Below, piece after piece: positions 1 through 54,770 of a stretch of 54,770 nt of DNA. The notes beneath the pieces are model-generated. The model ran no database searches. It was given only the letters and a program-made list of their open reading frames with translations, and was not told where the DNA came from. The first letter of the stretch is position 1; the number at the start of each line of letters is the position of its first letter. A program made the position numbers and the translations under genes. Origin of the DNA: Clostridium sp. CAG:780 (GTDB lineage: Bacteria > Bacillota > Clostridia > TANB77 > CAG-508). The stretch spans positions 1-54,770 of the forward strand of contig HF994476.1 in NCBI GenBank assembly GCA_000434195.1. Direction: 5' to 3'.

Positions 1-12
1 ACAGCATAAGAC

Positions 13-453
13 CTATTGCTTTTTTCTACCTAATAACTTATCTATTGAAAAAGGTTTATAGACAAGTGTTAAACTATACAAAAATGTTGTTGGTATTAAG
101 TTTTTAGAATTTTCATAGTGTGCATAATTTGCTTGTGATGTATTGATTTTCTTTGCAACTTCTTCTTGTGTCATAGAATTTCTTTTACGAAGTATGCGAA
201 GATTTTTTGATATTAAATCTATATCTATTTCTAATGGCAAATATGATTCATCATTTTTATTTGTTATACCAAACAAGTAATCAAGACTAAAGTTATAATG
301 ATTAGCATATTCAATTAATCTTCTTAATGGGATAGTATCTTTTCCAGTTTCCCAACCAGATATTGTAGTAAAGTTCAAATTAAAGAACTCTGCAATATCT
401 TTTTGTTTTATATCAATATTTTCTCTACTATTTTTAAAGTTTTTAATTATCAT
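13..453 (-). CDS. XRE-family transcriptional regulator with two tandem Cro/C1-type HTH domains
   Basis: 146-aa ORF with two HTH segments (QKDIAEFFNLNFTTISGWETGK and QEEVAKKINTSQANYAHYENSK). It is divergent from the sigma-like gene, the position of Tn916 orf9. Confidence 0.8.
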   Translation of the reverse strand: MIIKNFKNSRENIDIKQKDIAEFFNLNFTTISGWETGKDTIPLRRLIEYANHYNFSLDYLFGITNKNDESYLPLEIDIDLISKNLRILRKRNSMTQEEVAKKINTSQANYAHYENSKNLIPTTFLYSLTLVYKPFSIDKLLGRKKQ

Positions 454-865
454 TTTTTTCCCCCTATATAATTATTCCACTTACTAGGGCAAATATAATA
501 ATTCTAGGGAAAATAGACTATTGCGAACAGAAAATATTTGTATATTTGCACAATTCGACAAATTTTGCGATAGAAATATGATATATTTTTATTGAAATTA
601 CCAGAAAATATCGGAAAAAAGCATATTTTGATAGTTATAATCATTATATGAAATAGCATATTTCATATACTAAAATAAAAAAAATGACTTTTTGTATATA
701 AATTTAGGCATTTCATAAACTATTTAGTTTTTGTGTCAAAAAATGTGGTACTATGTCGATGAAATTAAAAACGAAAGAGAAATCCATCAGATTACCAATG
801 ATGTTTTTTTAAAATCAGGGAGGGATAAGATGGATTTTTATTTATTATATAAAAATAATTTAGAA

Positions 866-911
866 AGCATACACTAACTTTTAAGGGTTAATTGTGTGCT
901 TTTTTGTTTTT
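866..911 (+). terminator. Rho-independent terminator closing a mini transcription unit
   Basis: Imperfect stem agcatacactaac / gttaattgtgtgct followed by TTTTTGTTTTT. Confidence 0.55.
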
Positions 912-1213
912 ATATAAGACAATTCCATTCTATGTACTTATTAAGCATAAACATGCTGAAGGAAAAAAATTATGAGAGATTTTTTGGCGTAGCTTTATAG
1001 AAATGTTTATGTTTATGTTCTAAAAATCTACGCATTAAGAGGTGTGTAGATTTGAGAATTGTCTTGATTGATTTCAATATAATTGCATATTTCAAAGTGA
1101 GTAGAAAAGATTTTATAGACTTTTCTGCTCATTTTGTGTTTTGAGCTCCTAAATGTAGAGGACCTCCTATTACTTGAATTAACTGAAATTTGAGTGAATA
1201 GGAGGTTTTTTTT

Positions 1214-1561
1214 ATGTCTAATGAAGAATTAGAAGATGATGTTGTACTTGCAAAATTTATAAATTATATGCAAAAAGCACTTTATCACATGAGATTAAAT
1301 TATTTTAGAGATTATGAGAGAATGAGAGATTATGAGGTTGAACTAGAAGAAATTGAATGTCCAAATTCAAAAGATGTTATAAATGAAGATATATCAATTA
1401 TAGGAGTTTTAAATGATACTGAAATTAAATTATTAAACCTATTATATACACAGGGACTAAGTTATAAGGAAATATCTGAAATAACAAATGAAAATATAGA
1501 AACTTTAAAGAAAAGGCGAACTAGAGCCTTAAAGAAATTAAAAAAGGTTATGGAGGAATGA
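1214..1561 (+). CDS. Small sigma-70 region-4-like protein (Tn916 Orf7-like)
   Basis: The C-terminus LLNLLYTQGLSYKEISEITNENIETLKKRRTRALKKLKK matches the sigma-70 region-4 HTH pattern. A strong RBS (aggagg) lies 8 nt upstream of the ATG. Confidence 0.6.
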   Translation: MSNEELEDDVVLAKFINYMQKALYHMRLNYFRDYERMRDYEVELEEIECPNSKDVINEDISIIGVLNDTEIKLLNLLYTQGLSYKEISEITNENIETLKKRRTRALKKLKKVMEE

Positions 1562-1565
1562 GAAA

Positions 1566-1778
1566 ATGCAATATAATACAGAGTTTTATAAATTATTAAG
1601 ACAAGCTGTATATGATGATACAGCATTAGTAAGAGTATTAGACAAAATAATGAAACTTATAAATAGTAATTCTAAAGATGATGATGGGGAAATTAACGAG
1701 GATTTAAAGAGCGAATTGATTACATATTCTATTGAATTGATACGAAATAAAAAAATTTATAAAAAATTTGAAATTTGA
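1566..1778 (+). CDS. Conjugative-transposon HTH_16-like small protein (Tn916 Orf8-like)
   Basis: 70 aa, tightly coupled to the sigma-like gene (4-nt gap). The pattern LLRQAVYDDTALVRVLDKIMKLIN...EDLKSELITYSIELIRN resembles the Orf8/HTH_16 family. Confidence 0.45.
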   Translation: MQYNTEFYKLLRQAVYDDTALVRVLDKIMKLINSNSKDDDGEINEDLKSELITYSIELIRNKKIYKKFEI

Positions 1779-1800
1779 TGTCCACTTTTTCGATTTTTTT

Positions 1801-2100
1801 GTGCTGTTCATAGTAGAAGGGTTAAAAAACTTCTACTATGGTATGCACATTGAAAATTGAATAGATTTTATTAGAACGACAAGAACTACATTCTAGGTGG
1901 GGTAGCAACTATTTAGATATCTAATAAGAATGTTATCTTATTATGAAGTAGTTTGGATACTTTTGTATAGTCATAGAACGAGCGTAAAGTTATAGGAATA
2001 GACCATAATGTTTCTATAATGGTGCGTCCCACGCAATGAGTACAAACCAGAGTTCTGGGTGGTAGATAACCAATGTTGCTAGAAACAATAGCAATCTAAT
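1801..2100 (+). ncRNA. Candidate structured non-coding element (ncRNA, leader or oriT-like); identity unknown
   Basis: A 365-bp gap with no ORF. It contains an 11-bp perfect hairpin (catagtagaag/cttctactatg, 1809-1840, extended by gtgc/gcac) and several further stems (taataaga/tcttatta, tgcgt/acgca, ccaga/tctgg, ttgcta/tagcaa). GC at 2020-2100 is clearly above the neighbouring intergenic DNA. Confidence 0.3.
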
Positions 2101-2155
2101 AAATGAATGGAACAATTAAAGTTAAAATAATTTAACTATTAAAATGGAGGCTAAA

Positions 2156-2395
2156 ATGTTAGATATTATTTCAATGATTATAATATTATTCTTTTTAATG
2201 GGACTACCTATGATTTTAATAATTATAGGTGGCAGTAAAAGTAAGTCAGAACAAGAAAGAACTTATGAATTAGAAGAAGAAGCACAATACTGGAGAGATT
2301 ATGAAAAAGAACAAATAAGAAAGAAAAAAATTAGAAAAATAAAAATTAGGAGGTTTTTCAAATGGGTAAAGAACTTTATACATGGGAACAAGTAA
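2156..2395 (+). CDS. Small membrane protein with a Lys/Arg-rich tail
   Basis: One hydrophobic helix (IISMIIILFFLMGLPMILIIIGG). The ggagg RBS lies inside the longer ORF, which favours the ATG at 2156. Confidence 0.5.
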   Translation: MLDIISMIIILFFLMGLPMILIIIGGSKSKSEQERTYELEEEAQYWRDYEKEQIRKKKIRKIKIRRFFKWVKNFIHGNK

Positions 2396-2553
2396 GAGCT
2401 TATGGAGAAATTGCATTACATAATTTAACAAAATCAGCAAATGAAATAAATATGAGAAATTTTAAAAAGTGCATAGATCCACTACAAACTTTATATGCAA
2501 AAGATGGAGTGGAAGGAATGGCAGAATATTTAATGAATAAATATGAAAAATAA
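2362..2553 (+). CDS. Hypothetical small protein
   Basis: 63-aa ORF with an aggagg RBS 8 nt upstream. It overlaps the end of the previous ORF. Confidence 0.5.
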   Translation: MGKELYTWEQVRAYGEIALHNLTKSANEINMRNFKKCIDPLQTLYAKDGVEGMAEYLMNKYEK

Positions 2554-2563
2554 ATAATAAAGA

Positions 2564-2594
2564 AAGATGTTAGTTTTTTACTAGCATCTTTTTT
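2564..2594 (+). terminator. Rho-independent terminator
   Basis: 10-bp stem aagatgttag/ctagcatctt, 7-nt loop, then TTTT. Confidence 0.6.
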
Positions 2595-2607
2595 GAAAGG
2601 AAAAGTT

Positions 2608-2901
2608 ATGGAGGAAATTAATCAATTAGAATACAAACTAAAGAAAAGCAAAGAAAATTTACAAGCAGATATTGCAAATAGAAGAATTGATAAAATTGAT
2701 AATATTAGTATAGATTCTAATACTTCATTAGAATCGAGAATACTTAATTTCTTTCAAAAGATTAAAAATCCTTATGCAATTAGAGTTGGAAATATAGTAG
2801 TGGAAATGGAGTTTTCAGATAATTCTAATATATCTCCAATGGAGTGTATAGACGCTACTTTAATAAATGAATACAAAATGAGAGAAATGTCAAATGTGTA
2901 A
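2608..2901 (+). CDS. Hypothetical protein directly upstream of the recombinases (possible directionality or accessory factor)
   Basis: ORF in the element's coding direction. The ATG at 2608 is preferred because the TTG at 2593 sits in the terminator tail. No recognisable motif. Confidence 0.45.
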   Translation: MEEINQLEYKLKKSKENLQADIANRRIDKIDNISIDSNTSLESRILNFFQKIKNPYAIRVGNIVVEMEFSDNSNISPMECIDATLINEYKMREMSNV

Positions 2902-2981
2902 ATTTTAGAATTGAGGAATTTTAGTAAAATAGGATAAAATCAAAGGTTATGCTACTATTTGGGTGTATGAGGTTTTAGAAA

Positions 2982-4658
2982 ATGAAAAGAGGTAGAAAAA
3001 GTAAATATGATATTGAAATAAATAAATCAAAAGTTTGGAATGTTGCTGTATATATTAGATTATCAGTTCAAGATGGAGATAAAGCAGAAAGTAATAGTGT
3101 TATCAATCAGAAAGAACTTTTAAATATGTATTTGGAACAAAATAAAGAACTTAATGTTAAAGAATATTATATTGATGACGGATTTTCTGGAACAACTTTT
3201 GATAGACCTGCTTTCAAGAAAATGATGAAAGATATAGAAAAAGAAATAGTAAATACAGTTATAGTAAAAGATTTATCTCGTTTTGGAAGAAACTATATTG
3301 AAGTTGGAAATAAGATAAATTCATTTATGAAAGATAATATAAGATTTATATCTGTTTGTGAAAAGATAGATAGTTATAAAGATAAAAAGTCAGTAGATGA
3401 TATTATTTTTCCTTTAAAAAATATAATGAATGAAATGTATTGCAAAGATGTATCAGATAAATTGATAAAGACATTTGAGGTTATGAAAAAAGAGGGGAAA
3501 TATATAGGAGGAATACCACCTTTTGGCTATATAAGAGATGAAAATAATAAACACAAACTAATAGTAGATAAGGCTTCAGCAAGTGTTGTAAGAAGAATAT
3601 TTGATTTATGCGAATCTGGAATTGGTAATGTGTTAATTACTAAAGAATTAAATGAAAAAAATGTATTAACACCAAGCGAATATAATTGTAAGATTTTAAA
3701 AATTACATCATCAAGTAGTAAAGTTGCAAAACAATGGACAGCAAGTATTGTCGGAAAGATATTAGATAATAGAGTTTATTGTGGGGATTTAGTTCAAAAC
3801 AAGACAAGAGGAATTAGTTATAAAGTACATAAGAGATTAAAAAACGATGAAGAAGATTACATTATAATTGAAAATGCACATGAACCAATTATAGAAAAAG
3901 AAAGATTTTTTAATATACAAAAAATAAGAAAAGATAGAAAGTTTAATTGGAACAGAAGAATAGAAAATATTTCTATATTTGACGGAATTGTATTTTGCAG
4001 TAATTGTAATAAGCCATTAGTAGCAACTATAAAAGAAAAAAGTATGATAAATAATACTGAAATTGATAAATATGTATTGGAATGTAAAGAATGCAATAAT
4101 CAAAATGATAAACCTTATGTAATAGATGTGGACAAGTTAAAAATATGTATTTTTAGAAGTATTAAATATCATATAGATTTACTAAATGGATTTGAAAATG
4201 CAAGATTATCTGTTAAAGAAAATAAAGAATATGCAGACAAAATAAAAGAGAATGTTGAGAATTTAAAAAATAAATTAGAAAGACTTGATAAAGAAAGAAC
4301 AAAATATTTCACAAAATTCAGAGATATGGAAATTGACGAGCAAGAATATATTGCTTTTATCAGAGAGAATGTTAAAGAGGAAGAAAATATAAAGGAACAA
4401 ATTAAAAAAGAAAAAGCAAAGTTAATGGAGGCAAGATTAAGTTATAAGAATGTTGCTGAAAATAACTGGGTAGATACTTTAATGAAATATAAAAATCAAA
4501 GGAAGATTACAAAAGAAATGTTAAATGACTTAATAGAAAAAATTTATATCAATAATGATGGTAGAAAAATTAAATTAGTATTTAAGTATGAAGACGCTTT
4601 TAAATTAGCAATGGATTATTTGAAAATTGTAAAGGAAGGGGGAAATACTAATGCCTAG
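2982..4658 (+). CDS. Large serine recombinase
   Basis: N-terminal resolvase catalytic domain (VAVYIRLSVQDGD...YIDDGFSGTTFDRPAFKKMM...VIVKDLSRFGRN), a recombinase domain with Cys-rich zinc ribbon (CSNCNK...CKECNN), and a C-terminal coiled coil. Confidence 0.9.
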   Translation: MKRGRKSKYDIEINKSKVWNVAVYIRLSVQDGDKAESNSVINQKELLNMYLEQNKELNVKEYYIDDGFSGTTFDRPAFKKMMKDIEKEIVNTVIVKDLSRFGRNYIEVGNKINSFMKDNIRFISVCEKIDSYKDKKSVDDIIFPLKNIMNEMYCKDVSDKLIKTFEVMKKEGKYIGGIPPFGYIRDENNKHKLIVDKASASVVRRIFDLCESGIGNVLITKELNEKNVLTPSEYNCKILKITSSSSKVAKQWTASIVGKILDNRVYCGDLVQNKTRGISYKVHKRLKNDEEDYIIIENAHEPIIEKERFFNIQKIRKDRKFNWNRRIENISIFDGIVFCSNCNKPLVATIKEKSMINNTEIDKYVLECKECNNQNDKPYVIDVDKLKICIFRSIKYHIDLLNGFENARLSVKENKEYADKIKENVENLKNKLERLDKERTKYFTKFRDMEIDEQEYIAFIRENVKEEENIKEQIKKEKAKLMEARLSYKNVAENNWVDTLMKYKNQRKITKEMLNDLIEKIYINNDGRKIKLVFKYEDAFKLAMDYLKIVKEGGNTNA

Positions 4659-6333
4659 ACAAAGTAAATATAATAAAGAAGAAAAAGATAATGTGAAAAG
4701 TTATCAATATAAAGCAGCAATATATATAAGATTATCAGTAGAAGATGGAGATAAAGAAGAAAGTAATAGTATAACAAATCAAAGAATGTTATTAAATCAA
4801 TTTTTAAAAGATAATTCAGATATTGAAGTATATGATTATTATACAGATGATGGATTTTCTGGAACTACTTTTAATAGACCAGGATTTGAAAAATTGTTAG
4901 AAGACTTATATGAAAAGAAATTTAATACTGTTATTGTAAAAGATTTATCAAGATTAGGAAGAAACTATATTGAAGTTGGAAATTATATTGAAAAAGTATT
5001 TCCTTTATATAATATAAGATTTATTGCAGTTAATGACCAAATAGATAGCATAAAAAATCCTGAATCAGTTAATAGCATAATTGTACCTTTTAAAAATTTA
5101 ATAAATGACGAATACTGTCGAGATATATCAAATAAAATAAAGGCAGTATTAAATGTAAAAATGAAAAAAGGAGAATATGTTGGAGCTTATGCACCTTATG
5201 GATATATCAAAGATCCAGATGATGTACATCATTTAATTATTGATGAAGATGCAGCAAAAGTCGTTAGAATGATATATGAACTTACTTTAAATGGATATGG
5301 AAGAACAGCAATAGCAAAAAAATTAAATGAATTAGGAATATTAAATCCAACAGGACATAGAGCAATAGATTTAAAAATGAAAACACCATTTAAGAATAAT
5401 ACCGATAAAGTTACATATTCTTGGTGTTCAACAACAATTAGAGATATTTTACGAAATCAAATGTATTGTGGAGATTTAGTTCAAAACAAAGGAAAACTAA
5501 TTAGTTATAAAATACATAAAAGAGTATTAGTACCACAAGAAGAATGGATTATTGTAAAAGATACACATGATGCAATTATAGATAGAGATACATTTAATAA
5601 GGTACAAAAAGCAATACTAAACAGAGATACAAGAATGAATACAGATGGAAAAATATCCATATTTGCAGGACATATTAAATGTGGAGATTGCCAAAGGGCA
5701 ATGAGTAAAAAGATACCAGGAAAATATAAAGGACAACCTAGAAATTATTATCATTATATGTGTTCTGCATATATGAGGTCTGGTGGAGAAATTTGTACAA
5801 AGCATAGTATAAAAAATGATGAATTAGAAAAAGCAGTTTTAGAAAGCGTAAAAGTTCAAATTGGACTTATAATAGATATGAAAAGAATAAAAGGACAAAT
5901 AGATAGTAAAACATTTAATGATAATCGTAGAAGTTATTTGCTAGAAAATATCAATAAATGTGAAGAAACATTGAATATTAAAAGAAAGTTAAGAAAAGAG
6001 GCTTACGAGGATTGGAAATTAGGCATTATTACAGAAAAGGAATATAATGACTACACCCAAGAATACGGAAGGCAAATAAAGGAAAATGAAGCATATATTG
6101 AAGAAAACTATAAAGAATTACAGAATTTAGACAAAATGAGTACCTCTGGAGAATGGATTGAATATTTTGAAAAATATCAGAATGTAAATTCATTATCAAG
6201 AGAACTTATAGATGGACTAATAGATGATATATATGTTTATGAAGATAAGAAAATTAAAGTTAAGTTTAAATATGAAGATGAATACAATTATTTAATTCAA
6301 TATATAAAAAGAAGAAAGGGAGATATACTTTAA
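4651..6333 (+). CDS. Large serine recombinase (second, translationally coupled copy)
   Basis: Same architecture (AAIYIRLSVEDGD...YTDDGFSGTTFNRPGFEKLL...VIVKDLSRLGRN; CGDCQR...C..Y...GGEIC). Its start overlaps the previous stop by 8 nt. Confidence 0.9.
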   Translation: MPRQSKYNKEEKDNVKSYQYKAAIYIRLSVEDGDKEESNSITNQRMLLNQFLKDNSDIEVYDYYTDDGFSGTTFNRPGFEKLLEDLYEKKFNTVIVKDLSRLGRNYIEVGNYIEKVFPLYNIRFIAVNDQIDSIKNPESVNSIIVPFKNLINDEYCRDISNKIKAVLNVKMKKGEYVGAYAPYGYIKDPDDVHHLIIDEDAAKVVRMIYELTLNGYGRTAIAKKLNELGILNPTGHRAIDLKMKTPFKNNTDKVTYSWCSTTIRDILRNQMYCGDLVQNKGKLISYKIHKRVLVPQEEWIIVKDTHDAIIDRDTFNKVQKAILNRDTRMNTDGKISIFAGHIKCGDCQRAMSKKIPGKYKGQPRNYYHYMCSAYMRSGGEICTKHSIKNDELEKAVLESVKVQIGLIIDMKRIKGQIDSKTFNDNRRSYLLENINKCEETLNIKRKLRKEAYEDWKLGIITEKEYNDYTQEYGRQIKENEAYIEENYKELQNLDKMSTSGEWIEYFEKYQNVNSLSRELIDGLIDDIYVYEDKKIKVKFKYEDEYNYLIQYIKRRKGDIL

Positions 6334-6655
6334 AGAGAATTTATCTCTCTTTTTTCGGTAATTTTATAGAAAAAAATTAAATTTTATGATATAATTTGAA
6401 AAGTTTTAAGGAGGTTATATATTATAACCGCAAAAACTTAAAAAACTTATGTATGAACACTTACATAAGATTATGAAAAATACGAAAAACAAGAAAAAAT
6501 GGCGAATAAAAGCCTCAAAACCCTTGATATTATAACTGTTTTAATGAAGAACGACAGGGTACGCGAATTTGAATGGTTAGATACGAGGAGTTGAGAAGAA
6601 GATAGATATAATAAGCAGATTATGAAAGACCAAAGAAATTTGATTAATAGTATAG

Positions 6656-6760
6656 GTGAGACAAATTAGTTGGACTCATAATGTTATGATATTAGGTGCG
6701 ACTGATTCAATAGAAGAAAAAGAATTCTATATAAGAATGTGCATAAAAAACAATTATATA
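6656..6760 (+). pseudogene. Remnant of a DUF1016/YhcG-family (PDDEXK nuclease) gene
   Basis: The short frame translates to RQISWTHNVMILGATDSIEEKEFYIRMCIKNNY, which resembles the conserved central block of DUF1016 proteins. It has no start and is flanked by stops. It may extend degenerately back to about 6540. Confidence 0.4.
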
Positions 6761-6827
6761 TTATACCGATGCTTTAATAAGAACAAAAGAAAAAGAAAAT
6801 TGTGACATAAAAAATGGAGAGTAACGT

Positions 6828-6861
6828 ATAAAGAAAATGCTCCGGGGTATTACCCCGGAGC
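6828..6861 (-). terminator. Rho-independent terminator for the minus-strand GC-rich module
   Basis: 9-bp GC-rich stem gctccgggg/ccccggagc (6839-6861), followed on the minus strand by ATTTTCTTT. Confidence 0.65.
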
Positions 6862-6882
6862 ATACTCTTTTGCGCAAAAGAG

Positions 6883-7779
6883 TTATTCTGCCGTGACTGC
6901 TGTTGAATAAACGCTCTGCATGTTGTCTTCATCAAAGATGACTTCGTAAGGAAGACTGATGTCGGTCAACTTTTGCAGTAGCTTGTCAAGCTTCGCAAGT
7001 GCTCCAATTTGCTTGAGGTTCAGCTCTTGCATTACTGTCATGTGCTCTGAAATGAATGGAACAAGATCTACTTCACTATCAGAAACTATTGGAGTTTCCT
7101 TAAGAGGACTTTCGATTTCAATAACGCCGTTGGCGTAAACCCATACGATAGCCTTCTTGGATTCCTCAATTCTCTGACGTAGAGCCTCTAGCTCCTTCTT
7201 GTGATTGCGTATTCTCTCGGAAAGTTGAGTCATTTCTTCTGCTTTGAGATTGAACTCTGTAACGATTTTAGTTGCAGAAGATTGGTACTGCTCAATCATT
7301 TCTTGTAGAGAAGCAAGCTTTATTTCAATCTCTCTTAGATTGTCAATAAGCTTATGCCGGTCTTTCTGAATTTGTTCGTGAGCGAGCTCCATATGAATAA
7401 GCTCATCACTCATCACAGACTCTTTCTTCTGCATTTCTGAGAAGGTCTCAAAGGAACTTACAACGGAAAAAGTTGTTGCTTCAGAAGCTTCGGAAGTAAC
7501 AGGTTCTTCGGATGCAGATTTATCTACATCAGTCGAAACAGACGTTTCGTCGGCCTGTACTACCTCAGATTTCTTAGACTTACGAGAAATAGTTTTCTTG
7601 CCGGATTTCTGAAGCTCTTTAATGAACATTCTGGCTTCACCAGGGGTTATCTCCCGAATCAGGGAGAACAATTCTTCTTGAGAAGAAAGTCCGTAGCGGG
7701 CCAAAAGCTCATCTGTTGTTACGTGTCTCTTGACAAGGGTGTGTAGGTCGCGAGATGTGATTTGTACATTAGTAGGCAT
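6883..7779 (-). CDS. Hypothetical coiled-coil protein in a GC-richer insert
   Basis: 298-aa ORF with a Ser/Glu-rich linker and long heptad-like segments. Codon composition is visibly GC-richer than the flanks. Confidence 0.6.
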   Translation of the reverse strand: MPTNVQITSRDLHTLVKRHVTTDELLARYGLSSQEELFSLIREITPGEARMFIKELQKSGKKTISRKSKKSEVVQADETSVSTDVDKSASEEPVTSEASEATTFSVVSSFETFSEMQKKESVMSDELIHMELAHEQIQKDRHKLIDNLREIEIKLASLQEMIEQYQSSATKIVTEFNLKAEEMTQLSERIRNHKKELEALRQRIEESKKAIVWVYANGVIEIESPLKETPIVSDSEVDLVPFISEHMTVMQELNLKQIGALAKLDKLLQKLTDISLPYEVIFDEDNMQSVYSTAVTAE

Positions 7780-7781
7780 TA

Positions 7782-8141
7782 TTATTCCTCCTCAAAACTG
7801 GCAATGATTTGTTTGATTTTTTGTTGTGCCTCGCTTATGCTATTTTTCGCATTCTCTAGGTCTTTCAACAACTTTTCGGCGTCTACCTTGAAAGCAACTT
7901 CTTCTCGACGAATATGGGTTTTGCAAGATGTCTTAACAACTTTCAAAAGTTCTTCCCGAGTTGTGCCGTTTGCTTCAGCGATGTCTTGCAAATGATAATA
8001 GACCGTGGTTTTATGGATGTTAAATTTTTTCGCAATATCAGGGATTGAAAATCCTTGATAATGAAGATCCATAAAATTTTGCTCCATTTGTAGGACTCGT
8101 TCGCTGAGCCAGGGTGCTTTGATAGGTGTAGTCGTGCGCAA
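7782..8141 (-). CDS. Small HTH DNA-binding protein in a GC-richer insert
   Basis: TTG start with an AGGAGGG RBS. HTH-like segment GFSIPDIAKKFNIHKTTVYYHLQ. Separated by 2 nt from the downstream coiled-coil gene. Confidence 0.6.
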   Translation of the reverse strand: MRTTTPIKAPWLSERVLQMEQNFMDLHYQGFSIPDIAKKFNIHKTTVYYHLQDIAEANGTTREELLKVVKTSCKTHIRREEVAFKVDAEKLLKDLENAKNSISEAQQKIKQIIASFEEE

Positions 8142-8339
8142 AAGAATTCCCTCCTTTTAAAATTTTTTTCTAGGATTTTCTAAGGGACTACTATGTATAG
8201 TATACCATAAAATAGAAGAAAAATCAAATTATGTAAAGCCTACAGCAAGGATAAAATCAGGATTAAACAAAAAAACAAATAGAAACAGATAAAAAGCTTT
8301 AAATAAAACAATTTTCATTACTATATTTTCAATAAATCC

Positions 8340-8368
8340 TTGACATTTGGGCTATTAAAAAATAAAAT
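8340..8368 (+). promoter_or_regulatory. Sigma-A-type promoter
   Basis: TTGACA, 17-nt spacer, TAAAAT, about 60 nt upstream of the ORF at 8429. Confidence 0.55.
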
Positions 8369-8428
8369 ATAGCTAGAAAAAAAGCACTATCAAAACAGCT
8401 ACAAAATTAATAAGAAAGTAGTGATAAA

Positions 8429-8680
8429 ATGAAAAGTAATTATAAGTTTGAAAATAATAAGGTAATTGAACAAGTAAATGTAAATGGAACGACATACACT
8501 AAAATAAAGGAAATAGAATTTGCAAATGATACATATGTTGAATTTAGAAATAATGAGCAAGGCAGAATAATCTTTATGCTGAAAAAAAACGGAGAATACG
8601 AAGAAATAACGGACGAAAGAAAACTCAGAAGAATGCTAGAAAACAATTATATAATCAAAAATAATATAAATATTATATAA
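8429..8680 (+). CDS. Hypothetical small protein
   Basis: 83-aa ORF in apparent operon with the HExxH protein gene (17-nt gap). Confidence 0.5.
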   Translation: MKSNYKFENNKVIEQVNVNGTTYTKIKEIEFANDTYVEFRNNEQGRIIFMLKKNGEYEEITDERKLRRMLENNYIIKNNINII

Positions 8681-8697
8681 ACTAGGGAGCATAAAAT

Positions 8698-10272
8698 ATG
8701 GAAGAAATACTAAAAATACTAGAAACTAAACATTATAGTAAGCAAACACAAGACTATATAGTCATCTTTATAGATGCATTTGGAAAAACTTATGGAGACT
8801 TTATAACAAAAGAAGATGTGGCAAGAAGAATTACAAGAAATTTGGATTCAGATATAGAGTTTTCTGATAAAATGGAGAAAAATGTTTCTGGTATATATAA
8901 TCCAATACTAAGAAAGATTATAATATCTAGCAAAGTAGACGAAAAAGAAAATGTAATAATACATGAATTAATCCATTGTATAACAAGATACAAGTCTAAC
9001 AAAGGAATTTCAAAAGTTGGATTCTCTGATTCAATGAGATATGTGGATGGAGAATTTATTAATTCTGGAGAAGGAATTACAGAAGCTGTAACAGAGTTCA
9101 TGACACAGGAAATCTGTACTAATTGCAATATAAAACTCTCGAACAATGGATATACTCGATTAATGGAGACAGTAAAAGCACTAATGAAGTTCACAGGAAA
9201 AGAGATGATAATTAGAGAAATTTTAAATCCTGAAAATGATATAAATGAAATTATTGATGAACAAGGATTAAACTCAAATTCTTTTATATATTATACAGAT
9301 AAAATAAGACAAGAGGAGTTAAGCCAAAAGACAGTATTAGATGTGGATAATTCTGCTGTTCAGTACACTGCACTGGCGTTATCGGAATTAGCAAGAATAT
9401 ACCCACAAGCTAATAGCGTGGAGGAACTAATCCAAAAATATGAGTTCTACAAACAGATGACAAAGCAACTGTATGTGTCAAGCGAATACGATATATACAT
9501 TTATTTGGTGGAAGATATTAGAAGACTTCGTATGCAAGGAATAGATGTATCAAGGATTGCATATATGATGGAAGATGAGGATATACAGCAAACTTGTAAT
9601 ACAGACAAAAAGATTAGAGAATTGCTATCTCAAAAAAGAGAAGATGCAATAATGAATTTAGAAAGTGTGTTATTTGATGATGAAAATGACGAGAATAGCA
9701 CCACTGTAATAGCAAACAAAGTATTTCCGTATTTAATGTATAGAGAAAATAGCACAGTAAAAGGTTTCCCAGACGAGTTTTACAATTTGTTCTCTGTAAG
9801 AGACTACTTGGAAGAGCATCCCGAAGTGGATTATAGAGAAATTTCGTTTAGAGTTTTCCAACATTCAGAAGTTTGCGTTGCATATGACCTAAAAGGAAAC
9901 ATAATCAATATGTTTGATCTTGCCAATGGGGAAAGTATGGAAAAAATCAATGACGAGTTTACAGATATAGAAGGAAGAAAAATTCATATAAATGAAGATG
10001 AAACACTTTGCATAGAAAATATTCCAGAAGATGGAGAGTCAACGTACTTTCAAGGTGTACTAGAATATATGGAAGAACAAACAAAGGGACAACAGAAAAG
10101 ATTAGAAGAATTTGAAGATCAGCAGGCTCCTGATGCAATAATTAATAATGCAAAAATAGTATTAGAGGCAAGAAAAAATAAAATAAGAAATTTGCAAGAG
10201 GAAATATCAGAAAGCAAAAAAGCAAGACAAATGACTAAACAACAAAGCCAAGATCAGAGAGATGAAAGATAA
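8698..10272 (+). CDS. Hypothetical protein with an HExxH zinc-metalloprotease-like motif
   Basis: VIIHELIHCITR, followed about 35 aa later by GEGITEAVTEF (a possible third ligand Glu). No signal peptide. Acidic, coiled-coil C-terminus. Confidence 0.45.
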   Translation: MEEILKILETKHYSKQTQDYIVIFIDAFGKTYGDFITKEDVARRITRNLDSDIEFSDKMEKNVSGIYNPILRKIIISSKVDEKENVIIHELIHCITRYKSNKGISKVGFSDSMRYVDGEFINSGEGITEAVTEFMTQEICTNCNIKLSNNGYTRLMETVKALMKFTGKEMIIREILNPENDINEIIDEQGLNSNSFIYYTDKIRQEELSQKTVLDVDNSAVQYTALALSELARIYPQANSVEELIQKYEFYKQMTKQLYVSSEYDIYIYLVEDIRRLRMQGIDVSRIAYMMEDEDIQQTCNTDKKIRELLSQKREDAIMNLESVLFDDENDENSTTVIANKVFPYLMYRENSTVKGFPDEFYNLFSVRDYLEEHPEVDYREISFRVFQHSEVCVAYDLKGNIINMFDLANGESMEKINDEFTDIEGRKIHINEDETLCIENIPEDGESTYFQGVLEYMEEQTKGQQKRLEEFEDQQAPDAIINNAKIVLEARKNKIRNLQEEISESKKARQMTKQQSQDQRDER

Positions 10273-10289
10273 AAGAAAGAGGTATAGAT

Positions 10290-13013
10290 TTGAAAAGTAA
10301 TAGATTATTAATAATAGATGGAAACAGCATAATGAATAGAGCTTTTTATGGAATTATGAACACAAAAGCTCTAATGTCAGCGGATGGAACATATACAAAT
10401 GCTATTTATGGATTTTTAGCAATATTATTTAAAGAACTAGAGGATTTAGAACCAGAATATATAGCAGTAGCTTTTGACTTAAAAGCTCCAACTCATAGAC
10501 ACAACATGTATAAAGAGTACAAAGGTACAAGACATGCAATGCCAGAAGAGTTGGCTCAGCAAATGCCTATTATTAAAGAAATATTGAGAGATATGAATAT
10601 AACCATAATAGAGAAGGAAGGTTATGAAGCGGATGACGTATTAGGAACAATATCAAAACTAGCAGAAAAAGAGGGAATAAAAACAACTATACTTTCAGGA
10701 GATAGAGATACTTTCCAACTTGCAAGTAAGAATATCACTATTAGAATCCCAAGAACAAAAATGGGAAAAACAGAGACTGAAGATTATGATGAATCAAAAA
10801 TAGAAGAAGAATATGGTATAAAGCCAGTACAGCTAATACAGGTAAAGGGACTAATGGGAGACGCGTCTGACAATATTCCGGGAGTACCAGGAGTAGGAGA
10901 AAAAACAGCTTTAAAGCTTATCAAAGAATACCAAAATATAGATAAATTGTATGAAGAATTAGAGAGCGGAAATACTACAATAAAGGGAGCTCTAAAGGAA
11001 AAACTAACTAATAACAAAGAATCAGCAATTCTTTCAAGAACCCTTGGAACAATATTACTAGATGCTCCATTAGATGTAGAAGTAAAAGATTTAGCCGTAA
11101 AGGATTGGAACAAAGAAGCAGTAACAAATAAATTTAAAGAGCTTAGATTTAATAGGTTTATAGAAAGATTTGACTTAAACGGTCTAGGAACAGCGAAAGT
11201 TAATAAAAAAATAGATGATTTGTTTAAAATAGAAGAAGCGGATATAAAGAAAATACTAGAAGTAGCTAAAGAAAGCAAGGAACTTATATACTATTTTGAA
11301 AAAGAAAAAATGCAAACAAATGGTTTGATAATAAACGAGAGTATTAAATCTATTAGTATATACGACAGAAAAGCGAATACAGTGTATTACTCAAAGAATA
11401 TAGATGTAACTACATTAAAAAACTTATTTGAGGACTCTCAAGTAGAAAAAGCAAGCTACAAAGTGAAGACAGATTATATTTTACTTAAACAAGAGGGAAT
11501 CGGATATAATAATATTAAATATGATGCAGAAATAGCGGGATACAATTTGAACCCTACTGATAAAAATACAATAGATGAAATGGCAAAAAAATATTTAGAT
11601 ATAGACATAGAAGAATATATGGAAAACGAGTTTGAATCTTCTAGTAACAATAATAGTGCGCAACTAAACTTATTTGATACAAATACTAACAATGAAGAAG
11701 AATTGAAGAAAGAAAAGTATAAAAATTCACTAATATGCTATATTATAGCAAAACTTCAAGAAGTTACGATAAAGAAATTGGAAGAAGCGGGAGCGAGATC
11801 TTTATTCAACAATATAGAAATGCCGTTGGCACAAATACTTGCTGATATGCAGTATAACGGAATGTATGTCGATGAAAAAGAATTGAAAAACTTTGGAAAT
11901 GAATTAAAAGCCCAACTTCAAACATTAACAGAGGAAATATATAACTTAGCAGGAGAAGAATTTAACATTAATTCTCATCAACAGTTAGGAAAAATCTTAT
12001 TTGAGAAGTTACAATTACCAGTATACAAGAAAACAAAGAATGGTTATACCACAGATGTTGATGTGCTAGAAAAATTAAAAGGTCAGCATCCTATAATAGA
12101 AAAAATACTAGAATACAGAACATTGATGAAATTAAATTCAACATATGTAGAAGGATTGATTCCATATATAAATATTAAAACACATAAAATACATTCAAGC
12201 TTTCATCAAACTATTACAGCAACAGGAAGAATCAGTAGTACAGAGCCAAATCTACAAAATATTCCAACTAAAACAGAGCTTGGAAAACAAATAAGAAAAG
12301 CATTTAAACCGGCAGAGGGAAATGTGTATATAGATGCAGATTATTCGCAAATAGAATTGAGAGTGCTAGCACACATTTCTCAAGACGAAAATATGATATA
12401 TGCTTTCAATCATGGAGAAGACATCCATAAGCAAGCAGCCTCTAAGGTATTTAATATTCCAATAGAAGAAGTTACAAAAGAACAAAGGTCTTCTGCAAAG
12501 GCTGTAAACTTTGGAATAGTCTATGGAATCAGTGATTTTGGATTAGCAAATCAAATAGGAGTAAGTAATAAAAAAGCAAAGGAATATATACAACAATACC
12601 TAGAAAAATATAGCGGAATAAAACATTTTATGGATGATATAGTTGAAAGCGCTAAACAAAAAGGATATGTAGAAACACTGTTTGGAAGAAGAAGATATAT
12701 TCCAGAAATAAAATCTAGCAACTATATGGTAAGACAATTTGGCAATAGAGTTGCTATGAACACGCCTATACAAGGAACTGCGGCAGACATTATGAAAATT
12801 GCGATGATAAATGTTAAGAATGCATTGCAAGAAAGCAAAATTCATGCTAAAATTGTATTACAAATACATGACGAATTGTTATTAGAAGTTGCTCTTCAAG
12901 ATAAAGAAAAAGCAAAACAGATATTAAAAGAATCTATGGAAGGAGCAATGAAATTATCAGTACCTTTAGAAGTTGAAATTTCAGAAGGAAACAGCTGGTA
13001 TGAAGTAAAATAA
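10290..13013 (+). CDS. polA: DNA polymerase I
   Basis: TTG start. 5'-3' exonuclease domain (LLIIDGNSIMNRAFYG, GDRDTFQL, GVPGVGEKTALKLI) and family-A polymerase motifs (DYSQIELRVLAH, RSSAKAVNFGIVYG, QIHDELL). Confidence 0.95.
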   Translation: MKSNRLLIIDGNSIMNRAFYGIMNTKALMSADGTYTNAIYGFLAILFKELEDLEPEYIAVAFDLKAPTHRHNMYKEYKGTRHAMPEELAQQMPIIKEILRDMNITIIEKEGYEADDVLGTISKLAEKEGIKTTILSGDRDTFQLASKNITIRIPRTKMGKTETEDYDESKIEEEYGIKPVQLIQVKGLMGDASDNIPGVPGVGEKTALKLIKEYQNIDKLYEELESGNTTIKGALKEKLTNNKESAILSRTLGTILLDAPLDVEVKDLAVKDWNKEAVTNKFKELRFNRFIERFDLNGLGTAKVNKKIDDLFKIEEADIKKILEVAKESKELIYYFEKEKMQTNGLIINESIKSISIYDRKANTVYYSKNIDVTTLKNLFEDSQVEKASYKVKTDYILLKQEGIGYNNIKYDAEIAGYNLNPTDKNTIDEMAKKYLDIDIEEYMENEFESSSNNNSAQLNLFDTNTNNEEELKKEKYKNSLICYIIAKLQEVTIKKLEEAGARSLFNNIEMPLAQILADMQYNGMYVDEKELKNFGNELKAQLQTLTEEIYNLAGEEFNINSHQQLGKILFEKLQLPVYKKTKNGYTTDVDVLEKLKGQHPIIEKILEYRTLMKLNSTYVEGLIPYINIKTHKIHSSFHQTITATGRISSTEPNLQNIPTKTELGKQIRKAFKPAEGNVYIDADYSQIELRVLAHISQDENMIYAFNHGEDIHKQAASKVFNIPIEEVTKEQRSSAKAVNFGIVYGISDFGLANQIGVSNKKAKEYIQQYLEKYSGIKHFMDDIVESAKQKGYVETLFGRRRYIPEIKSSNYMVRQFGNRVAMNTPIQGTAADIMKIAMINVKNALQESKIHAKIVLQIHDELLLEVALQDKEKAKQILKESMEGAMKLSVPLEVEISEGNSWYEVK

Positions 13014-13021
13014 ACAGAAGA

Positions 13022-13609
13022 GTGGTGCAAAGAGAAATTTTGAAAAAGACATATAAGGTTATACTTGTAGCAATAGTATTGATAATATTACTAGGAGTAC
13101 TTGCAAAAGTATTTAATTTAGAAGATAAAATCTTAAAAAAGATATATCCAAAAACATATGAAGAGTATGTGGAAAAATATGCAAAAGAGTATAATGTTGA
13201 TCCTCTTTTGGTATTCTCAATCATAAAAGCAGAAAGCAATTTTAACAAGGATGCAAAGTCAACAAGCAAAGCAAAAGGCTTAATGCAAATCATGGATTCA
13301 ACGGCTGTTGAAATTGCAAATAAAATCGATGAGCCGATTGTGGACGAAACATTATTTGATCCAGAAAAAAATATTATGATTGGCACAAAATACTATTCTG
13401 AACTATTAAAATTGTATAATGGGAACATGCTATTAGCACTTACGGCATACAATGCAGGGATAGGAAATGTAAAAGAATGGATTGACAATGGTATAATAAA
13501 AGCAGATGGAAGTGACATTGAAAACATACCATACAAAGAAACAAATATGTATGTAAGAAAAATTATAAGAAACTACAAAATCTATCAAAAGCTAGAAGAG
13601 AAAAACTAA
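13022..13609 (+). CDS. Membrane-anchored lytic transglycosylase (SLT domain)
   Basis: N-terminal TM helix plus SLT motifs (AESNFNKDAKS...AKGLMQIM...AYNAG). Confidence 0.85.
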   Translation: MVQREILKKTYKVILVAIVLIILLGVLAKVFNLEDKILKKIYPKTYEEYVEKYAKEYNVDPLLVFSIIKAESNFNKDAKSTSKAKGLMQIMDSTAVEIANKIDEPIVDETLFDPEKNIMIGTKYYSELLKLYNGNMLLALTAYNAGIGNVKEWIDNGIIKADGSDIENIPYKETNMYVRKIIRNYKIYQKLEEKN

Positions 13610-13633
13610 GGAGTAACTGAAAGGAAGAAGTAT

Positions 13634-15208
13634 ATGAAAACTAGAAAGGTCAGTATTAGTGTATTTCAGATATTAATTTCAATAATTGTTATAATAGCAA
13701 TAGTGCTTGGAATTATTGCAGTTAAAAATGTAGTAACAAAAAAACAAAATGCAAATAAAGAGAAAACAACTTTTGAGGGAAGCGGAACAAGTGAAGATGC
13801 ATACCAAATATCAAAAGTAGAAGATTTAATAAACTTGCTATTAGATATCAATAAAGGAAGAACTTATGATGGTAAACATTTTGTCTTACAAACGAATCTA
13901 AATCTTCAGGAAGATTCATCTTATAATAATCCTAATGATAAAAGTTTTGGTGATTTGAATAATGATGGAAAAACAGAAGAAATAAAAAAAGAATTAACAA
14001 CTGGAGATGGTCTTAGACTAATAGGAAAAAAAGATTTAAATAGCAAGAAAGACAGAGAAGTAATTTTTAAAGGTATATTTGATGGAAATGGAAAAACCAT
14101 AAGTAATCTAGAAATAAAGATATCAGATGATAATACAAACCAAAACATCGGATTATTTGGAGAAAATAAAGGAACAATATTAAATTTAAGAATAATTGAA
14201 AAACTAGAAATAACAAATATAGAAAAATCTAACCTAAATATAGGGTTGCTTGCAGGAAAAAATTCAGGAATAATACAGAAATGCAAAACTGAAGGAGAAA
14301 TTAAATTAGTTACAGAAAAAGAAACTGAGACATTAGTAGCAGGACTAGCAGGAGAAAATGTTGGTAAAATAATAGACAGTGTAAATGAAGTAAATATAGA
14401 GTCGAATTGTACAAAAGCGGGAATTACTGCAAAAAATACGAAGATAGAAGGAACTGAAGATAGTGGAGTAATAACTAATTGTACAAGCAATGGCATCATT
14501 AGTGAAGAAAAAAGCTATAATAAATATACAGCAGGAATTGTTGCATTAAATGAAAAAGGGACAATAACTAACTGTACAAACAATGGAAAAATTTCTGGAA
14601 AGAAAGTCGGAGGAATTATAGGTTCTTCAACAGGAGACGTCATAGCTTCGAAAAATACAGGAGAATTAAATAATATAACCAAAAATCTAGATAACAACGA
14701 AATAGCTGGAGGAATAGTAGCAACATTAGAAAGTGGAACGATTGAAAACTGCAAAAACACAGGAAAAGTCACAGGTGTAACTTATATTGGTGGAATTACA
14801 GGCCAAAACAAAGGAGTTATAACTCAAAGTCGAAATGATGGAGAATTAAAAAAGATAGACCAAACATCTGTGGGAAATGTTTATCTAGGTGGAATAACAG
14901 GATACAATTATTCAGGTTCTAGAATATCGAACTCTAAAAATTATGGAAATATAAAATCTGATCAAGATAATTTAGTAATAGTTGGAGGGGTATGTGGCTA
15001 TCTTGAAAACAATTCATTCATAGATTATTGTGAAAATAATAGCTTTATAACAGCAGTAGGAAAGATAATTACTCCAAATGAAGATACTTCCCTAAAATGT
15101 ACTTCGTGTGTAAGCAATGGAGGAGGCAAAGCAGGAACATCTGAAAGTGGAGAATTATATATAGGACTAATTTATGGTAAATGTCCAATAGAAAGTGAGG
15201 AAGAATAA
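13634..15208 (+). CDS. Membrane-anchored GLUG-repeat surface protein
   Basis: N-terminal TM helix, then repeated G(L/I)xG units ([67 protein letters not shown]). Confidence 0.65.
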
Positions 15209-15209
15209 A

Positions 15210-16217
15210 ATGGCAATATTAGTAACAGGTGGAGCAGGCTATATAGGTGCTCACACAGTGGTAGAATTATTAAACAAAGGAGAAGAAGTAGTCATAATCG
15301 ACAATTTCAGCAATAGCAAACCAGCAGTATTAGAAGCTATTAAAAAAATAACAAATAAAGACTTCAAGTTTTATGAACTAAACTATTTAGACAGAGACAA
15401 GCTTGAAAAAGTATTTGAAGAAAATAAAATAGACTCAGTAATTAACTTTGCTGGATATAAGGCTGTTGGAGAATCAGTAGAAAAGCCTTTAGAATATTAT
15501 GAAAATAATGTATCAGGTTGTATAATACTTCTAGAGACAATGAGAAAATACAATGTGAAAAAATTTGTATTTAGTTCTTCAGCAACTGTATATGGAGAGC
15601 CAGAAAGAATACCAATTACAGAAGATTGCAAGATAGGTGGAACAACAAATCCTTATGGAACAACAAAATTGATGATAGAACAAATATTACAAGACCTATA
15701 TAAATCTGATAATTCATGGGATATATGCATCTTGAGATACTTCAATCCAGTAGGAGCACATGAAAGTGGATTAATTGGAGAAGAACCACAAGGAAGACCA
15801 AACAACTTAATGCCATATGTTGCAAGAGTTGCAACAGGAGAGTTAGAAGAGTTATCAGTATTTGGAGATGATTACGATACACCTGATGGAACAGGAGTTA
15901 GAGATTACATACACGTTGTAGATTTGGCAAAAGGACACCTATACGCATTAGATAAACTAAACAAAGAAGGAAAAGGATTATATATTTACAATCTAGGAAC
16001 AGGAGTAGGATACAGTGTTTTAGATATGGTAAAAGCTTTTGAAGAAGTAACAGGAAAGAAAGTACCATACAAAATAGTAGCCAGAAGACCAGGGGATATA
16101 GCAACTTGCTATTCTGATCCAAAGAAAGCAAAAGAAGAACTTGGATGGTCAGCAGAAAAAGGAATTAAAGAAATGTGCCAAGACTCATGGAATTATATGA
16201 TTCATAAAGAGAAGTAA
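15210..16217 (+). CDS. galE: UDP-glucose 4-epimerase
   Basis: [13 protein letters not shown] Rossmann motif, the YGTTK catalytic motif, and full-length similarity to the GalE pattern. The ATG at 15210 follows the upstream stop; the longer ORF start overlaps it. Confidence 0.92.
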
Positions 16218-16241
16218 TTTAATGTAAAAGGAGAAAATTTT

Positions 16242-17114
16242 ATGCAAAGTCAAATGCTAACTTCCAGACTGGGTGGAGAGCTAATAAGCTACAAACTAGA
16301 TGGAATAGAGAAAATTCACCAAGGACAAGAGTGCATAGATGAAAATGGAAAAGTATATTGGAAAAGACACTTTCCAGTATTATTTCCTATTGTGGGAAAA
16401 CTAAAGCAAAATAAAACAATTATCAATGGTAAAACATATGAAATGTTTCAACATGGTTTTGCCAGAGATATGGAATTTGAACCTATAACAAAATTGAACG
16501 ATTTCCATTCATATGTGTTGAGAAGCAATCCAAGTACTTTGGTTAAATATCCGTTTGACTTTGCTCTGTACATTACATACAGAACAGATGGAAACAAACT
16601 AACTACAATATACAAGGTAGTAAATGAGGGCGACAACAATATGCCTTTTGGAATAGGAGGACATCCTGCATTTAAAATTGACCAAAAAGCATTATTAGAT
16701 AAAGAATATTATTTGGAATTTGAAGAAGACGAAGAGAAAATACACTTTTTATATTTGGTAGACGGATTAGTGGGCACTGAATATGCAAAAAATGTTATGT
16801 CAGATTCAAGAAGAATTCCAATCGATGGTAACACTTTCAAAAATGATGCATTGATAATGAAAGGTATAACATCACATAAAATCAGTTTAAAACAAAAAAC
16901 GGGAAATAAAACATTACTTACAATGGATTTCGAGGGATTCCCATATCTTGCTGTTTGGTCAAAACCAAGAGCACCATTTATATGTATTGAGCCATGGTAC
17001 TCAACAGCAGATAATATTAAAACAACCGGTGTATTTGCACAAAAAACAGATATAATCACACTTGCACCAAAAAAAGAATTTGATTGCAGATTTACAGTAG
17101 AATTTTTCAATTAA
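16242..17114 (+). CDS. Aldose 1-epimerase family protein (LacX/YihR-like)
   Basis: 290 aa with the GIGGHPAF and CIEPW motifs typical of the aldose epimerase superfamily, adjacent to galE. Confidence 0.75.
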   Translation: MQSQMLTSRLGGELISYKLDGIEKIHQGQECIDENGKVYWKRHFPVLFPIVGKLKQNKTIINGKTYEMFQHGFARDMEFEPITKLNDFHSYVLRSNPSTLVKYPFDFALYITYRTDGNKLTTIYKVVNEGDNNMPFGIGGHPAFKIDQKALLDKEYYLEFEEDEEKIHFLYLVDGLVGTEYAKNVMSDSRRIPIDGNTFKNDALIMKGITSHKISLKQKTGNKTLLTMDFEGFPYLAVWSKPRAPFICIEPWYSTADNIKTTGVFAQKTDIITLAPKKEFDCRFTVEFFN

Positions 17115-17130
17115 AAGGGGATGTAGAAAA

Positions 17131-17322
17131 ATGGGAAAATTAATTTTAACATTGCTAGGTGCTCTAATTATTATGATTGGAGTTACAATGCTATTTGACG
17201 CAAGAAAAATAGCAACTAAAACCTTTAGCTCAGGAGAAACAAATGAAACAACAAAGATACTAAAAATATCAGGAATAATAATTTCTCTTGTAGGGTTAGG
17301 AATTATATATATAATTAGATAA
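17131..17322 (+). CDS. Small two-helix membrane protein
   Basis: 63 aa with two hydrophobic segments. The RBS-like aagggg lies upstream. Confidence 0.45.
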   Translation: MGKLILTLLGALIIMIGVTMLFDARKIATKTFSSGETNETTKILKISGIIISLVGLGIIYIIR

Positions 17323-17398
17323 AAAAGTCTTGCTAAATACGAGTTTTCGTAATATAATAACAAGGTAAAATATACAACAGTCGAAAGGAAGAATATAA

Positions 17399-20152
17399 AT
17401 GGGACTATTTAAAACATATAGTGAAAAAGAAGTAAAAAGAGTAATGCCAATAGTGGCAAAGATAAACAGTTTAGAAGAGGAGATTTCTAAATTATCTGAT
17501 AGCGAATTAATAGCGAAAACTCCTTATTTCAAAGAGCAATTAAAAAATGGTAAAACTCTTGATGATATATTACCAGAAGCATTTGCAGTAGTAAGAGAAG
17601 CTTCTAAAAGAGTATTAGGTATGCGTCACTTTGATGTACAATTAATAGGTGGAATTATCCTACATCAAGGAAGAATCGCAGAAATGAAGACGGGTGAGGG
17701 AAAGACACTTGTTGCAACACTTCCAGTATATTTAAATGCATTAACAGGTGAGGGTGTTCATGTTATAACAGTTAACGACTACCTAGCAAAAAGAGATAGC
17801 GAATGGATGGGGAAACTATACAAATTCTTAGGGATTTCAGTTGGATTAGTTATAGCAGGAATGAATCCGGCAGAAAAACAAGTAGCATATAGTTGTGATG
17901 TAACATATGGAACAAATAATGAATTTGGATTTGATTATCTAAGAGATAACATGGTTATATACAAGAATCAATTAGTACAAAGAAAACTAAAATATGCTAT
18001 CGTAGACGAGATAGACAGTATCTTAATTGATGAGGCTCGTACACCACTTATCATATCTGGTAGAGGAGCAGAATCTTCAAATCTATATCAAAAAGCTGAT
18101 CGTTTTGTTAAAAAACTACAACCAAAAATAATAATAGAAGAAGACGACAAAGATTTAGAGCAAAGTGAAGATAACGAAAAATACGATTATATAGTAGATT
18201 TAAAATCGAAATCTGCAACACTTACACAAAAAGGTATTAAAAAAGCAGAGCAAGAATTTAACTTAGAAAACTTTAACGACCTAGAAAACTCTGAATTAGT
18301 ACATGATGTAAACCAAGCATTACACGCAAATGGAATAATGAAGAGAGATAAAGATTATATCGTAAAAGACGGACAAGTTCTTATTGTAGATGAATTTACA
18401 GGAAGAATTATGTATGGAAGAAGATATAACAATGGATTACATCAAGCAATAGAAGCAAAAGAGCATGTAAAAATAAACGATGAATCTAAAACACTTGCAA
18501 CAATCACATTCCAAAACTACTTTAGAATGTACGAAAAATTATCAGGTATGACTGGTACTGCTATGACAGAAGAAGCAGAATTTGAAGAGATATACAAATT
18601 AGATGTTGTAGAAATTCCTACAAACAAGCCAATGATCAGAAAAGATAATCCAGACATTATCTACAAAAACGAAGACGTAAAATTCAGAGCAGTTATAGAA
18701 GATATTAAGCAAGCACACAGCAAAGGACAACCAGTATTAATTGGTACAGTATCAATAGATAAATCAGAAAAACTAAGTAAATTATTAGACAAAGAGGGAA
18801 TTCCTCACGAAGTATTAAACGCAAAATATCACGAGAAAGAAGCTCAAATCATAGCACAAGCTGGTAAGTATGGAGCTGTTACAATAGCAACAAACATGGC
18901 TGGTCGTGGTACCGATATTATGCTTGGAGGAAACAGTGAATATTTAGCAAAACAAGAAATGAAAAAGCTAAAATATTCAGATGAAGAAATAGAAGAAGCA
19001 ATAGCTCACAACGAAACAGACAACAAAGCAATACTTGCAGCAAGAGCAAAATTCGCAGAATTAGAGAAAAAATACGCAGACGAAATCAAAGAAGAAAAGA
19101 AGAAAGTTATCGAAGCAGGTGGACTAAAAATAATTGGTACACAAAGACATGAATCAAGAAGAATTGATAACCAGCTTCGTGGACGTAGTGGACGTCAAGG
19201 AGATCCAGGAGAATCAAGATTCTATATTGGACTAGATGATGACTTAATGAAAATCTTTGGTGGAGATATGATAACAAGAGTATACAACACTCTTGGAGCA
19301 GCAGAAGATTTACCAATAGAATCAAAGACAATTTCAAGAGCAGTTGAAAATGCTCAAAAGAAAGTAGAAGGAAGAAACTTCAGCATCAGAAAGAATGTAT
19401 TACAATACGATGACGTTATGAATGTACAAAGAACTGTAATATATGCTCAAAGAAGAGAAGTTCTAGATGGAAAGAACTTAAAAGACAGCATTTCTAAGAT
19501 GATGGATTCAGTTGTAGAATTAGTAGTCGCAACACATTTTGTAGACGGAGAAACAGTAAACAAAGAAACTCTATTACAAGATATACAAAATACATTTGGA
19601 ATATCAGAAGTAGAAGCACTAAAATCAGACAACTTCACACAAGCAGACGTAATATCAGAATTACAAGACAGAATTCATGAAATCTACGATGCAAAAGAAA
19701 AAGAATTTGGTGAAGAAAATCTAAGAGAACTTGAAAGAGTTGTAATGCTTAAGATAGTTGACCAAAAATGGATGGATCATATAGACAACATGGATGAATT
19801 AAAGAAAGGTATTGGACTTCGTGGATATGGACAACAAGACCCAGTTGTACAATACAGACTTGAAGGAACAGAAATGTTTGACGATATGATAGAAGACATC
19901 AAAACAGATGTTGTAAAAATCCTATTAAACATTCGTAAAAAAGAAGGACCTATTCAAAGAACAGAAACAGCAAAAGTAACAGGTGCAGGCCTTGAAGATA
20001 CAGCCATCAATCTAGTTGATGGACACCTAACGGAAAAAGAAGGCGGAATGAACAAAACAGTTGTAAATGAAGGCCCAAAAGTACGAGTTAAAGAAAGGTA
20101 TTGGACTTCGTGGTTATGGACAAAAAGACCCAGTTGTACAATACAGACTTGA
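17399..20152 (+). CDS. secA: Preprotein translocase ATPase SecA, frame terminated prematurely after an internal tandem duplication
   Basis: Walker [11 protein letters not shown], the [23 protein letters not shown]-like motif, and [10 protein letters not shown]. After ...VNEGPKV the frame runs into out-of-frame copy 2 ([12 protein letters not shown]...) and stops. Confidence 0.9.
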
Positions 20153-20372
20153 AGGAACAGAAATGTTTGACGATATGATAGAAGACATCAAAACAGATGT
20201 TGTAAAAATCCTATTAAACATTCGTAAAAAAGAAGGACCTATTCAAAGAACAGAAACAGCAAAAGTAACAGGTGCAGGCCTTGAAGATACAGCCATCAAT
20301 CTAGTTGATGGACACCTAACGGAAAAAGAAGGCGGAATGAACAAAACAGTTGTAAATGAAGGCCCAAAAGTA
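19796..20372 (+). repeat. Tandem direct duplication inside secA: 2 x 288 bp separated by one extra C (20084)
   Basis: Copy 1 is 19796-20083 and copy 2 is 20085-20372, a period of 289 bp. I found only 3 mismatches (offsets 2, 29 and 39 of the unit); the remaining roughly 249 nt are identical. Confidence 0.9.
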
Positions 20373-20441
20373 GGAAGAAATGACCCTTGTCCATGTGGAA
20401 GTGGCAAAAAATATAAGAATTGTTGCGGGAAGAATGCTTAA
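20085..20441 (+). other. secA: Displaced authentic 3' end of secA, including the SEC-C zinc-binding motif
   Basis: Translates to [24 protein letters not shown]...[25 protein letters not shown], the canonical SecA C-terminus. It is +1 relative to the upstream secA frame. Confidence 0.85.
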
Positions 20442-20621
20442 ATAGCTTGTTACAAGGAATTAAAGACGTTTAAAAATTGGTGTCAAAAATTAATTTGTCA
20501 CCCAAAATATAAAGATAATACTGAAAAGTATTGGAAAATAAGGAGTGTATCCAAGTAAAAATGGATGACACTTCTTTTTTGTTGTTTATTATATAATAAG
20601 ATAAGAAAGAGAGGTAAAAAA

Positions 20622-21883
20622 ATGAGTAGAATTAATGTAAGAAAAAGAGGAAAAGTATATGAATACTTTTTTGAAGGAGCAAAAGTAAATAACAAAAGAA
20701 CTAGAATTTCAAAGTCAGGATTTAGAACCCAAAATGAAGCTTATGAATATGGATTGAAAGCTTATAATGATTATATAGGAGGAGAAATAAGACCTAGTGA
20801 ATCTAAAATGTCCTATTCTGATTATTTAGACTATTGGATGAAAGAATATTTTTCTATCAATTATAAATATTCAACAGCCAAAAGGTATAAAGAAACATTT
20901 AAAGTATTGAAAGAAGAAATAGGAAAATACAAATTAAGTTATATAACACCTTTTCTATTAAATCAATCATTATTGAAAATTGCTCAAAAATGTAAAACAA
21001 AAGAAGGAGTAAGAAATTATCAAAAAGTAATAAAAAGTTCTTTCAGAGATGCAGCAAATTATTTTGGATTTTTGAAATATAATCCAGCAGTTGATTTACA
21101 GATTCCTAAAGTACTTTCATTTGAAATAAAAAAAACGGCGTAAAACATGTTTATTCTCAAGAAGAAATTGATAAAATTTTGTTAAGATTCAAAAATAACA
21201 AGACATTTATATGTGCGTTTTTAACAGCTTGTTATACAGGAATGAGAACCGGAGAGATTTTTGCATTAACTTGGGATGATATTGATTTGGAAAAGAAAAT
21301 TATAAAAATAAATAAGACTGTGTATTCCAAAATAAAAGATGATAAAGGAAGATGGTTCTTAGGAACAACAAAAACGAAGGGAAGCTGTAGAGATGTTTTT
21401 ATATGTGATACTTTATATAAAGTATTATCGAAGTACAAAGAAAACCAAGAATTGTTAAAAAAGAAATATGGTAGAAAGTATAAGAAATATGCATTAGAAC
21501 CAATTAAAAACAAATACGGTAAAATAAATGAATATAAAGTTATTGAAATTAATCATAAAAATGCAAGAAGTGTAGAAATGGTATTTACAAAAAATAATGG
21601 ATTATATGTAGGAACAGATATTATAAAGTATCCATTTAAAATAATTCATAATGAGCTTGGCATAGAAAATTGTAGATTTTATGATTTAAGAGGAAGCTAT
21701 GCTACCAAAATTTTAAGAAAAGGAGCAGAAATTAGAGATGTTGCAGACATTTTAGGACATAGTAGAATCAAAACTACTGAAAATTATTATATAGCAAGTT
21801 CAGAAAAAACAAGAAAAGAGGCAAATAATATATTGGAAAAAATAATACAAGCTGATGTTATATATGAAGTTATAAATTATTAA
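20622..21883 (+). pseudogene. Tyrosine recombinase/integrase (Tn916-Int-like N-terminal arm-binding domain) frameshifted in an A8 tract
   Basis: N-terminus MSRINVRKRGKVYEYFFEG, a SAM-like core-binding domain, and a catalytic domain (TGMRTGEIFALTWDDID...RGSYAT...LGHSRIKTTENYY). The two ORFs (20622-21143 and 21179-21883) join into one frame if the A8 run at 21128-21135 is read as A9. Confidence 0.85.
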
Positions 21884-21968
21884 AATTTTGTAAGAAGAGA
21901 AATAAAAAAAGATTGTAATATATTGAGTATATTATTATAATAAAAAAGAAAAAGGAGGCTTGAATAAA

Positions 21969-22598
21969 GTGAATGATACAATAATATATTTAGTTAGACA
22001 TGCTGAAACTGTTGACGAAAATGGTATTAGAAATACAAATGAGGATTCTCAAATGATTAATGAAAAAGAAATATTATCAGTAGAAGGAGAAGAACAAGCA
22101 AAAAAATTAAGTGAAAATGACGAATTAAAAAATTTAGATATTATATGGTCAAGTAGCTATACTAGAGCTAAAGCTACAGCAAAATATATTGCGTATGAAA
22201 ATGATTTACCTTTTAATTTAGACAATAACTTAAGTGAAAGAAAATTAGGAAATTTAAAGGAATTAGGAGAATTTATGAAGGATAAAAGTACAAGAGATCC
22301 TTCACAAGAGCAACTATTAGATAGAACATTTAGAACATCTAATGGAGAAAGTGCAGAGCAAACTAGAGAAAGGATGAATAAATTTTTTGATAAAATACTT
22401 AAAGAATATGAAGGAAAAAGAATTGCAGTAATTAGTCATGGAGGCTCAATAAAGTTCTTTTTATTAAACTGGTGTACAGTAAATGAAAATGTTAAACTTG
22501 TCTATAACAAAAATACAATATTAAACATAAAATCGCCATGTTTGTTAAAGTTGACTTTTAGAAAAAACGAGTTGATTAATTTAGAACAAATAGATTAA
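21969..22598 (+). CDS. Histidine phosphatase (phosphoglycerate mutase) family protein
   Basis: IIYLVRHAET catalytic RHG-like motif and VISHGGSIK. The GTG at 21969 has better spacing to the aggagg RBS than the TTG at 21960. Confidence 0.75.
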   Translation: MNDTIIYLVRHAETVDENGIRNTNEDSQMINEKEILSVEGEEQAKKLSENDELKNLDIIWSSSYTRAKATAKYIAYENDLPFNLDNNLSERKLGNLKELGEFMKDKSTRDPSQEQLLDRTFRTSNGESAEQTRERMNKFFDKILKEYEGKRIAVISHGGSIKFFLLNWCTVNENVKLVYNKNTILNIKSPCLLKLTFRKNELINLEQID

Positions 22599-22603
22599 TT
22601 GAA

Positions 22604-22650
22604 AGCCATAAAATGGATTTTATTATAAGTCCATTTTATGGCTTTTGTTT
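22604..22650 (+). terminator. Rho-independent terminator
   Basis: 14-bp stem agccataaaatgga/tccattttatggct followed by TTTGTTT. Confidence 0.7.
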
Positions 22651-22742
22651 AAAATTGATGTAATTATATATATTTGGGGGAATTTTAAGAAAAATCAAAT
22701 TTTGTGTATTTGAAGCATGGAATATTGAAAGATCAATTAGTA

Positions 22743-22786
22743 AAAACATAGAACTAGATAGATAAAAATACCTAGTTCTATGTTTT
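22743..22786 (-). terminator. Rho-independent terminator for the NUDIX gene
   Basis: 15-bp stem aaaacatagaactag/ctagttctatgtttt overlapping the stop codon, with a T-run on the minus strand. Confidence 0.65.
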
Positions 22787-23189
22787 ATAGCCAATTGTTG
22801 TCAGATAAAACTTGTTTTGTTATATCACTTAATTTTCCTAATTTGTCTAGTTCTTTGATTTCTTCTTTACTATAAAATTTAGCATCTACTAAGTCAGTTG
22901 CTGAATGGACTGAATTTTTATCATAATCTGCTGACCAGTAAATAATAATTCTATGCTCATCTGGCTTATTAATAATCTCATATGTTTTCAATTGTTTGAT
23001 ATTTGAGATTTCTAAACCTGTTTCTTCCATTATTTCTCTTTTTACAGTATCTTCCATTCTTTCAAATAATTCAACACCACCTCCAGGTGTAATTATCATT
23101 CCTTTATTTGGCTCTTTATTTCTAATTCCTAATAATAATTTGTTATTTGATTTTATCAGAACAGAGCAACCTACTCTTATATTATTCAA
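22785..23189 (-). CDS. NUDIX hydrolase
   Basis: Nudix box GGGVELFERMEDTVKREIMEETGL (GX5EX7REUXEEXGU). Confidence 0.85.
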   Translation of the reverse strand: MNNIRVGCSVLIKSNNKLLLGIRNKEPNKGMIITPGGGVELFERMEDTVKREIMEETGLEISNIKQLKTYEIINKPDEHRIIIYWSADYDKNSVHSATDLVDAKFYSKEEIKELDKLGKLSDITKQVLSDNNWL

Positions 23190-23350
23190 AATATCGCCCT
23201 CCTATGAATAAAAGAATATAATAAGAATTATATTTTGTCAATATATTTAAAATATGAAAAATATATGGTATAATTCAAAAAAGAAAAAAGTGGCAAGAAA
23301 AATAATAACTGCTATGGAAATAGCATAATTAAAAAAAAGGAGAAAAAATT

Positions 23351-23911
23351 ATGAGATATTTTAAAAAACTTGTAGGAGATAGAATATACTTATCACCTAG
23401 AAATAGTGAAGATGTAGAAATTTTTACAGAATGGCTAAATGATTTTGAAACAACTGATTATATAGGAAGAAGTAGTGCGATTGTTTCTCTGGAAGGAGAA
23501 AAGAAGTACTTAGAAGAACACAGCTTTGTGGAAGCAGGATTTGTAATTGTTACACTAGAAGAAGACAAAATGATAGGAACAGTTTCATTAGAAAAGATAG
23601 ATCATATTAATAGAACTGCTACACTTGGAATATTTATAGGCGATAAATATTTTAGAAGCAAAGGATATGGAACAGAAGCGATAAAATTAATATTGGAATA
23701 TGGCTTTAAATATTTGAATCTAAAAAATATTAAATTGGATGTAATGGAATTTAATGAAAGAGCTTTGAAATGCTATAAAAAATGCGGATTTAAAGAATAC
23801 GGAAGAAGAAGACAGAGTAAATTTGTAGATGGAAAATATTATGATTCGATCGAGATGGATATTCTAAACGAAGAATTCAATGAAAGTGTCATAAGGAATA
23901 AGAATATATAA
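23351..23911 (+). CDS. GNAT-family N-acetyltransferase (RimJ/RimL-like)
   Basis: 186 aa. The pattern IGIFIGDKYFRSKGYGTEAIKLILEYGF...N.RALKCYKKCGFKEYG is typical of GNAT motifs A and B. Confidence 0.8.
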   Translation: MRYFKKLVGDRIYLSPRNSEDVEIFTEWLNDFETTDYIGRSSAIVSLEGEKKYLEEHSFVEAGFVIVTLEEDKMIGTVSLEKIDHINRTATLGIFIGDKYFRSKGYGTEAIKLILEYGFKYLNLKNIKLDVMEFNERALKCYKKCGFKEYGRRRQSKFVDGKYYDSIEMDILNEEFNESVIRNKNI

Positions 23912-23931
23912 GCTAATATAGGAGAAATAAA

Positions 23932-25170
23932 ATGAAAACTCTAAGAGAACTATATAAAATTGGAAACGGTCCATCAAGTTCACATACAATGGGCCCTAAA
24001 AGAGCGGCTGAGTGGTTTAAAGATAAAAACCCAGAAGCAAACAGATTTGATATTTATTTGTATGGCTCGCTAGCTTTTACAGGAAAAGGGCATTTGACAG
24101 ATAAAATAATTAAAGAGACGTTAAAACCAATTAAAACAAATATAATCTTTGATACAAAATTTGTGTGTGACAAACATCCTAATACAATGGATTTGATAGC
24201 GTATAAAGATGATCAAAAAATATCCCAAGCAAGAGTGTACTCGGTGGGAGGAGGAGTAATAGAAGTTGAAGGCCAAAAGAGAGCTATTGTCCCAGATATA
24301 TATAAATTAAATCATATGCAAGATATTAAAGAATATTGTAAAGAAAAAGATAAAGATTTGGTTGACTATGTTGTGGAAACAGAGGGCGAAGATATAATCG
24401 AATTTCTAAGAGAAATATGGCATACAATGTATAATTCGGTAAAGACCGGAATTGAAAAAGAAGGTATAATTCCTGGAAAATTACAGTTGCCAAGAGAAGC
24501 AAAGATGATTTATGAGAATACGGCAGAAGATCAAAATCCAATATTAAAAAGAACTAGACTACTTACAAGCTATGCTCATGCAGTAAGTGAAAATAATGCG
24601 TCTGGAGATATAATTGTGACAGCTCCTACTTGCGGAGCTTCCGGAGTTTTACCAGCAGTCTTAACGTATATGTATGAACAATATAATATTGAAGAAGAAA
24701 AAATTATAAAGGCGTTAGCCATAGCAGGTGTCATAGGAAACCTAGTAAAAACAAACGCATCTATAAGTGGAGCGGAATGCGGGTGTCAAGCTGAGATAGG
24801 AACAGCTTGCTCCATGGCGGCAGGAGCAGCAGCTTACTTAATGGATTTGGATTTGGAAAAAATAGATAATGCGGCAGAAATTGCAATGGAACATCATTTG
24901 GGACTTACCTGTGATCCGATATACGGATATGTACAGATTCCATGTATAGAAAGAAATGCTGTTGCAGCGTTAAGAGCTGTGGATGCTGCTAATATGGCAA
25001 AAATTACAACAGGAAAAAGATTTATATCATTTGACTTAGTGGTTGATACAATGTACGAAACGGGAAAAGATTTAAACTCTCATTACAGAGAAACAAGCAA
25101 AGGTGGACTTGCAAAGAAATATTGTAGAAATAAATATATAACAAAGCAGCAGGATGTAATCGAAGAATAA
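23932..25170 (+). CDS. sdaA: L-serine ammonia-lyase (iron-sulfur-dependent L-serine dehydratase, single-chain form)
   Basis: N-terminal IGNGPSSSHTMGPKRAA motif, plus APTCGASGVLPA and CGCQAEIGTACSMAA Cys motifs. Confidence 0.8.
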   Translation: MKTLRELYKIGNGPSSSHTMGPKRAAEWFKDKNPEANRFDIYLYGSLAFTGKGHLTDKIIKETLKPIKTNIIFDTKFVCDKHPNTMDLIAYKDDQKISQARVYSVGGGVIEVEGQKRAIVPDIYKLNHMQDIKEYCKEKDKDLVDYVVETEGEDIIEFLREIWHTMYNSVKTGIEKEGIIPGKLQLPREAKMIYENTAEDQNPILKRTRLLTSYAHAVSENNASGDIIVTAPTCGASGVLPAVLTYMYEQYNIEEEKIIKALAIAGVIGNLVKTNASISGAECGCQAEIGTACSMAAGAAAYLMDLDLEKIDNAAEIAMEHHLGLTCDPIYGYVQIPCIERNAVAALRAVDAANMAKITTGKRFISFDLVVDTMYETGKDLNSHYRETSKGGLAKKYCRNKYITKQQDVIEE

Positions 25171-25175
25171 AATGT

Positions 25176-25205
25176 TTGACAAAAGTAAAAGTTTTATAGT
25201 ATAAT
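25176..25205 (+). promoter_or_regulatory. Consensus sigma-A promoter
   Basis: TTGACA, 18-nt spacer, TATAAT, starting 6 nt after the sdaA stop. Confidence 0.65.
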
Positions 25206-25211
25206 AGAACA

Positions 25212-25310
25212 CAAGTGAGGAGATATAAGCTGAAAAGTGAGCTATCTCGGGTAGAATACTTACACGTAATTAAAACACGGAGTCACGAATAAGTGACTTT
25301 GTGCTTTTTT
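25212..25310 (+). ncRNA. Candidate leader/attenuator or small RNA of about 100 nt upstream of the ABC transporter; class not recognised
   Basis: Bounded by the consensus promoter and an intrinsic terminator. Contains an internal hairpin (gagata...tatctc) and three AAGTGA(G/C) repeats. No ORF. Confidence 0.35.
25276..25310 (+). terminator. Rho-independent terminator / attenuator
   Basis: 11-bp stem cacggagtcac/gtgactttgtg (2 G-U pairs), loop gaataa, then CTTTTTT. It lies 77 nt upstream of the ABC ATPase start. Confidence 0.7.
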
Positions 25311-25386
25311 ATATAATAAAATTATATGCTGTCAATATTATAAAATAAAAGGGAAAGTCACAATAAAAAAGAACGGGGATGAGATT

Positions 25387-26367
25387 ATGGCAATAATCGA
25401 GGTAAAAAATTTATCAAAAGATTTTAAAGTAAAAATTAAAGAGAAAGGATTAAAAGGGAGTCTTAAAGCTTTTATTAAGCCAAAATATAAGATAATAAAA
25501 GCTGTTAAAAACATTAGTTTTGAAGTAGAAGAAGGAGAAATGATTGCGTTTATAGGCCCAAACGGAGCAGGGAAAAGTACGACAATAAAAATGATGACAG
25601 GAATATTGTATCCGGGAGAAGGAGAGATCAGAGTTCTTGGAATTGACCCTACTAAACAAAGAAAAAAGCTTGCGTATGAAATAGGAACTGTGTTTGGACA
25701 GAAAGAACAATTATGGACACATTTGACAGCATATGACAATTTTAAATTTTTCGGTGCGGTATATGATATTCCAGATGAAGTGTTAGACAAGAAAATTGAT
25801 GAATTAATAAAGCTGTTTGAACTAGAAAAGTTTATAAATACACCAGTTAGAAATTTAAGTTTAGGTCAAAGAATCAGATGTGAAATAGTGGCTTCTTTAA
25901 TACATGAACCAAAAGTTTTGTTCTTAGATGAGCCAACAATAGGCTTAGACCCTGTTGTAAAAGAGAATATTCGTAAGCTGATTAAGAAAATGAACAAAGA
26001 ACTAAACACAACAATATTTTTAACAAGTCATGATGTTTCGGATATAGAAAAATTATGCAAAAGGGTAATAATTGTAAACAACGGAACTATTGTATTAGAT
26101 GATTCTATGGCAAATCTAAAATATCATTATTTAAACAAGAAAATAGTTGAAGCAAAGACAAAGGAAAAAATAAGTCTAAAAGATACGGTTGGGATTACAG
26201 TTATAAAAGACAAAGAGTATAATTTAAAGCTTGAAGTTGATACAACAAAAACAAGCGTTGCTGAGGCGATAAAACTATTAAATCCAGATAATATCGTAGA
26301 TATAAACATATCGAATATTCCTTTGGAAGATATTATAAGTAGTATCTACAAGGAGGTTCAGCCATGA
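25387..26367 (+). CDS. ABC transporter ATP-binding protein (COG4586-like)
   Basis: Walker A GPNGAGKST, signature LSLGQRIR, Walker B LFLDEPTIGLD, H-loop TSHD. Confidence 0.9.
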   Translation: MAIIEVKNLSKDFKVKIKEKGLKGSLKAFIKPKYKIIKAVKNISFEVEEGEMIAFIGPNGAGKSTTIKMMTGILYPGEGEIRVLGIDPTKQRKKLAYEIGTVFGQKEQLWTHLTAYDNFKFFGAVYDIPDEVLDKKIDELIKLFELEKFINTPVRNLSLGQRIRCEIVASLIHEPKVLFLDEPTIGLDPVVKENIRKLIKKMNKELNTTIFLTSHDVSDIEKLCKRVIIVNNGTIVLDDSMANLKYHYLNKKIVEAKTKEKISLKDTVGITVIKDKEYNLKLEVDTTKTSVAEAIKLLNPDNIVDINISNIPLEDIISSIYKEVQP

Positions 26368-27155
26368 AAAAGTACTTATACATTTTTAAATCTGAACTGA
26401 TGAGCAATTTACAATACATTGGTAATACTTTAGTAGGATTTATTGGATATTCTATTATGATATTCATATTCCTTAATCTATGGAATTATATTTACAGCGA
26501 TGCAAGTGAATTAATAAACGGATACACTAAGACGCAAATGATATGGTATGTTATCATAACAGAAATAATCTGGAAATGCACAAGTGGCAGAAGTTTTTGT
26601 AAGAAAATAATTGACGATGTAAAAAGCGGTAATATTGCGTATAATTTAAATAAACCATATAGTTATGTTGGATATGCGCTTTCAAGTCACCTTGGAAGTT
26701 CTGCAATAACAGCAGTTTTGTACATACCACTTGGACTAATTTTGGGAGTATTATTTTTGAAGAGTATTCCAGTATTAAATCTACTACAAGTAATCATAAT
26801 ACTAATTTCTGGTACGCTTGCAGTGGTAATTAGTTCGCTACTAATAATTTTAATAGGTCTATTTTCGTTCGTAATAGAAGATGCAAACCCAATTTTCTGG
26901 ATACACAGCAAAATTATTCTAATTTTGGGAACATTATTTCCAGTTGAATATTTCCCAGCATTTTTACAACCACTAATTATAGCTAGTCCAATATTTGTAA
27001 CATGTTATGGTCCAGCAAGATTATTTGTAAACTTTACTTGGGAAACATGTGCTTCAGTACTAATAGCACAAATAATTTATGTAATTGCAATATACTTATT
27101 ATGCAGTCTAATATATAGAAAGGGAGTGAAGAGAATTAATGTTAACGGAGGCTAA
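26364..27155 (+). CDS. ABC-2-type transporter permease
   Basis: Polytopic membrane protein whose start overlaps the ATPase stop (ATGA). Confidence 0.7.
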   Translation: MKKYLYIFKSELMSNLQYIGNTLVGFIGYSIMIFIFLNLWNYIYSDASELINGYTKTQMIWYVIITEIIWKCTSGRSFCKKIIDDVKSGNIAYNLNKPYSYVGYALSSHLGSSAITAVLYIPLGLILGVLFLKSIPVLNLLQVIIILISGTLAVVISSLLIILIGLFSFVIEDANPIFWIHSKIILILGTLFPVEYFPAFLQPLIIASPIFVTCYGPARLFVNFTWETCASVLIAQIIYVIAIYLLCSLIYRKGVKRINVNGG

Positions 27156-27933
27156 AAATCAAATAAAAATATCAGTATTATCGATTAAGTATGCTTTAAT
27201 GAGAGAAATGCTTAATAAAGTGACTTTTATATCTAATGTATTGTTCATGATACTAAACAATGCAAGTTTCATTGTTCAATGGGTTATACTTTTTGCAATA
27301 AAAGACAACATAGCAGGCTATGGAATAAAGCAAGTTTTGTTGCTATGGGGAATCGCCTCTGGAACATATGGAATATCACATTTCTTTTTTAAAAAAGCAT
27401 ATAGTTTATATGACACAATAAATAATGGAAAACTGGATGCTTTTTTGGTACAACCAAAAAATGTACTTCTATCGGCAATAACAACAGATGTTGAGACTTC
27501 AGCGATAGGAGATATATTATATGGATACATAATGCTATTTATATATGGATTTTCAATATCAAAGTTTGCATTATTTACTCTATTTATAATAGCTGGAGGA
27601 ATTATGATGACAGCAATCACAGTAATATTATCAAGTTTGAGCTTTTGGCTAAATAAATCGGATATTATAGCTGAAACAGGAATTAGTATGATGACGCATT
27701 TTGCAACATATCCTGATGGAATATTCAAAGGTATTACTAAGATATTACTATATACTATAATTCCTGTTGGAATTATAAATTATATTCCTGTAAAACTATT
27801 AATAGAGTTTGACATAAGATTGTTCTTGCTGGTAATGTTGGCAACAGTAGTCTTAACAACACTTGCTTTTTTGGTTTTTAACAAAGGATTAAAAAGATAT
27901 TCATCAAGCAATTTGATGAGTGCAAGAATTTAA
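27139..27933 (+). CDS. ABC-2-type transporter permease (second subunit)
   Basis: Polytopic membrane protein overlapping the previous gene by 17 nt. Confidence 0.7.
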   Translation: MLTEAKNQIKISVLSIKYALMREMLNKVTFISNVLFMILNNASFIVQWVILFAIKDNIAGYGIKQVLLLWGIASGTYGISHFFFKKAYSLYDTINNGKLDAFLVQPKNVLLSAITTDVETSAIGDILYGYIMLFIYGFSISKFALFTLFIIAGGIMMTAITVILSSLSFWLNKSDIIAETGISMMTHFATYPDGIFKGITKILLYTIIPVGIINYIPVKLLIEFDIRLFLLVMLATVVLTTLAFLVFNKGLKRYSSSNLMSARI

Positions 27934-27974
27934 AAAATATGTTATATAAAATTGTAAAAAATGATAGACATTTT

Positions 27975-28008
27975 CCTCTCGTTGTGCTAAGATTAACACA
28001 ATGGGAGG
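27975..28008 (+). promoter_or_regulatory. RBS-sequestering hairpin
   Basis: 12-bp stem cctctcgttgtg/cacaatgggagg (2 G-U pairs) whose 3' arm contains the gggagg Shine-Dalgarno of the ORF at 28019. Confidence 0.45.
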
Positions 28009-28018
28009 TTTATTTGTT

Positions 28019-28141
28019 ATGGACGAAAACCAAAAGAAAATAAATGACTTAATAGAGCAATATACAAGTATAGACACGTTTTTAAAATACTTAGATAAAG
28101 AGGAAAAAGAAAGCCTGAAGTTAGGAGAAGAAAATGAGTAA
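28019..28141 (+). CDS. Small acidic ORF (40 aa), stop overlapping the start of the next gene
   Basis: MDENQKKINDLIEQYTSIDTFLKYLDKEEKESLKLGEENE with a good RBS. The ATGAGTAA overlap with the 28134 start suggests translational coupling. Confidence 0.35.
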   Translation: MDENQKKINDLIEQYTSIDTFLKYLDKEEKESLKLGEENE

Positions 28142-29690
28142 ATTGTTAGAGAAAATTGAAGCTGATAAAGAGATATTATCTACAATGCCAAAAAATAATA
28201 AAAAAAATATAGCAAAATATATTCAAAAAGTACAAGAGCTAAAAAAAGAATATGAAACAGAAAAAGAAAAAACATATAAAGAAATAAGTAAAAATTATAA
28301 AAAAATTGTTGAAATTGCAGAAAATACAGAAATAGCAAAACTAAAATCTGAACTTGAAGAAATTTCAACTTTTCTTCAACTAATAGATGAAATACAGACT
28401 TCTTATGAAAAAATGGGATTGGACAAAAAAATATATAAGCTTAATCGATTCTACAAAGAAAATTTGGAAAGTGTTAATTCGGAAATATTATCATGCATAA
28501 ATAAATTTGCAGAAGCAGGAGTCACTCTTACTAAAGATGATTTTAATTACAGCATATATGCTCACGAATATATGGAAACTTTTTTCAAAGAAATAAATGA
28601 TATTAACTCAGATACATTAAAAGAAAAATTTGAAAATATGTATTGGAAATGCCCAGATTTAATAATACATATAGAGTTAAATCTAAGACATATCTATATG
28701 AACAACAAAAAGAATATAGATAAATATTATGAGAATCAAAAGCAAAATGTATTAAACAAATTAAATGCAGACACTGCAAAAGTTTACGAAAAATACAAAG
28801 CTACAAAGATTAAATTATACGATATAATAGAAACAGATAAATTTACTATAATCAATCATTTTTTAGATGGACAACTAGTAGAAAAAGATTATGAAGAAGA
28901 TAAAATTAAACAAGAATATAATAAAGTTTTAGCAAAGGGAATAACTCAAAGTACTTCTAAGAAAGCAATTAAAGAAATAAGTGAAAATGCCATAAAATTC
29001 ATAAACAGCTTGGAAGAATATAAAAACTTCTTGAAATATCAATTCATATATGACGATATAAAATCAAAATACAAACAAAGAGAAGACCATAAAAATAATT
29101 ATGCTACAACGAAGAAAGAAATTACATCTAAAGAAAAACAATTAAAATCATTGAATAAAAAAATAAACAGTAAAGGTATTTTCTCTAAAAAGGAAAAGCA
29201 AGAGAAACAAATAGCTCAATATAATGAAACAATAAATCAAATACAAGAATTGTATAAAAAATTGGATGAAGAAGAAATATACCAAAAAATTATTGCTAAT
29301 CTAAACGATGATTCAACCATTTTTGATGCACTTTATTTTGCAAGCAAGTTCACTAACTATTTAACTGAGTGCATTATAAACAACAATAAAACAATAACAC
29401 AACCAGAAATAGATGAACTTATAGACGGACTTAGAGAATTCCTAAGTAATCCATATATAATAATTATCAAAAATATAACTATTTTAGAAGATAAGAATAT
29501 ACCGATGATAATATCTGATAGATATAAACTGCTTAACTTCGAAATAGAAAAAGAAGATATAACTGACTCAAATATTGATACATTGATTTCTGGACTTCAA
29601 AAGATTAAGAACTATTATAATTTTCAAAAAGCAGGAATTGATTTAGAAAAAATGAAATTTATTTGTGAAGCACAGAAGGTTTTGGCATAA
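28134..29690 (+). CDS. Cytoplasmic coiled-coil protein of unknown function
   Basis: 518 aa, Lys/Glu-rich with heptad-like stretches and no signal peptide. It lies directly upstream of the giant surface protein gene. Confidence 0.6.
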   Translation: MSKLLEKIEADKEILSTMPKNNKKNIAKYIQKVQELKKEYETEKEKTYKEISKNYKKIVEIAENTEIAKLKSELEEISTFLQLIDEIQTSYEKMGLDKKIYKLNRFYKENLESVNSEILSCINKFAEAGVTLTKDDFNYSIYAHEYMETFFKEINDINSDTLKEKFENMYWKCPDLIIHIELNLRHIYMNNKKNIDKYYENQKQNVLNKLNADTAKVYEKYKATKIKLYDIIETDKFTIINHFLDGQLVEKDYEEDKIKQEYNKVLAKGITQSTSKKAIKEISENAIKFINSLEEYKNFLKYQFIYDDIKSKYKQREDHKNNYATTKKEITSKEKQLKSLNKKINSKGIFSKKEKQEKQIAQYNETINQIQELYKKLDEEEIYQKIIANLNDDSTIFDALYFASKFTNYLTECIINNNKTITQPEIDELIDGLREFLSNPYIIIIKNITILEDKNIPMIISDRYKLLNFEIEKEDITDSNIDTLISGLQKIKNYYNFQKAGIDLEKMKFICEAQKVLA

Positions 29691-29720
29691 TAGATAAAAT
29701 AAAACAAAAGGAACTAAACA

Positions 29721-32700
29721 ATGAAGAAAAAGAAAACATATTTGATAAATAAAAAGAGAATATTTATTTTAATATGCTTAACATTACTAGTAATATTTGA
29801 AGTTGTTGCTTTGCAGAGATCAAAAGCTGCAAAGGTAATTGAAATAACAGCAAATGTAGAAGACAATGAAAAAAACATACAAAATGTTGAAGTGATGTTA
29901 GAAGCTACAAATTCAGGAGCAAGTGGATATTACCTTGCTCTTCCTGAGTATGTAAACGGAAAAAGAATTGGACAATATTATATTGTTGAAAAGGATATAC
30001 ACAACAAAAAATCTGATAAAGAAGTGACGAAAAATGAAACATTGCAAGAAAGCGTCAATGAAGAGTTCTTAGTTACCAATGAGGAAGTTCTAACTAATAC
30101 AAATCAAGAAGAAATGACAGAAAATACAGAAATAGAGACTCCAAAAGAAGAAACAGAACAAAATATAGCTATTATGTATCCGGGAGAAAAGTTATTTTTG
30201 ACAGATGATGAGATTGCAGATAAAAAAATAACATTAAAAGTTGGATACAACACTCTTACAAAAAATGAAAAGGTTTTATATGAACAAAAAATCGAAGCAC
30301 AACTGGATGATGATAATGATGGACAACCAGATACAAAAATCATAATAGAAGGTTTTATGCCATTAGAGTCGACAATTTCTGCAACAAGAGTTGAGATAGA
30401 ACAAATACAAGACTCAATAGAAGAAATGCTTTCAAAAAAAGTCTCTTTTAAAAAGGCTTATGATATAAAAATTATAGCAGGGGAAACTGAATACGAACCA
30501 ACTGAATTTGATACAAATGTCAAGGTTACAATCTCGGGATTGGAAAAAATTGATGAGAATAACCAAAAATATAAAGTAGTTCATATTGAAGATACTGCAC
30601 AAGATACAGATAAAGCAGCAGTAACTGAAATAGATGGAGTTCAAACAATAGAGGACGAGATAAGTTTCCCGGCGGAAAGCTTCTCAACATATGCTTTATT
30701 GTTAGAAGATGGATTAGGAAATGTTGCAACATTTTCTTCTGATTTAAGTCAGGCAAGCGTTTGGGACGGAACATCTGCAACAGAGTTTAAGTTTGGCAGT
30801 GGAACACAGGAGAATCCATATTTAATAACAAATGGAGCTGAGTTAAGATACTTAGCAAATCAAGTAAATAGTGGAAATGCATATGATGGATCGTATTTTG
30901 AACTTATATCTGATATTAACATTAATGATAAAGAATGGACTCCAATAGGAAACTACACAAATCCATTTAAAGGAGCATTTAATGGTGCGGGACACACTAT
31001 TGCAAACTTAACAATACCAACATCTTCATCACTTCCAACATCAATTACTGCATATGGAATTTTTGGAAGCATTGGGGATAGTAATAGCAAAACGATAATT
31101 AAGAACTTGCAAATTGACAATGCAAAAATTGAAATTAATGCAAATGGAACAATGTCGAATTCTTCAACAGAAAAGGGTTATACAATAGGAATCGTAACAG
31201 GAACAATATTTAATAATGCTGAAATAAAAAATGTAATAGTAAACAATAGTAGCATAGTAGATAACTATACAATAACAATCAGTTCAAATTCTGATAAAGT
31301 AAATGTAGGAGGAATCGCTGGCTATGCAGTAAATTCTAGAAACTCAACTTCTGATCCAGGGACGGACAAGAGATACAAAATAGAAAACTGTTATTCAAAT
31401 ACAAATATTGAATTAGATATGACTCTTACCTCTAATGGATGGAGCACAAGTTACTATGTAGCCGCACAATATAATGTAGGAGGAATCATAGGATTAATAA
31501 GAGGACAAGCTGTTTGGCCAGAAAATTGCTTATATACAGGTGATTTGAATGCAACCAATGGATTCACTGGACCTATATTGGGAGCTCTACGAAACAACAC
31601 TACGCTTGGAACGCGAAATAATTACATTTCTCAATTTAACACTCTATGGCAAGGAAATGATGCAGGAAATCTTACAATGAACAGTTATTACACATCATAC
31701 AGTACAAACAATAGATCTTTTACAACTACTGTTGCATCAGGAACTTCTTCAAGCAGAATAACTACATCAACAAGATATTTTCGTATAGGATATGTACAGG
31801 GTGTAAACAAGGGATTATATACAAATAATGTACAAAACATGTTATCAAATTTTAATAATTATGTTACAAATGGTTCAACAAGCAAATTATTAACATGGCA
31901 TTATAATTCAAACACTAAATCTTATTATTTTGTTCCAGAACTAAGTGTTACAGTAGAAAAAGATAGTCCAAGGTACATATTGCATGTACATGACTCAGCT
32001 TCGACTGGAAATTATTCATATATTTGGTTTATAGATGGCACGTTAGATTCAAGTATTACAGGAAATATCGCAGTAATAAACTCAACTTGGACAGAGGGAC
32101 ATGATGTATCTGTATTAGTAAGCAATGGACAATCTTATACAATGATAAACTTTGAAGTCCCATTACTAGAGTTACATGTGTCATTTGAACACAACCAACA
32201 AACAGGAATTCTAACAGGAAATATAGATGGAACAGGATTAGTAGATCCTAATTTTAACCTAAATGACTATACATACAAATGGTATAAAATAGATATATCT
32301 GGTACAGAAGAAGAAATAGATTCAACAACCAATCAAATTTCTGATCTTGAGAATGGTTTGGAATACAAACTGATTGCTACAAATGCAAAATATTCATACA
32401 TGTCTGCTAAAGGTACATACATGTTCGGAGAAAGAACAGTAATATATTGCGATTATAGCAATGGCTCAGATTATAATGATGGATTTACTCCAGAAACAGC
32501 AGTAAGATCACTCTCAACTGCATATGGGAAATTTACTAGCCAAACAACAAGAAATGAAAACGTAATAGTGCTAATGGGAACATATACAGACACTAGTTAC
32601 TTAAATTCTGCCACCTCAACAACATATAGAAAAAACGTTACAATAACAGGTAAATATAACGGAACAGATTATACAGGAAAATTGAATTTTGAATCATATG

Positions 32701-35700
32701 ACAACTATAAGTACTTAAATGGAAATACCACATTTATGTATATGTCGTTCATAGGAAGTGAATCTAGTTATTGGGGAGGAAGTACGCCTGGACAAACATA
32801 CTTCTATTTACAAGGTTATAGCCTTACAATGGGCGAAGGCATAAAAATGGAAGAGTATGCTACATCAAATGTAAACCAAGGGTTAATAGAGGGAAATGCC
32901 CCAGCGTTCCACATGTTTGCCGGATGGATGCAATATGATGAAACAAGCCTTCCAAGAACAGGTGCTGAAATCGTAATAAAGAGTGGCACTTATGGAAGAA
33001 TACTTTTAGGTGGAAGTTCAGGAACTAGTAGTGCATCAAGTATAACAAAATACAATTCCCATAATTTTATGGGAACATCTCTAACGGATGATTTATACAA
33101 ATGCAAAGCAATTATTGATATAAAAAATAGTACGACAGATTCTACTTATGCTTATGACATAAATCTCCTTGGTGGTGGAAGTACTTGTGGTAATATCTAT
33201 GGAGATATAGAGATAAATATAAAAAATGGAAAAATAGGACGTCTATTAGGAGCAAGTATCGGAGACTCGAGTTATAGGCCAAACAACTGGCAATACCCAA
33301 TAAATACTTTTATTGGAACAGCGACAATAAATATGTATGGCGGTTCTGTAACAGAAATGTACGGTGGTTGTCTTGGAAGAAATATGAGCGCCATAGGTGG
33401 TAGCTCTTATAATCCTATAAAATGTGACTCATATTTCTATGGAATTGTTAATATAAATATATCTGGCGGAACAGTCAGCCAAACTATTTATGGCGCAGGA
33501 GCTGGAGGAGTTTCAGGATATAGCACAAATTCTACTGACGCATATAAGAGTTATGGACAAAACATTGATACTGTTATTAATATAAATATAACAGGAGGAT
33601 TAATAGATGCTGATATATATGGTGGTGGCTATGGATATACTAACTACTTAACTGCAGACTCTACACAAACTGATGGTGGCACACTGTATGGAAACAGTAA
33701 TATAAATATATCAGGTTCGCCAACAATAAATGGAAGTATTTATGGTGGAGGTAGAGGTTACGATTTAGCAAGTAATAAACCGGATTTAGCGCAAATGGAA
33801 GGAGAATCAACTCTAACAATATCAGGCTCACCAACAATAAATGGAAGTATTTATGGTGCGGGAATGGGACTTACAAATTACGAGAATATGGCTAAGTTCA
33901 CAGGAACGACCAACATAAATATCAACACAGATTTGTCAATTAATGCATATGGTGGCGGAAATATAGCAAAAACAATAGGAACTGCAAATATTAATATTAA
34001 TAGTGGAACACACACACAATCAATATTTGGAGGAGGAAATGTAGGAGTTCTAGAAGGAACTTCAAATGTTCAAATAAATGGTGGAATTTCTAGCCAAGTA
34101 TATGGTGGAGGAAACCAAGCAGAAGTTACAACACCAACTGTTACGATTAATGATGGAAATAATGAAAATGTGTATGGCGGTGGAAATCAGGCCGAAGTTA
34201 CAGATTCTACGGTTACAGTTAAAGGTGGAAAAAATCAAAATATATATGGTGGTGGTAACCAAGCAGGTGCACAATCTACTAAGATAGTTGTATCGAGTGG
34301 AGACTCAAATGCTATATATGGAGGCTCTAATGCGAGTGGAGTAGTAGTTTCTTCAAACATATTGATGCAAGGTGGAAATACATTAAACATTTATGGTGGA
34401 AACAACGAAGGTGGAACTACACAAACATCAAATATTACAGTAAGTGGAGGAACCTCAGGAAATGTTTTCGGAGGAGGGAACAAAGCAAATACAACAACTT
34501 CAAATGTTACTGTCAATAATGGAAAAATTACAAATGTATATGGTGGCGCAAACAAAGCTGATGTTACAACTACTAATGTCATCATCACAGGTGGAAATAT
34601 AGAAAAAGCATTTGGTGGATCAAATCAAAGTGGAACAGTTACTCAAAGCAATGTAAGTCTAGAGGGAAGTAGTGGACAATCTGCCCTGGGCGGAATAAAA
34701 ATGGAAGTCGACTACAAAGCTGTTGCTATGGAAGATTGGAGAAAACAGCAAAATCCAGGATACGAAACATATGTGACAGTTAATATAAAATACACTAATA
34801 ATACTAATACTACAATAAACAAATGGAGTTCATATATAAATGCTCCGGATTCAAAATTGCTTGATAATTATAGCTCTGATAGCAATATAGTAGAAGAAAA
34901 TGGAAAATACACTATAAATCAAGACAGTAGATGGTCCTCAGGGAATATACATTCTTTACCAGCAAATGGTACATATGAAATTAGGGATGTACATCTAGCT
35001 TCAAAAGTTGTTGCTAGCGAATTTTCACTAGTATATAATTTTGAAGGACAAGGAAATGATGGCAATCAATATCAAGATACAAATACAGGATTTACAATCT
35101 TTGGCGGAAACAATCAAGGTGGAGAAACGACAACTAGTAATGTGACTATAAAAGATGGTTATTGCTTTGCTGTATATGGAGGCAACAATGCAGGTGGTAC
35201 AAACCCTACAAGTAATGTTACAGTTGATGGTGGAGAAGCAAATGAAGTATATGGTGGAAACAACTTAGGCGGAACAAACTCTACAAGCAATGTCATAATA
35301 AATGGTGGAAAAGTAACAAATGTATATGGTGGAGGTAATAAAGCAGTAACTACTAAACCGAACGTTACAATACAGAATGACGCAAATATATTAGAGTCCG
35401 TATATGGTGGAGGAAACCAAGCAAGCATAAGAACAGACACAAATGTTGACATCTTAGGCGGAAATGTTGTAGGAAATGTATATGGTGGTGGAAATGAAGG
35501 AACAGTCATTGGAAACACTTATGTACATGTAAAAAATGCTAATGTACAATCAAGCGTATATGCAGGCGGAAATGGTATTACAGCTATTGTTTATCAAAAT
35601 GCTAATGCAACAGTAGAAGGAACTTCTACTAAAATTACGGGAAGTGTATTTGGTGGAGGAAATCAAGCTGCAACTGGAACAATAGATAATAACAATTCGC

Positions 35701-38609
35701 TAAGTAAAGTAAACATTGTAGGAGCAAGCATAGGCAAAAATGTATATGGTGGAGCAAATACATCAGTAGTATACGGAAATACTCTTACAAACATAGGCTA
35801 TGAAGCAGTAGGAGATACTACACTTGAACAGGGAGATATAATAATAGAAGGAACTGTTTTTGGTGGAGGAGAAGCTAACGCTTCTGGTTCAGAAATATAT
35901 GATTTCTCATTTATAAGTGTTACAGTTGGAATAGACATAAACATTAATGGAACAGGACATAATAAATGTCAAATAAAAGGAAGCATATTTGGTTCGGGAA
36001 ATGCTTCAAGTACAAGTGGTTATAGCTATATAAATATTAAGAACTATGGTTCAGTATATGCACCACAAAAAAATATATCAATTCAAAGAACAAATGTAGT
36101 GACATTAGATAATTCTACAATAGCACTTTCTGGTACTAAAGATAGAACAAATGAATATTCAGATGTAGACTTCACATTAAGTAGAATTGATGAACTAAAA
36201 ATAAAGAACAATTCTATATTATACTTAGATTGTGGAGCAAACTTATTAAAGAAGTTTACAAGTTGCGTAGATGAAAATGGGGAAGAGGTAAAAGCTTCTG
36301 CTACAATAGATGAAGAAACAGGAAACACGACAAGAAATGTAGATAACAGAATATATATGCTAGAAGGAAAGAACCTAAACATTGCTACAAACGAGCAAGT
36401 AACAGCTTATGGAGAAGTAAGCGGAATGACATTCTTTGGAATATATACAAATTCAATGAGCCCAAGCACAAGCACAGGTTTGTATAATAAAGAATATAAC
36501 AATGGTGACAAAATCACAAATGCAGGAACATTTTCATCTAACTCATATGTAAGAGGATTACACAAAACAGACCATGACATTACAATAGACGGATTTTATT
36601 CAAACTATGACGAAAAAGAAAATCAAGGATATATTAGAACTAGATATATAGAACCAAGTCCAAAAGATGACGTTTACTATATTTGGTTAATAGGTTTAGA
36701 TATGGATGTAACAACATTTGAAGTTGCACTAACAGCTTCGAAATATGCTACATTAGGAACATATGAGCTAGGATTAACAGGATTTTCGGAATCAAATATC
36801 AAGTTCTCACTAACAGGTTTTTCGGCAGGACTTACTGATGGTGTATCGTTAGTAGATCCGAGCACCATAGAAAGCGTTGCACTAAATCTAGATACTGCAA
36901 ATAATGTATTTGGATTAACTATGAGAACGGGTAATAATGGCTGGACAAGTAATAGCCAAACAACATTCTTAACTGCAAATGGCGGAACATACACCGGCTC
37001 TACTGCGTATGATAGCGATAACTCTACATCCACTCCAGCATTAAACTTATGTTTTTATCACTCTGAAAATATTACTATTGCAAGAAAACTTGGAAGTGTA
37101 AAAATAAGACTACAAGCACAAATTCCGGAAGATGACTTAAATGTAAGAATTGCATATATAGATATAATCATAACAATGTCGACAGCACTTTATCAAAACG
37201 ATTTCTATGAAGCAGCAATTACACCAGGAGAAGAATTTGGATTATTTACAACAACAGAAACAAATATAACAGATTCAAGTGTTTTCTCAACGTATTATTC
37301 ATTATACATTCCAGAATTTTCAACATCTGATTATTATGATAAATACAAAGAAGATAAACACGTAATAGTATCAAGACTTAGAACCGGCGAAAAATATGCA
37401 TTCCCAGAGAAAACAAAAATAACAATGATTGACATGGTAACAAATCAATATTATTATTATGTTGTTACACAAGCTGACGAAAATCAACAAAAATATGTAT
37501 ACAATCTATCAGACTTTGTTGTAATGGGAAGTGATAGTACATATTATGATGAGGTTGCTGCTTGCGACAAATACTATAATACTGATCAAGATTTAATCTA
37601 TGAGAATTTTATATTTCACATAGATTTTGGAGAAAATGATATTCCTTCAAATCTAGATCAAAATTCATTATTAATGGAATTGAGAGATAGTGAGGGACAG
37701 ACGCTTTTAGGAGTACTTGGAATTCAAAGAGATGCAATGGTGTACAGCGTTTACAAAAATAAAGATGCTAAAATAAATGTTACAGCAAGCGTAAACAAAG
37801 ACTTAGTTTACAGGGGAAAAGACTTTACATTAACTGTAGAAACTGACTTTACACAGGATATAGTACAGTCAAAAACAGTATATGATACAAGATTCTTTGA
37901 CAATAAAATGGGTATTAAAATATCAATATATGACAATAATGGTAATAGACTAAACAGTGATTCGCTACTTGGTGTGAATTTTACGCTAAATGGCACAAAA
38001 TATTATCCAAGAATAGATGGAACCGTAAGAATTTGTACTGCTGAAAAAGTTTCAAATGTTTTATCTAGAATTAAGGTTGATACAGCAAACAATACAGTTT
38101 TAGCGACAGGGGACTACACGATAAAGATAGAAAGTTTTGGATCACCAGACGGAATTTATTATGGTATCGAATCATCTGATACTGCTGAGGTAAAAATTAC
38201 CATTGTAGAATCAACATTTGGTTTGAAAGTAACAACAATAGACCAAGAAAAGATAATAAAAAAAGATACAGGAAGAAATGAAAATAATAATACAAATTTG
38301 GATGTTAATATAGAATACTCATCTGGATTAGATAATCCAAACCTAACAATGTCTTTATACAGAAGAGACTATTCGTCCGTATATTCACAAGTTTATGAGC
38401 TAGTGGATTTAGCCGACTATGTAAATACTGTACCATCACAAACAAAAAATGAAAATGAGTATGTAATAAATCAAGTTCCGTCAGGAGTGATGAAATACTC
38501 TTTGAGTATGAAAAACGCATTAACATCAGGAACGTATAAAATAGTTATCAAACTGTATGATGAAGATGAGTATATTGGCGAAGCTTTTGACTATATAATA
38601 ATAAAATAG
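29721..38609 (+). CDS. Giant (2962 aa) secreted or anchored beta-helix / GLUG-repeat surface protein, putative adhesin
   Basis: N-terminal K-rich region and hydrophobic helix (IFILICLTLLVIFEVVAL). A GLUG-like module follows (aa ~350-620), then about 40 degenerate YGG(G/S)N-x-A repeats (aa ~1150-2050) and C-terminal Ig-like-looking segments. No LPXTG motif. Confidence 0.85.
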   Translation: MKKKKTYLINKKRIFILICLTLLVIFEVVALQRSKAAKVIEITANVEDNEKNIQNVEVMLEATNSGASGYYLALPEYVNGKRIGQYYIVEKDIHNKKSDKEVTKNETLQESVNEEFLVTNEEVLTNTNQEEMTENTEIETPKEETEQNIAIMYPGEKLFLTDDEIADKKITLKVGYNTLTKNEKVLYEQKIEAQLDDDNDGQPDTKIIIEGFMPLESTISATRVEIEQIQDSIEEMLSKKVSFKKAYDIKIIAGETEYEPTEFDTNVKVTISGLEKIDENNQKYKVVHIEDTAQDTDKAAVTEIDGVQTIEDEISFPAESFSTYALLLEDGLGNVATFSSDLSQASVWDGTSATEFKFGSGTQENPYLITNGAELRYLANQVNSGNAYDGSYFELISDININDKEWTPIGNYTNPFKGAFNGAGHTIANLTIPTSSSLPTSITAYGIFGSIGDSNSKTIIKNLQIDNAKIEINANGTMSNSSTEKGYTIGIVTGTIFNNAEIKNVIVNNSSIVDNYTITISSNSDKVNVGGIAGYAVNSRNSTSDPGTDKRYKIENCYSNTNIELDMTLTSNGWSTSYYVAAQYNVGGIIGLIRGQAVWPENCLYTGDLNATNGFTGPILGALRNNTTLGTRNNYISQFNTLWQGNDAGNLTMNSYYTSYSTNNRSFTTTVASGTSSSRITTSTRYFRIGYVQGVNKGLYTNNVQNMLSNFNNYVTNGSTSKLLTWHYNSNTKSYYFVPELSVTVEKDSPRYILHVHDSASTGNYSYIWFIDGTLDSSITGNIAVINSTWTEGHDVSVLVSNGQSYTMINFEVPLLELHVSFEHNQQTGILTGNIDGTGLVDPNFNLNDYTYKWYKIDISGTEEEIDSTTNQISDLENGLEYKLIATNAKYSYMSAKGTYMFGERTVIYCDYSNGSDYNDGFTPETAVRSLSTAYGKFTSQTTRNENVIVLMGTYTDTSYLNSATSTTYRKNVTITGKYNGTDYTGKLNFESYDNYKYLNGNTTFMYMSFIGSESSYWGGSTPGQTYFYLQGYSLTMGEGIKMEEYATSNVNQGLIEGNAPAFHMFAGWMQYDETSLPRTGAEIVIKSGTYGRILLGGSSGTSSASSITKYNSHNFMGTSLTDDLYKCKAIIDIKNSTTDSTYAYDINLLGGGSTCGNIYGDIEINIKNGKIGRLLGASIGDSSYRPNNWQYPINTFIGTATINMYGGSVTEMYGGCLGRNMSAIGGSSYNPIKCDSYFYGIVNINISGGTVSQTIYGAGAGGVSGYSTNSTDAYKSYGQNIDTVININITGGLIDADIYGGGYGYTNYLTADSTQTDGGTLYGNSNINISGSPTINGSIYGGGRGYDLASNKPDLAQMEGESTLTISGSPTINGSIYGAGMGLTNYENMAKFTGTTNININTDLSINAYGGGNIAKTIGTANININSGTHTQSIFGGGNVGVLEGTSNVQINGGISSQVYGGGNQAEVTTPTVTINDGNNENVYGGGNQAEVTDSTVTVKGGKNQNIYGGGNQAGAQSTKIVVSSGDSNAIYGGSNASGVVVSSNILMQGGNTLNIYGGNNEGGTTQTSNITVSGGTSGNVFGGGNKANTTTSNVTVNNGKITNVYGGANKADVTTTNVIITGGNIEKAFGGSNQSGTVTQSNVSLEGSSGQSALGGIKMEVDYKAVAMEDWRKQQNPGYETYVTVNIKYTNNTNTTINKWSSYINAPDSKLLDNYSSDSNIVEENGKYTINQDSRWSSGNIHSLPANGTYEIRDVHLASKVVASEFSLVYNFEGQGNDGNQYQDTNTGFTIFGGNNQGGETTTSNVTIKDGYCFAVYGGNNAGGTNPTSNVTVDGGEANEVYGGNNLGGTNSTSNVIINGGKVTNVYGGGNKAVTTKPNVTIQNDANILESVYGGGNQASIRTDTNVDILGGNVVGNVYGGGNEGTVIGNTYVHVKNANVQSSVYAGGNGITAIVYQNANATVEGTSTKITGSVFGGGNQAATGTIDNNNSLSKVNIVGASIGKNVYGGANTSVVYGNTLTNIGYEAVGDTTLEQGDIIIEGTVFGGGEANASGSEIYDFSFISVTVGIDININGTGHNKCQIKGSIFGSGNASSTSGYSYINIKNYGSVYAPQKNISIQRTNVVTLDNSTIALSGTKDRTNEYSDVDFTLSRIDELKIKNNSILYLDCGANLLKKFTSCVDENGEEVKASATIDEETGNTTRNVDNRIYMLEGKNLNIATNEQVTAYGEVSGMTFFGIYTNSMSPSTSTGLYNKEYNNGDKITNAGTFSSNSYVRGLHKTDHDITIDGFYSNYDEKENQGYIRTRYIEPSPKDDVYYIWLIGLDMDVTTFEVALTASKYATLGTYELGLTGFSESNIKFSLTGFSAGLTDGVSLVDPSTIESVALNLDTANNVFGLTMRTGNNGWTSNSQTTFLTANGGTYTGSTAYDSDNSTSTPALNLCFYHSENITIARKLGSVKIRLQAQIPEDDLNVRIAYIDIIITMSTALYQNDFYEAAITPGEEFGLFTTTETNITDSSVFSTYYSLYIPEFSTSDYYDKYKEDKHVIVSRLRTGEKYAFPEKTKITMIDMVTNQYYYYVVTQADENQQKYVYNLSDFVVMGSDSTYYDEVAACDKYYNTDQDLIYENFIFHIDFGENDIPSNLDQNSLLMELRDSEGQTLLGVLGIQRDAMVYSVYKNKDAKINVTASVNKDLVYRGKDFTLTVETDFTQDIVQSKTVYDTRFFDNKMGIKISIYDNNGNRLNSDSLLGVNFTLNGTKYYPRIDGTVRICTAEKVSNVLSRIKVDTANNTVLATGDYTIKIESFGSPDGIYYGIESSDTAEVKITIVESTFGLKVTTIDQEKIIKKDTGRNENNNTNLDVNIEYSSGLDNPNLTMSLYRRDYSSVYSQVYELVDLADYVNTVPSQTKNENEYVINQVPSGVMKYSLSMKNALTSGTYKIVIKLYDEDEYIGEAFDYIIIK
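33170..35900 (+). repeat. Coding tandem repeats (about 19-24 aa units) of the predicted beta-helix
   Basis: Recurrent units such as VYGGGNQAEVTTPTVTINDG, VYGGGNQAEVTDSTVTVKGG, IYGGGNQAGAQSTKIVVSSG, VFGGGNKANTTTSNVTVNNG, VYGGANKADVTTTNVIITGG. A non-repeat insert interrupts them at about 34683-35091. Confidence 0.8.
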
Positions 38610-38627
38610 AGGAGAGGAGGAGTAGAG

Positions 38628-39224
38628 ATGAAATATGATATTGATGACATACAAAAAAGAAAAGAACTTCATGCAAGAATAAGAAAACTAGTTTACATCT
38701 TCTTGGTAATAATTTTATATAATATTGTATTACTATATATGTCTTATATAGATAAATTCGATACTCCTAGCTTCTACATTTATAAGGCTTATGTTATTAC
38801 AACAAATAGCATGGAGCCAGAATTAAAAAAAGACGATGTGGTTGTAATAAAAAAAGCAAAGGCAGACAACTTAAAACAAGGAGATATAATCACATTCAAG
38901 CAAAATGGAGAAACAATAACTCACAGAATCGTTCAAATAGACGATATAGAAGATGGCAAACTATATATAACCAAAGGGGATAATAATAATGTCCAAGATG
39001 AGCAAGGCCTAAGATTTGATCAAATTGAAGGAAAGTTAGTTATAAAGATTCCACAGTTAGGTAAGATGGTCGCATCATTTAAGAATGGTATAATTATTGT
39101 TTTGGTATTGTTAATCTCTGCGATAATTTACTTAAATAGAATTACAGCTAAAGAAAGAAGCAATATAAGAAGAGCAAAGAAAAAGCTAGAAGATAATAAA
39201 TATATAAACGAAAATAATAAGTAG
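38628..39224 (+). CDS. sipW: SipW-type (S26B, archaeal/ER-like) signal peptidase I, copy 1
   Basis: N- and C-terminal TM helices, catalytic Ser box TNSMEPEL, His box ITHRIV, and KGDNN. It lies 18 nt after the giant gene. Confidence 0.85.
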   Translation: MKYDIDDIQKRKELHARIRKLVYIFLVIILYNIVLLYMSYIDKFDTPSFYIYKAYVITTNSMEPELKKDDVVVIKKAKADNLKQGDIITFKQNGETITHRIVQIDDIEDGKLYITKGDNNNVQDEQGLRFDQIEGKLVIKIPQLGKMVASFKNGIIIVLVLLISAIIYLNRITAKERSNIRRAKKKLEDNKYINENNK

Positions 39225-39247
39225 TGTTTCGCTACTTATTATTTTTT
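39215..39247. terminator. Bidirectional terminator between convergent genes
   Basis: 9-bp stem aataagtag/ctacttatt with A-run and T-run on either side. It overlaps both stop codons. Confidence 0.6.
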
Positions 39248-40183
39248 TACCTTACTCACAACTGGTAAAGATTGATATACAATTTTGAAAAAGCGGAAAT
39301 CGTCTAATTCGTTAAACTCTAAACAAGAAAGATAAACATCTAACTCGTTTAAGTTTTTACAAGCTGTAATTATAGCTGGATGAAGGCTATAATTAGAAAA
39401 TAATTCAACAGCTAATTTTAATGCTTCTTTTTTAGTTCCATGTTCTCTATCCATTATAAGTTTGTAAGCTTCTTTAAATCTTGCGACAGCCGAAACTTTA
39501 TAGTTGCTCAAAGGAATAGTATATTGATCTAAAATTATATCTGATAAAGATGTATATTTTTCCGGATTTTTTCTAAGAATACGTTTAAGGTCTGTAACTT
39601 TATATGGAAGAGTAACAGTTCCATCTATTTCAGAAATAATTAAAGTGTCATCTGTTAATTTTGAAGTTGACTTTCTCTTTCTAGTAGTTTTAGTAGGTTT
39701 TTTTGTATCTTCCGGTTCAACAGTTTCAGCAACCTTATCTAATGCATCAATAGAAATATATTCTGATACATCAATAGAAGACATTGAATGAATAAATTTT
39801 TCTATATCCTCATTGTTATGCATGATTTGAGTAGTATTATTACTTAATTCTTTATTGTATTTAGTTATTTCACTAACAGTGATATTATATTTTACAGTAT
39901 CAAGGTTGTTTTTTATTGATTCTAATTGCTCTAATAAATTAGTATAAATTTCTATGTTTTTATTTATTTTAGATAAATATTCGCTAGCATCTGAAATGAA
40001 ATTATTAACATCATTAGAAAAAGTTGAATCAATATCCACATTACCTAAAAAATTCTTTAAAAACACCAAAATTTGCTTAGAAAAAGCCTTTTGTGAGCTT
40101 AATAAAGAATGAACAGAAGTGATTTCCATATCTATAAATTTGATAACATTGTCTTGATTTGTTTTTGAATTTAATTTAATCAT
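39239..40183 (-). CDS. Hypothetical cytoplasmic protein; one of only two minus-strand genes inside the locus (with 48430-49026)
   Basis: 314-aa ORF with a ggagga RBS, a basic linker (KKPTKTTRKRKSTSK) and a helical C-terminal domain. No motif recognised. Confidence 0.6.
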   Translation of the reverse strand: MIKLNSKTNQDNVIKFIDMEITSVHSLLSSQKAFSKQILVFLKNFLGNVDIDSTFSNDVNNFISDASEYLSKINKNIEIYTNLLEQLESIKNNLDTVKYNITVSEITKYNKELSNNTTQIMHNNEDIEKFIHSMSSIDVSEYISIDALDKVAETVEPEDTKKPTKTTRKRKSTSKLTDDTLIISEIDGTVTLPYKVTDLKRILRKNPEKYTSLSDIILDQYTIPLSNYKVSAVARFKEAYKLIMDREHGTKKEALKLAVELFSNYSLHPAIITACKNLNELDVYLSCLEFNELDDFRFFKIVYQSLPVVSKVKK

Positions 40184-40256
40184 TTGTGTTCCTCCTAAAT
40201 CTTAACAACATTATAAAGGTTTTTTGAAAAAATAGCAATCAATTTTAATAAAAATA

Positions 40257-40285
40257 TTGAAAAAAATAAAAGCGTATGATATATT
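40257..40285 (+). promoter_or_regulatory. Sigma-A-type promoter with extended -10
   Basis: TTGAAA, 17-nt spacer, TGaTATATT, about 50 nt upstream of the ORF at 40337. Confidence 0.55.
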
Positions 40286-40336
40286 ATTTACAAATGTCGG
40301 AAAAGACTAAAATTTATTTGACCATGGAGGCAAAAA

Positions 40337-40873
40337 ATGAAAAAAATAATTCAAAATATCATTATTATAATTTACACAGTAATAGCTGTTTTTACAACAG
40401 TATGTCTATTATCTTATAATGAATATAAAGTTAGCACTTTTGGAGATCACTCATTAATACTAGTTACGAACGATGAACTATCACCAGATTTCAAAAAAGG
40501 AGATTTGGTTGTAGTTACTGCGGGAAACAAAAGTAAAATTGCAGTAGGAGATAAAGTTTTCTTCTATAACACTAGAGACAAAAAAGTAGAAGTAGCGTTA
40601 GCAGAAGTTACAAATAGAGAAATAGTAACATCAACAGAGATAACATTTACAGTAGGCAAAGATCATGATGTATCAAGCCAGTATGTTCTTGGAAGTTCAA
40701 AAGATACTACTGTAATTCCAGTAGTTGGACAAATTTTAAGTGTATTAGAATCAAAATGGGGATTTTTATTCTTAATAGTCTTCCCATCATTAATAGCATT
40801 CCTTTATGAATTAACAGTTGTATTTTCAGGAATTAAAGAAGAAAGAAAAAAAGCAAAAGAAAATTCTAAATAA
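40337..40873 (+). CDS. SipW-like protein lacking the catalytic Ser and His (predicted pseudo-peptidase)
   Basis: Same topology and length as SipW, with N- and C-terminal TM helices. The Ser box reads TNDELSPDF (SipW-1: TNSMEPEL), the His box VTNREIV (SipW-1: ITHRIV), and GDNN becomes GKDHD. Confidence 0.6.
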   Translation: MKKIIQNIIIIIYTVIAVFTTVCLLSYNEYKVSTFGDHSLILVTNDELSPDFKKGDLVVVTAGNKSKIAVGDKVFFYNTRDKKVEVALAEVTNREIVTSTEITFTVGKDHDVSSQYVLGSSKDTTVIPVVGQILSVLESKWGFLFLIVFPSLIAFLYELTVVFSGIKEERKKAKENSK

Positions 40874-40882
40874 GGAAATATA

Positions 40883-41503
40883 ATGAATAAGAAAATAATC
40901 AAGAGAATCTTAATTATAATATTATTATTTATGATTTTTGTAGTGGCATATAAGTTAGTAAACACGTATGCCCTTTTTTATAGTGAAGGGAACGGAGTAA
41001 TTGAACAAAAGAATGCTACATGGAGAATTTATGTCAATAACCAAAATATAACCTCTAAAAACAGTAATAAATTCACAGTGGACACTTTCAATCTAGAAGA
41101 AAATAACCATGTTGCACCAGGGAAAATAGCACCAAATACAACAGGAAGTTTTAATTTATTAATCGACCCTAAAAATACAGATGTATCAGTTAAATATTCA
41201 GTTAAATTGGATAAGACAAAATTGATAAATGATAGAATCAAAATAGTATCTGTACAAGAGACTACTGGAAACACAAGCTTGATAATGACTGACGAGGATA
41301 CTTATACAGGAGTAATGAAGTTAGAAGAGATTAAGGCAGGAAAAACAAATAACATCAAGGTAATAATAACCTGGGAAAATGATGAAAGCAATAATAAAAT
41401 GGATACAGCCGTTGGAACAGTAAATAACTACAAAATAAGTATTCCAATAGAATTTATAGCAACTCAATATCTTGGCGAAGAAATAAAAGAATACATACCA
41501 TAG
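40883..41503 (+). CDS. Secreted TasA/camelysin-like protein with a SipW-cognate-like signal peptide
   Basis: Signal KRILIIILLFMIFVVAYKLVNTYALFYSEG. Clear paralog of the 48430-49026 protein (shared ATWRI/SRWDI, VAPG..AP..G.F.L.ID..NTDVS.KY, I.W.ND). Confidence 0.6.
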   Translation: MNKKIIKRILIIILLFMIFVVAYKLVNTYALFYSEGNGVIEQKNATWRIYVNNQNITSKNSNKFTVDTFNLEENNHVAPGKIAPNTTGSFNLLIDPKNTDVSVKYSVKLDKTKLINDRIKIVSVQETTGNTSLIMTDEDTYTGVMKLEEIKAGKTNNIKVIITWENDESNNKMDTAVGTVNNYKISIPIEFIATQYLGEEIKEYIP

Positions 41504-41512
41504 GAGCAAAAA

Positions 41513-41938
41513 ATGAAGATATTAAAGAAAGTAATATTGCTAATATTAGATATATTAATTGTATTTATATCAGTTTTAGTGATAATAGCAATTACATATG
41601 TATTTCAAACAAAAATACTTCATAAAAAATATGCAGACATAGTAGGCTTTACAGCATTTAGAGTTATAACTGGAAGCATGGCGGACACGATAAATATAGG
41701 AGATATAGTTGTAATAAAAATAACAGATAAAGTAAAACCAAACGATATTATTGTATATCAGGACAATGACTATTTTGTAACACATAGACTTGTTCAAGAA
41801 AGTGGTGAGAGTCTGATAACAAGGGGAGATGCAAACAACAGCGAAGATGTACCAATAAGTAGAGACCAAGTTTTAGGAAAAGTAGTTATGAATATATCTT
41901 CATCAAAAAAGAAAATAGAAATTACAGAAGGAAAATAG
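41513..41938 (+). CDS. sipW: SipW-type signal peptidase I, copy 2 (short form, no C-terminal TM helix)
   Basis: Ser box TGSMADTI, His box VTHRLV, and RGDANN. Confidence 0.8.
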   Translation: MKILKKVILLILDILIVFISVLVIIAITYVFQTKILHKKYADIVGFTAFRVITGSMADTINIGDIVVIKITDKVKPNDIIVYQDNDYFVTHRLVQESGESLITRGDANNSEDVPISRDQVLGKVVMNISSSKKKIEITEGK

Positions 41939-41939
41939 A

Positions 41940-42497
41940 ATGAAAAAGAGAATAATTCAAATATTAATATTAATTTTAATATTGATTTTATTAATAAGAA
42001 TAATATCTTTAACTATTTCAAAATATGAAAGCAGTGCCATATCAGACTCTGCAATACAAGTAGCATTCTATGTATTAAATAGGGATTATCAATCTATGAG
42101 TCTAAACTTGGAGTCATTATTTCCTAGAAATGAGCCGTATGTATATTATTTTTCTGTATCAAATTCAAATGGTGATAAGACGTGTGAGACAGACATGGAA
42201 TATGATTTAACAATAAGGACAACAACAAATTTACCAATAGAATACGAATTATACAAGAATGAACAATATACAAACGATGCAGCACAAAGCATAATAAAAT
42301 CTGATGATATAGTGCAAGATGATGACAATACATATTTTAGAGTTATTACAACTGAAACAGAGACATTTTCGTACAATGAAGCAAAGAAAAATATATATCA
42401 ATTAGTTGTGAGATTCCCAGCAAAGTATAACACAATCAATTATCAAGATATAATCGAAGCGATTGAAATAACAGTTGATTCGAAACAAATAATATAA
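41940..42497 (+). CDS. Secreted protein with a SipW-cognate-like N-terminus
   Basis: Signal anchor ILILILILILLIRIISLTISKYESSAIS and a beta-rich mature part. Its start is 1 nt after the sipW-2 stop. Confidence 0.5.
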   Translation: MKKRIIQILILILILILLIRIISLTISKYESSAISDSAIQVAFYVLNRDYQSMSLNLESLFPRNEPYVYYFSVSNSNGDKTCETDMEYDLTIRTTTNLPIEYELYKNEQYTNDAAQSIIKSDDIVQDDDNTYFRVITTETETFSYNEAKKNIYQLVVRFPAKYNTINYQDIIEAIEITVDSKQII

Positions 42498-42515
42498 ACT
42501 AAGGAAGGGAGAAGT

Positions 42516-43448
42516 ATGCAAAAAAAGAGTACAAGAAACAAAAACTTGAATAGACGAAAAACAATAATCTTGCTAATTTTAATTTTAATTTTTGCAATAG
42601 CGACTCCAACTCTTGGAAGATATGTAATTACAGGTATAAACAACTTTTTCCTTAGAACAAAAGAATTTTATTTTTATAGCGACAAATTAAAAGATATAAG
42701 AGCTGTGTATCAAATAGATAACTGGACGGGAGTAGACCCATATACAATTACAGTACATATGAACAGCATTGAAAACAACTTAAAAAAATCCACATATGAT
42801 ATAAGTTATTCGATTTCATATACATGTTCGCAAAATGCAACTTGTCAATTAAGCAAAGAAACTGGAATAATTCCTGCAAATAACAATGACGATTATTTCA
42901 ATATAATAATCACACCTAATATAGGTTTAACTACGGGTGATAAAGTTAGTGTTGAAATCATAGCGACATCAACATCTAAATATCAAAAGAAACTAACTGC
43001 AATGTTTGTGTTGGTCGTAGGAAAAGAAAAGACATCTTATGAAATTGTAGACTCTGTTAATAGCAAATATTTGGATTTGAATATAACTAATACACTTTCA
43101 TATTATAATGTAGAAACAGCATTTGGAAATTATAGTGTAGGGGATAGAATAGATGTTGATACATATCTTACACTTCCAGAAACAGATAAGCAAAAGTGCT
43201 ATTCTGCTTTAATAACACTTAAGTTTGATCCAAAAAAAGTATTGCTGGATATGACAAACACCAATTATTTAAATGCGATATCTACTAGAACAACAAACAT
43301 CAATGGTAGCAATTACATTAGTGAAATAACATTTAAAGTGGAGCCAATTTCTAGTGCAGTTGTTCGATTTTATAAGCAAGACGTCACAAAAGATTACACA
43401 TATCCTATTATAAACTCAAATTCGATAATAGACTTTGAATCAAGATAA
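42516..43448 (+). CDS. Secreted protein with a SipW-cognate-like N-terminus (larger paralog class)
   Basis: K/R-rich n-region and h-region TIILLILILIFAIATPTLGRYVITG, with a beta-rich mature part. Confidence 0.5.
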   Translation: MQKKSTRNKNLNRRKTIILLILILIFAIATPTLGRYVITGINNFFLRTKEFYFYSDKLKDIRAVYQIDNWTGVDPYTITVHMNSIENNLKKSTYDISYSISYTCSQNATCQLSKETGIIPANNNDDYFNIIITPNIGLTTGDKVSVEIIATSTSKYQKKLTAMFVLVVGKEKTSYEIVDSVNSKYLDLNITNTLSYYNVETAFGNYSVGDRIDVDTYLTLPETDKQKCYSALITLKFDPKKVLLDMTNTNYLNAISTRTTNINGSNYISEITFKVEPISSAVVRFYKQDVTKDYTYPIINSNSIIDFESR

Positions 43449-43481
43449 TGGATACCATTAATAGAAAGGTAGGAAATATAG

Positions 43482-44480
43482 ATGACAATAAACGTAATGA
43501 AGGAATATTTAAAGATAGTACAAGAAGAGCTCACAACATATATGAAACTAATATTTGAAAAAAAATATAATAGAAAAATCACACTAAGATATTTAGACGC
43601 ATATATGAATGTAAGATTCTATAATTTCTACATAAAAGATGAGAAACTAACCTTTCGAAAAAACTATTTAAATGCGATAAAAGAAGAAGAACAAAAAATT
43701 CTAGCAGACATGCCTAAAAATAAGAAATTAATAGAAAATATGGGCTTGTTCTTCTACTATATACTTTATTTTGATAAAATTTCATACCGTGTTGATACAG
43801 AAGAAATAGTAGAAAAACTATATAAAATAAGAAAAAGAATTCTTAAAAAAGACAATCCAGAATTCAAAAAAGATTTTTACAATGCATATAGAATATATAC
43901 AAATAGAAAGAATCAGTTTTTAACAACTTTTGACACAGACAAATTTATATTAAAAATAGCAGACTATGAAGGAACTAATAACGCCAATAGAGTTGTTCTA
44001 CGATATATCATAGAAGAGCCAACTCTTTATAATACACAGGCATATGAAACAGCTTTCTCGGAAGGGGTCGTTTCTGAGGACAAGCTTTTTGTAGAATATT
44101 ATTTAATTACAACTCAAGTAATACATGATATTTTAAAAGGTAACTTTAAAAAACAATATATAGTTGAATTCAATCCTAGTTTATTAAAAAAGAATAGAAA
44201 ATTAAATCAATTACTAGAAATAATAAACAATTCAGCAATACAAGACAAGGTAAATATAAGAATAGAATATGCTGATTTTATAAAAAACAAAGACAAAGTT
44301 TATGATTTGATGAAAAACGGTTATAGACTAGCAATAGTGTTAGACAATACATTTGAACCAGAATATTCAAATTTCCAAAGGCTGAACGCTTTTAACTATA
44401 TTTTGGCTAGTAAAAAACTAGAATATTTTGACAAAATACTACTTAATGAACAAGAACTCAATGGATTAATAAAAATATAA
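43482..44480 (+). CDS. Cytoplasmic protein with a degenerate, truncated EAL-like C-terminal half
   Basis: No signal peptide. The C-terminus follows EAL-domain topology (YIVEFNPSLL ~ NLS strand; VNIRIEYADF ~ EITE; GYRLAIVLDNTFEPEYSNFQRLNAFNYILASKKL ~ G..ialDDFGtGyssl..L..l..d.lKiD), but the catalytic residues are replaced. Confidence 0.4.
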   Translation: MTINVMKEYLKIVQEELTTYMKLIFEKKYNRKITLRYLDAYMNVRFYNFYIKDEKLTFRKNYLNAIKEEEQKILADMPKNKKLIENMGLFFYYILYFDKISYRVDTEEIVEKLYKIRKRILKKDNPEFKKDFYNAYRIYTNRKNQFLTTFDTDKFILKIADYEGTNNANRVVLRYIIEEPTLYNTQAYETAFSEGVVSEDKLFVEYYLITTQVIHDILKGNFKKQYIVEFNPSLLKKNRKLNQLLEIINNSAIQDKVNIRIEYADFIKNKDKVYDLMKNGYRLAIVLDNTFEPEYSNFQRLNAFNYILASKKLEYFDKILLNEQELNGLIKI

Positions 44481-44496
44481 AACAGTGAGGTAAGAA

Positions 44497-46023
44497 ATGG
44501 AAACTTTTACAAAATTTTTATATGACTTCCTTGGACAATTCTTTTCTGGAATTAGAATAATTTTTCAAGGATTAGGTAAGGGACTAAAAGAAACGGTAAA
44601 TATAGGTTCTTATTCTAACATTATACAAAAGTACAAAGGCGACTTCTCAATGCCAGAATGGATATTGGTAGCAATCGCTGTTGGCCTAATATTATTGATT
44701 TTTGTCCTTGTTGGACTATTGATATTTTTAACAATTAGAAAATATGGAAAGATTCGCAAAAAAACAATAGATCAAGATGCAATGTTACAAGAAATTGCAT
44801 CACTAAATGGACAGGTTGCAAAACTCGTAAAAGAAAAAGACGAGATACTTGCAATGAAAGTATCTCAATTAGGATTAAAACCACTAGAATCTGCAGAAGA
44901 AGAACAAGAAGAAAACAAAGAAGAGGAAGATACCTCAGGACAAGGATATAGATTTGCAAAATTAATGACAATAGATGAAGAATTTGCAAACTATAAAAAA
45001 CAAAATTATGGAAATACATTTACACTTCCAGAATTGTGCGAGCATTTTAGAAATTTTGCAGCATCCAAATTAAGACTATACTATACTATCGACATGATGA
45101 GACTATTTATATCAGCTCTTGCATCAACGAAATTAGTTATATTGCAAGGTATTTCTGGAACAGGTAAGACATCACTTGCATACGCTTGGGGAAAATTCTT
45201 AAAACATGACTCTTGTGTTGCATCAGTTCAACCATCATGGAGAGATAGAACAGAGTTATTTGGATACTTCAACGAGTTTACAAAAAAATTCAATGAAACC
45301 GAAGTTTTAAAAGAAATGTACAAAGCTGGCTATACAGACGACGTTTATACAATAATATTAGACGAGATGAACATCGCACGTGTTGAGTACTATTTTGCTG
45401 AAATGCTATCAATACTAGAGATGCCAAACAAAAATGAATGGGTTATAGAAATTGTTCCTAGCAGTTGGAAAACTGACCCTAAAATGTTAAAAGAAGGGAA
45501 ACTTAAAATTCCACCAAACATGTGGTATATCGGAACAATCAACAACGATGACTCAACATTCATGGTTACAGATAAGGTTTACGATAGAGCAATGCCAATC
45601 GATATTAATGATAAAGGTAAAGTCTTTACACCAATAGAAATGGATGCTATGGATATTAATTATTCTTATCTAGACCAATTATTTTCAACAGCTATGCAAG
45701 AACATCAAGTATCAGAAGAGACATTGGCAAAAATCGAACAAATGGATGACTATACAATCAAACATTTCCGTATTGCATTTGGTAACCGTATAGTAGCTCA
45801 TATGAAAAAATTTGTGCCAGTATTTGTTGCCTGCGGAGGAGACGAAATTGAAGGCGTTGACTACTTTATGGCAAAAAAAGTATTAAGAAAATTTGAGCAG
45901 TTAAACATATCTTACATAAGAGATGAAATAACTCCATATATAGATTTCTTAGATAAAACATTTGGAAAAGGTAAAATGAAAGAATGCATAGATTATATGA
46001 TGAGATTGAAGAAACTTACTTAA
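44497..46023 (+). CDS. Membrane-anchored McrB-like AAA+ (AAA_5) NTPase
   Basis: One TM helix (WILVAIAVGLILLIFVLVGLLIFLTI) followed by RKYGKIRKK. Walker A GISGTGKTS, Walker B and McrB signature ILDEMNIARVEYYFAEMLSILE, then WYIGTINNDDST...DRAMPIDI (compare McrB IIGTMNTADRS...RRF). Confidence 0.7.
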   Translation: METFTKFLYDFLGQFFSGIRIIFQGLGKGLKETVNIGSYSNIIQKYKGDFSMPEWILVAIAVGLILLIFVLVGLLIFLTIRKYGKIRKKTIDQDAMLQEIASLNGQVAKLVKEKDEILAMKVSQLGLKPLESAEEEQEENKEEEDTSGQGYRFAKLMTIDEEFANYKKQNYGNTFTLPELCEHFRNFAASKLRLYYTIDMMRLFISALASTKLVILQGISGTGKTSLAYAWGKFLKHDSCVASVQPSWRDRTELFGYFNEFTKKFNETEVLKEMYKAGYTDDVYTIILDEMNIARVEYYFAEMLSILEMPNKNEWVIEIVPSSWKTDPKMLKEGKLKIPPNMWYIGTINNDDSTFMVTDKVYDRAMPIDINDKGKVFTPIEMDAMDINYSYLDQLFSTAMQEHQVSEETLAKIEQMDDYTIKHFRIAFGNRIVAHMKKFVPVFVACGGDEIEGVDYFMAKKVLRKFEQLNISYIRDEITPYIDFLDKTFGKGKMKECIDYMMRLKKLT

Positions 46024-46044
46024 TAAACTTTGGAGGAAAAGAAT

Positions 46045-47196
46045 ATGGAAGATTCAAAAATATTAGACATATGTCAAGGCGCTACGGGAAAAGAAGAATC
46101 TCAATTCAAAAAAAATCTAGAATCTAAACTACATGTAAAAACAGATTATGAAAAAGTAATAAAAGATACAGAGTGGATAGGAATTATGGAAGAAACAATT
46201 CCATATTTAGATAACATTTTTAGAGCCCCTAATAGATTTATTATAAATGAAGAAGAAATCGTAAAAATAGAAAGAGCAAGAAGAATAACCGTAGAAAGTA
46301 TAAAAAACTTGTCAAAAAATACTAGTTTTATACAAGAAGTTGATAAAAAAACAGGGGATGTAAAGCCATCTAAAATTCTTAACATAGATAAAGAGGAAAG
46401 CTATGACACCTATGAAAACAGATTAATTTACACTCTTATCCAAAACATGAAATTCTTTTTAAGTCAGAAGAAAAAAACATTGGAACAATTTCAAAATGTG
46501 GACTCAAAAAATGATAAATATTTTGACTATAATGGAAGCTCTTTGGTAAATGGACAAAATGTAAATATAAATCTTTCTTTAAATGCTACGACCATGTGTG
46601 GCGATGCAGGAGAAAATAAGGCAGATGACGTATTAGATAGAATAGCACAATTAGAGGTCAGAATACTAGACTTAACAAGCAATGATGTTTATAAAATAAT
46701 AGACAAAAAGCATATTTCATTGGTAAGAGAACCTATAAAAAAGACAAACGTAGTATTGAAAAACGTTAATTTTCAATATGCTATGAAATTATGGACATAT
46801 CTAAGAGAAAACATGGATGACAAAACAAAAAAAACTAGTCAAAATGAAGATTATGAGGACAACAGTAATTTAAAAGAGTTAATGGACGATGCATTCTTTA
46901 TAGATTATCTTGTTATGCAGACCATAGACAAAGATAGGGAACAAACAAAAGAGCAAGAAGAGGAAAAGAAAAAAGAAAATCAAGAAATAATTATAAGTAA
47001 AATGCTAGAAAAAGTAGTAGCTATGGATAATAACTTGTCAATAAAAGATATAAAAGACATTATTGGTGAAAAATATGCTGTTATAAGATATAGAAATCAA
47101 GCTAGCATAAAAGAAGTTCAAAAAATATTTAGCCAAAGTATAGACGAATATCTAACAAAAGTAAAAAATAATATTGGAGGAAAAAATCTTGGATAA
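46045..47196 (+). CDS. Partner of the McrB-like NTPase: McrC/DUF2357-like N-terminal motif, no recognisable nuclease motif
   Basis: The ggagga RBS favours the ATG at 46045. The ESYDTYENRLIYTLIQNM block resembles the TPENRF block of McrC/DUF2357 proteins. I found no PD-(D/E)xK-like D...(D/E)xK motif. Acidic coiled-coil C-terminal half. Confidence 0.5.
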   Translation: MEDSKILDICQGATGKEESQFKKNLESKLHVKTDYEKVIKDTEWIGIMEETIPYLDNIFRAPNRFIINEEEIVKIERARRITVESIKNLSKNTSFIQEVDKKTGDVKPSKILNIDKEESYDTYENRLIYTLIQNMKFFLSQKKKTLEQFQNVDSKNDKYFDYNGSSLVNGQNVNINLSLNATTMCGDAGENKADDVLDRIAQLEVRILDLTSNDVYKIIDKKHISLVREPIKKTNVVLKNVNFQYAMKLWTYLRENMDDKTKKTSQNEDYEDNSNLKELMDDAFFIDYLVMQTIDKDREQTKEQEEEKKKENQEIIISKMLEKVVAMDNNLSIKDIKDIIGEKYAVIRYRNQASIKEVQKIFSQSIDEYLTKVKNNIGGKNLG

Positions 47197-47776
47197 ACTA
47201 AAAAATAATAAAGCTTTAAAAATAATTGGAAATATCTTATATTATCTATTAGTAATTTTTGTATTATTAATACTACTAGTAGTAATATTTCAAAGAGTAA
47301 CTAAAAACAGTGCAAGTATAGGCGGAATCAGAATATTTAACATTGTTACTGAGAGTATGGTTCCGGAATACAATGTGGGAGATATATTAGTATCTAAAAC
47401 TATTTCGCCAGACAAAATTAAGGTGGGGGATGATCTAGTATATTTAGGAAACAAAGATTCATTTACAGGAAAAATTGTAACACATAGAGTAATTGCAATA
47501 GACAAAAACGAAAATGGACAATATGAATTCCACACAAAAGGAATCGCCAATACTGCAGAAGATCCTGTAGTATCAGAAAGTCAAGTTTATGGAACAATAA
47601 TATACAAAACACGTGTTTTAAGCCTTATTAGCAAAGTAATAAACAATTTATATGGATTCTATTTCTTAATATTTGTTCCACTTACAATTCTTATAATTGT
47701 AAAAATAATTAAGATTCATAGAGAAAAAAATGAAGACAATGAAGAAATAGAAGAAGACAATTCAAAAAAAGAATAG
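47189..47776 (+). CDS. sipW: SipW-type signal peptidase I, copy 3
   Basis: Ser box TESMVPEY, His box VTHRVI, and N- and C-terminal TM helices. Likely TTG start at 47189 after a ggagga RBS (the ORF track starts at 47174). It overlaps the upstream stop. Confidence 0.75.
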   Translation: MDKLKNNKALKIIGNILYYLLVIFVLLILLVVIFQRVTKNSASIGGIRIFNIVTESMVPEYNVGDILVSKTISPDKIKVGDDLVYLGNKDSFTGKIVTHRVIAIDKNENGQYEFHTKGIANTAEDPVVSESQVYGTIIYKTRVLSLISKVINNLYGFYFLIFVPLTILIIVKIIKIHREKNEDNEEIEEDNSKKE

Positions 47777-47788
47777 AAGAGGAAACTA

Positions 47789-48397
47789 GTGGAAGAAAAA
47801 AAGAAGAAAATAACTTTTAATAAGTATTTAACTTTAAAAGCGCTAATAATATTAGTTGTATTATTAGCTTTTAACTCATATGCTTGGTTTGTATTTGCAA
47901 CAAAAGTTTCTGGTGGTCTGACCGCTAGTGTAGTAGCTTGGGACATTACCTTTCAAGTAGGCGATAGTGAAGCAATTACAAACGTAGAAATAGATGTAAG
48001 CAAAATATATCCGGGAATGGAAACCTATATTAAACAAATATCTGCTAAGAATTCGGGAGAATCAGAGGCAACTTTAGCATATGAATATAAATCATTAACA
48101 CTATTAGGAGAAACATTTACAGTAGGAGAAAATATAACACAAGAAGAATTAGAAAATAAAATTCAAAACGAATATCCTTTTAAAATATCAGTAACAGTTG
48201 ATAAATCAGAGCTGACAACAGGATTTGAAGAGGCTCACTTTACAATAAAAGTAGAATGGGCATATGAATCAGGAGATGATGATGCAGATACATACTGGGG
48301 AGAAAAAGCTTATGAATTTAAAAAGAATCATCCAAATGAGAGTTGTTTAAGAGTAGGCCTAGTCTTATCAGCAGAGCAAAAAGATAAGAAAATATAA
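47789..48397 (+). CDS. Secreted TasA-like protein with a SipW-cognate-like signal peptide
   Basis: GTG start. Signal ALIILVVLLAFNSYAWFVFAT, and the AWDITF, IYPGM, NSGESEA and KVEWAYESGDD blocks shared with the paralogs. Confidence 0.6.
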   Translation: MEEKKKKITFNKYLTLKALIILVVLLAFNSYAWFVFATKVSGGLTASVVAWDITFQVGDSEAITNVEIDVSKIYPGMETYIKQISAKNSGESEATLAYEYKSLTLLGETFTVGENITQEELENKIQNEYPFKISVTVDKSELTTGFEEAHFTIKVEWAYESGDDDADTYWGEKAYEFKKNHPNESCLRVGLVLSAEQKDKKI

Positions 48398-48424
48398 AAA
48401 AGTTGGAAAAATTCCAACTTTTTA
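48396..48424. terminator. Bidirectional terminator
   Basis: Stem aaaaagttggaa/ttccaacttttt between convergent genes. Confidence 0.7.
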
Positions 48425-48429
48425 TTGAT

Positions 48430-49026
48430 TTATACAACTTGAGTAAGTGCGATTTTGACATTTAAAATTGCTGAATTAGTTGCTTGTAATGTAGAAGAAG
48501 TATCATCAATATTATTCATCGATGAAGTATCTGGATCATCATTCCACATAATAAATATACGCATACTTCTTGTTCTTACTGCATCAGAAAGACTTATTGT
48601 ATCTGTAAGTGGAGTGCTAAAATCTGAAACTGTAATTTTGTCCCCGCCATTTATTGAATAACCAGTTATTACAAGATCAGAAACGGCACTTTCTTGAGAA
48701 GTCTCTATGCTAATTTCATACTTAAATGAAACATCTACATTAGTATAGTCAAGATTTAAATCAAAGTATCCTTCGGCTGTTGGCGCAATAACATTACTAG
48801 CAATATTCTCATTTCCAGGGAATACTGGAGTTATTTTAGAAGAAATATCCTGATTATTTTTAATAGATGCTCCATTTAATTTTATATCCCATCTAGATAT
48901 TGCAATCTCAGCTCTTCCGGAAACTGCGGTCCTATACTTTGCATAAACCTGAGAAACAAAAAGTGCTAAAATCGCAAGTAAACTGCAACAAATAAGTAAA
49001 AAACTAATTCTTTTAAAAATTTTCAT
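48430..49026 (-). CDS. Secreted TasA/camelysin-like protein (paralog of 40883-41503)
   Basis: The ATG at 49026 follows an agagg RBS. Signal ISFLLICCSLLAILALFVSQVYAKYRTAV, and blocks shared with the 40883 protein. Confidence 0.6.
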   Translation of the reverse strand: MKIFKRISFLLICCSLLAILALFVSQVYAKYRTAVSGRAEIAISRWDIKLNGASIKNNQDISSKITPVFPGNENIASNVIAPTAEGYFDLNLDYTNVDVSFKYEISIETSQESAVSDLVITGYSINGGDKITVSDFSTPLTDTISLSDAVRTRSMRIFIMWNDDPDTSSMNNIDDTSSTLQATNSAILNVKIALTQVV

Positions 49027-49145
49027 AAGTTTACCTCTTTTAACTTGATTTATATCTATCATATATATTATAATAAATTGTACTATAAAATAAAAACTAA
49101 ATCAATATATTATAATATTTTCAAAAGAAAAATAGGAGAGACAAG

Positions 49146-49910
49146 ATGAAAAAGAAAGAAAATAAAGAACAAGGTCAGAACGTGCCGGAAAAAGATAAAC
49201 AAAATAAAAAAGAAGATAAATGGAAAGCAGAGTTGAACTCGGAAAAACTCAAAAAAAGAGAGAGAATCATTAGAATAATAAAAATAAGTTTATTAATCAT
49301 TGCATTATTTTTAATAATAATATATTTCTTATTAAGGCTATTCTATGACGGGGGAGCGTTCACAGTTGCATTAGATGATGCTCTAGCAAAAAAGAGTGGA
49401 TTAATAATGTATGAAAAATTAAACGAAAAAGACGAGAGAAAAATATTAAAAGTAGATCAATTAGAGTTTGTCGACAATATATCGATAAACTGGCTTCCTG
49501 CAGACATAGATTCACAGGGAGAAGGAACACATAACGGTCCAAATTATATTGCCTATACATTTTATCTAGAAAACAAAGGTGCAGATTCAATTAACTATTG
49601 GTACAAAATTGTCGTAGATGATGTAGTAAAAAATGTAGATGAAGCAATAAGAGTAATGATATATCGAAATGGCGAAAGAGAAGTTTATTCAAAGAAAAAT
49701 TCAAGAACAGGAGAAGCAGAAGCAGGAACAATAGCTTTTAAAGATGACATAACCGTAACAGACCAACAAAGAACAGGTTTTAATCCAGGAGATATTGATA
49801 GATTTACAATAGTTATTTGGGTAGAAGGAGACGACCCTGATTGTGTAGATGCTTTAATAGGTGGAATGATGAAAATGCATATGGATATAACAGAAGAACA
49901 TACATATTAA
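49146..49910 (+). CDS. Membrane-anchored or secreted protein of the WVEGxDxDC subfamily
   Basis: Long K/E-rich N-terminus and TM helix ISLLIIALFLIIIYFLL. C-terminal blocks NYIAYTFYLEN and FTIVIWVEGDDPDC are shared with the 50049 protein. Confidence 0.55.
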   Translation: MKKKENKEQGQNVPEKDKQNKKEDKWKAELNSEKLKKRERIIRIIKISLLIIALFLIIIYFLLRLFYDGGAFTVALDDALAKKSGLIMYEKLNEKDERKILKVDQLEFVDNISINWLPADIDSQGEGTHNGPNYIAYTFYLENKGADSINYWYKIVVDDVVKNVDEAIRVMIYRNGEREVYSKKNSRTGEAEAGTIAFKDDITVTDQQRTGFNPGDIDRFTIVIWVEGDDPDCVDALIGGMMKMHMDITEEHTY

Positions 49911-49920
49911 GCAACAAAAT

Positions 49921-49966
49921 ATTACATTATATTACAAAATGTTACAAAGATTACAGTTAAATTACA
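49921..49966 (+). promoter_or_regulatory. Five helically phased (A/G)TTACA direct repeats upstream of the 50049 promoter
   Basis: TTACA occurs at 49922, 49932, 49942, 49951 and 49962 (spacing 10, 10, 9, 11 bp). The array ends 16 bp before the putative -35. Confidence 0.5.
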
Positions 49967-49981
49967 AATTAGTCGTATGTA

Positions 49982-50010
49982 TTGACTTGATATGAAGAAT
50001 ATGGTATCTT
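49982..50010 (+). promoter_or_regulatory. Putative promoter of the candidate major-subunit gene
   Basis: TTGACT, 17-nt spacer, TGgTATCTT (extended -10, weak -10 hexamer). Confidence 0.4.
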
Positions 50011-50048
50011 TGTATTAACACAACAAATAAAGAAAAGAGGAAAAAATA

Positions 50049-51041
50049 ATGAGTAAAAAAAATCAAAAGAAAACAAGTTTAAAATCAGCAATACTAGTCT
50101 TATTGCTAATAGCCTTATTGCTAATCACATCATCTTATGCATGGTTCACAGCTAACCAAATAGTAACAGTAAGCCAATTACAAGTAAATGTTAAAGCATC
50201 GAATGGTCTACAAATATCAGCAGATGCACAAAGCTGGAAAACAATACTTGAAAAAGCTGACTTAGATAAAGCAGGAACAGCTTACAATGTATTAATAAAT
50301 CAATTACCTGAAGACAATTTAGAGCCAGTATCAACAACCGGAAATGTGTCAACTGGAAAAATGGATATGTTTTATGGAGTAGCAGCAGCAAATGATGCTG
50401 ATGGTGGTAATTTCTATATATCATCTACAAAAGAAACAGATACAACAGGAAAAACTGGAAAATATATAGCATTTGATTTATTCTTAAAAGTAGATCAAGA
50501 TACAACAGTTTATCTATCATCTAACTCAAAAGTAACAATAAATGGAGATACTGATTTAGGATTACAAAACGCAGCACGTGTAGCATTCGTAAAAGAAGGA
50601 ACTCTTACAGCTGATAAAGACCCAGGAAGCATGAGGGAATTAGCACTTGCTACTGGAACAGCAGATATATGGGAACCAAACTATGACACTCATACTGCAA
50701 AAGGTGTGGCAGCTGCCCGTGATACATATGGTGTAACAACAACTACAACTAATGGCGCTAAAATACCATACTTCGGAATAAAAGATATAATTCCTGTAAA
50801 TACAGTTCCTATGAAACAATCAACAACAACAAATCCAAATGAAACATATTTTGATTCAGTTACAACAAAATGGCATACAGCAGCAGCAAATTCAACAAAC
50901 TTTGAATTTGGAAAATTAACAGCTGGTGTTACAAAAATCAGAGTCTACATGTGGGTTGAAGGACAAGATGTTGACTGTGAGAACTCAGCATCAGGAGCAA
51001 CAATCAACTTTGACTTACAATTTACAACAAATAATGGATAA
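50049..51041 (+). CDS. Secreted TasA-like protein, candidate major fibre subunit (monocistronic)
   Basis: Signal SAILVLLLIALLLITSSYAWFTANQ, a strong aagagga RBS, its own promoter region and its own terminator. Thr/Gly/Ala-rich mature part ending in IRVYMWVEGQDVDC. Confidence 0.65.
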   Translation: MSKKNQKKTSLKSAILVLLLIALLLITSSYAWFTANQIVTVSQLQVNVKASNGLQISADAQSWKTILEKADLDKAGTAYNVLINQLPEDNLEPVSTTGNVSTGKMDMFYGVAAANDADGGNFYISSTKETDTTGKTGKYIAFDLFLKVDQDTTVYLSSNSKVTINGDTDLGLQNAARVAFVKEGTLTADKDPGSMRELALATGTADIWEPNYDTHTAKGVAAARDTYGVTTTTTNGAKIPYFGIKDIIPVNTVPMKQSTTTNPNETYFDSVTTKWHTAAANSTNFEFGKLTAGVTKIRVYMWVEGQDVDCENSASGATINFDLQFTTNNG

Positions 51042-51051
51042 ATAAAAAATT

Positions 51052-51080
51052 AAGGCCATCTTTAAAAGGTGGCTTTTTTT
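51052..51080 (+). terminator. Rho-independent terminator
   Basis: Stem aaggccatc/ggtggcttt with a 7-nt loop, followed by a T7 run. Confidence 0.7.
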
Positions 51081-51147
51081 CTGTTCTAAAATAGACAAGA
51101 CCTGAATATAATAAAATATACAACAAACAAGAAAGAGGGAGTTTTCT

Positions 51148-51453
51148 ATGGAAGACAGAAAAAATGTTGTTCAAAACAATAGCAACAATATAATCCAAAA
51201 TTTAATACTAGAAAATAGAGAAAAACTTACAATAACAGGAGTTGTGGACGTACTAAGCTTTGATGACCAAATAGTAATTGTAGAAACTCAACTAGGTTTG
51301 CTTACAATAAAAGGCGAAGAACTTAGAATAAACAAATTAAGCTTAGATAGCTCAGAAGTTATAATAGATGGCGAAATCTTTAATTTAGGTTATAGCGAAG
51401 CAGGAATGAATAAGAAAAGCAGTGGAAGTATATTAGGAAAAATCTTTAAATAA
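51148..51453 (+). CDS. yabP: Sporulation protein YabP
   Basis: LILENREKLTITGVVDVLSFDDQIVIVETQLGLLTIKGEELRINKLSLD matches the YabP family pattern, and a yabQ-like gene follows. Confidence 0.85.
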   Translation: MEDRKNVVQNNSNNIIQNLILENREKLTITGVVDVLSFDDQIVIVETQLGLLTIKGEELRINKLSLDSSEVIIDGEIFNLGYSEAGMNKKSSGSILGKIFK

Positions 51454-51471
51454 AAAAGAGATGAGGAATTT

Positions 51472-51906
51472 ATGAATAATAATCAAATCTATTTATTTTC
51501 GATATACATGCTTTGCGGAATTGTAATTGGAATTGGATTCGACATATTTAGAGTATTGAGAAAATCATTTAGAACATCTGATATGGTAACATATATAGAA
51601 GACATATTATTTGGAATACTTACGGGAATATTTCTAATAATAATGCTTTTCATATTTAATAATGGCCAATTACGATTTTTCATATTTGTAGCCATATTCT
51701 TAGGACTGCTCTTATATTTATTAACAATTAGCAAATACTTTATAAAAATAAATGTAATAATCTTAGCTTTCATAAAAAAACTGGTACACATGATGTTATA
51801 TCCTATTCAAAAACTTTATAAAATAATGACTAAACCGTTTTACTTCCTTATAATCAACTTAAAAAAGCTTCATATAAGAAAAAGTAAAAAACTGTCAAAT
51901 AAATAA
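51472..51906 (+). CDS. yabQ: Spore cortex biosynthesis protein YabQ
   Basis: Membrane protein with the GIVIGIGFDIFRVLRK...IEDILFGILTG...NNGQLRFFIF pattern typical of YabQ, in synteny with yabP. Confidence 0.7.
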   Translation: MNNNQIYLFSIYMLCGIVIGIGFDIFRVLRKSFRTSDMVTYIEDILFGILTGIFLIIMLFIFNNGQLRFFIFVAIFLGLLLYLLTISKYFIKINVIILAFIKKLVHMMLYPIQKLYKIMTKPFYFLIINLKKLHIRKSKKLSNK

Positions 51907-51976
51907 AGGATTTTGCAAATTTATGTAGAATAATATATTATATGAAAAAATAAAATATTTTTTTGGAGATAATCAG

Positions 51977-52243
51977 ATGAAAAAAATTTACAGAAATGTC
52001 ATAATAGCAATATTTTTAATATACTTTGTTGTAACATTAGTTTCTCAACAAAAAACTTTAAATCAATATAGCTCAGAAGCAGAAATATATGCAAAACAAT
52101 TAGAAACTGCTACTGAAGAAAATAAAGATTTAAACAAAACAAAGGAAGATGTAAATTCAACAGAATATATTGAGCAAATGGCAAGAGAAAAATTGGATAT
52201 GTATTTACCTAATGAAAGAGTATATATAGATATGAACAGATAA
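51977..52243 (+). CDS. divIC: Septum formation initiator family protein (DivIC/FtsB-like)
   Basis: 88 aa with an N-terminal TM helix, a coiled coil and the C-terminal YIEQMAREKLDMYLPNERVYI block. The yabP-yabQ-divIC order matches Bacillus. Confidence 0.7.
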   Translation: MKKIYRNVIIAIFLIYFVVTLVSQQKTLNQYSSEAEIYAKQLETATEENKDLNKTKEDVNSTEYIEQMAREKLDMYLPNERVYIDMNR

Positions 52244-52265
52244 GAGAGATTTTCTCTCTTTTTTA
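52242..52265 (+). terminator. Rho-independent terminator
   Basis: Stem aagagaga/tctctctt with loop tttt, followed by TTTTT. Confidence 0.65.
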
Positions 52266-52384
52266 TTGCCTTTTTACAGAAAATAGTATATAATAATTAA
52301 AATTTATATCAAAAAATTAATTAATCTTAAAATTTCCCAATAAATGAACTAATAAAAATTAAAATAATAACGGAGGTATTGTAT

Positions 52385-53746
52385 ATGGATTTAACCAAAT
52401 GTACATTAGTAGAATTGCGTCAATTAGCAAAAGAACAAGAAATTAAAAATGTAACTAAATTAAAAAAGGAAGAGCTAATAGAATTGCTGACAAAGCTTGA
52501 ATCAGAAAAAAATGTCGAAGAAGAACAACAAAAAGAATATCCAGCAATAGACAATGATGCAAAATATCAAATAGGAGAAAACGCAAGAGACGATTCTGAT
52601 TTGTCATATAAACTTACTAATCCAGACGATTTTATAGCAGAGGGTGTATTAGAAATCTTACCTGATGGATATGGTTTCTTAAGAGGAGAAAATTATTTAT
52701 CGAGTCCAAAAGATGTGTACATATCTCCTACTCAAATAAAAAGATTTAAATTGGATCAAGGAGACAAAATAAAAGGAATTGCAAGATTTCCTAAGGAAGA
52801 TGCAAGATTCCCAGGGCTTATATATGTAGGAGCCGTTAACGGAGAACTTCCTGAAAAAGCTTATAAGAGAAAGAAGTTTGATGATTTAATACCTATTTAT
52901 CCAGACGAAAGAATTAGATTAGAAACAGTTCCTACCGAATATGCTATGAGAATGATAGACTTAGTTTGCCCAATAGGAAAGGGACAAAGAGGAATGATAG
53001 TTGCACCACCTAAAGTTGGAAAAACAACATTATTAAAGAAAATTGCAAATAGCATAACAGCAAATCATCCAGAAATAGAATTAATAGTGTTATTAATAGA
53101 TGAGAGACCAGAAGAAGTAACAGACATGAAAAGATCTATAAAAGGAGAAGTAATTTATTCTACCTTTGACGAACTACCAGAACATCATGTAAAAGTAGCT
53201 GAAATGGTCTTAGAAAGAGCAAAAAGACTAGTAGAACATGGCAAAGATGTTGCAATTCTCCTAGATAGCATAACAAGACTTGCAAGAGCCTATAACTTAG
53301 TAATACCTTCTTCAGGGAAAACTCTATCTGGAGGAATAGATCCAGCAGCACTTCACAAGCCAAAAAAATTCTTTGGAGCAGCTAGAAACATAGAACATGG
53401 TGGAAGTTTAACAATATTAGCAACATCGCTTATTGATACAGGAAGCAGAATGGATGAAGTAATCTTTGAAGAATTCAAAGGAACAGGAAACATGGAAGTA
53501 CATCTTGATAGATCACTTTCAGAAAAAAGAATATTCCCTGCTATTGACATTAACAAATCAGGAACAAGAAGAGAGGAAAAGCTGCTTTCACCAGAAGAAC
53601 TTGCTACAACATTTGCATTGCGTAAAGCCCTATCAAGTATGCCGGTAGGAGAAGTTACAGAACAAGTCATAAATCAAATGCTTTTAACAAAAAACAATGA
53701 AGAATTTATAATTAAAATGAAAAGGATATTACCTGGATTAAAATAA
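52385..53746 (+). CDS. rho: Transcription termination factor Rho
   Basis: N-terminal [10 protein letters not shown]...ELIELL, RNA-binding domain [14 protein letters not shown], Walker [21 protein letters not shown], and the C-terminal [18 protein letters not shown] block. The ATG at 52385 is 8 nt after the ggagg RBS. Confidence 0.95.
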
Positions 53747-53807
53747 AAAATAAGCAAAAGTAAAATTTGTACCAAAATGGGGAAAAGGCCAATACCACAT
53801 AAAATAC

Positions 53808-53836
53808 TTGAAAAAAGTGCATTTATGTGGTATAAT
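53808..53836 (+). promoter_or_regulatory. Strong sigma-A promoter with extended -10
   Basis: TTGAAA, 17-nt spacer, TGgTATAAT. Confidence 0.6.
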
Positions 53837-53914
53837 CATATTTACGGGAGATTTTCTCTTGTTTTTATATAAAGAATTTCCAATTTCATTCTTGAAAGGA
53901 AGGGGAGTTGAAAG

Positions 53915-54154
53915 ATGACAGACGATATGGTAAAGGATTTGAGCAATGAAGAGTATCATACTCTTCGGAAACTGAACTGGGAAAAAATCGGTGTTGTAGA
54001 AGGAGTAATGAAGATCGAAGGAATTACTCTTGATACTCTATCTGAGGCCACAGGAATTTATCCTACGACACTGGAGATGTGGCTGGATTACCAGATTCTG
54101 CTCGATAAGTTGCAGTTAGATAATATCTCTACTGCGCTCAATATTCTTGCTTAA
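53915..54154 (+). CDS. Small HTH-like protein in a GC-richer insert
   Basis: 79-aa ORF with a ggggag RBS and a possible HTH (ITLDTLSEATGIYPTTLEMWL). GC is visibly above the flanks. Confidence 0.45.
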   Translation: MTDDMVKDLSNEEYHTLRKLNWEKIGVVEGVMKIEGITLDTLSEATGIYPTTLEMWLDYQILLDKLQLDNISTALNILA

Positions 54155-54183
54155 AAGCAACCATATTACATTTTCAACAACAG

Positions 54184-54217
54184 AAATAGAGAGGTGTACA
54201 GTAACCTCTCTATTTTT
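54184..54217 (+). terminator. Rho-independent terminator
   Basis: 12-bp stem aaatagagaggt/acctctctattt with an 8-nt loop and a T-run. Confidence 0.75.
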
Positions 54218-54496
54218 GTTTATAAAGTTTTTTATATCTTTAGCTTTTACAATTTCATAAAGCGCTACTTGAGTAAAAAGGTTTAACTCATTTCTATTTA
54301 CTATGGGCTTTAATAATTTATAAAATTTTAATTCATCAGATGTCAATAAATAAATTTTCTTGTCATAAAGAGAAGAAAGGGTAGGGGGAGCTTGTATCAT
54401 ATTAATATTATCTGAAGTCTTAAATTTATTATCCTTTTTGGTTTTTATAATATACACTATTAATATAAGAACAACCCAAGCTAAAACTGTTTCCAT
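54218..54496 (-). pseudogene. DUF2726-family gene truncated at its 3' end
   Basis: ATG at 54496 after a gaggtgg RBS. TM helix, then LLTSDELKFYKLLKPIV...LFTQVALYEIV (the N-terminal DUF2726 pattern). From about 54217 leftwards the frame reads through the terminator and the opposite-strand gene, so the nuclease core is missing. Confidence 0.5.
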
Positions 54497-54770
54497 TTCT
54501 TTCCACCTCAAAAGAATAATAACATATTTAAAGGGAATAAGTATTTTTTTAAAACAAAATGTATATTAATGAACAAAACAATATACAAAATTTCTTTATA
54601 TAAGAAAGATACAATTTGATAACAATTAATTGCATTAATAGTGTATTGACAAAATAATTTTTTTGGTATATATATTTATAGGGTAGTATAGGAGATTACC
54701 TTTTATAATCGATATATAACATTGCACAAAATCAAAGTTTTGCGCAAAAAAGTAATAAATAAAATGGCAT

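What the first reader, a model, noticed from the sequence alone, without database searches (positions are those of the whole stretch)
44497..47196. Membrane-tethered McrB-like AAA+ NTPase with a partner lacking a recognisable nuclease motif, embedded in the fibre operon
What the sequence shows:
- The 508-aa protein has McrB/AAA_5 hallmarks: GISGTGKTS, ILDEMNIARVEYYFAEMLSILE, WYIGTINNDDST...DRAMPIDI.
- Where McrB carries its N-terminal DNA-binding domain, this protein has about 53 aa, one TM helix, then RKYGKIRKK and a coiled coil. By the positive-inside rule the NTPase faces the cytoplasm.
- The downstream 383-aa protein keeps a McrC/DUF2357-like block (ESYDTYENRLIYTLIQNM). I could find no PD-(D/E)xK motif in it.
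- Both genes lie within 6-35 nt of their neighbours or overlap them. They sit between secreted TasA-like genes and sipW-3, on the same strand.

Inference: this is not a restriction module. It looks like an McrBC-derived motor recruited to the membrane, perhaps to power or gate export or assembly of the fibre or giant adhesin. Alternatively it is a new membrane-coupled abortive-infection module that happens to be inserted here. Either case is not a described architecture as far as I know.
Basis: partly seen in the sequence, partly recalled or inferred. Interest (0 to 1): 0.8.

Follow-up and report, generated by a model that had tools for sequence, protein, structure and literature searches.

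The report
Membrane-anchored McrBC relative in fibre operon
A membrane-tethered GTPase and its partner, both descended from the McrBC restriction enzyme but without any nuclease, are built into an operon for SipW-processed secreted surface proteins; this arrangement was named "CoCoPALM" in 2024 and its function has never been tested.

Summary
44497-46023 encodes a 508-aa McrB-family GTPase with one N-terminal TM helix. 46045-47196 encodes a 383-aa DUF2357 (McrC N-terminal) protein with no nuclease. Both lie inside a tight 10-gene operon with three SipW-type peptidases.

The linkage is not accidental. The partner follows the GTPase in 94 of 96 related loci. A same-strand SipW lies within 4 kb in 55 of 55 loci with enough flank. 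The linkage survives gene-order rearrangements down to 34-46% identity. The GTPase is the most conserved gene of the operon and is absent as a full-length protein from 72,556 plasmids and 2.9 million viral contigs.

Bell et al. (eLife 2024) described and named this architecture "CoCoPALM", in one paragraph and without experiments.

New here: the gene directly upstream (p332) has a degenerate EAL fold, closest to the c-di-GMP sensor FimX, and is fused to SipW in some lineages. No nuclease exists anywhere in the module.

Best reading: a cytoplasmic-face GTPase module of a SipW-dependent surface-fibre apparatus, possibly under c-di-GMP control. A defence role is not excluded; one relative sits beside a prophage lysis cassette.

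This is a new member of a known but uncharacterised kind.

The parts
40337..40873 (+). sipW2: SipW-like pseudo-peptidase and first gene of the operon
   Evidence: It matches NF046067 SipW (3.8e-11) but falls below the TIGR02228 cut-off. It lacks both the catalytic Ser (SM.P becomes DEL) and the His (THR becomes VAL) in the paralog alignment. A promoter-like site lies at 40257-40285 (weak evidence).
40883..41503 (+). Secreted protein with a TasA-type signal (TYALFYSE)
   Evidence: Translation. No Pfam, NCBIfam or PDB-sequence hit. It is conserved in synteny. 'TasA-like' rests on signal and motif resemblance only.
41513..41938 (+). SipW-type signal peptidase, short form without the C-terminal TM segment
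   Evidence: TIGR02228 at 8.5e-18, above the cut-off. Alignment.
41940..43448 (+). Two signal-anchored proteins of unknown family (185 aa and 310 aa)
   Evidence: ORFs. No family hits. Conserved in synteny.
43482..44480 (+). p332: cytoplasmic protein with an N-terminal helical bundle and a degenerate EAL-fold domain
   Evidence: AlphaFold2 pLDDT 89.4, pTM 0.87. All 50 top Foldseek PDB hits are EAL domains, and the best is the FimX EAL domain (4fou_B, E 4.4e-4, prob 1.0). No Pfam EAL hit in 21 members. The domain is fused to the C-terminus of a SipW in L074 and L093.
44497..46023 (+). CoCoPALM-type McrB-like GTPase, 508 aa
44659..44763 (+). TM helix (aa 55-80) followed by the basic patch RKYGKIRKK (aa 81-89)
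45148..45174 (+). Walker A motif, GISGTGKTS
   Evidence: G218, G221, G223, K224 and T225 are invariant in alignment A2.
45352..45420 (+). Walker B motif and following helix, IILDEMNIARVEYYFAEMLSILE
   Evidence: It aligns to the E. coli McrB segment IIDEINRANLSKVFGEVMMLME.
45532..45558 (+). GTPase signature motif GTINNDDST, an NxD followed by D
   Evidence: The pattern GT[AI]NxD[DE]ST is conserved across about 110 representatives. It matches the NxD-branch definition of Bell et al..
46045..47196 (+). DUF2357 (McrC N-terminal domain) partner, 383 aa, without a nuclease
   Evidence: Pfam PF09823 at 6e-12. Start codon. Conservation is confined to aa ~41-250 and the tail is variable. No PDB or Foldseek hit.
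47189..47776 (+). sipW3: SipW-type signal peptidase whose start overlaps the partner's stop
   Evidence: TIGR02228 at 1.1e-21. The catalytic SM.P and THR motifs are present.
47789..48397 (+). Secreted protein with a TasA-type signal (SYAWFVF) and last gene of the unit
48397..48423 (.). Bidirectional terminator-like hairpin that closes the 10-gene unit
   Evidence: 12-pair stem with T-runs on both strands.
38628..39224 (+). sipW1: SipW-type peptidase just downstream of the 2962-aa protein; part of the wider locus
   Evidence: TIGR02228 at 1.1e-28. Conserved in synteny.
48430..51041 (.). Three more secreted proteins with the TasA-type signal: 210 aa on the minus strand, then 254 aa and 330 aa on the plus strand. 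They belong to the wider locus.
   Evidence: In alignment A4 the YAWF signal motif and a C-terminal W-x-EG-x-D-x-D motif are invariant.

Best explanation
The pair is a member of the CoCoPALM class. It is an McrBC-derived GTPase-plus-activator module that has lost DNA targeting and cleavage, and it is a fixed cytoplasmic-face component of a SipW-dependent apparatus for secreted surface proteins.

**Shown**
- The 508-aa protein is an McrB-family NxD GTPase with all nucleotide-binding and hydrolysis motifs intact. A single N-out/C-in TM helix holds it at the membrane.
- Its partner keeps only the McrC N-terminal (DUF2357) domain. In McrBC this is the domain that inserts into the McrB hexamer and stimulates GTP hydrolysis. 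That role is established knowledge from McrBC structures, as cited in PMC11090510.
- The pair is co-operonic and probably translationally coupled with SipW peptidases and their presumed substrates.
- The adjacent p332 has a degenerate EAL fold.

**Inferred**
- A membrane-tethered hexamer, activated by the DUF2357 partner, uses GTP hydrolysis to drive or gate a step in processing, export or polymerisation of the SipW substrates.
- p332 acts as a regulatory input, possibly sensing c-di-GMP. The analogy is with FimX acting on the type IV pilus ATPase, or with LapD controlling a protease that acts on an adhesin.
- Which step is driven, and whether the GTPase acts as a motor or a switch, is not known.
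For: - **Family and motifs:**
- **TM and topology:** the TM helix is present in 124 of 124 relatives and the K/R bias favours the C-terminal side in 121 of 124.
- **Partner:** it matches DUF2357 at 6e-12. Across 12 diverse partners, conservation is limited to aa ~41-250. Seven variants show no nuclease domain.
- **Linkage:** the partner is adjacent in 94 of 96 loci, and a same-strand SipW lies within 4 kb in 55 of 55 loci.
- **Rearrangement:** the linkage survives changes in gene order. Examples are SipW-GTPase-partner in L087-L111 and L120, GTPase-partner-SipW in the window, L028-L030 and L122, and GTPase-SipW in L118. This holds down to 34% identity.
- **Conservation:** the GTPase ranks first among 14 operon genes in 15 of 15 loci, with a mean of 80% against 47-66% for the others.
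- **Operon structure:** gaps are 1-33 nt, Shine-Dalgarno sites are present, and the partner's stop overlaps the sipW3 start. A terminator appears only after tasA202.
- **Not mobile:** there are 0 full-length hits in 72,556 plasmids and only 3 distant hits in viral contigs. The flanks are housekeeping genes.
- **p332:** it has an EAL fold and is fused to SipW in L074 and L093. Canonical EAL proteins follow SipW in L029 and L030.
- **Literature:** Bell et al. reached the same contextual inference, 'pilus assembly linked'.
Against: - No experiment exists for any member of the class.
- TasA-type fibres in Bacillus assemble outside the cell by donor-strand exchange without a known cytoplasmic NTPase (PMC9674648). 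The need for a motor is therefore not obvious.
- The neighbours' TasA-like nature is unproven. Profiles hit nothing in Pfam, NCBIfam or PDB sequences.
- The partner model is of low confidence (pLDDT 63), so absence of a nuclease fold rests mainly on sequence conservation.
- p332 lacks most EAL catalytic and ligand motifs at the sequence level, so c-di-GMP binding is a guess. No c-di-GMP riboswitch is present.
- L025 and L085 keep the GTPase without the partner.
- L119 places the p332-GTPase-partner trio directly after a phage lysis cassette, with no SipW in 8.7 kb.
- The 111 loci are phylogenetically related, so the counts overstate independence.
Confidence: 0.6

Rival explanations
1. It is an anti-phage or abortive-infection module. 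A membrane-tethered McrBC or CoCoNuT derivative senses infection, perhaps of phages that use the surface fibre as a receptor, and it is carried within the fibre operon.
For: - The ancestry lies in Type IV restriction and CoCoNuT systems.
- The PADLOC candidate defence family PDC-M26A hits at 1e-33.
- The nearest TM-less relatives are plasmid-borne.
- In L119 the trio follows a prophage lysis cassette of DUF859, holin and an M23/LysM lysin, a typical position for a phage accessory gene (moron).
Against: - There is no nuclease or other recognisable effector in the pair or its neighbours.
- The PADLOC hit covers only the shared AAA+ core and scores the same for a TM-less plasmid relative.
- Synteny with SipW is strict across rearrangements.
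- The GTPase is the slowest-evolving gene of the operon, unlike typical defence genes.
- Full-length relatives are absent from plasmids and viral contigs.
- No defence genes lie in the flanks.
Confidence: 0.15
2. It is a regulatory switch and not a motor. The GTPase and partner act as a nucleotide-state-dependent scaffold that switches SipW peptidases, or the dead paralog sipW2, on and off in response to p332, without doing mechanical work on substrates.
For: - p332 has an EAL fold and is physically fused to SipW in some lineages.
- The operon contains a conserved pseudo-peptidase, sipW2.
- TasA-type assembly is known to be energy-independent outside the cell (PMC9674648).
- Bell et al. expect the NxD motif variant to modulate the hydrolysis rate.
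Against: - All catalytic motifs of a hydrolysing AAA+ protein are conserved.
- The partner retains the hydrolysis-stimulating DUF2357 domain.
- The available data do not separate this reading from the motor reading.
Confidence: 0.2
3. It is a cell-division or sporulation factor, as suggested by the FtsB/DivIC-like N-terminal module and the nearby yabP-yabQ-divIC genes.
For: - Bell et al. call the N-terminal module FtsB-homologous.
- yabP, yabQ and a DivIC-like gene lie 5-6 kb downstream in the window.
Against: - Homology to the window's DivIC is undetectable (hhalign probability 1%).
- None of the 31 genome loci shows yabP, yabQ, divIC or rho within 10 kb of the pair.
- The conserved neighbours are SipW and secreted proteins.
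Confidence: 0.03

Closest known systems
[quoted passage not shown]
   Same: - The GTPase is an NxD-motif McrB-like GTPase.
- It has an N-terminal TM helix followed by a helical linker.
- The partner carries DUF2357.
- The pair is tightly associated with signal-peptidase-family genes.
- The McrC nuclease is absent.
   Different: - Nothing defining differs.
- In this window the coiled-coil parts are short and not statistically detectable. Relatives carry 300-600 aa coiled-coil tails on the partner.
- The paper gives one paragraph on the class. It does not mention the EAL-fold neighbour or its fusion to SipW, as far as its held text and supplements show.
CoCoNuT systems (CnuB/CnuC; same paper) and the PADLOC candidate PDC-M26
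   Same: - They belong to the same NxD branch of McrB GTPases.
- The partners carry DUF2357 and often lack an active McrC nuclease.
- The core is 35-45% identical.
   Different: - CoCoNuT GTPases are 700-870 aa, have long coiled coils and have no TM helix.
- They are always associated with HEPN or other nucleases and occur on plasmids.
- The window's pair is membrane-anchored, free of nucleases and chromosomal.
Canonical McrBC Type IV restriction enzyme (E. coli; PDB 6hz4, 6ut6)
   Same: - The AAA+ GTPase core aligns over about 170 residues.
- The Walker A and B motifs, the signature Asn/Asp motif and the Arg-rich segment are shared.
- The partner has an McrC-type N-terminal domain.
   Different: - There is no N-terminal DNA-binding domain; a TM anchor takes its place.
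- The signature motif is NxD and not NxxD.
- The partner has no PD-(D/E)xK nuclease.
- The context is secretion and not restriction-modification.
FimX-PilZ-PilB (Xanthomonas/Pseudomonas type IV pilus control) and LapD-LapG
   Same: - A degenerate EAL-domain protein is the best structural match of p332.
- It is coupled to an assembly NTPase of a surface filament (FimX), or to a protease acting on a giant adhesin (LapD).
   Different: - These resemblances are analogies only.
- The NTPase family, peptidase family and filament type all differ.
- c-di-GMP binding by p332 is untested.
tapA-sipW-tasA (Bacillus subtilis) and sipW-bsaA-bsaB-bsaC (Clostridium perfringens) matrix-fibre operons
   Same: - A SipW-type peptidase is co-operonic with secreted fibre subunits bearing a characteristic signal peptide.
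- In C. perfringens, secretion of operon products partly depends on a separate NTPase-driven machine, the type IV pilus genes (bioRxiv 10.1101/2024.11.04.621531).
   Different: - The cited descriptions of those operons mention no McrB-like GTPase or DUF2357 protein.
- The window's secreted proteins show no detectable sequence similarity to TasA.

Membership tests
CoCoPALM (Bell et al. 2024) | McrB-like GTPase whose signature motif is shortened to NxD, usually followed by D or E | tested here: met
   The window protein has GTINNDDST, which reads as N-N-D followed by D. The pattern GT[AI]NxD[DE]ST is conserved across about 110 representatives, including NKDE, NRDE and NQDE forms. Caveat: NNDD also fits NxxD in the ungapped alignment to E. 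coli McrB. The family-wide pattern decides in favour of NxD.
CoCoPALM (Bell et al. 2024) | GTPase fused at its N-terminus to a TM helix plus coiled-coil module described as FtsB-homologous | tested here: inconclusive
   The TM helix is clearly present and conserved in 124 of 124 relatives. The helical linker at aa 92-126 shows no heptad signal above shuffles. Homology to the window's DivIC/FtsB-type protein is not detectable (hhalign probability 1%), and there is no Pfam DivIC hit. The architecture matches but homology is not shown.
CoCoPALM (Bell et al. 2024) | Genomic association with signal-peptidase-family proteins | tested here: met
   Four SipW-type genes lie in the locus. A same-strand SipW lies within 4 kb in 55 of 55 loci. 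The association also holds at 34-46% identity.
CoCoPALM (Bell et al. 2024) | Adjacent McrC homolog carrying DUF2357, usually with a coiled coil | tested here: met
   DUF2357 is matched at 6e-12, above the cut-off. The partner is adjacent in 94 of 96 loci. The window's partner has only a short charged tail, whereas relatives carry long coiled coils.
McrBC Type IV restriction system | McrB-family AAA+ GTPase core | tested here: met
   McrB is the only PDB family hit (E 0.002 with one sequence, 2.5e-5 with a profile). The Walker A, Walker B, signature and Arg motifs are conserved.
McrBC Type IV restriction system | N-terminal DNA-binding or modified-base-reading domain on McrB | tested here: not met
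   Residues 1-150 are an amphipathic segment, a TM helix, a basic patch and an acidic linker. There is no domain hit.
McrBC Type IV restriction system | McrC with a PD-(D/E)xK endonuclease domain | tested here: not met
   There is no PDDEXK or other nuclease family in the window partner or in 7 diverse variants. No acidic or lysine motif is conserved beyond aa 250. The C-terminus is modelled as helices, at low confidence. No PDB sequence or fold hit was found.
CoCoNuT | Long coiled-coil fusion on the GTPase and an associated HEPN or other nuclease | tested here: not met
   The GTPase is 508 aa and has a TM anchor in place of a long coiled coil. No nuclease is found in the operon.
PADLOC PDC-M26 (candidate defence system) | Full-length match to PDC-M26A together with the system's other components | tested here: not met
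   The match covers only profile positions 314-436 of 724, which is the AAA+ core. The partner and p332 have no PADLOC hit. The composition of PDC-M26 could not be looked up.
EAL domain (for p332) | EAL TIM-barrel-like fold | tested here: met
   The model has pLDDT 89. All top 50 Foldseek hits are EAL domains, with probability 1.0 for the top 29 and 0.85 or higher throughout, and target-normalised TM-score (TMt) up to about 0.48 for isolated EAL-domain targets.
EAL domain (for p332) | Sequence signature and catalytic residues of active c-di-GMP phosphodiesterases | tested here: not met
   None of 21 members hits Pfam EAL at E up to 1. The domain is therefore degenerate, and ligand binding cannot be tested with these tools.
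TasA/camelysin-type fibre subunits (for the neighbours) | Detectable homology to TasA or its fold | tested here: inconclusive
   Profiles of two neighbour families hit nothing in PDB sequences, Pfam or NCBIfam. Only the signal-peptide motif (hydrophobic helix plus YAWF) and the co-operonic SipW support the label.

The most novel reading that the evidence does not exclude
CoCoPALM would be a third kind of Gram-positive filament-biogenesis machine, alongside sortase pili and type IV pili. In this reading a membrane-tethered hexameric GTPase, exapted from a restriction enzyme and activated by a nuclease-less McrC remnant, drives or gates SipW-dependent processing and extrusion of surface fibres. 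It would act under the control of a degenerate EAL-domain c-di-GMP receptor that is physically coupled to the signal peptidase.
Probability: 0.3. Interest if true: 0.85.

Novelty: new member of a known kind. Interest (0 to 1): 0.5.

Why it matters
- **Exaptation:** McrBC is the textbook GTP-dependent restriction enzyme. A large clade has lost every nucleic-acid-related part and is hard-wired into a secretion operon. That would be a clear case of a defence motor taken over for cell-surface biogenesis.
- **Abundance:** The family is common in uncultured gut and rumen Bacillota. There are more than 8,000 relatives in each of two protein searches, and 758 of the 50%-identity cluster representatives score below 1e-30. 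Every public copy seen is unnamed or hypothetical.
- **Experimental targets:** The class has been named but never studied experimentally. This locus, with the conserved EAL-fold neighbour, its fusion to SipW and the dead peptidase paralog, gives concrete targets for knockouts, GTPase assays and c-di-GMP binding tests.

Tried and rejected
- **Partner fold:** The AlphaFold2 model had pLDDT of only 63. Foldseek against the PDB gave nothing with E below 0.1, and sequence and profile searches of the PDB gave nothing. This neither shows nor excludes a remnant nuclease fold. The conclusion rests on the lack of conservation beyond aa 250.
- **p332 as EAL by sequence:** Pfam scans of 21 members and a profile search of the PDB found nothing. 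Only the structure model resolved it.
- **L118 upstream fragment:** My guess that it is an EAL tail got no Pfam support.
- **TasA homology of the neighbours:** Two profile searches against PDB sequences, Pfam, NCBIfam and a plasmid tblastn were all negative.
- **FtsB/DivIC homology of the N-terminus:** hhalign gave a probability of 1%.
- **Coiled coil in the window proteins:** The heptad test was not above shuffles.
- **c-di-GMP riboswitch or any Rfam family in the window:** None was found.
- **Literature:** A search for PDC-M26 gave no papers. No follow-up CoCoPALM paper was found, and the supplements held for the eLife paper do not mention the class.
- **Sporulation or division role:** Rejected, because the yabPQ/divIC neighbourhood is not conserved.
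- **Names from public sources:** All entries are hypothetical or unnamed.


Full report
**1. The observation**

Both ORFs are present. The 508-aa product of 44497-46023 carries the quoted motifs at aa 218-226 (GISGTGKTS), 286-308 (IILDEMNIARVEYYFAEMLSILE), 346-354 (GTINNDDST) and 359-366 (DKVYDRAM). Pfam sees only a sub-threshold AAA_5 match. E. coli McrB is the only solved-structure family recovered, with E 0.002 for the single sequence and 2.5e-5 for a 20-sequence profile, aligned over aa ~193-366.

A single strongly hydrophobic helix at aa 55-80 (Kyte-Doolittle peak 3.36) is followed by RKYGKIRKK. All 124 full-length relatives examined have this helix. In 121 of them the C-terminal flank is richer in K/R (mean 5.1 vs 1.3), so the GTPase is cytoplasmic and the first ~54 residues are outside. 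The coiled coil after the helix could not be confirmed with a simple heptad test.

The partner's real start is ATG 46045. It matches Pfam DUF2357, the McrC N-terminal domain, at 6e-12.

**2. No nuclease**

The partner has no nuclease family hit, no PDB sequence or profile hit and no Foldseek hit. The model is only moderately confident (pLDDT 63), and its C-terminal third is helical.

More telling is an alignment of 12 partners spanning 20-56% identity. Conservation is confined to aa ~41-250, which covers the DUF2357 core with the YEN motif and a TN..KN..F/Y block. Beyond that there are only variable charged or coiled-coil tails of 120-650 aa. Seven diverse partner variants show no nuclease in Pfam.

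Bell et al. report that CoCoNuT systems lacking an McrC nuclease always have another nuclease next door, so I checked the only unexplained cytoplasmic neighbour, p332 (43482-44480). Its AlphaFold2 model is confident (pLDDT 89.4, pTM 0.87). All 50 best PDB matches are EAL domains, led by the degenerate, c-di-GMP-sensing EAL domain of FimX (E 4.4e-4, probability 1.0). It is not a nuclease. It has no Pfam EAL signal in any of 21 members, so it is a degenerate EAL domain.

**3. Operon and context**

From sipW2 (40337) to tasA202 (ends 48397) there are ten same-strand genes with gaps of 1-33 nt and Shine-Dalgarno sites. The partner's stop overlaps the sipW3 start. A strong bidirectional terminator follows at 48397-48423.

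Three of the four SipW-like genes in the locus pass the archaeal/SipW-type signal peptidase model. The fourth, sipW2, lacks both the catalytic Ser and His and is a pseudo-peptidase.

The secreted neighbours share an N-terminal hydrophobic helix followed by a YAWF-type motif. They have no detectable homology to TasA or to any curated family. "TasA-like" is therefore a label based on the signal motif and the SipW partnership, not a tested homology.

The wider window is ordinary chromosome, with PolA, SecA, serine dehydratase, YabP, YabQ and Rho.

**4. Is the linkage real?**

In 31 species-representative genomes, all uncultured gut or rumen Bacillota, the gene order from rev314 to p330 is conserved. 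Across these loci together with 80 metagenome loci at 54-85% identity, the DUF2357 partner is immediately downstream in 94 of 96 loci. A same-strand SipW lies within 4 kb in 55 of 55 loci with at least 4 kb on both sides.

The linkage survives rearrangement:

- At 54-58% identity the order is secreted protein, SipW, GTPase, long partner, secreted protein.
- Bacilli at 43-46% have GTPase, partner, SipW, EAL protein.
- A GC-rich organism at 43% has SipW, GTPase, partner (L120).
- A 38% relative has two secreted proteins, GTPase, partner, SipW (L122).
- A 34% relative has secreted protein, GTPase, SipW (L118).

In several lineages the p332 domain is fused to the C-terminus of a SipW, a Rosetta-stone link between the peptidase and the cytoplasmic module.

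The GTPase is the most conserved of the 14 operon genes in 15 of 15 complete loci, with a mean of 80% against 47-66% for the others. Full-length relatives are absent from 72,556 plasmids and from 2.9 million viral contigs. The TM-less relatives do occur on plasmids.

The PADLOC hit to the candidate defence family PDC-M26A (1e-33) covers only the AAA+ core and scores the same for such a plasmid relative. It marks the clade and says nothing about function.

**5. Exceptions and cautions**

- L025 and L085 have the GTPase without the partner.
- L119, a 39% relative with a slightly atypical Walker A, has p332-like, GTPase and partner directly after a siphovirus DUF859 gene, a holin and an M23/LysM lysin. 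No SipW is seen in the 8.7-kb contig. This is the best evidence for a phage-related role, but it is a single case on a short contig.
- The loci are related by descent, so the counts are not independent events. The gene-order variants are the stronger argument.

**6. Comparison with what is known**

Bell, Makarova, Wolf and Koonin (eLife 2024, PMC11090510) surveyed McrBC systems. They describe a branch whose GTPase signature motif is shortened from NxxD to NxD. [quoted passage not shown] They name these CoCoPALM and defer analysis to a later paper. No such paper is in the library.

The window protein fits. The motif pattern GT[AI]NxD[DE]ST is conserved through about 110 representatives. The TM helix, the SipW association and the DUF2357 partner are all met. 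FtsB homology and the coiled coil could not be reproduced for this particular protein.

**7. How it most likely works**

The following is shown. The GTPase is an intact McrB-type GTPase held at the inner face of the membrane. Its partner is reduced to the domain that, in McrBC, plugs the hexamer and stimulates hydrolysis. Both are co-expressed with SipW peptidases, a dead SipW paralog, an EAL-fold protein and a set of secreted proteins.

The following is inferred. The hexamer-partner complex couples GTP hydrolysis to a membrane step in processing, export or polymerisation of the SipW substrates, or it gates that step. p332 provides regulatory input, possibly c-di-GMP. This is analogous to FimX acting on the type IV pilus ATPase, or to LapD controlling a protease that acts on an adhesin.

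A partial precedent comes from C. perfringens. There, secretion of BsaC, a product of the SipW operon, depends on the type IV pilin PilA3. Release of BsaA oligomers was reduced in several pilus-gene mutants, including the ATPase gene pilB1, although the authors call that result not definitive. Against a motor role, TasA fibres in Bacillus assemble outside the cell without one.

I give 0.6 to the general statement that this is a non-restriction component of SipW-dependent surface-protein biogenesis. Within that, motor versus switch is unresolved. I give 0.15 to a defence role.

**8. Verdict**

The locus is a new member of a known kind that has been named but not characterised.

Interest is moderate at 0.5. 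The exaptation of a restriction motor is striking and untested, but it has already been pointed out and this locus is a typical member of an abundant family.

The additions from this analysis are:

- the EAL-fold neighbour and its fusion to SipW;
- the clade-wide absence of any nuclease;
- the pseudo-peptidase sipW2;
- the GTPase being the most conserved operon gene;
- related 2-TM and multi-TM classes in other contexts.

Noticed in passing
window 43482-44480; L074:5907-7997; L093:6051-7997: The unannotated protein upstream of the GTPase has a degenerate EAL fold whose best structural match is FimX. In some lineages it is fused to the C-terminus of a full SipW peptidase. Canonical EAL proteins follow SipW in the Bacilli loci L029 and L030. 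This suggests c-di-GMP control of the apparatus.
   Followed up: yes
window 40337-40873: sipW2, the first gene of the operon, lacks both the catalytic Ser and His of SipW-type peptidases. It is nevertheless among the better-conserved genes of the operon (mean 61% identity), so it is probably a pseudo-peptidase. Whether its orthologs are also inactive was not checked.
   Followed up: partly
L116:3475-15554; L123:4988-10344; L121: A related class with two N-terminal TM helices (Walker A GMSGTGKT) occurs as a GTPase-partner-GTPase tandem. It is followed by a membrane-anchored YDG-domain protein and, in L116, a protein of more than 3,176 aa. No SipW is nearby. Membrane-anchored NxD GTPases may therefore be linked to giant surface proteins more generally.
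   Followed up: partly
P0284, P0285, P0289, P0290 and others; L117, L124, L125: Another class fuses the same GTPase core to an N-terminal domain with 4-6 predicted TM helices, again followed by a DUF2357 partner. The contigs were too short to judge context.
   Followed up: partly
L119:721-8267: A 39%-identical single-TM relative, with its p332-like gene and partner, lies directly after a siphovirus DUF859 gene, a holin and an M23/LysM lysin. No SipW is seen in the 8.7-kb contig. It is either carried by a prophage or sits next to one.
   Followed up: partly
L025:10001-12740; L085:480-3553: Two loci keep the GTPase but lack the DUF2357 partner. In L025 a DprA-like gene follows and the whole downstream half of the locus (sipW3 onward) is missing.
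   Followed up: partly
window 49146-51041 and orthologs (alignment A4): The secreted proteins p254 and p330 and their relatives share an invariant C-terminal motif, W-x-E-G-x-D-x-D, usually followed by C. It is also seen in the Bacilli and L097 loci. Its role is unknown.
   Followed up: no
window 29721-38609: A 2,962-aa protein with an N-terminal signal anchor and many G-rich repeats lies directly upstream of sipW1. It has no Pfam hit, and a homolog was found in only one of the 31 genome loci (L001).
   Followed up: no
window 39239-40183 (minus strand): A divergently oriented 314-aa gene of unknown function lies between sipW1 and sipW2. It is conserved in synteny at 34-66% identity and may be a regulator of the operon.
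   Followed up: no
window 2982-6333: Two adjacent large serine recombinases (Resolvase, Recombinase and DUF4368 domains) lie at the left end of the window. They suggest a mobile element boundary far from the finding.
   Followed up: no
L097:4685-5203 and L097:7314-7832: Two paralogous 172-aa ORFs flank the SipW gene inside a CoCoPALM locus. They resemble REP/IS200-type tyrosine transposases by eye, but the copy scanned (7314-7832) had no Pfam hit.
   Followed up: no
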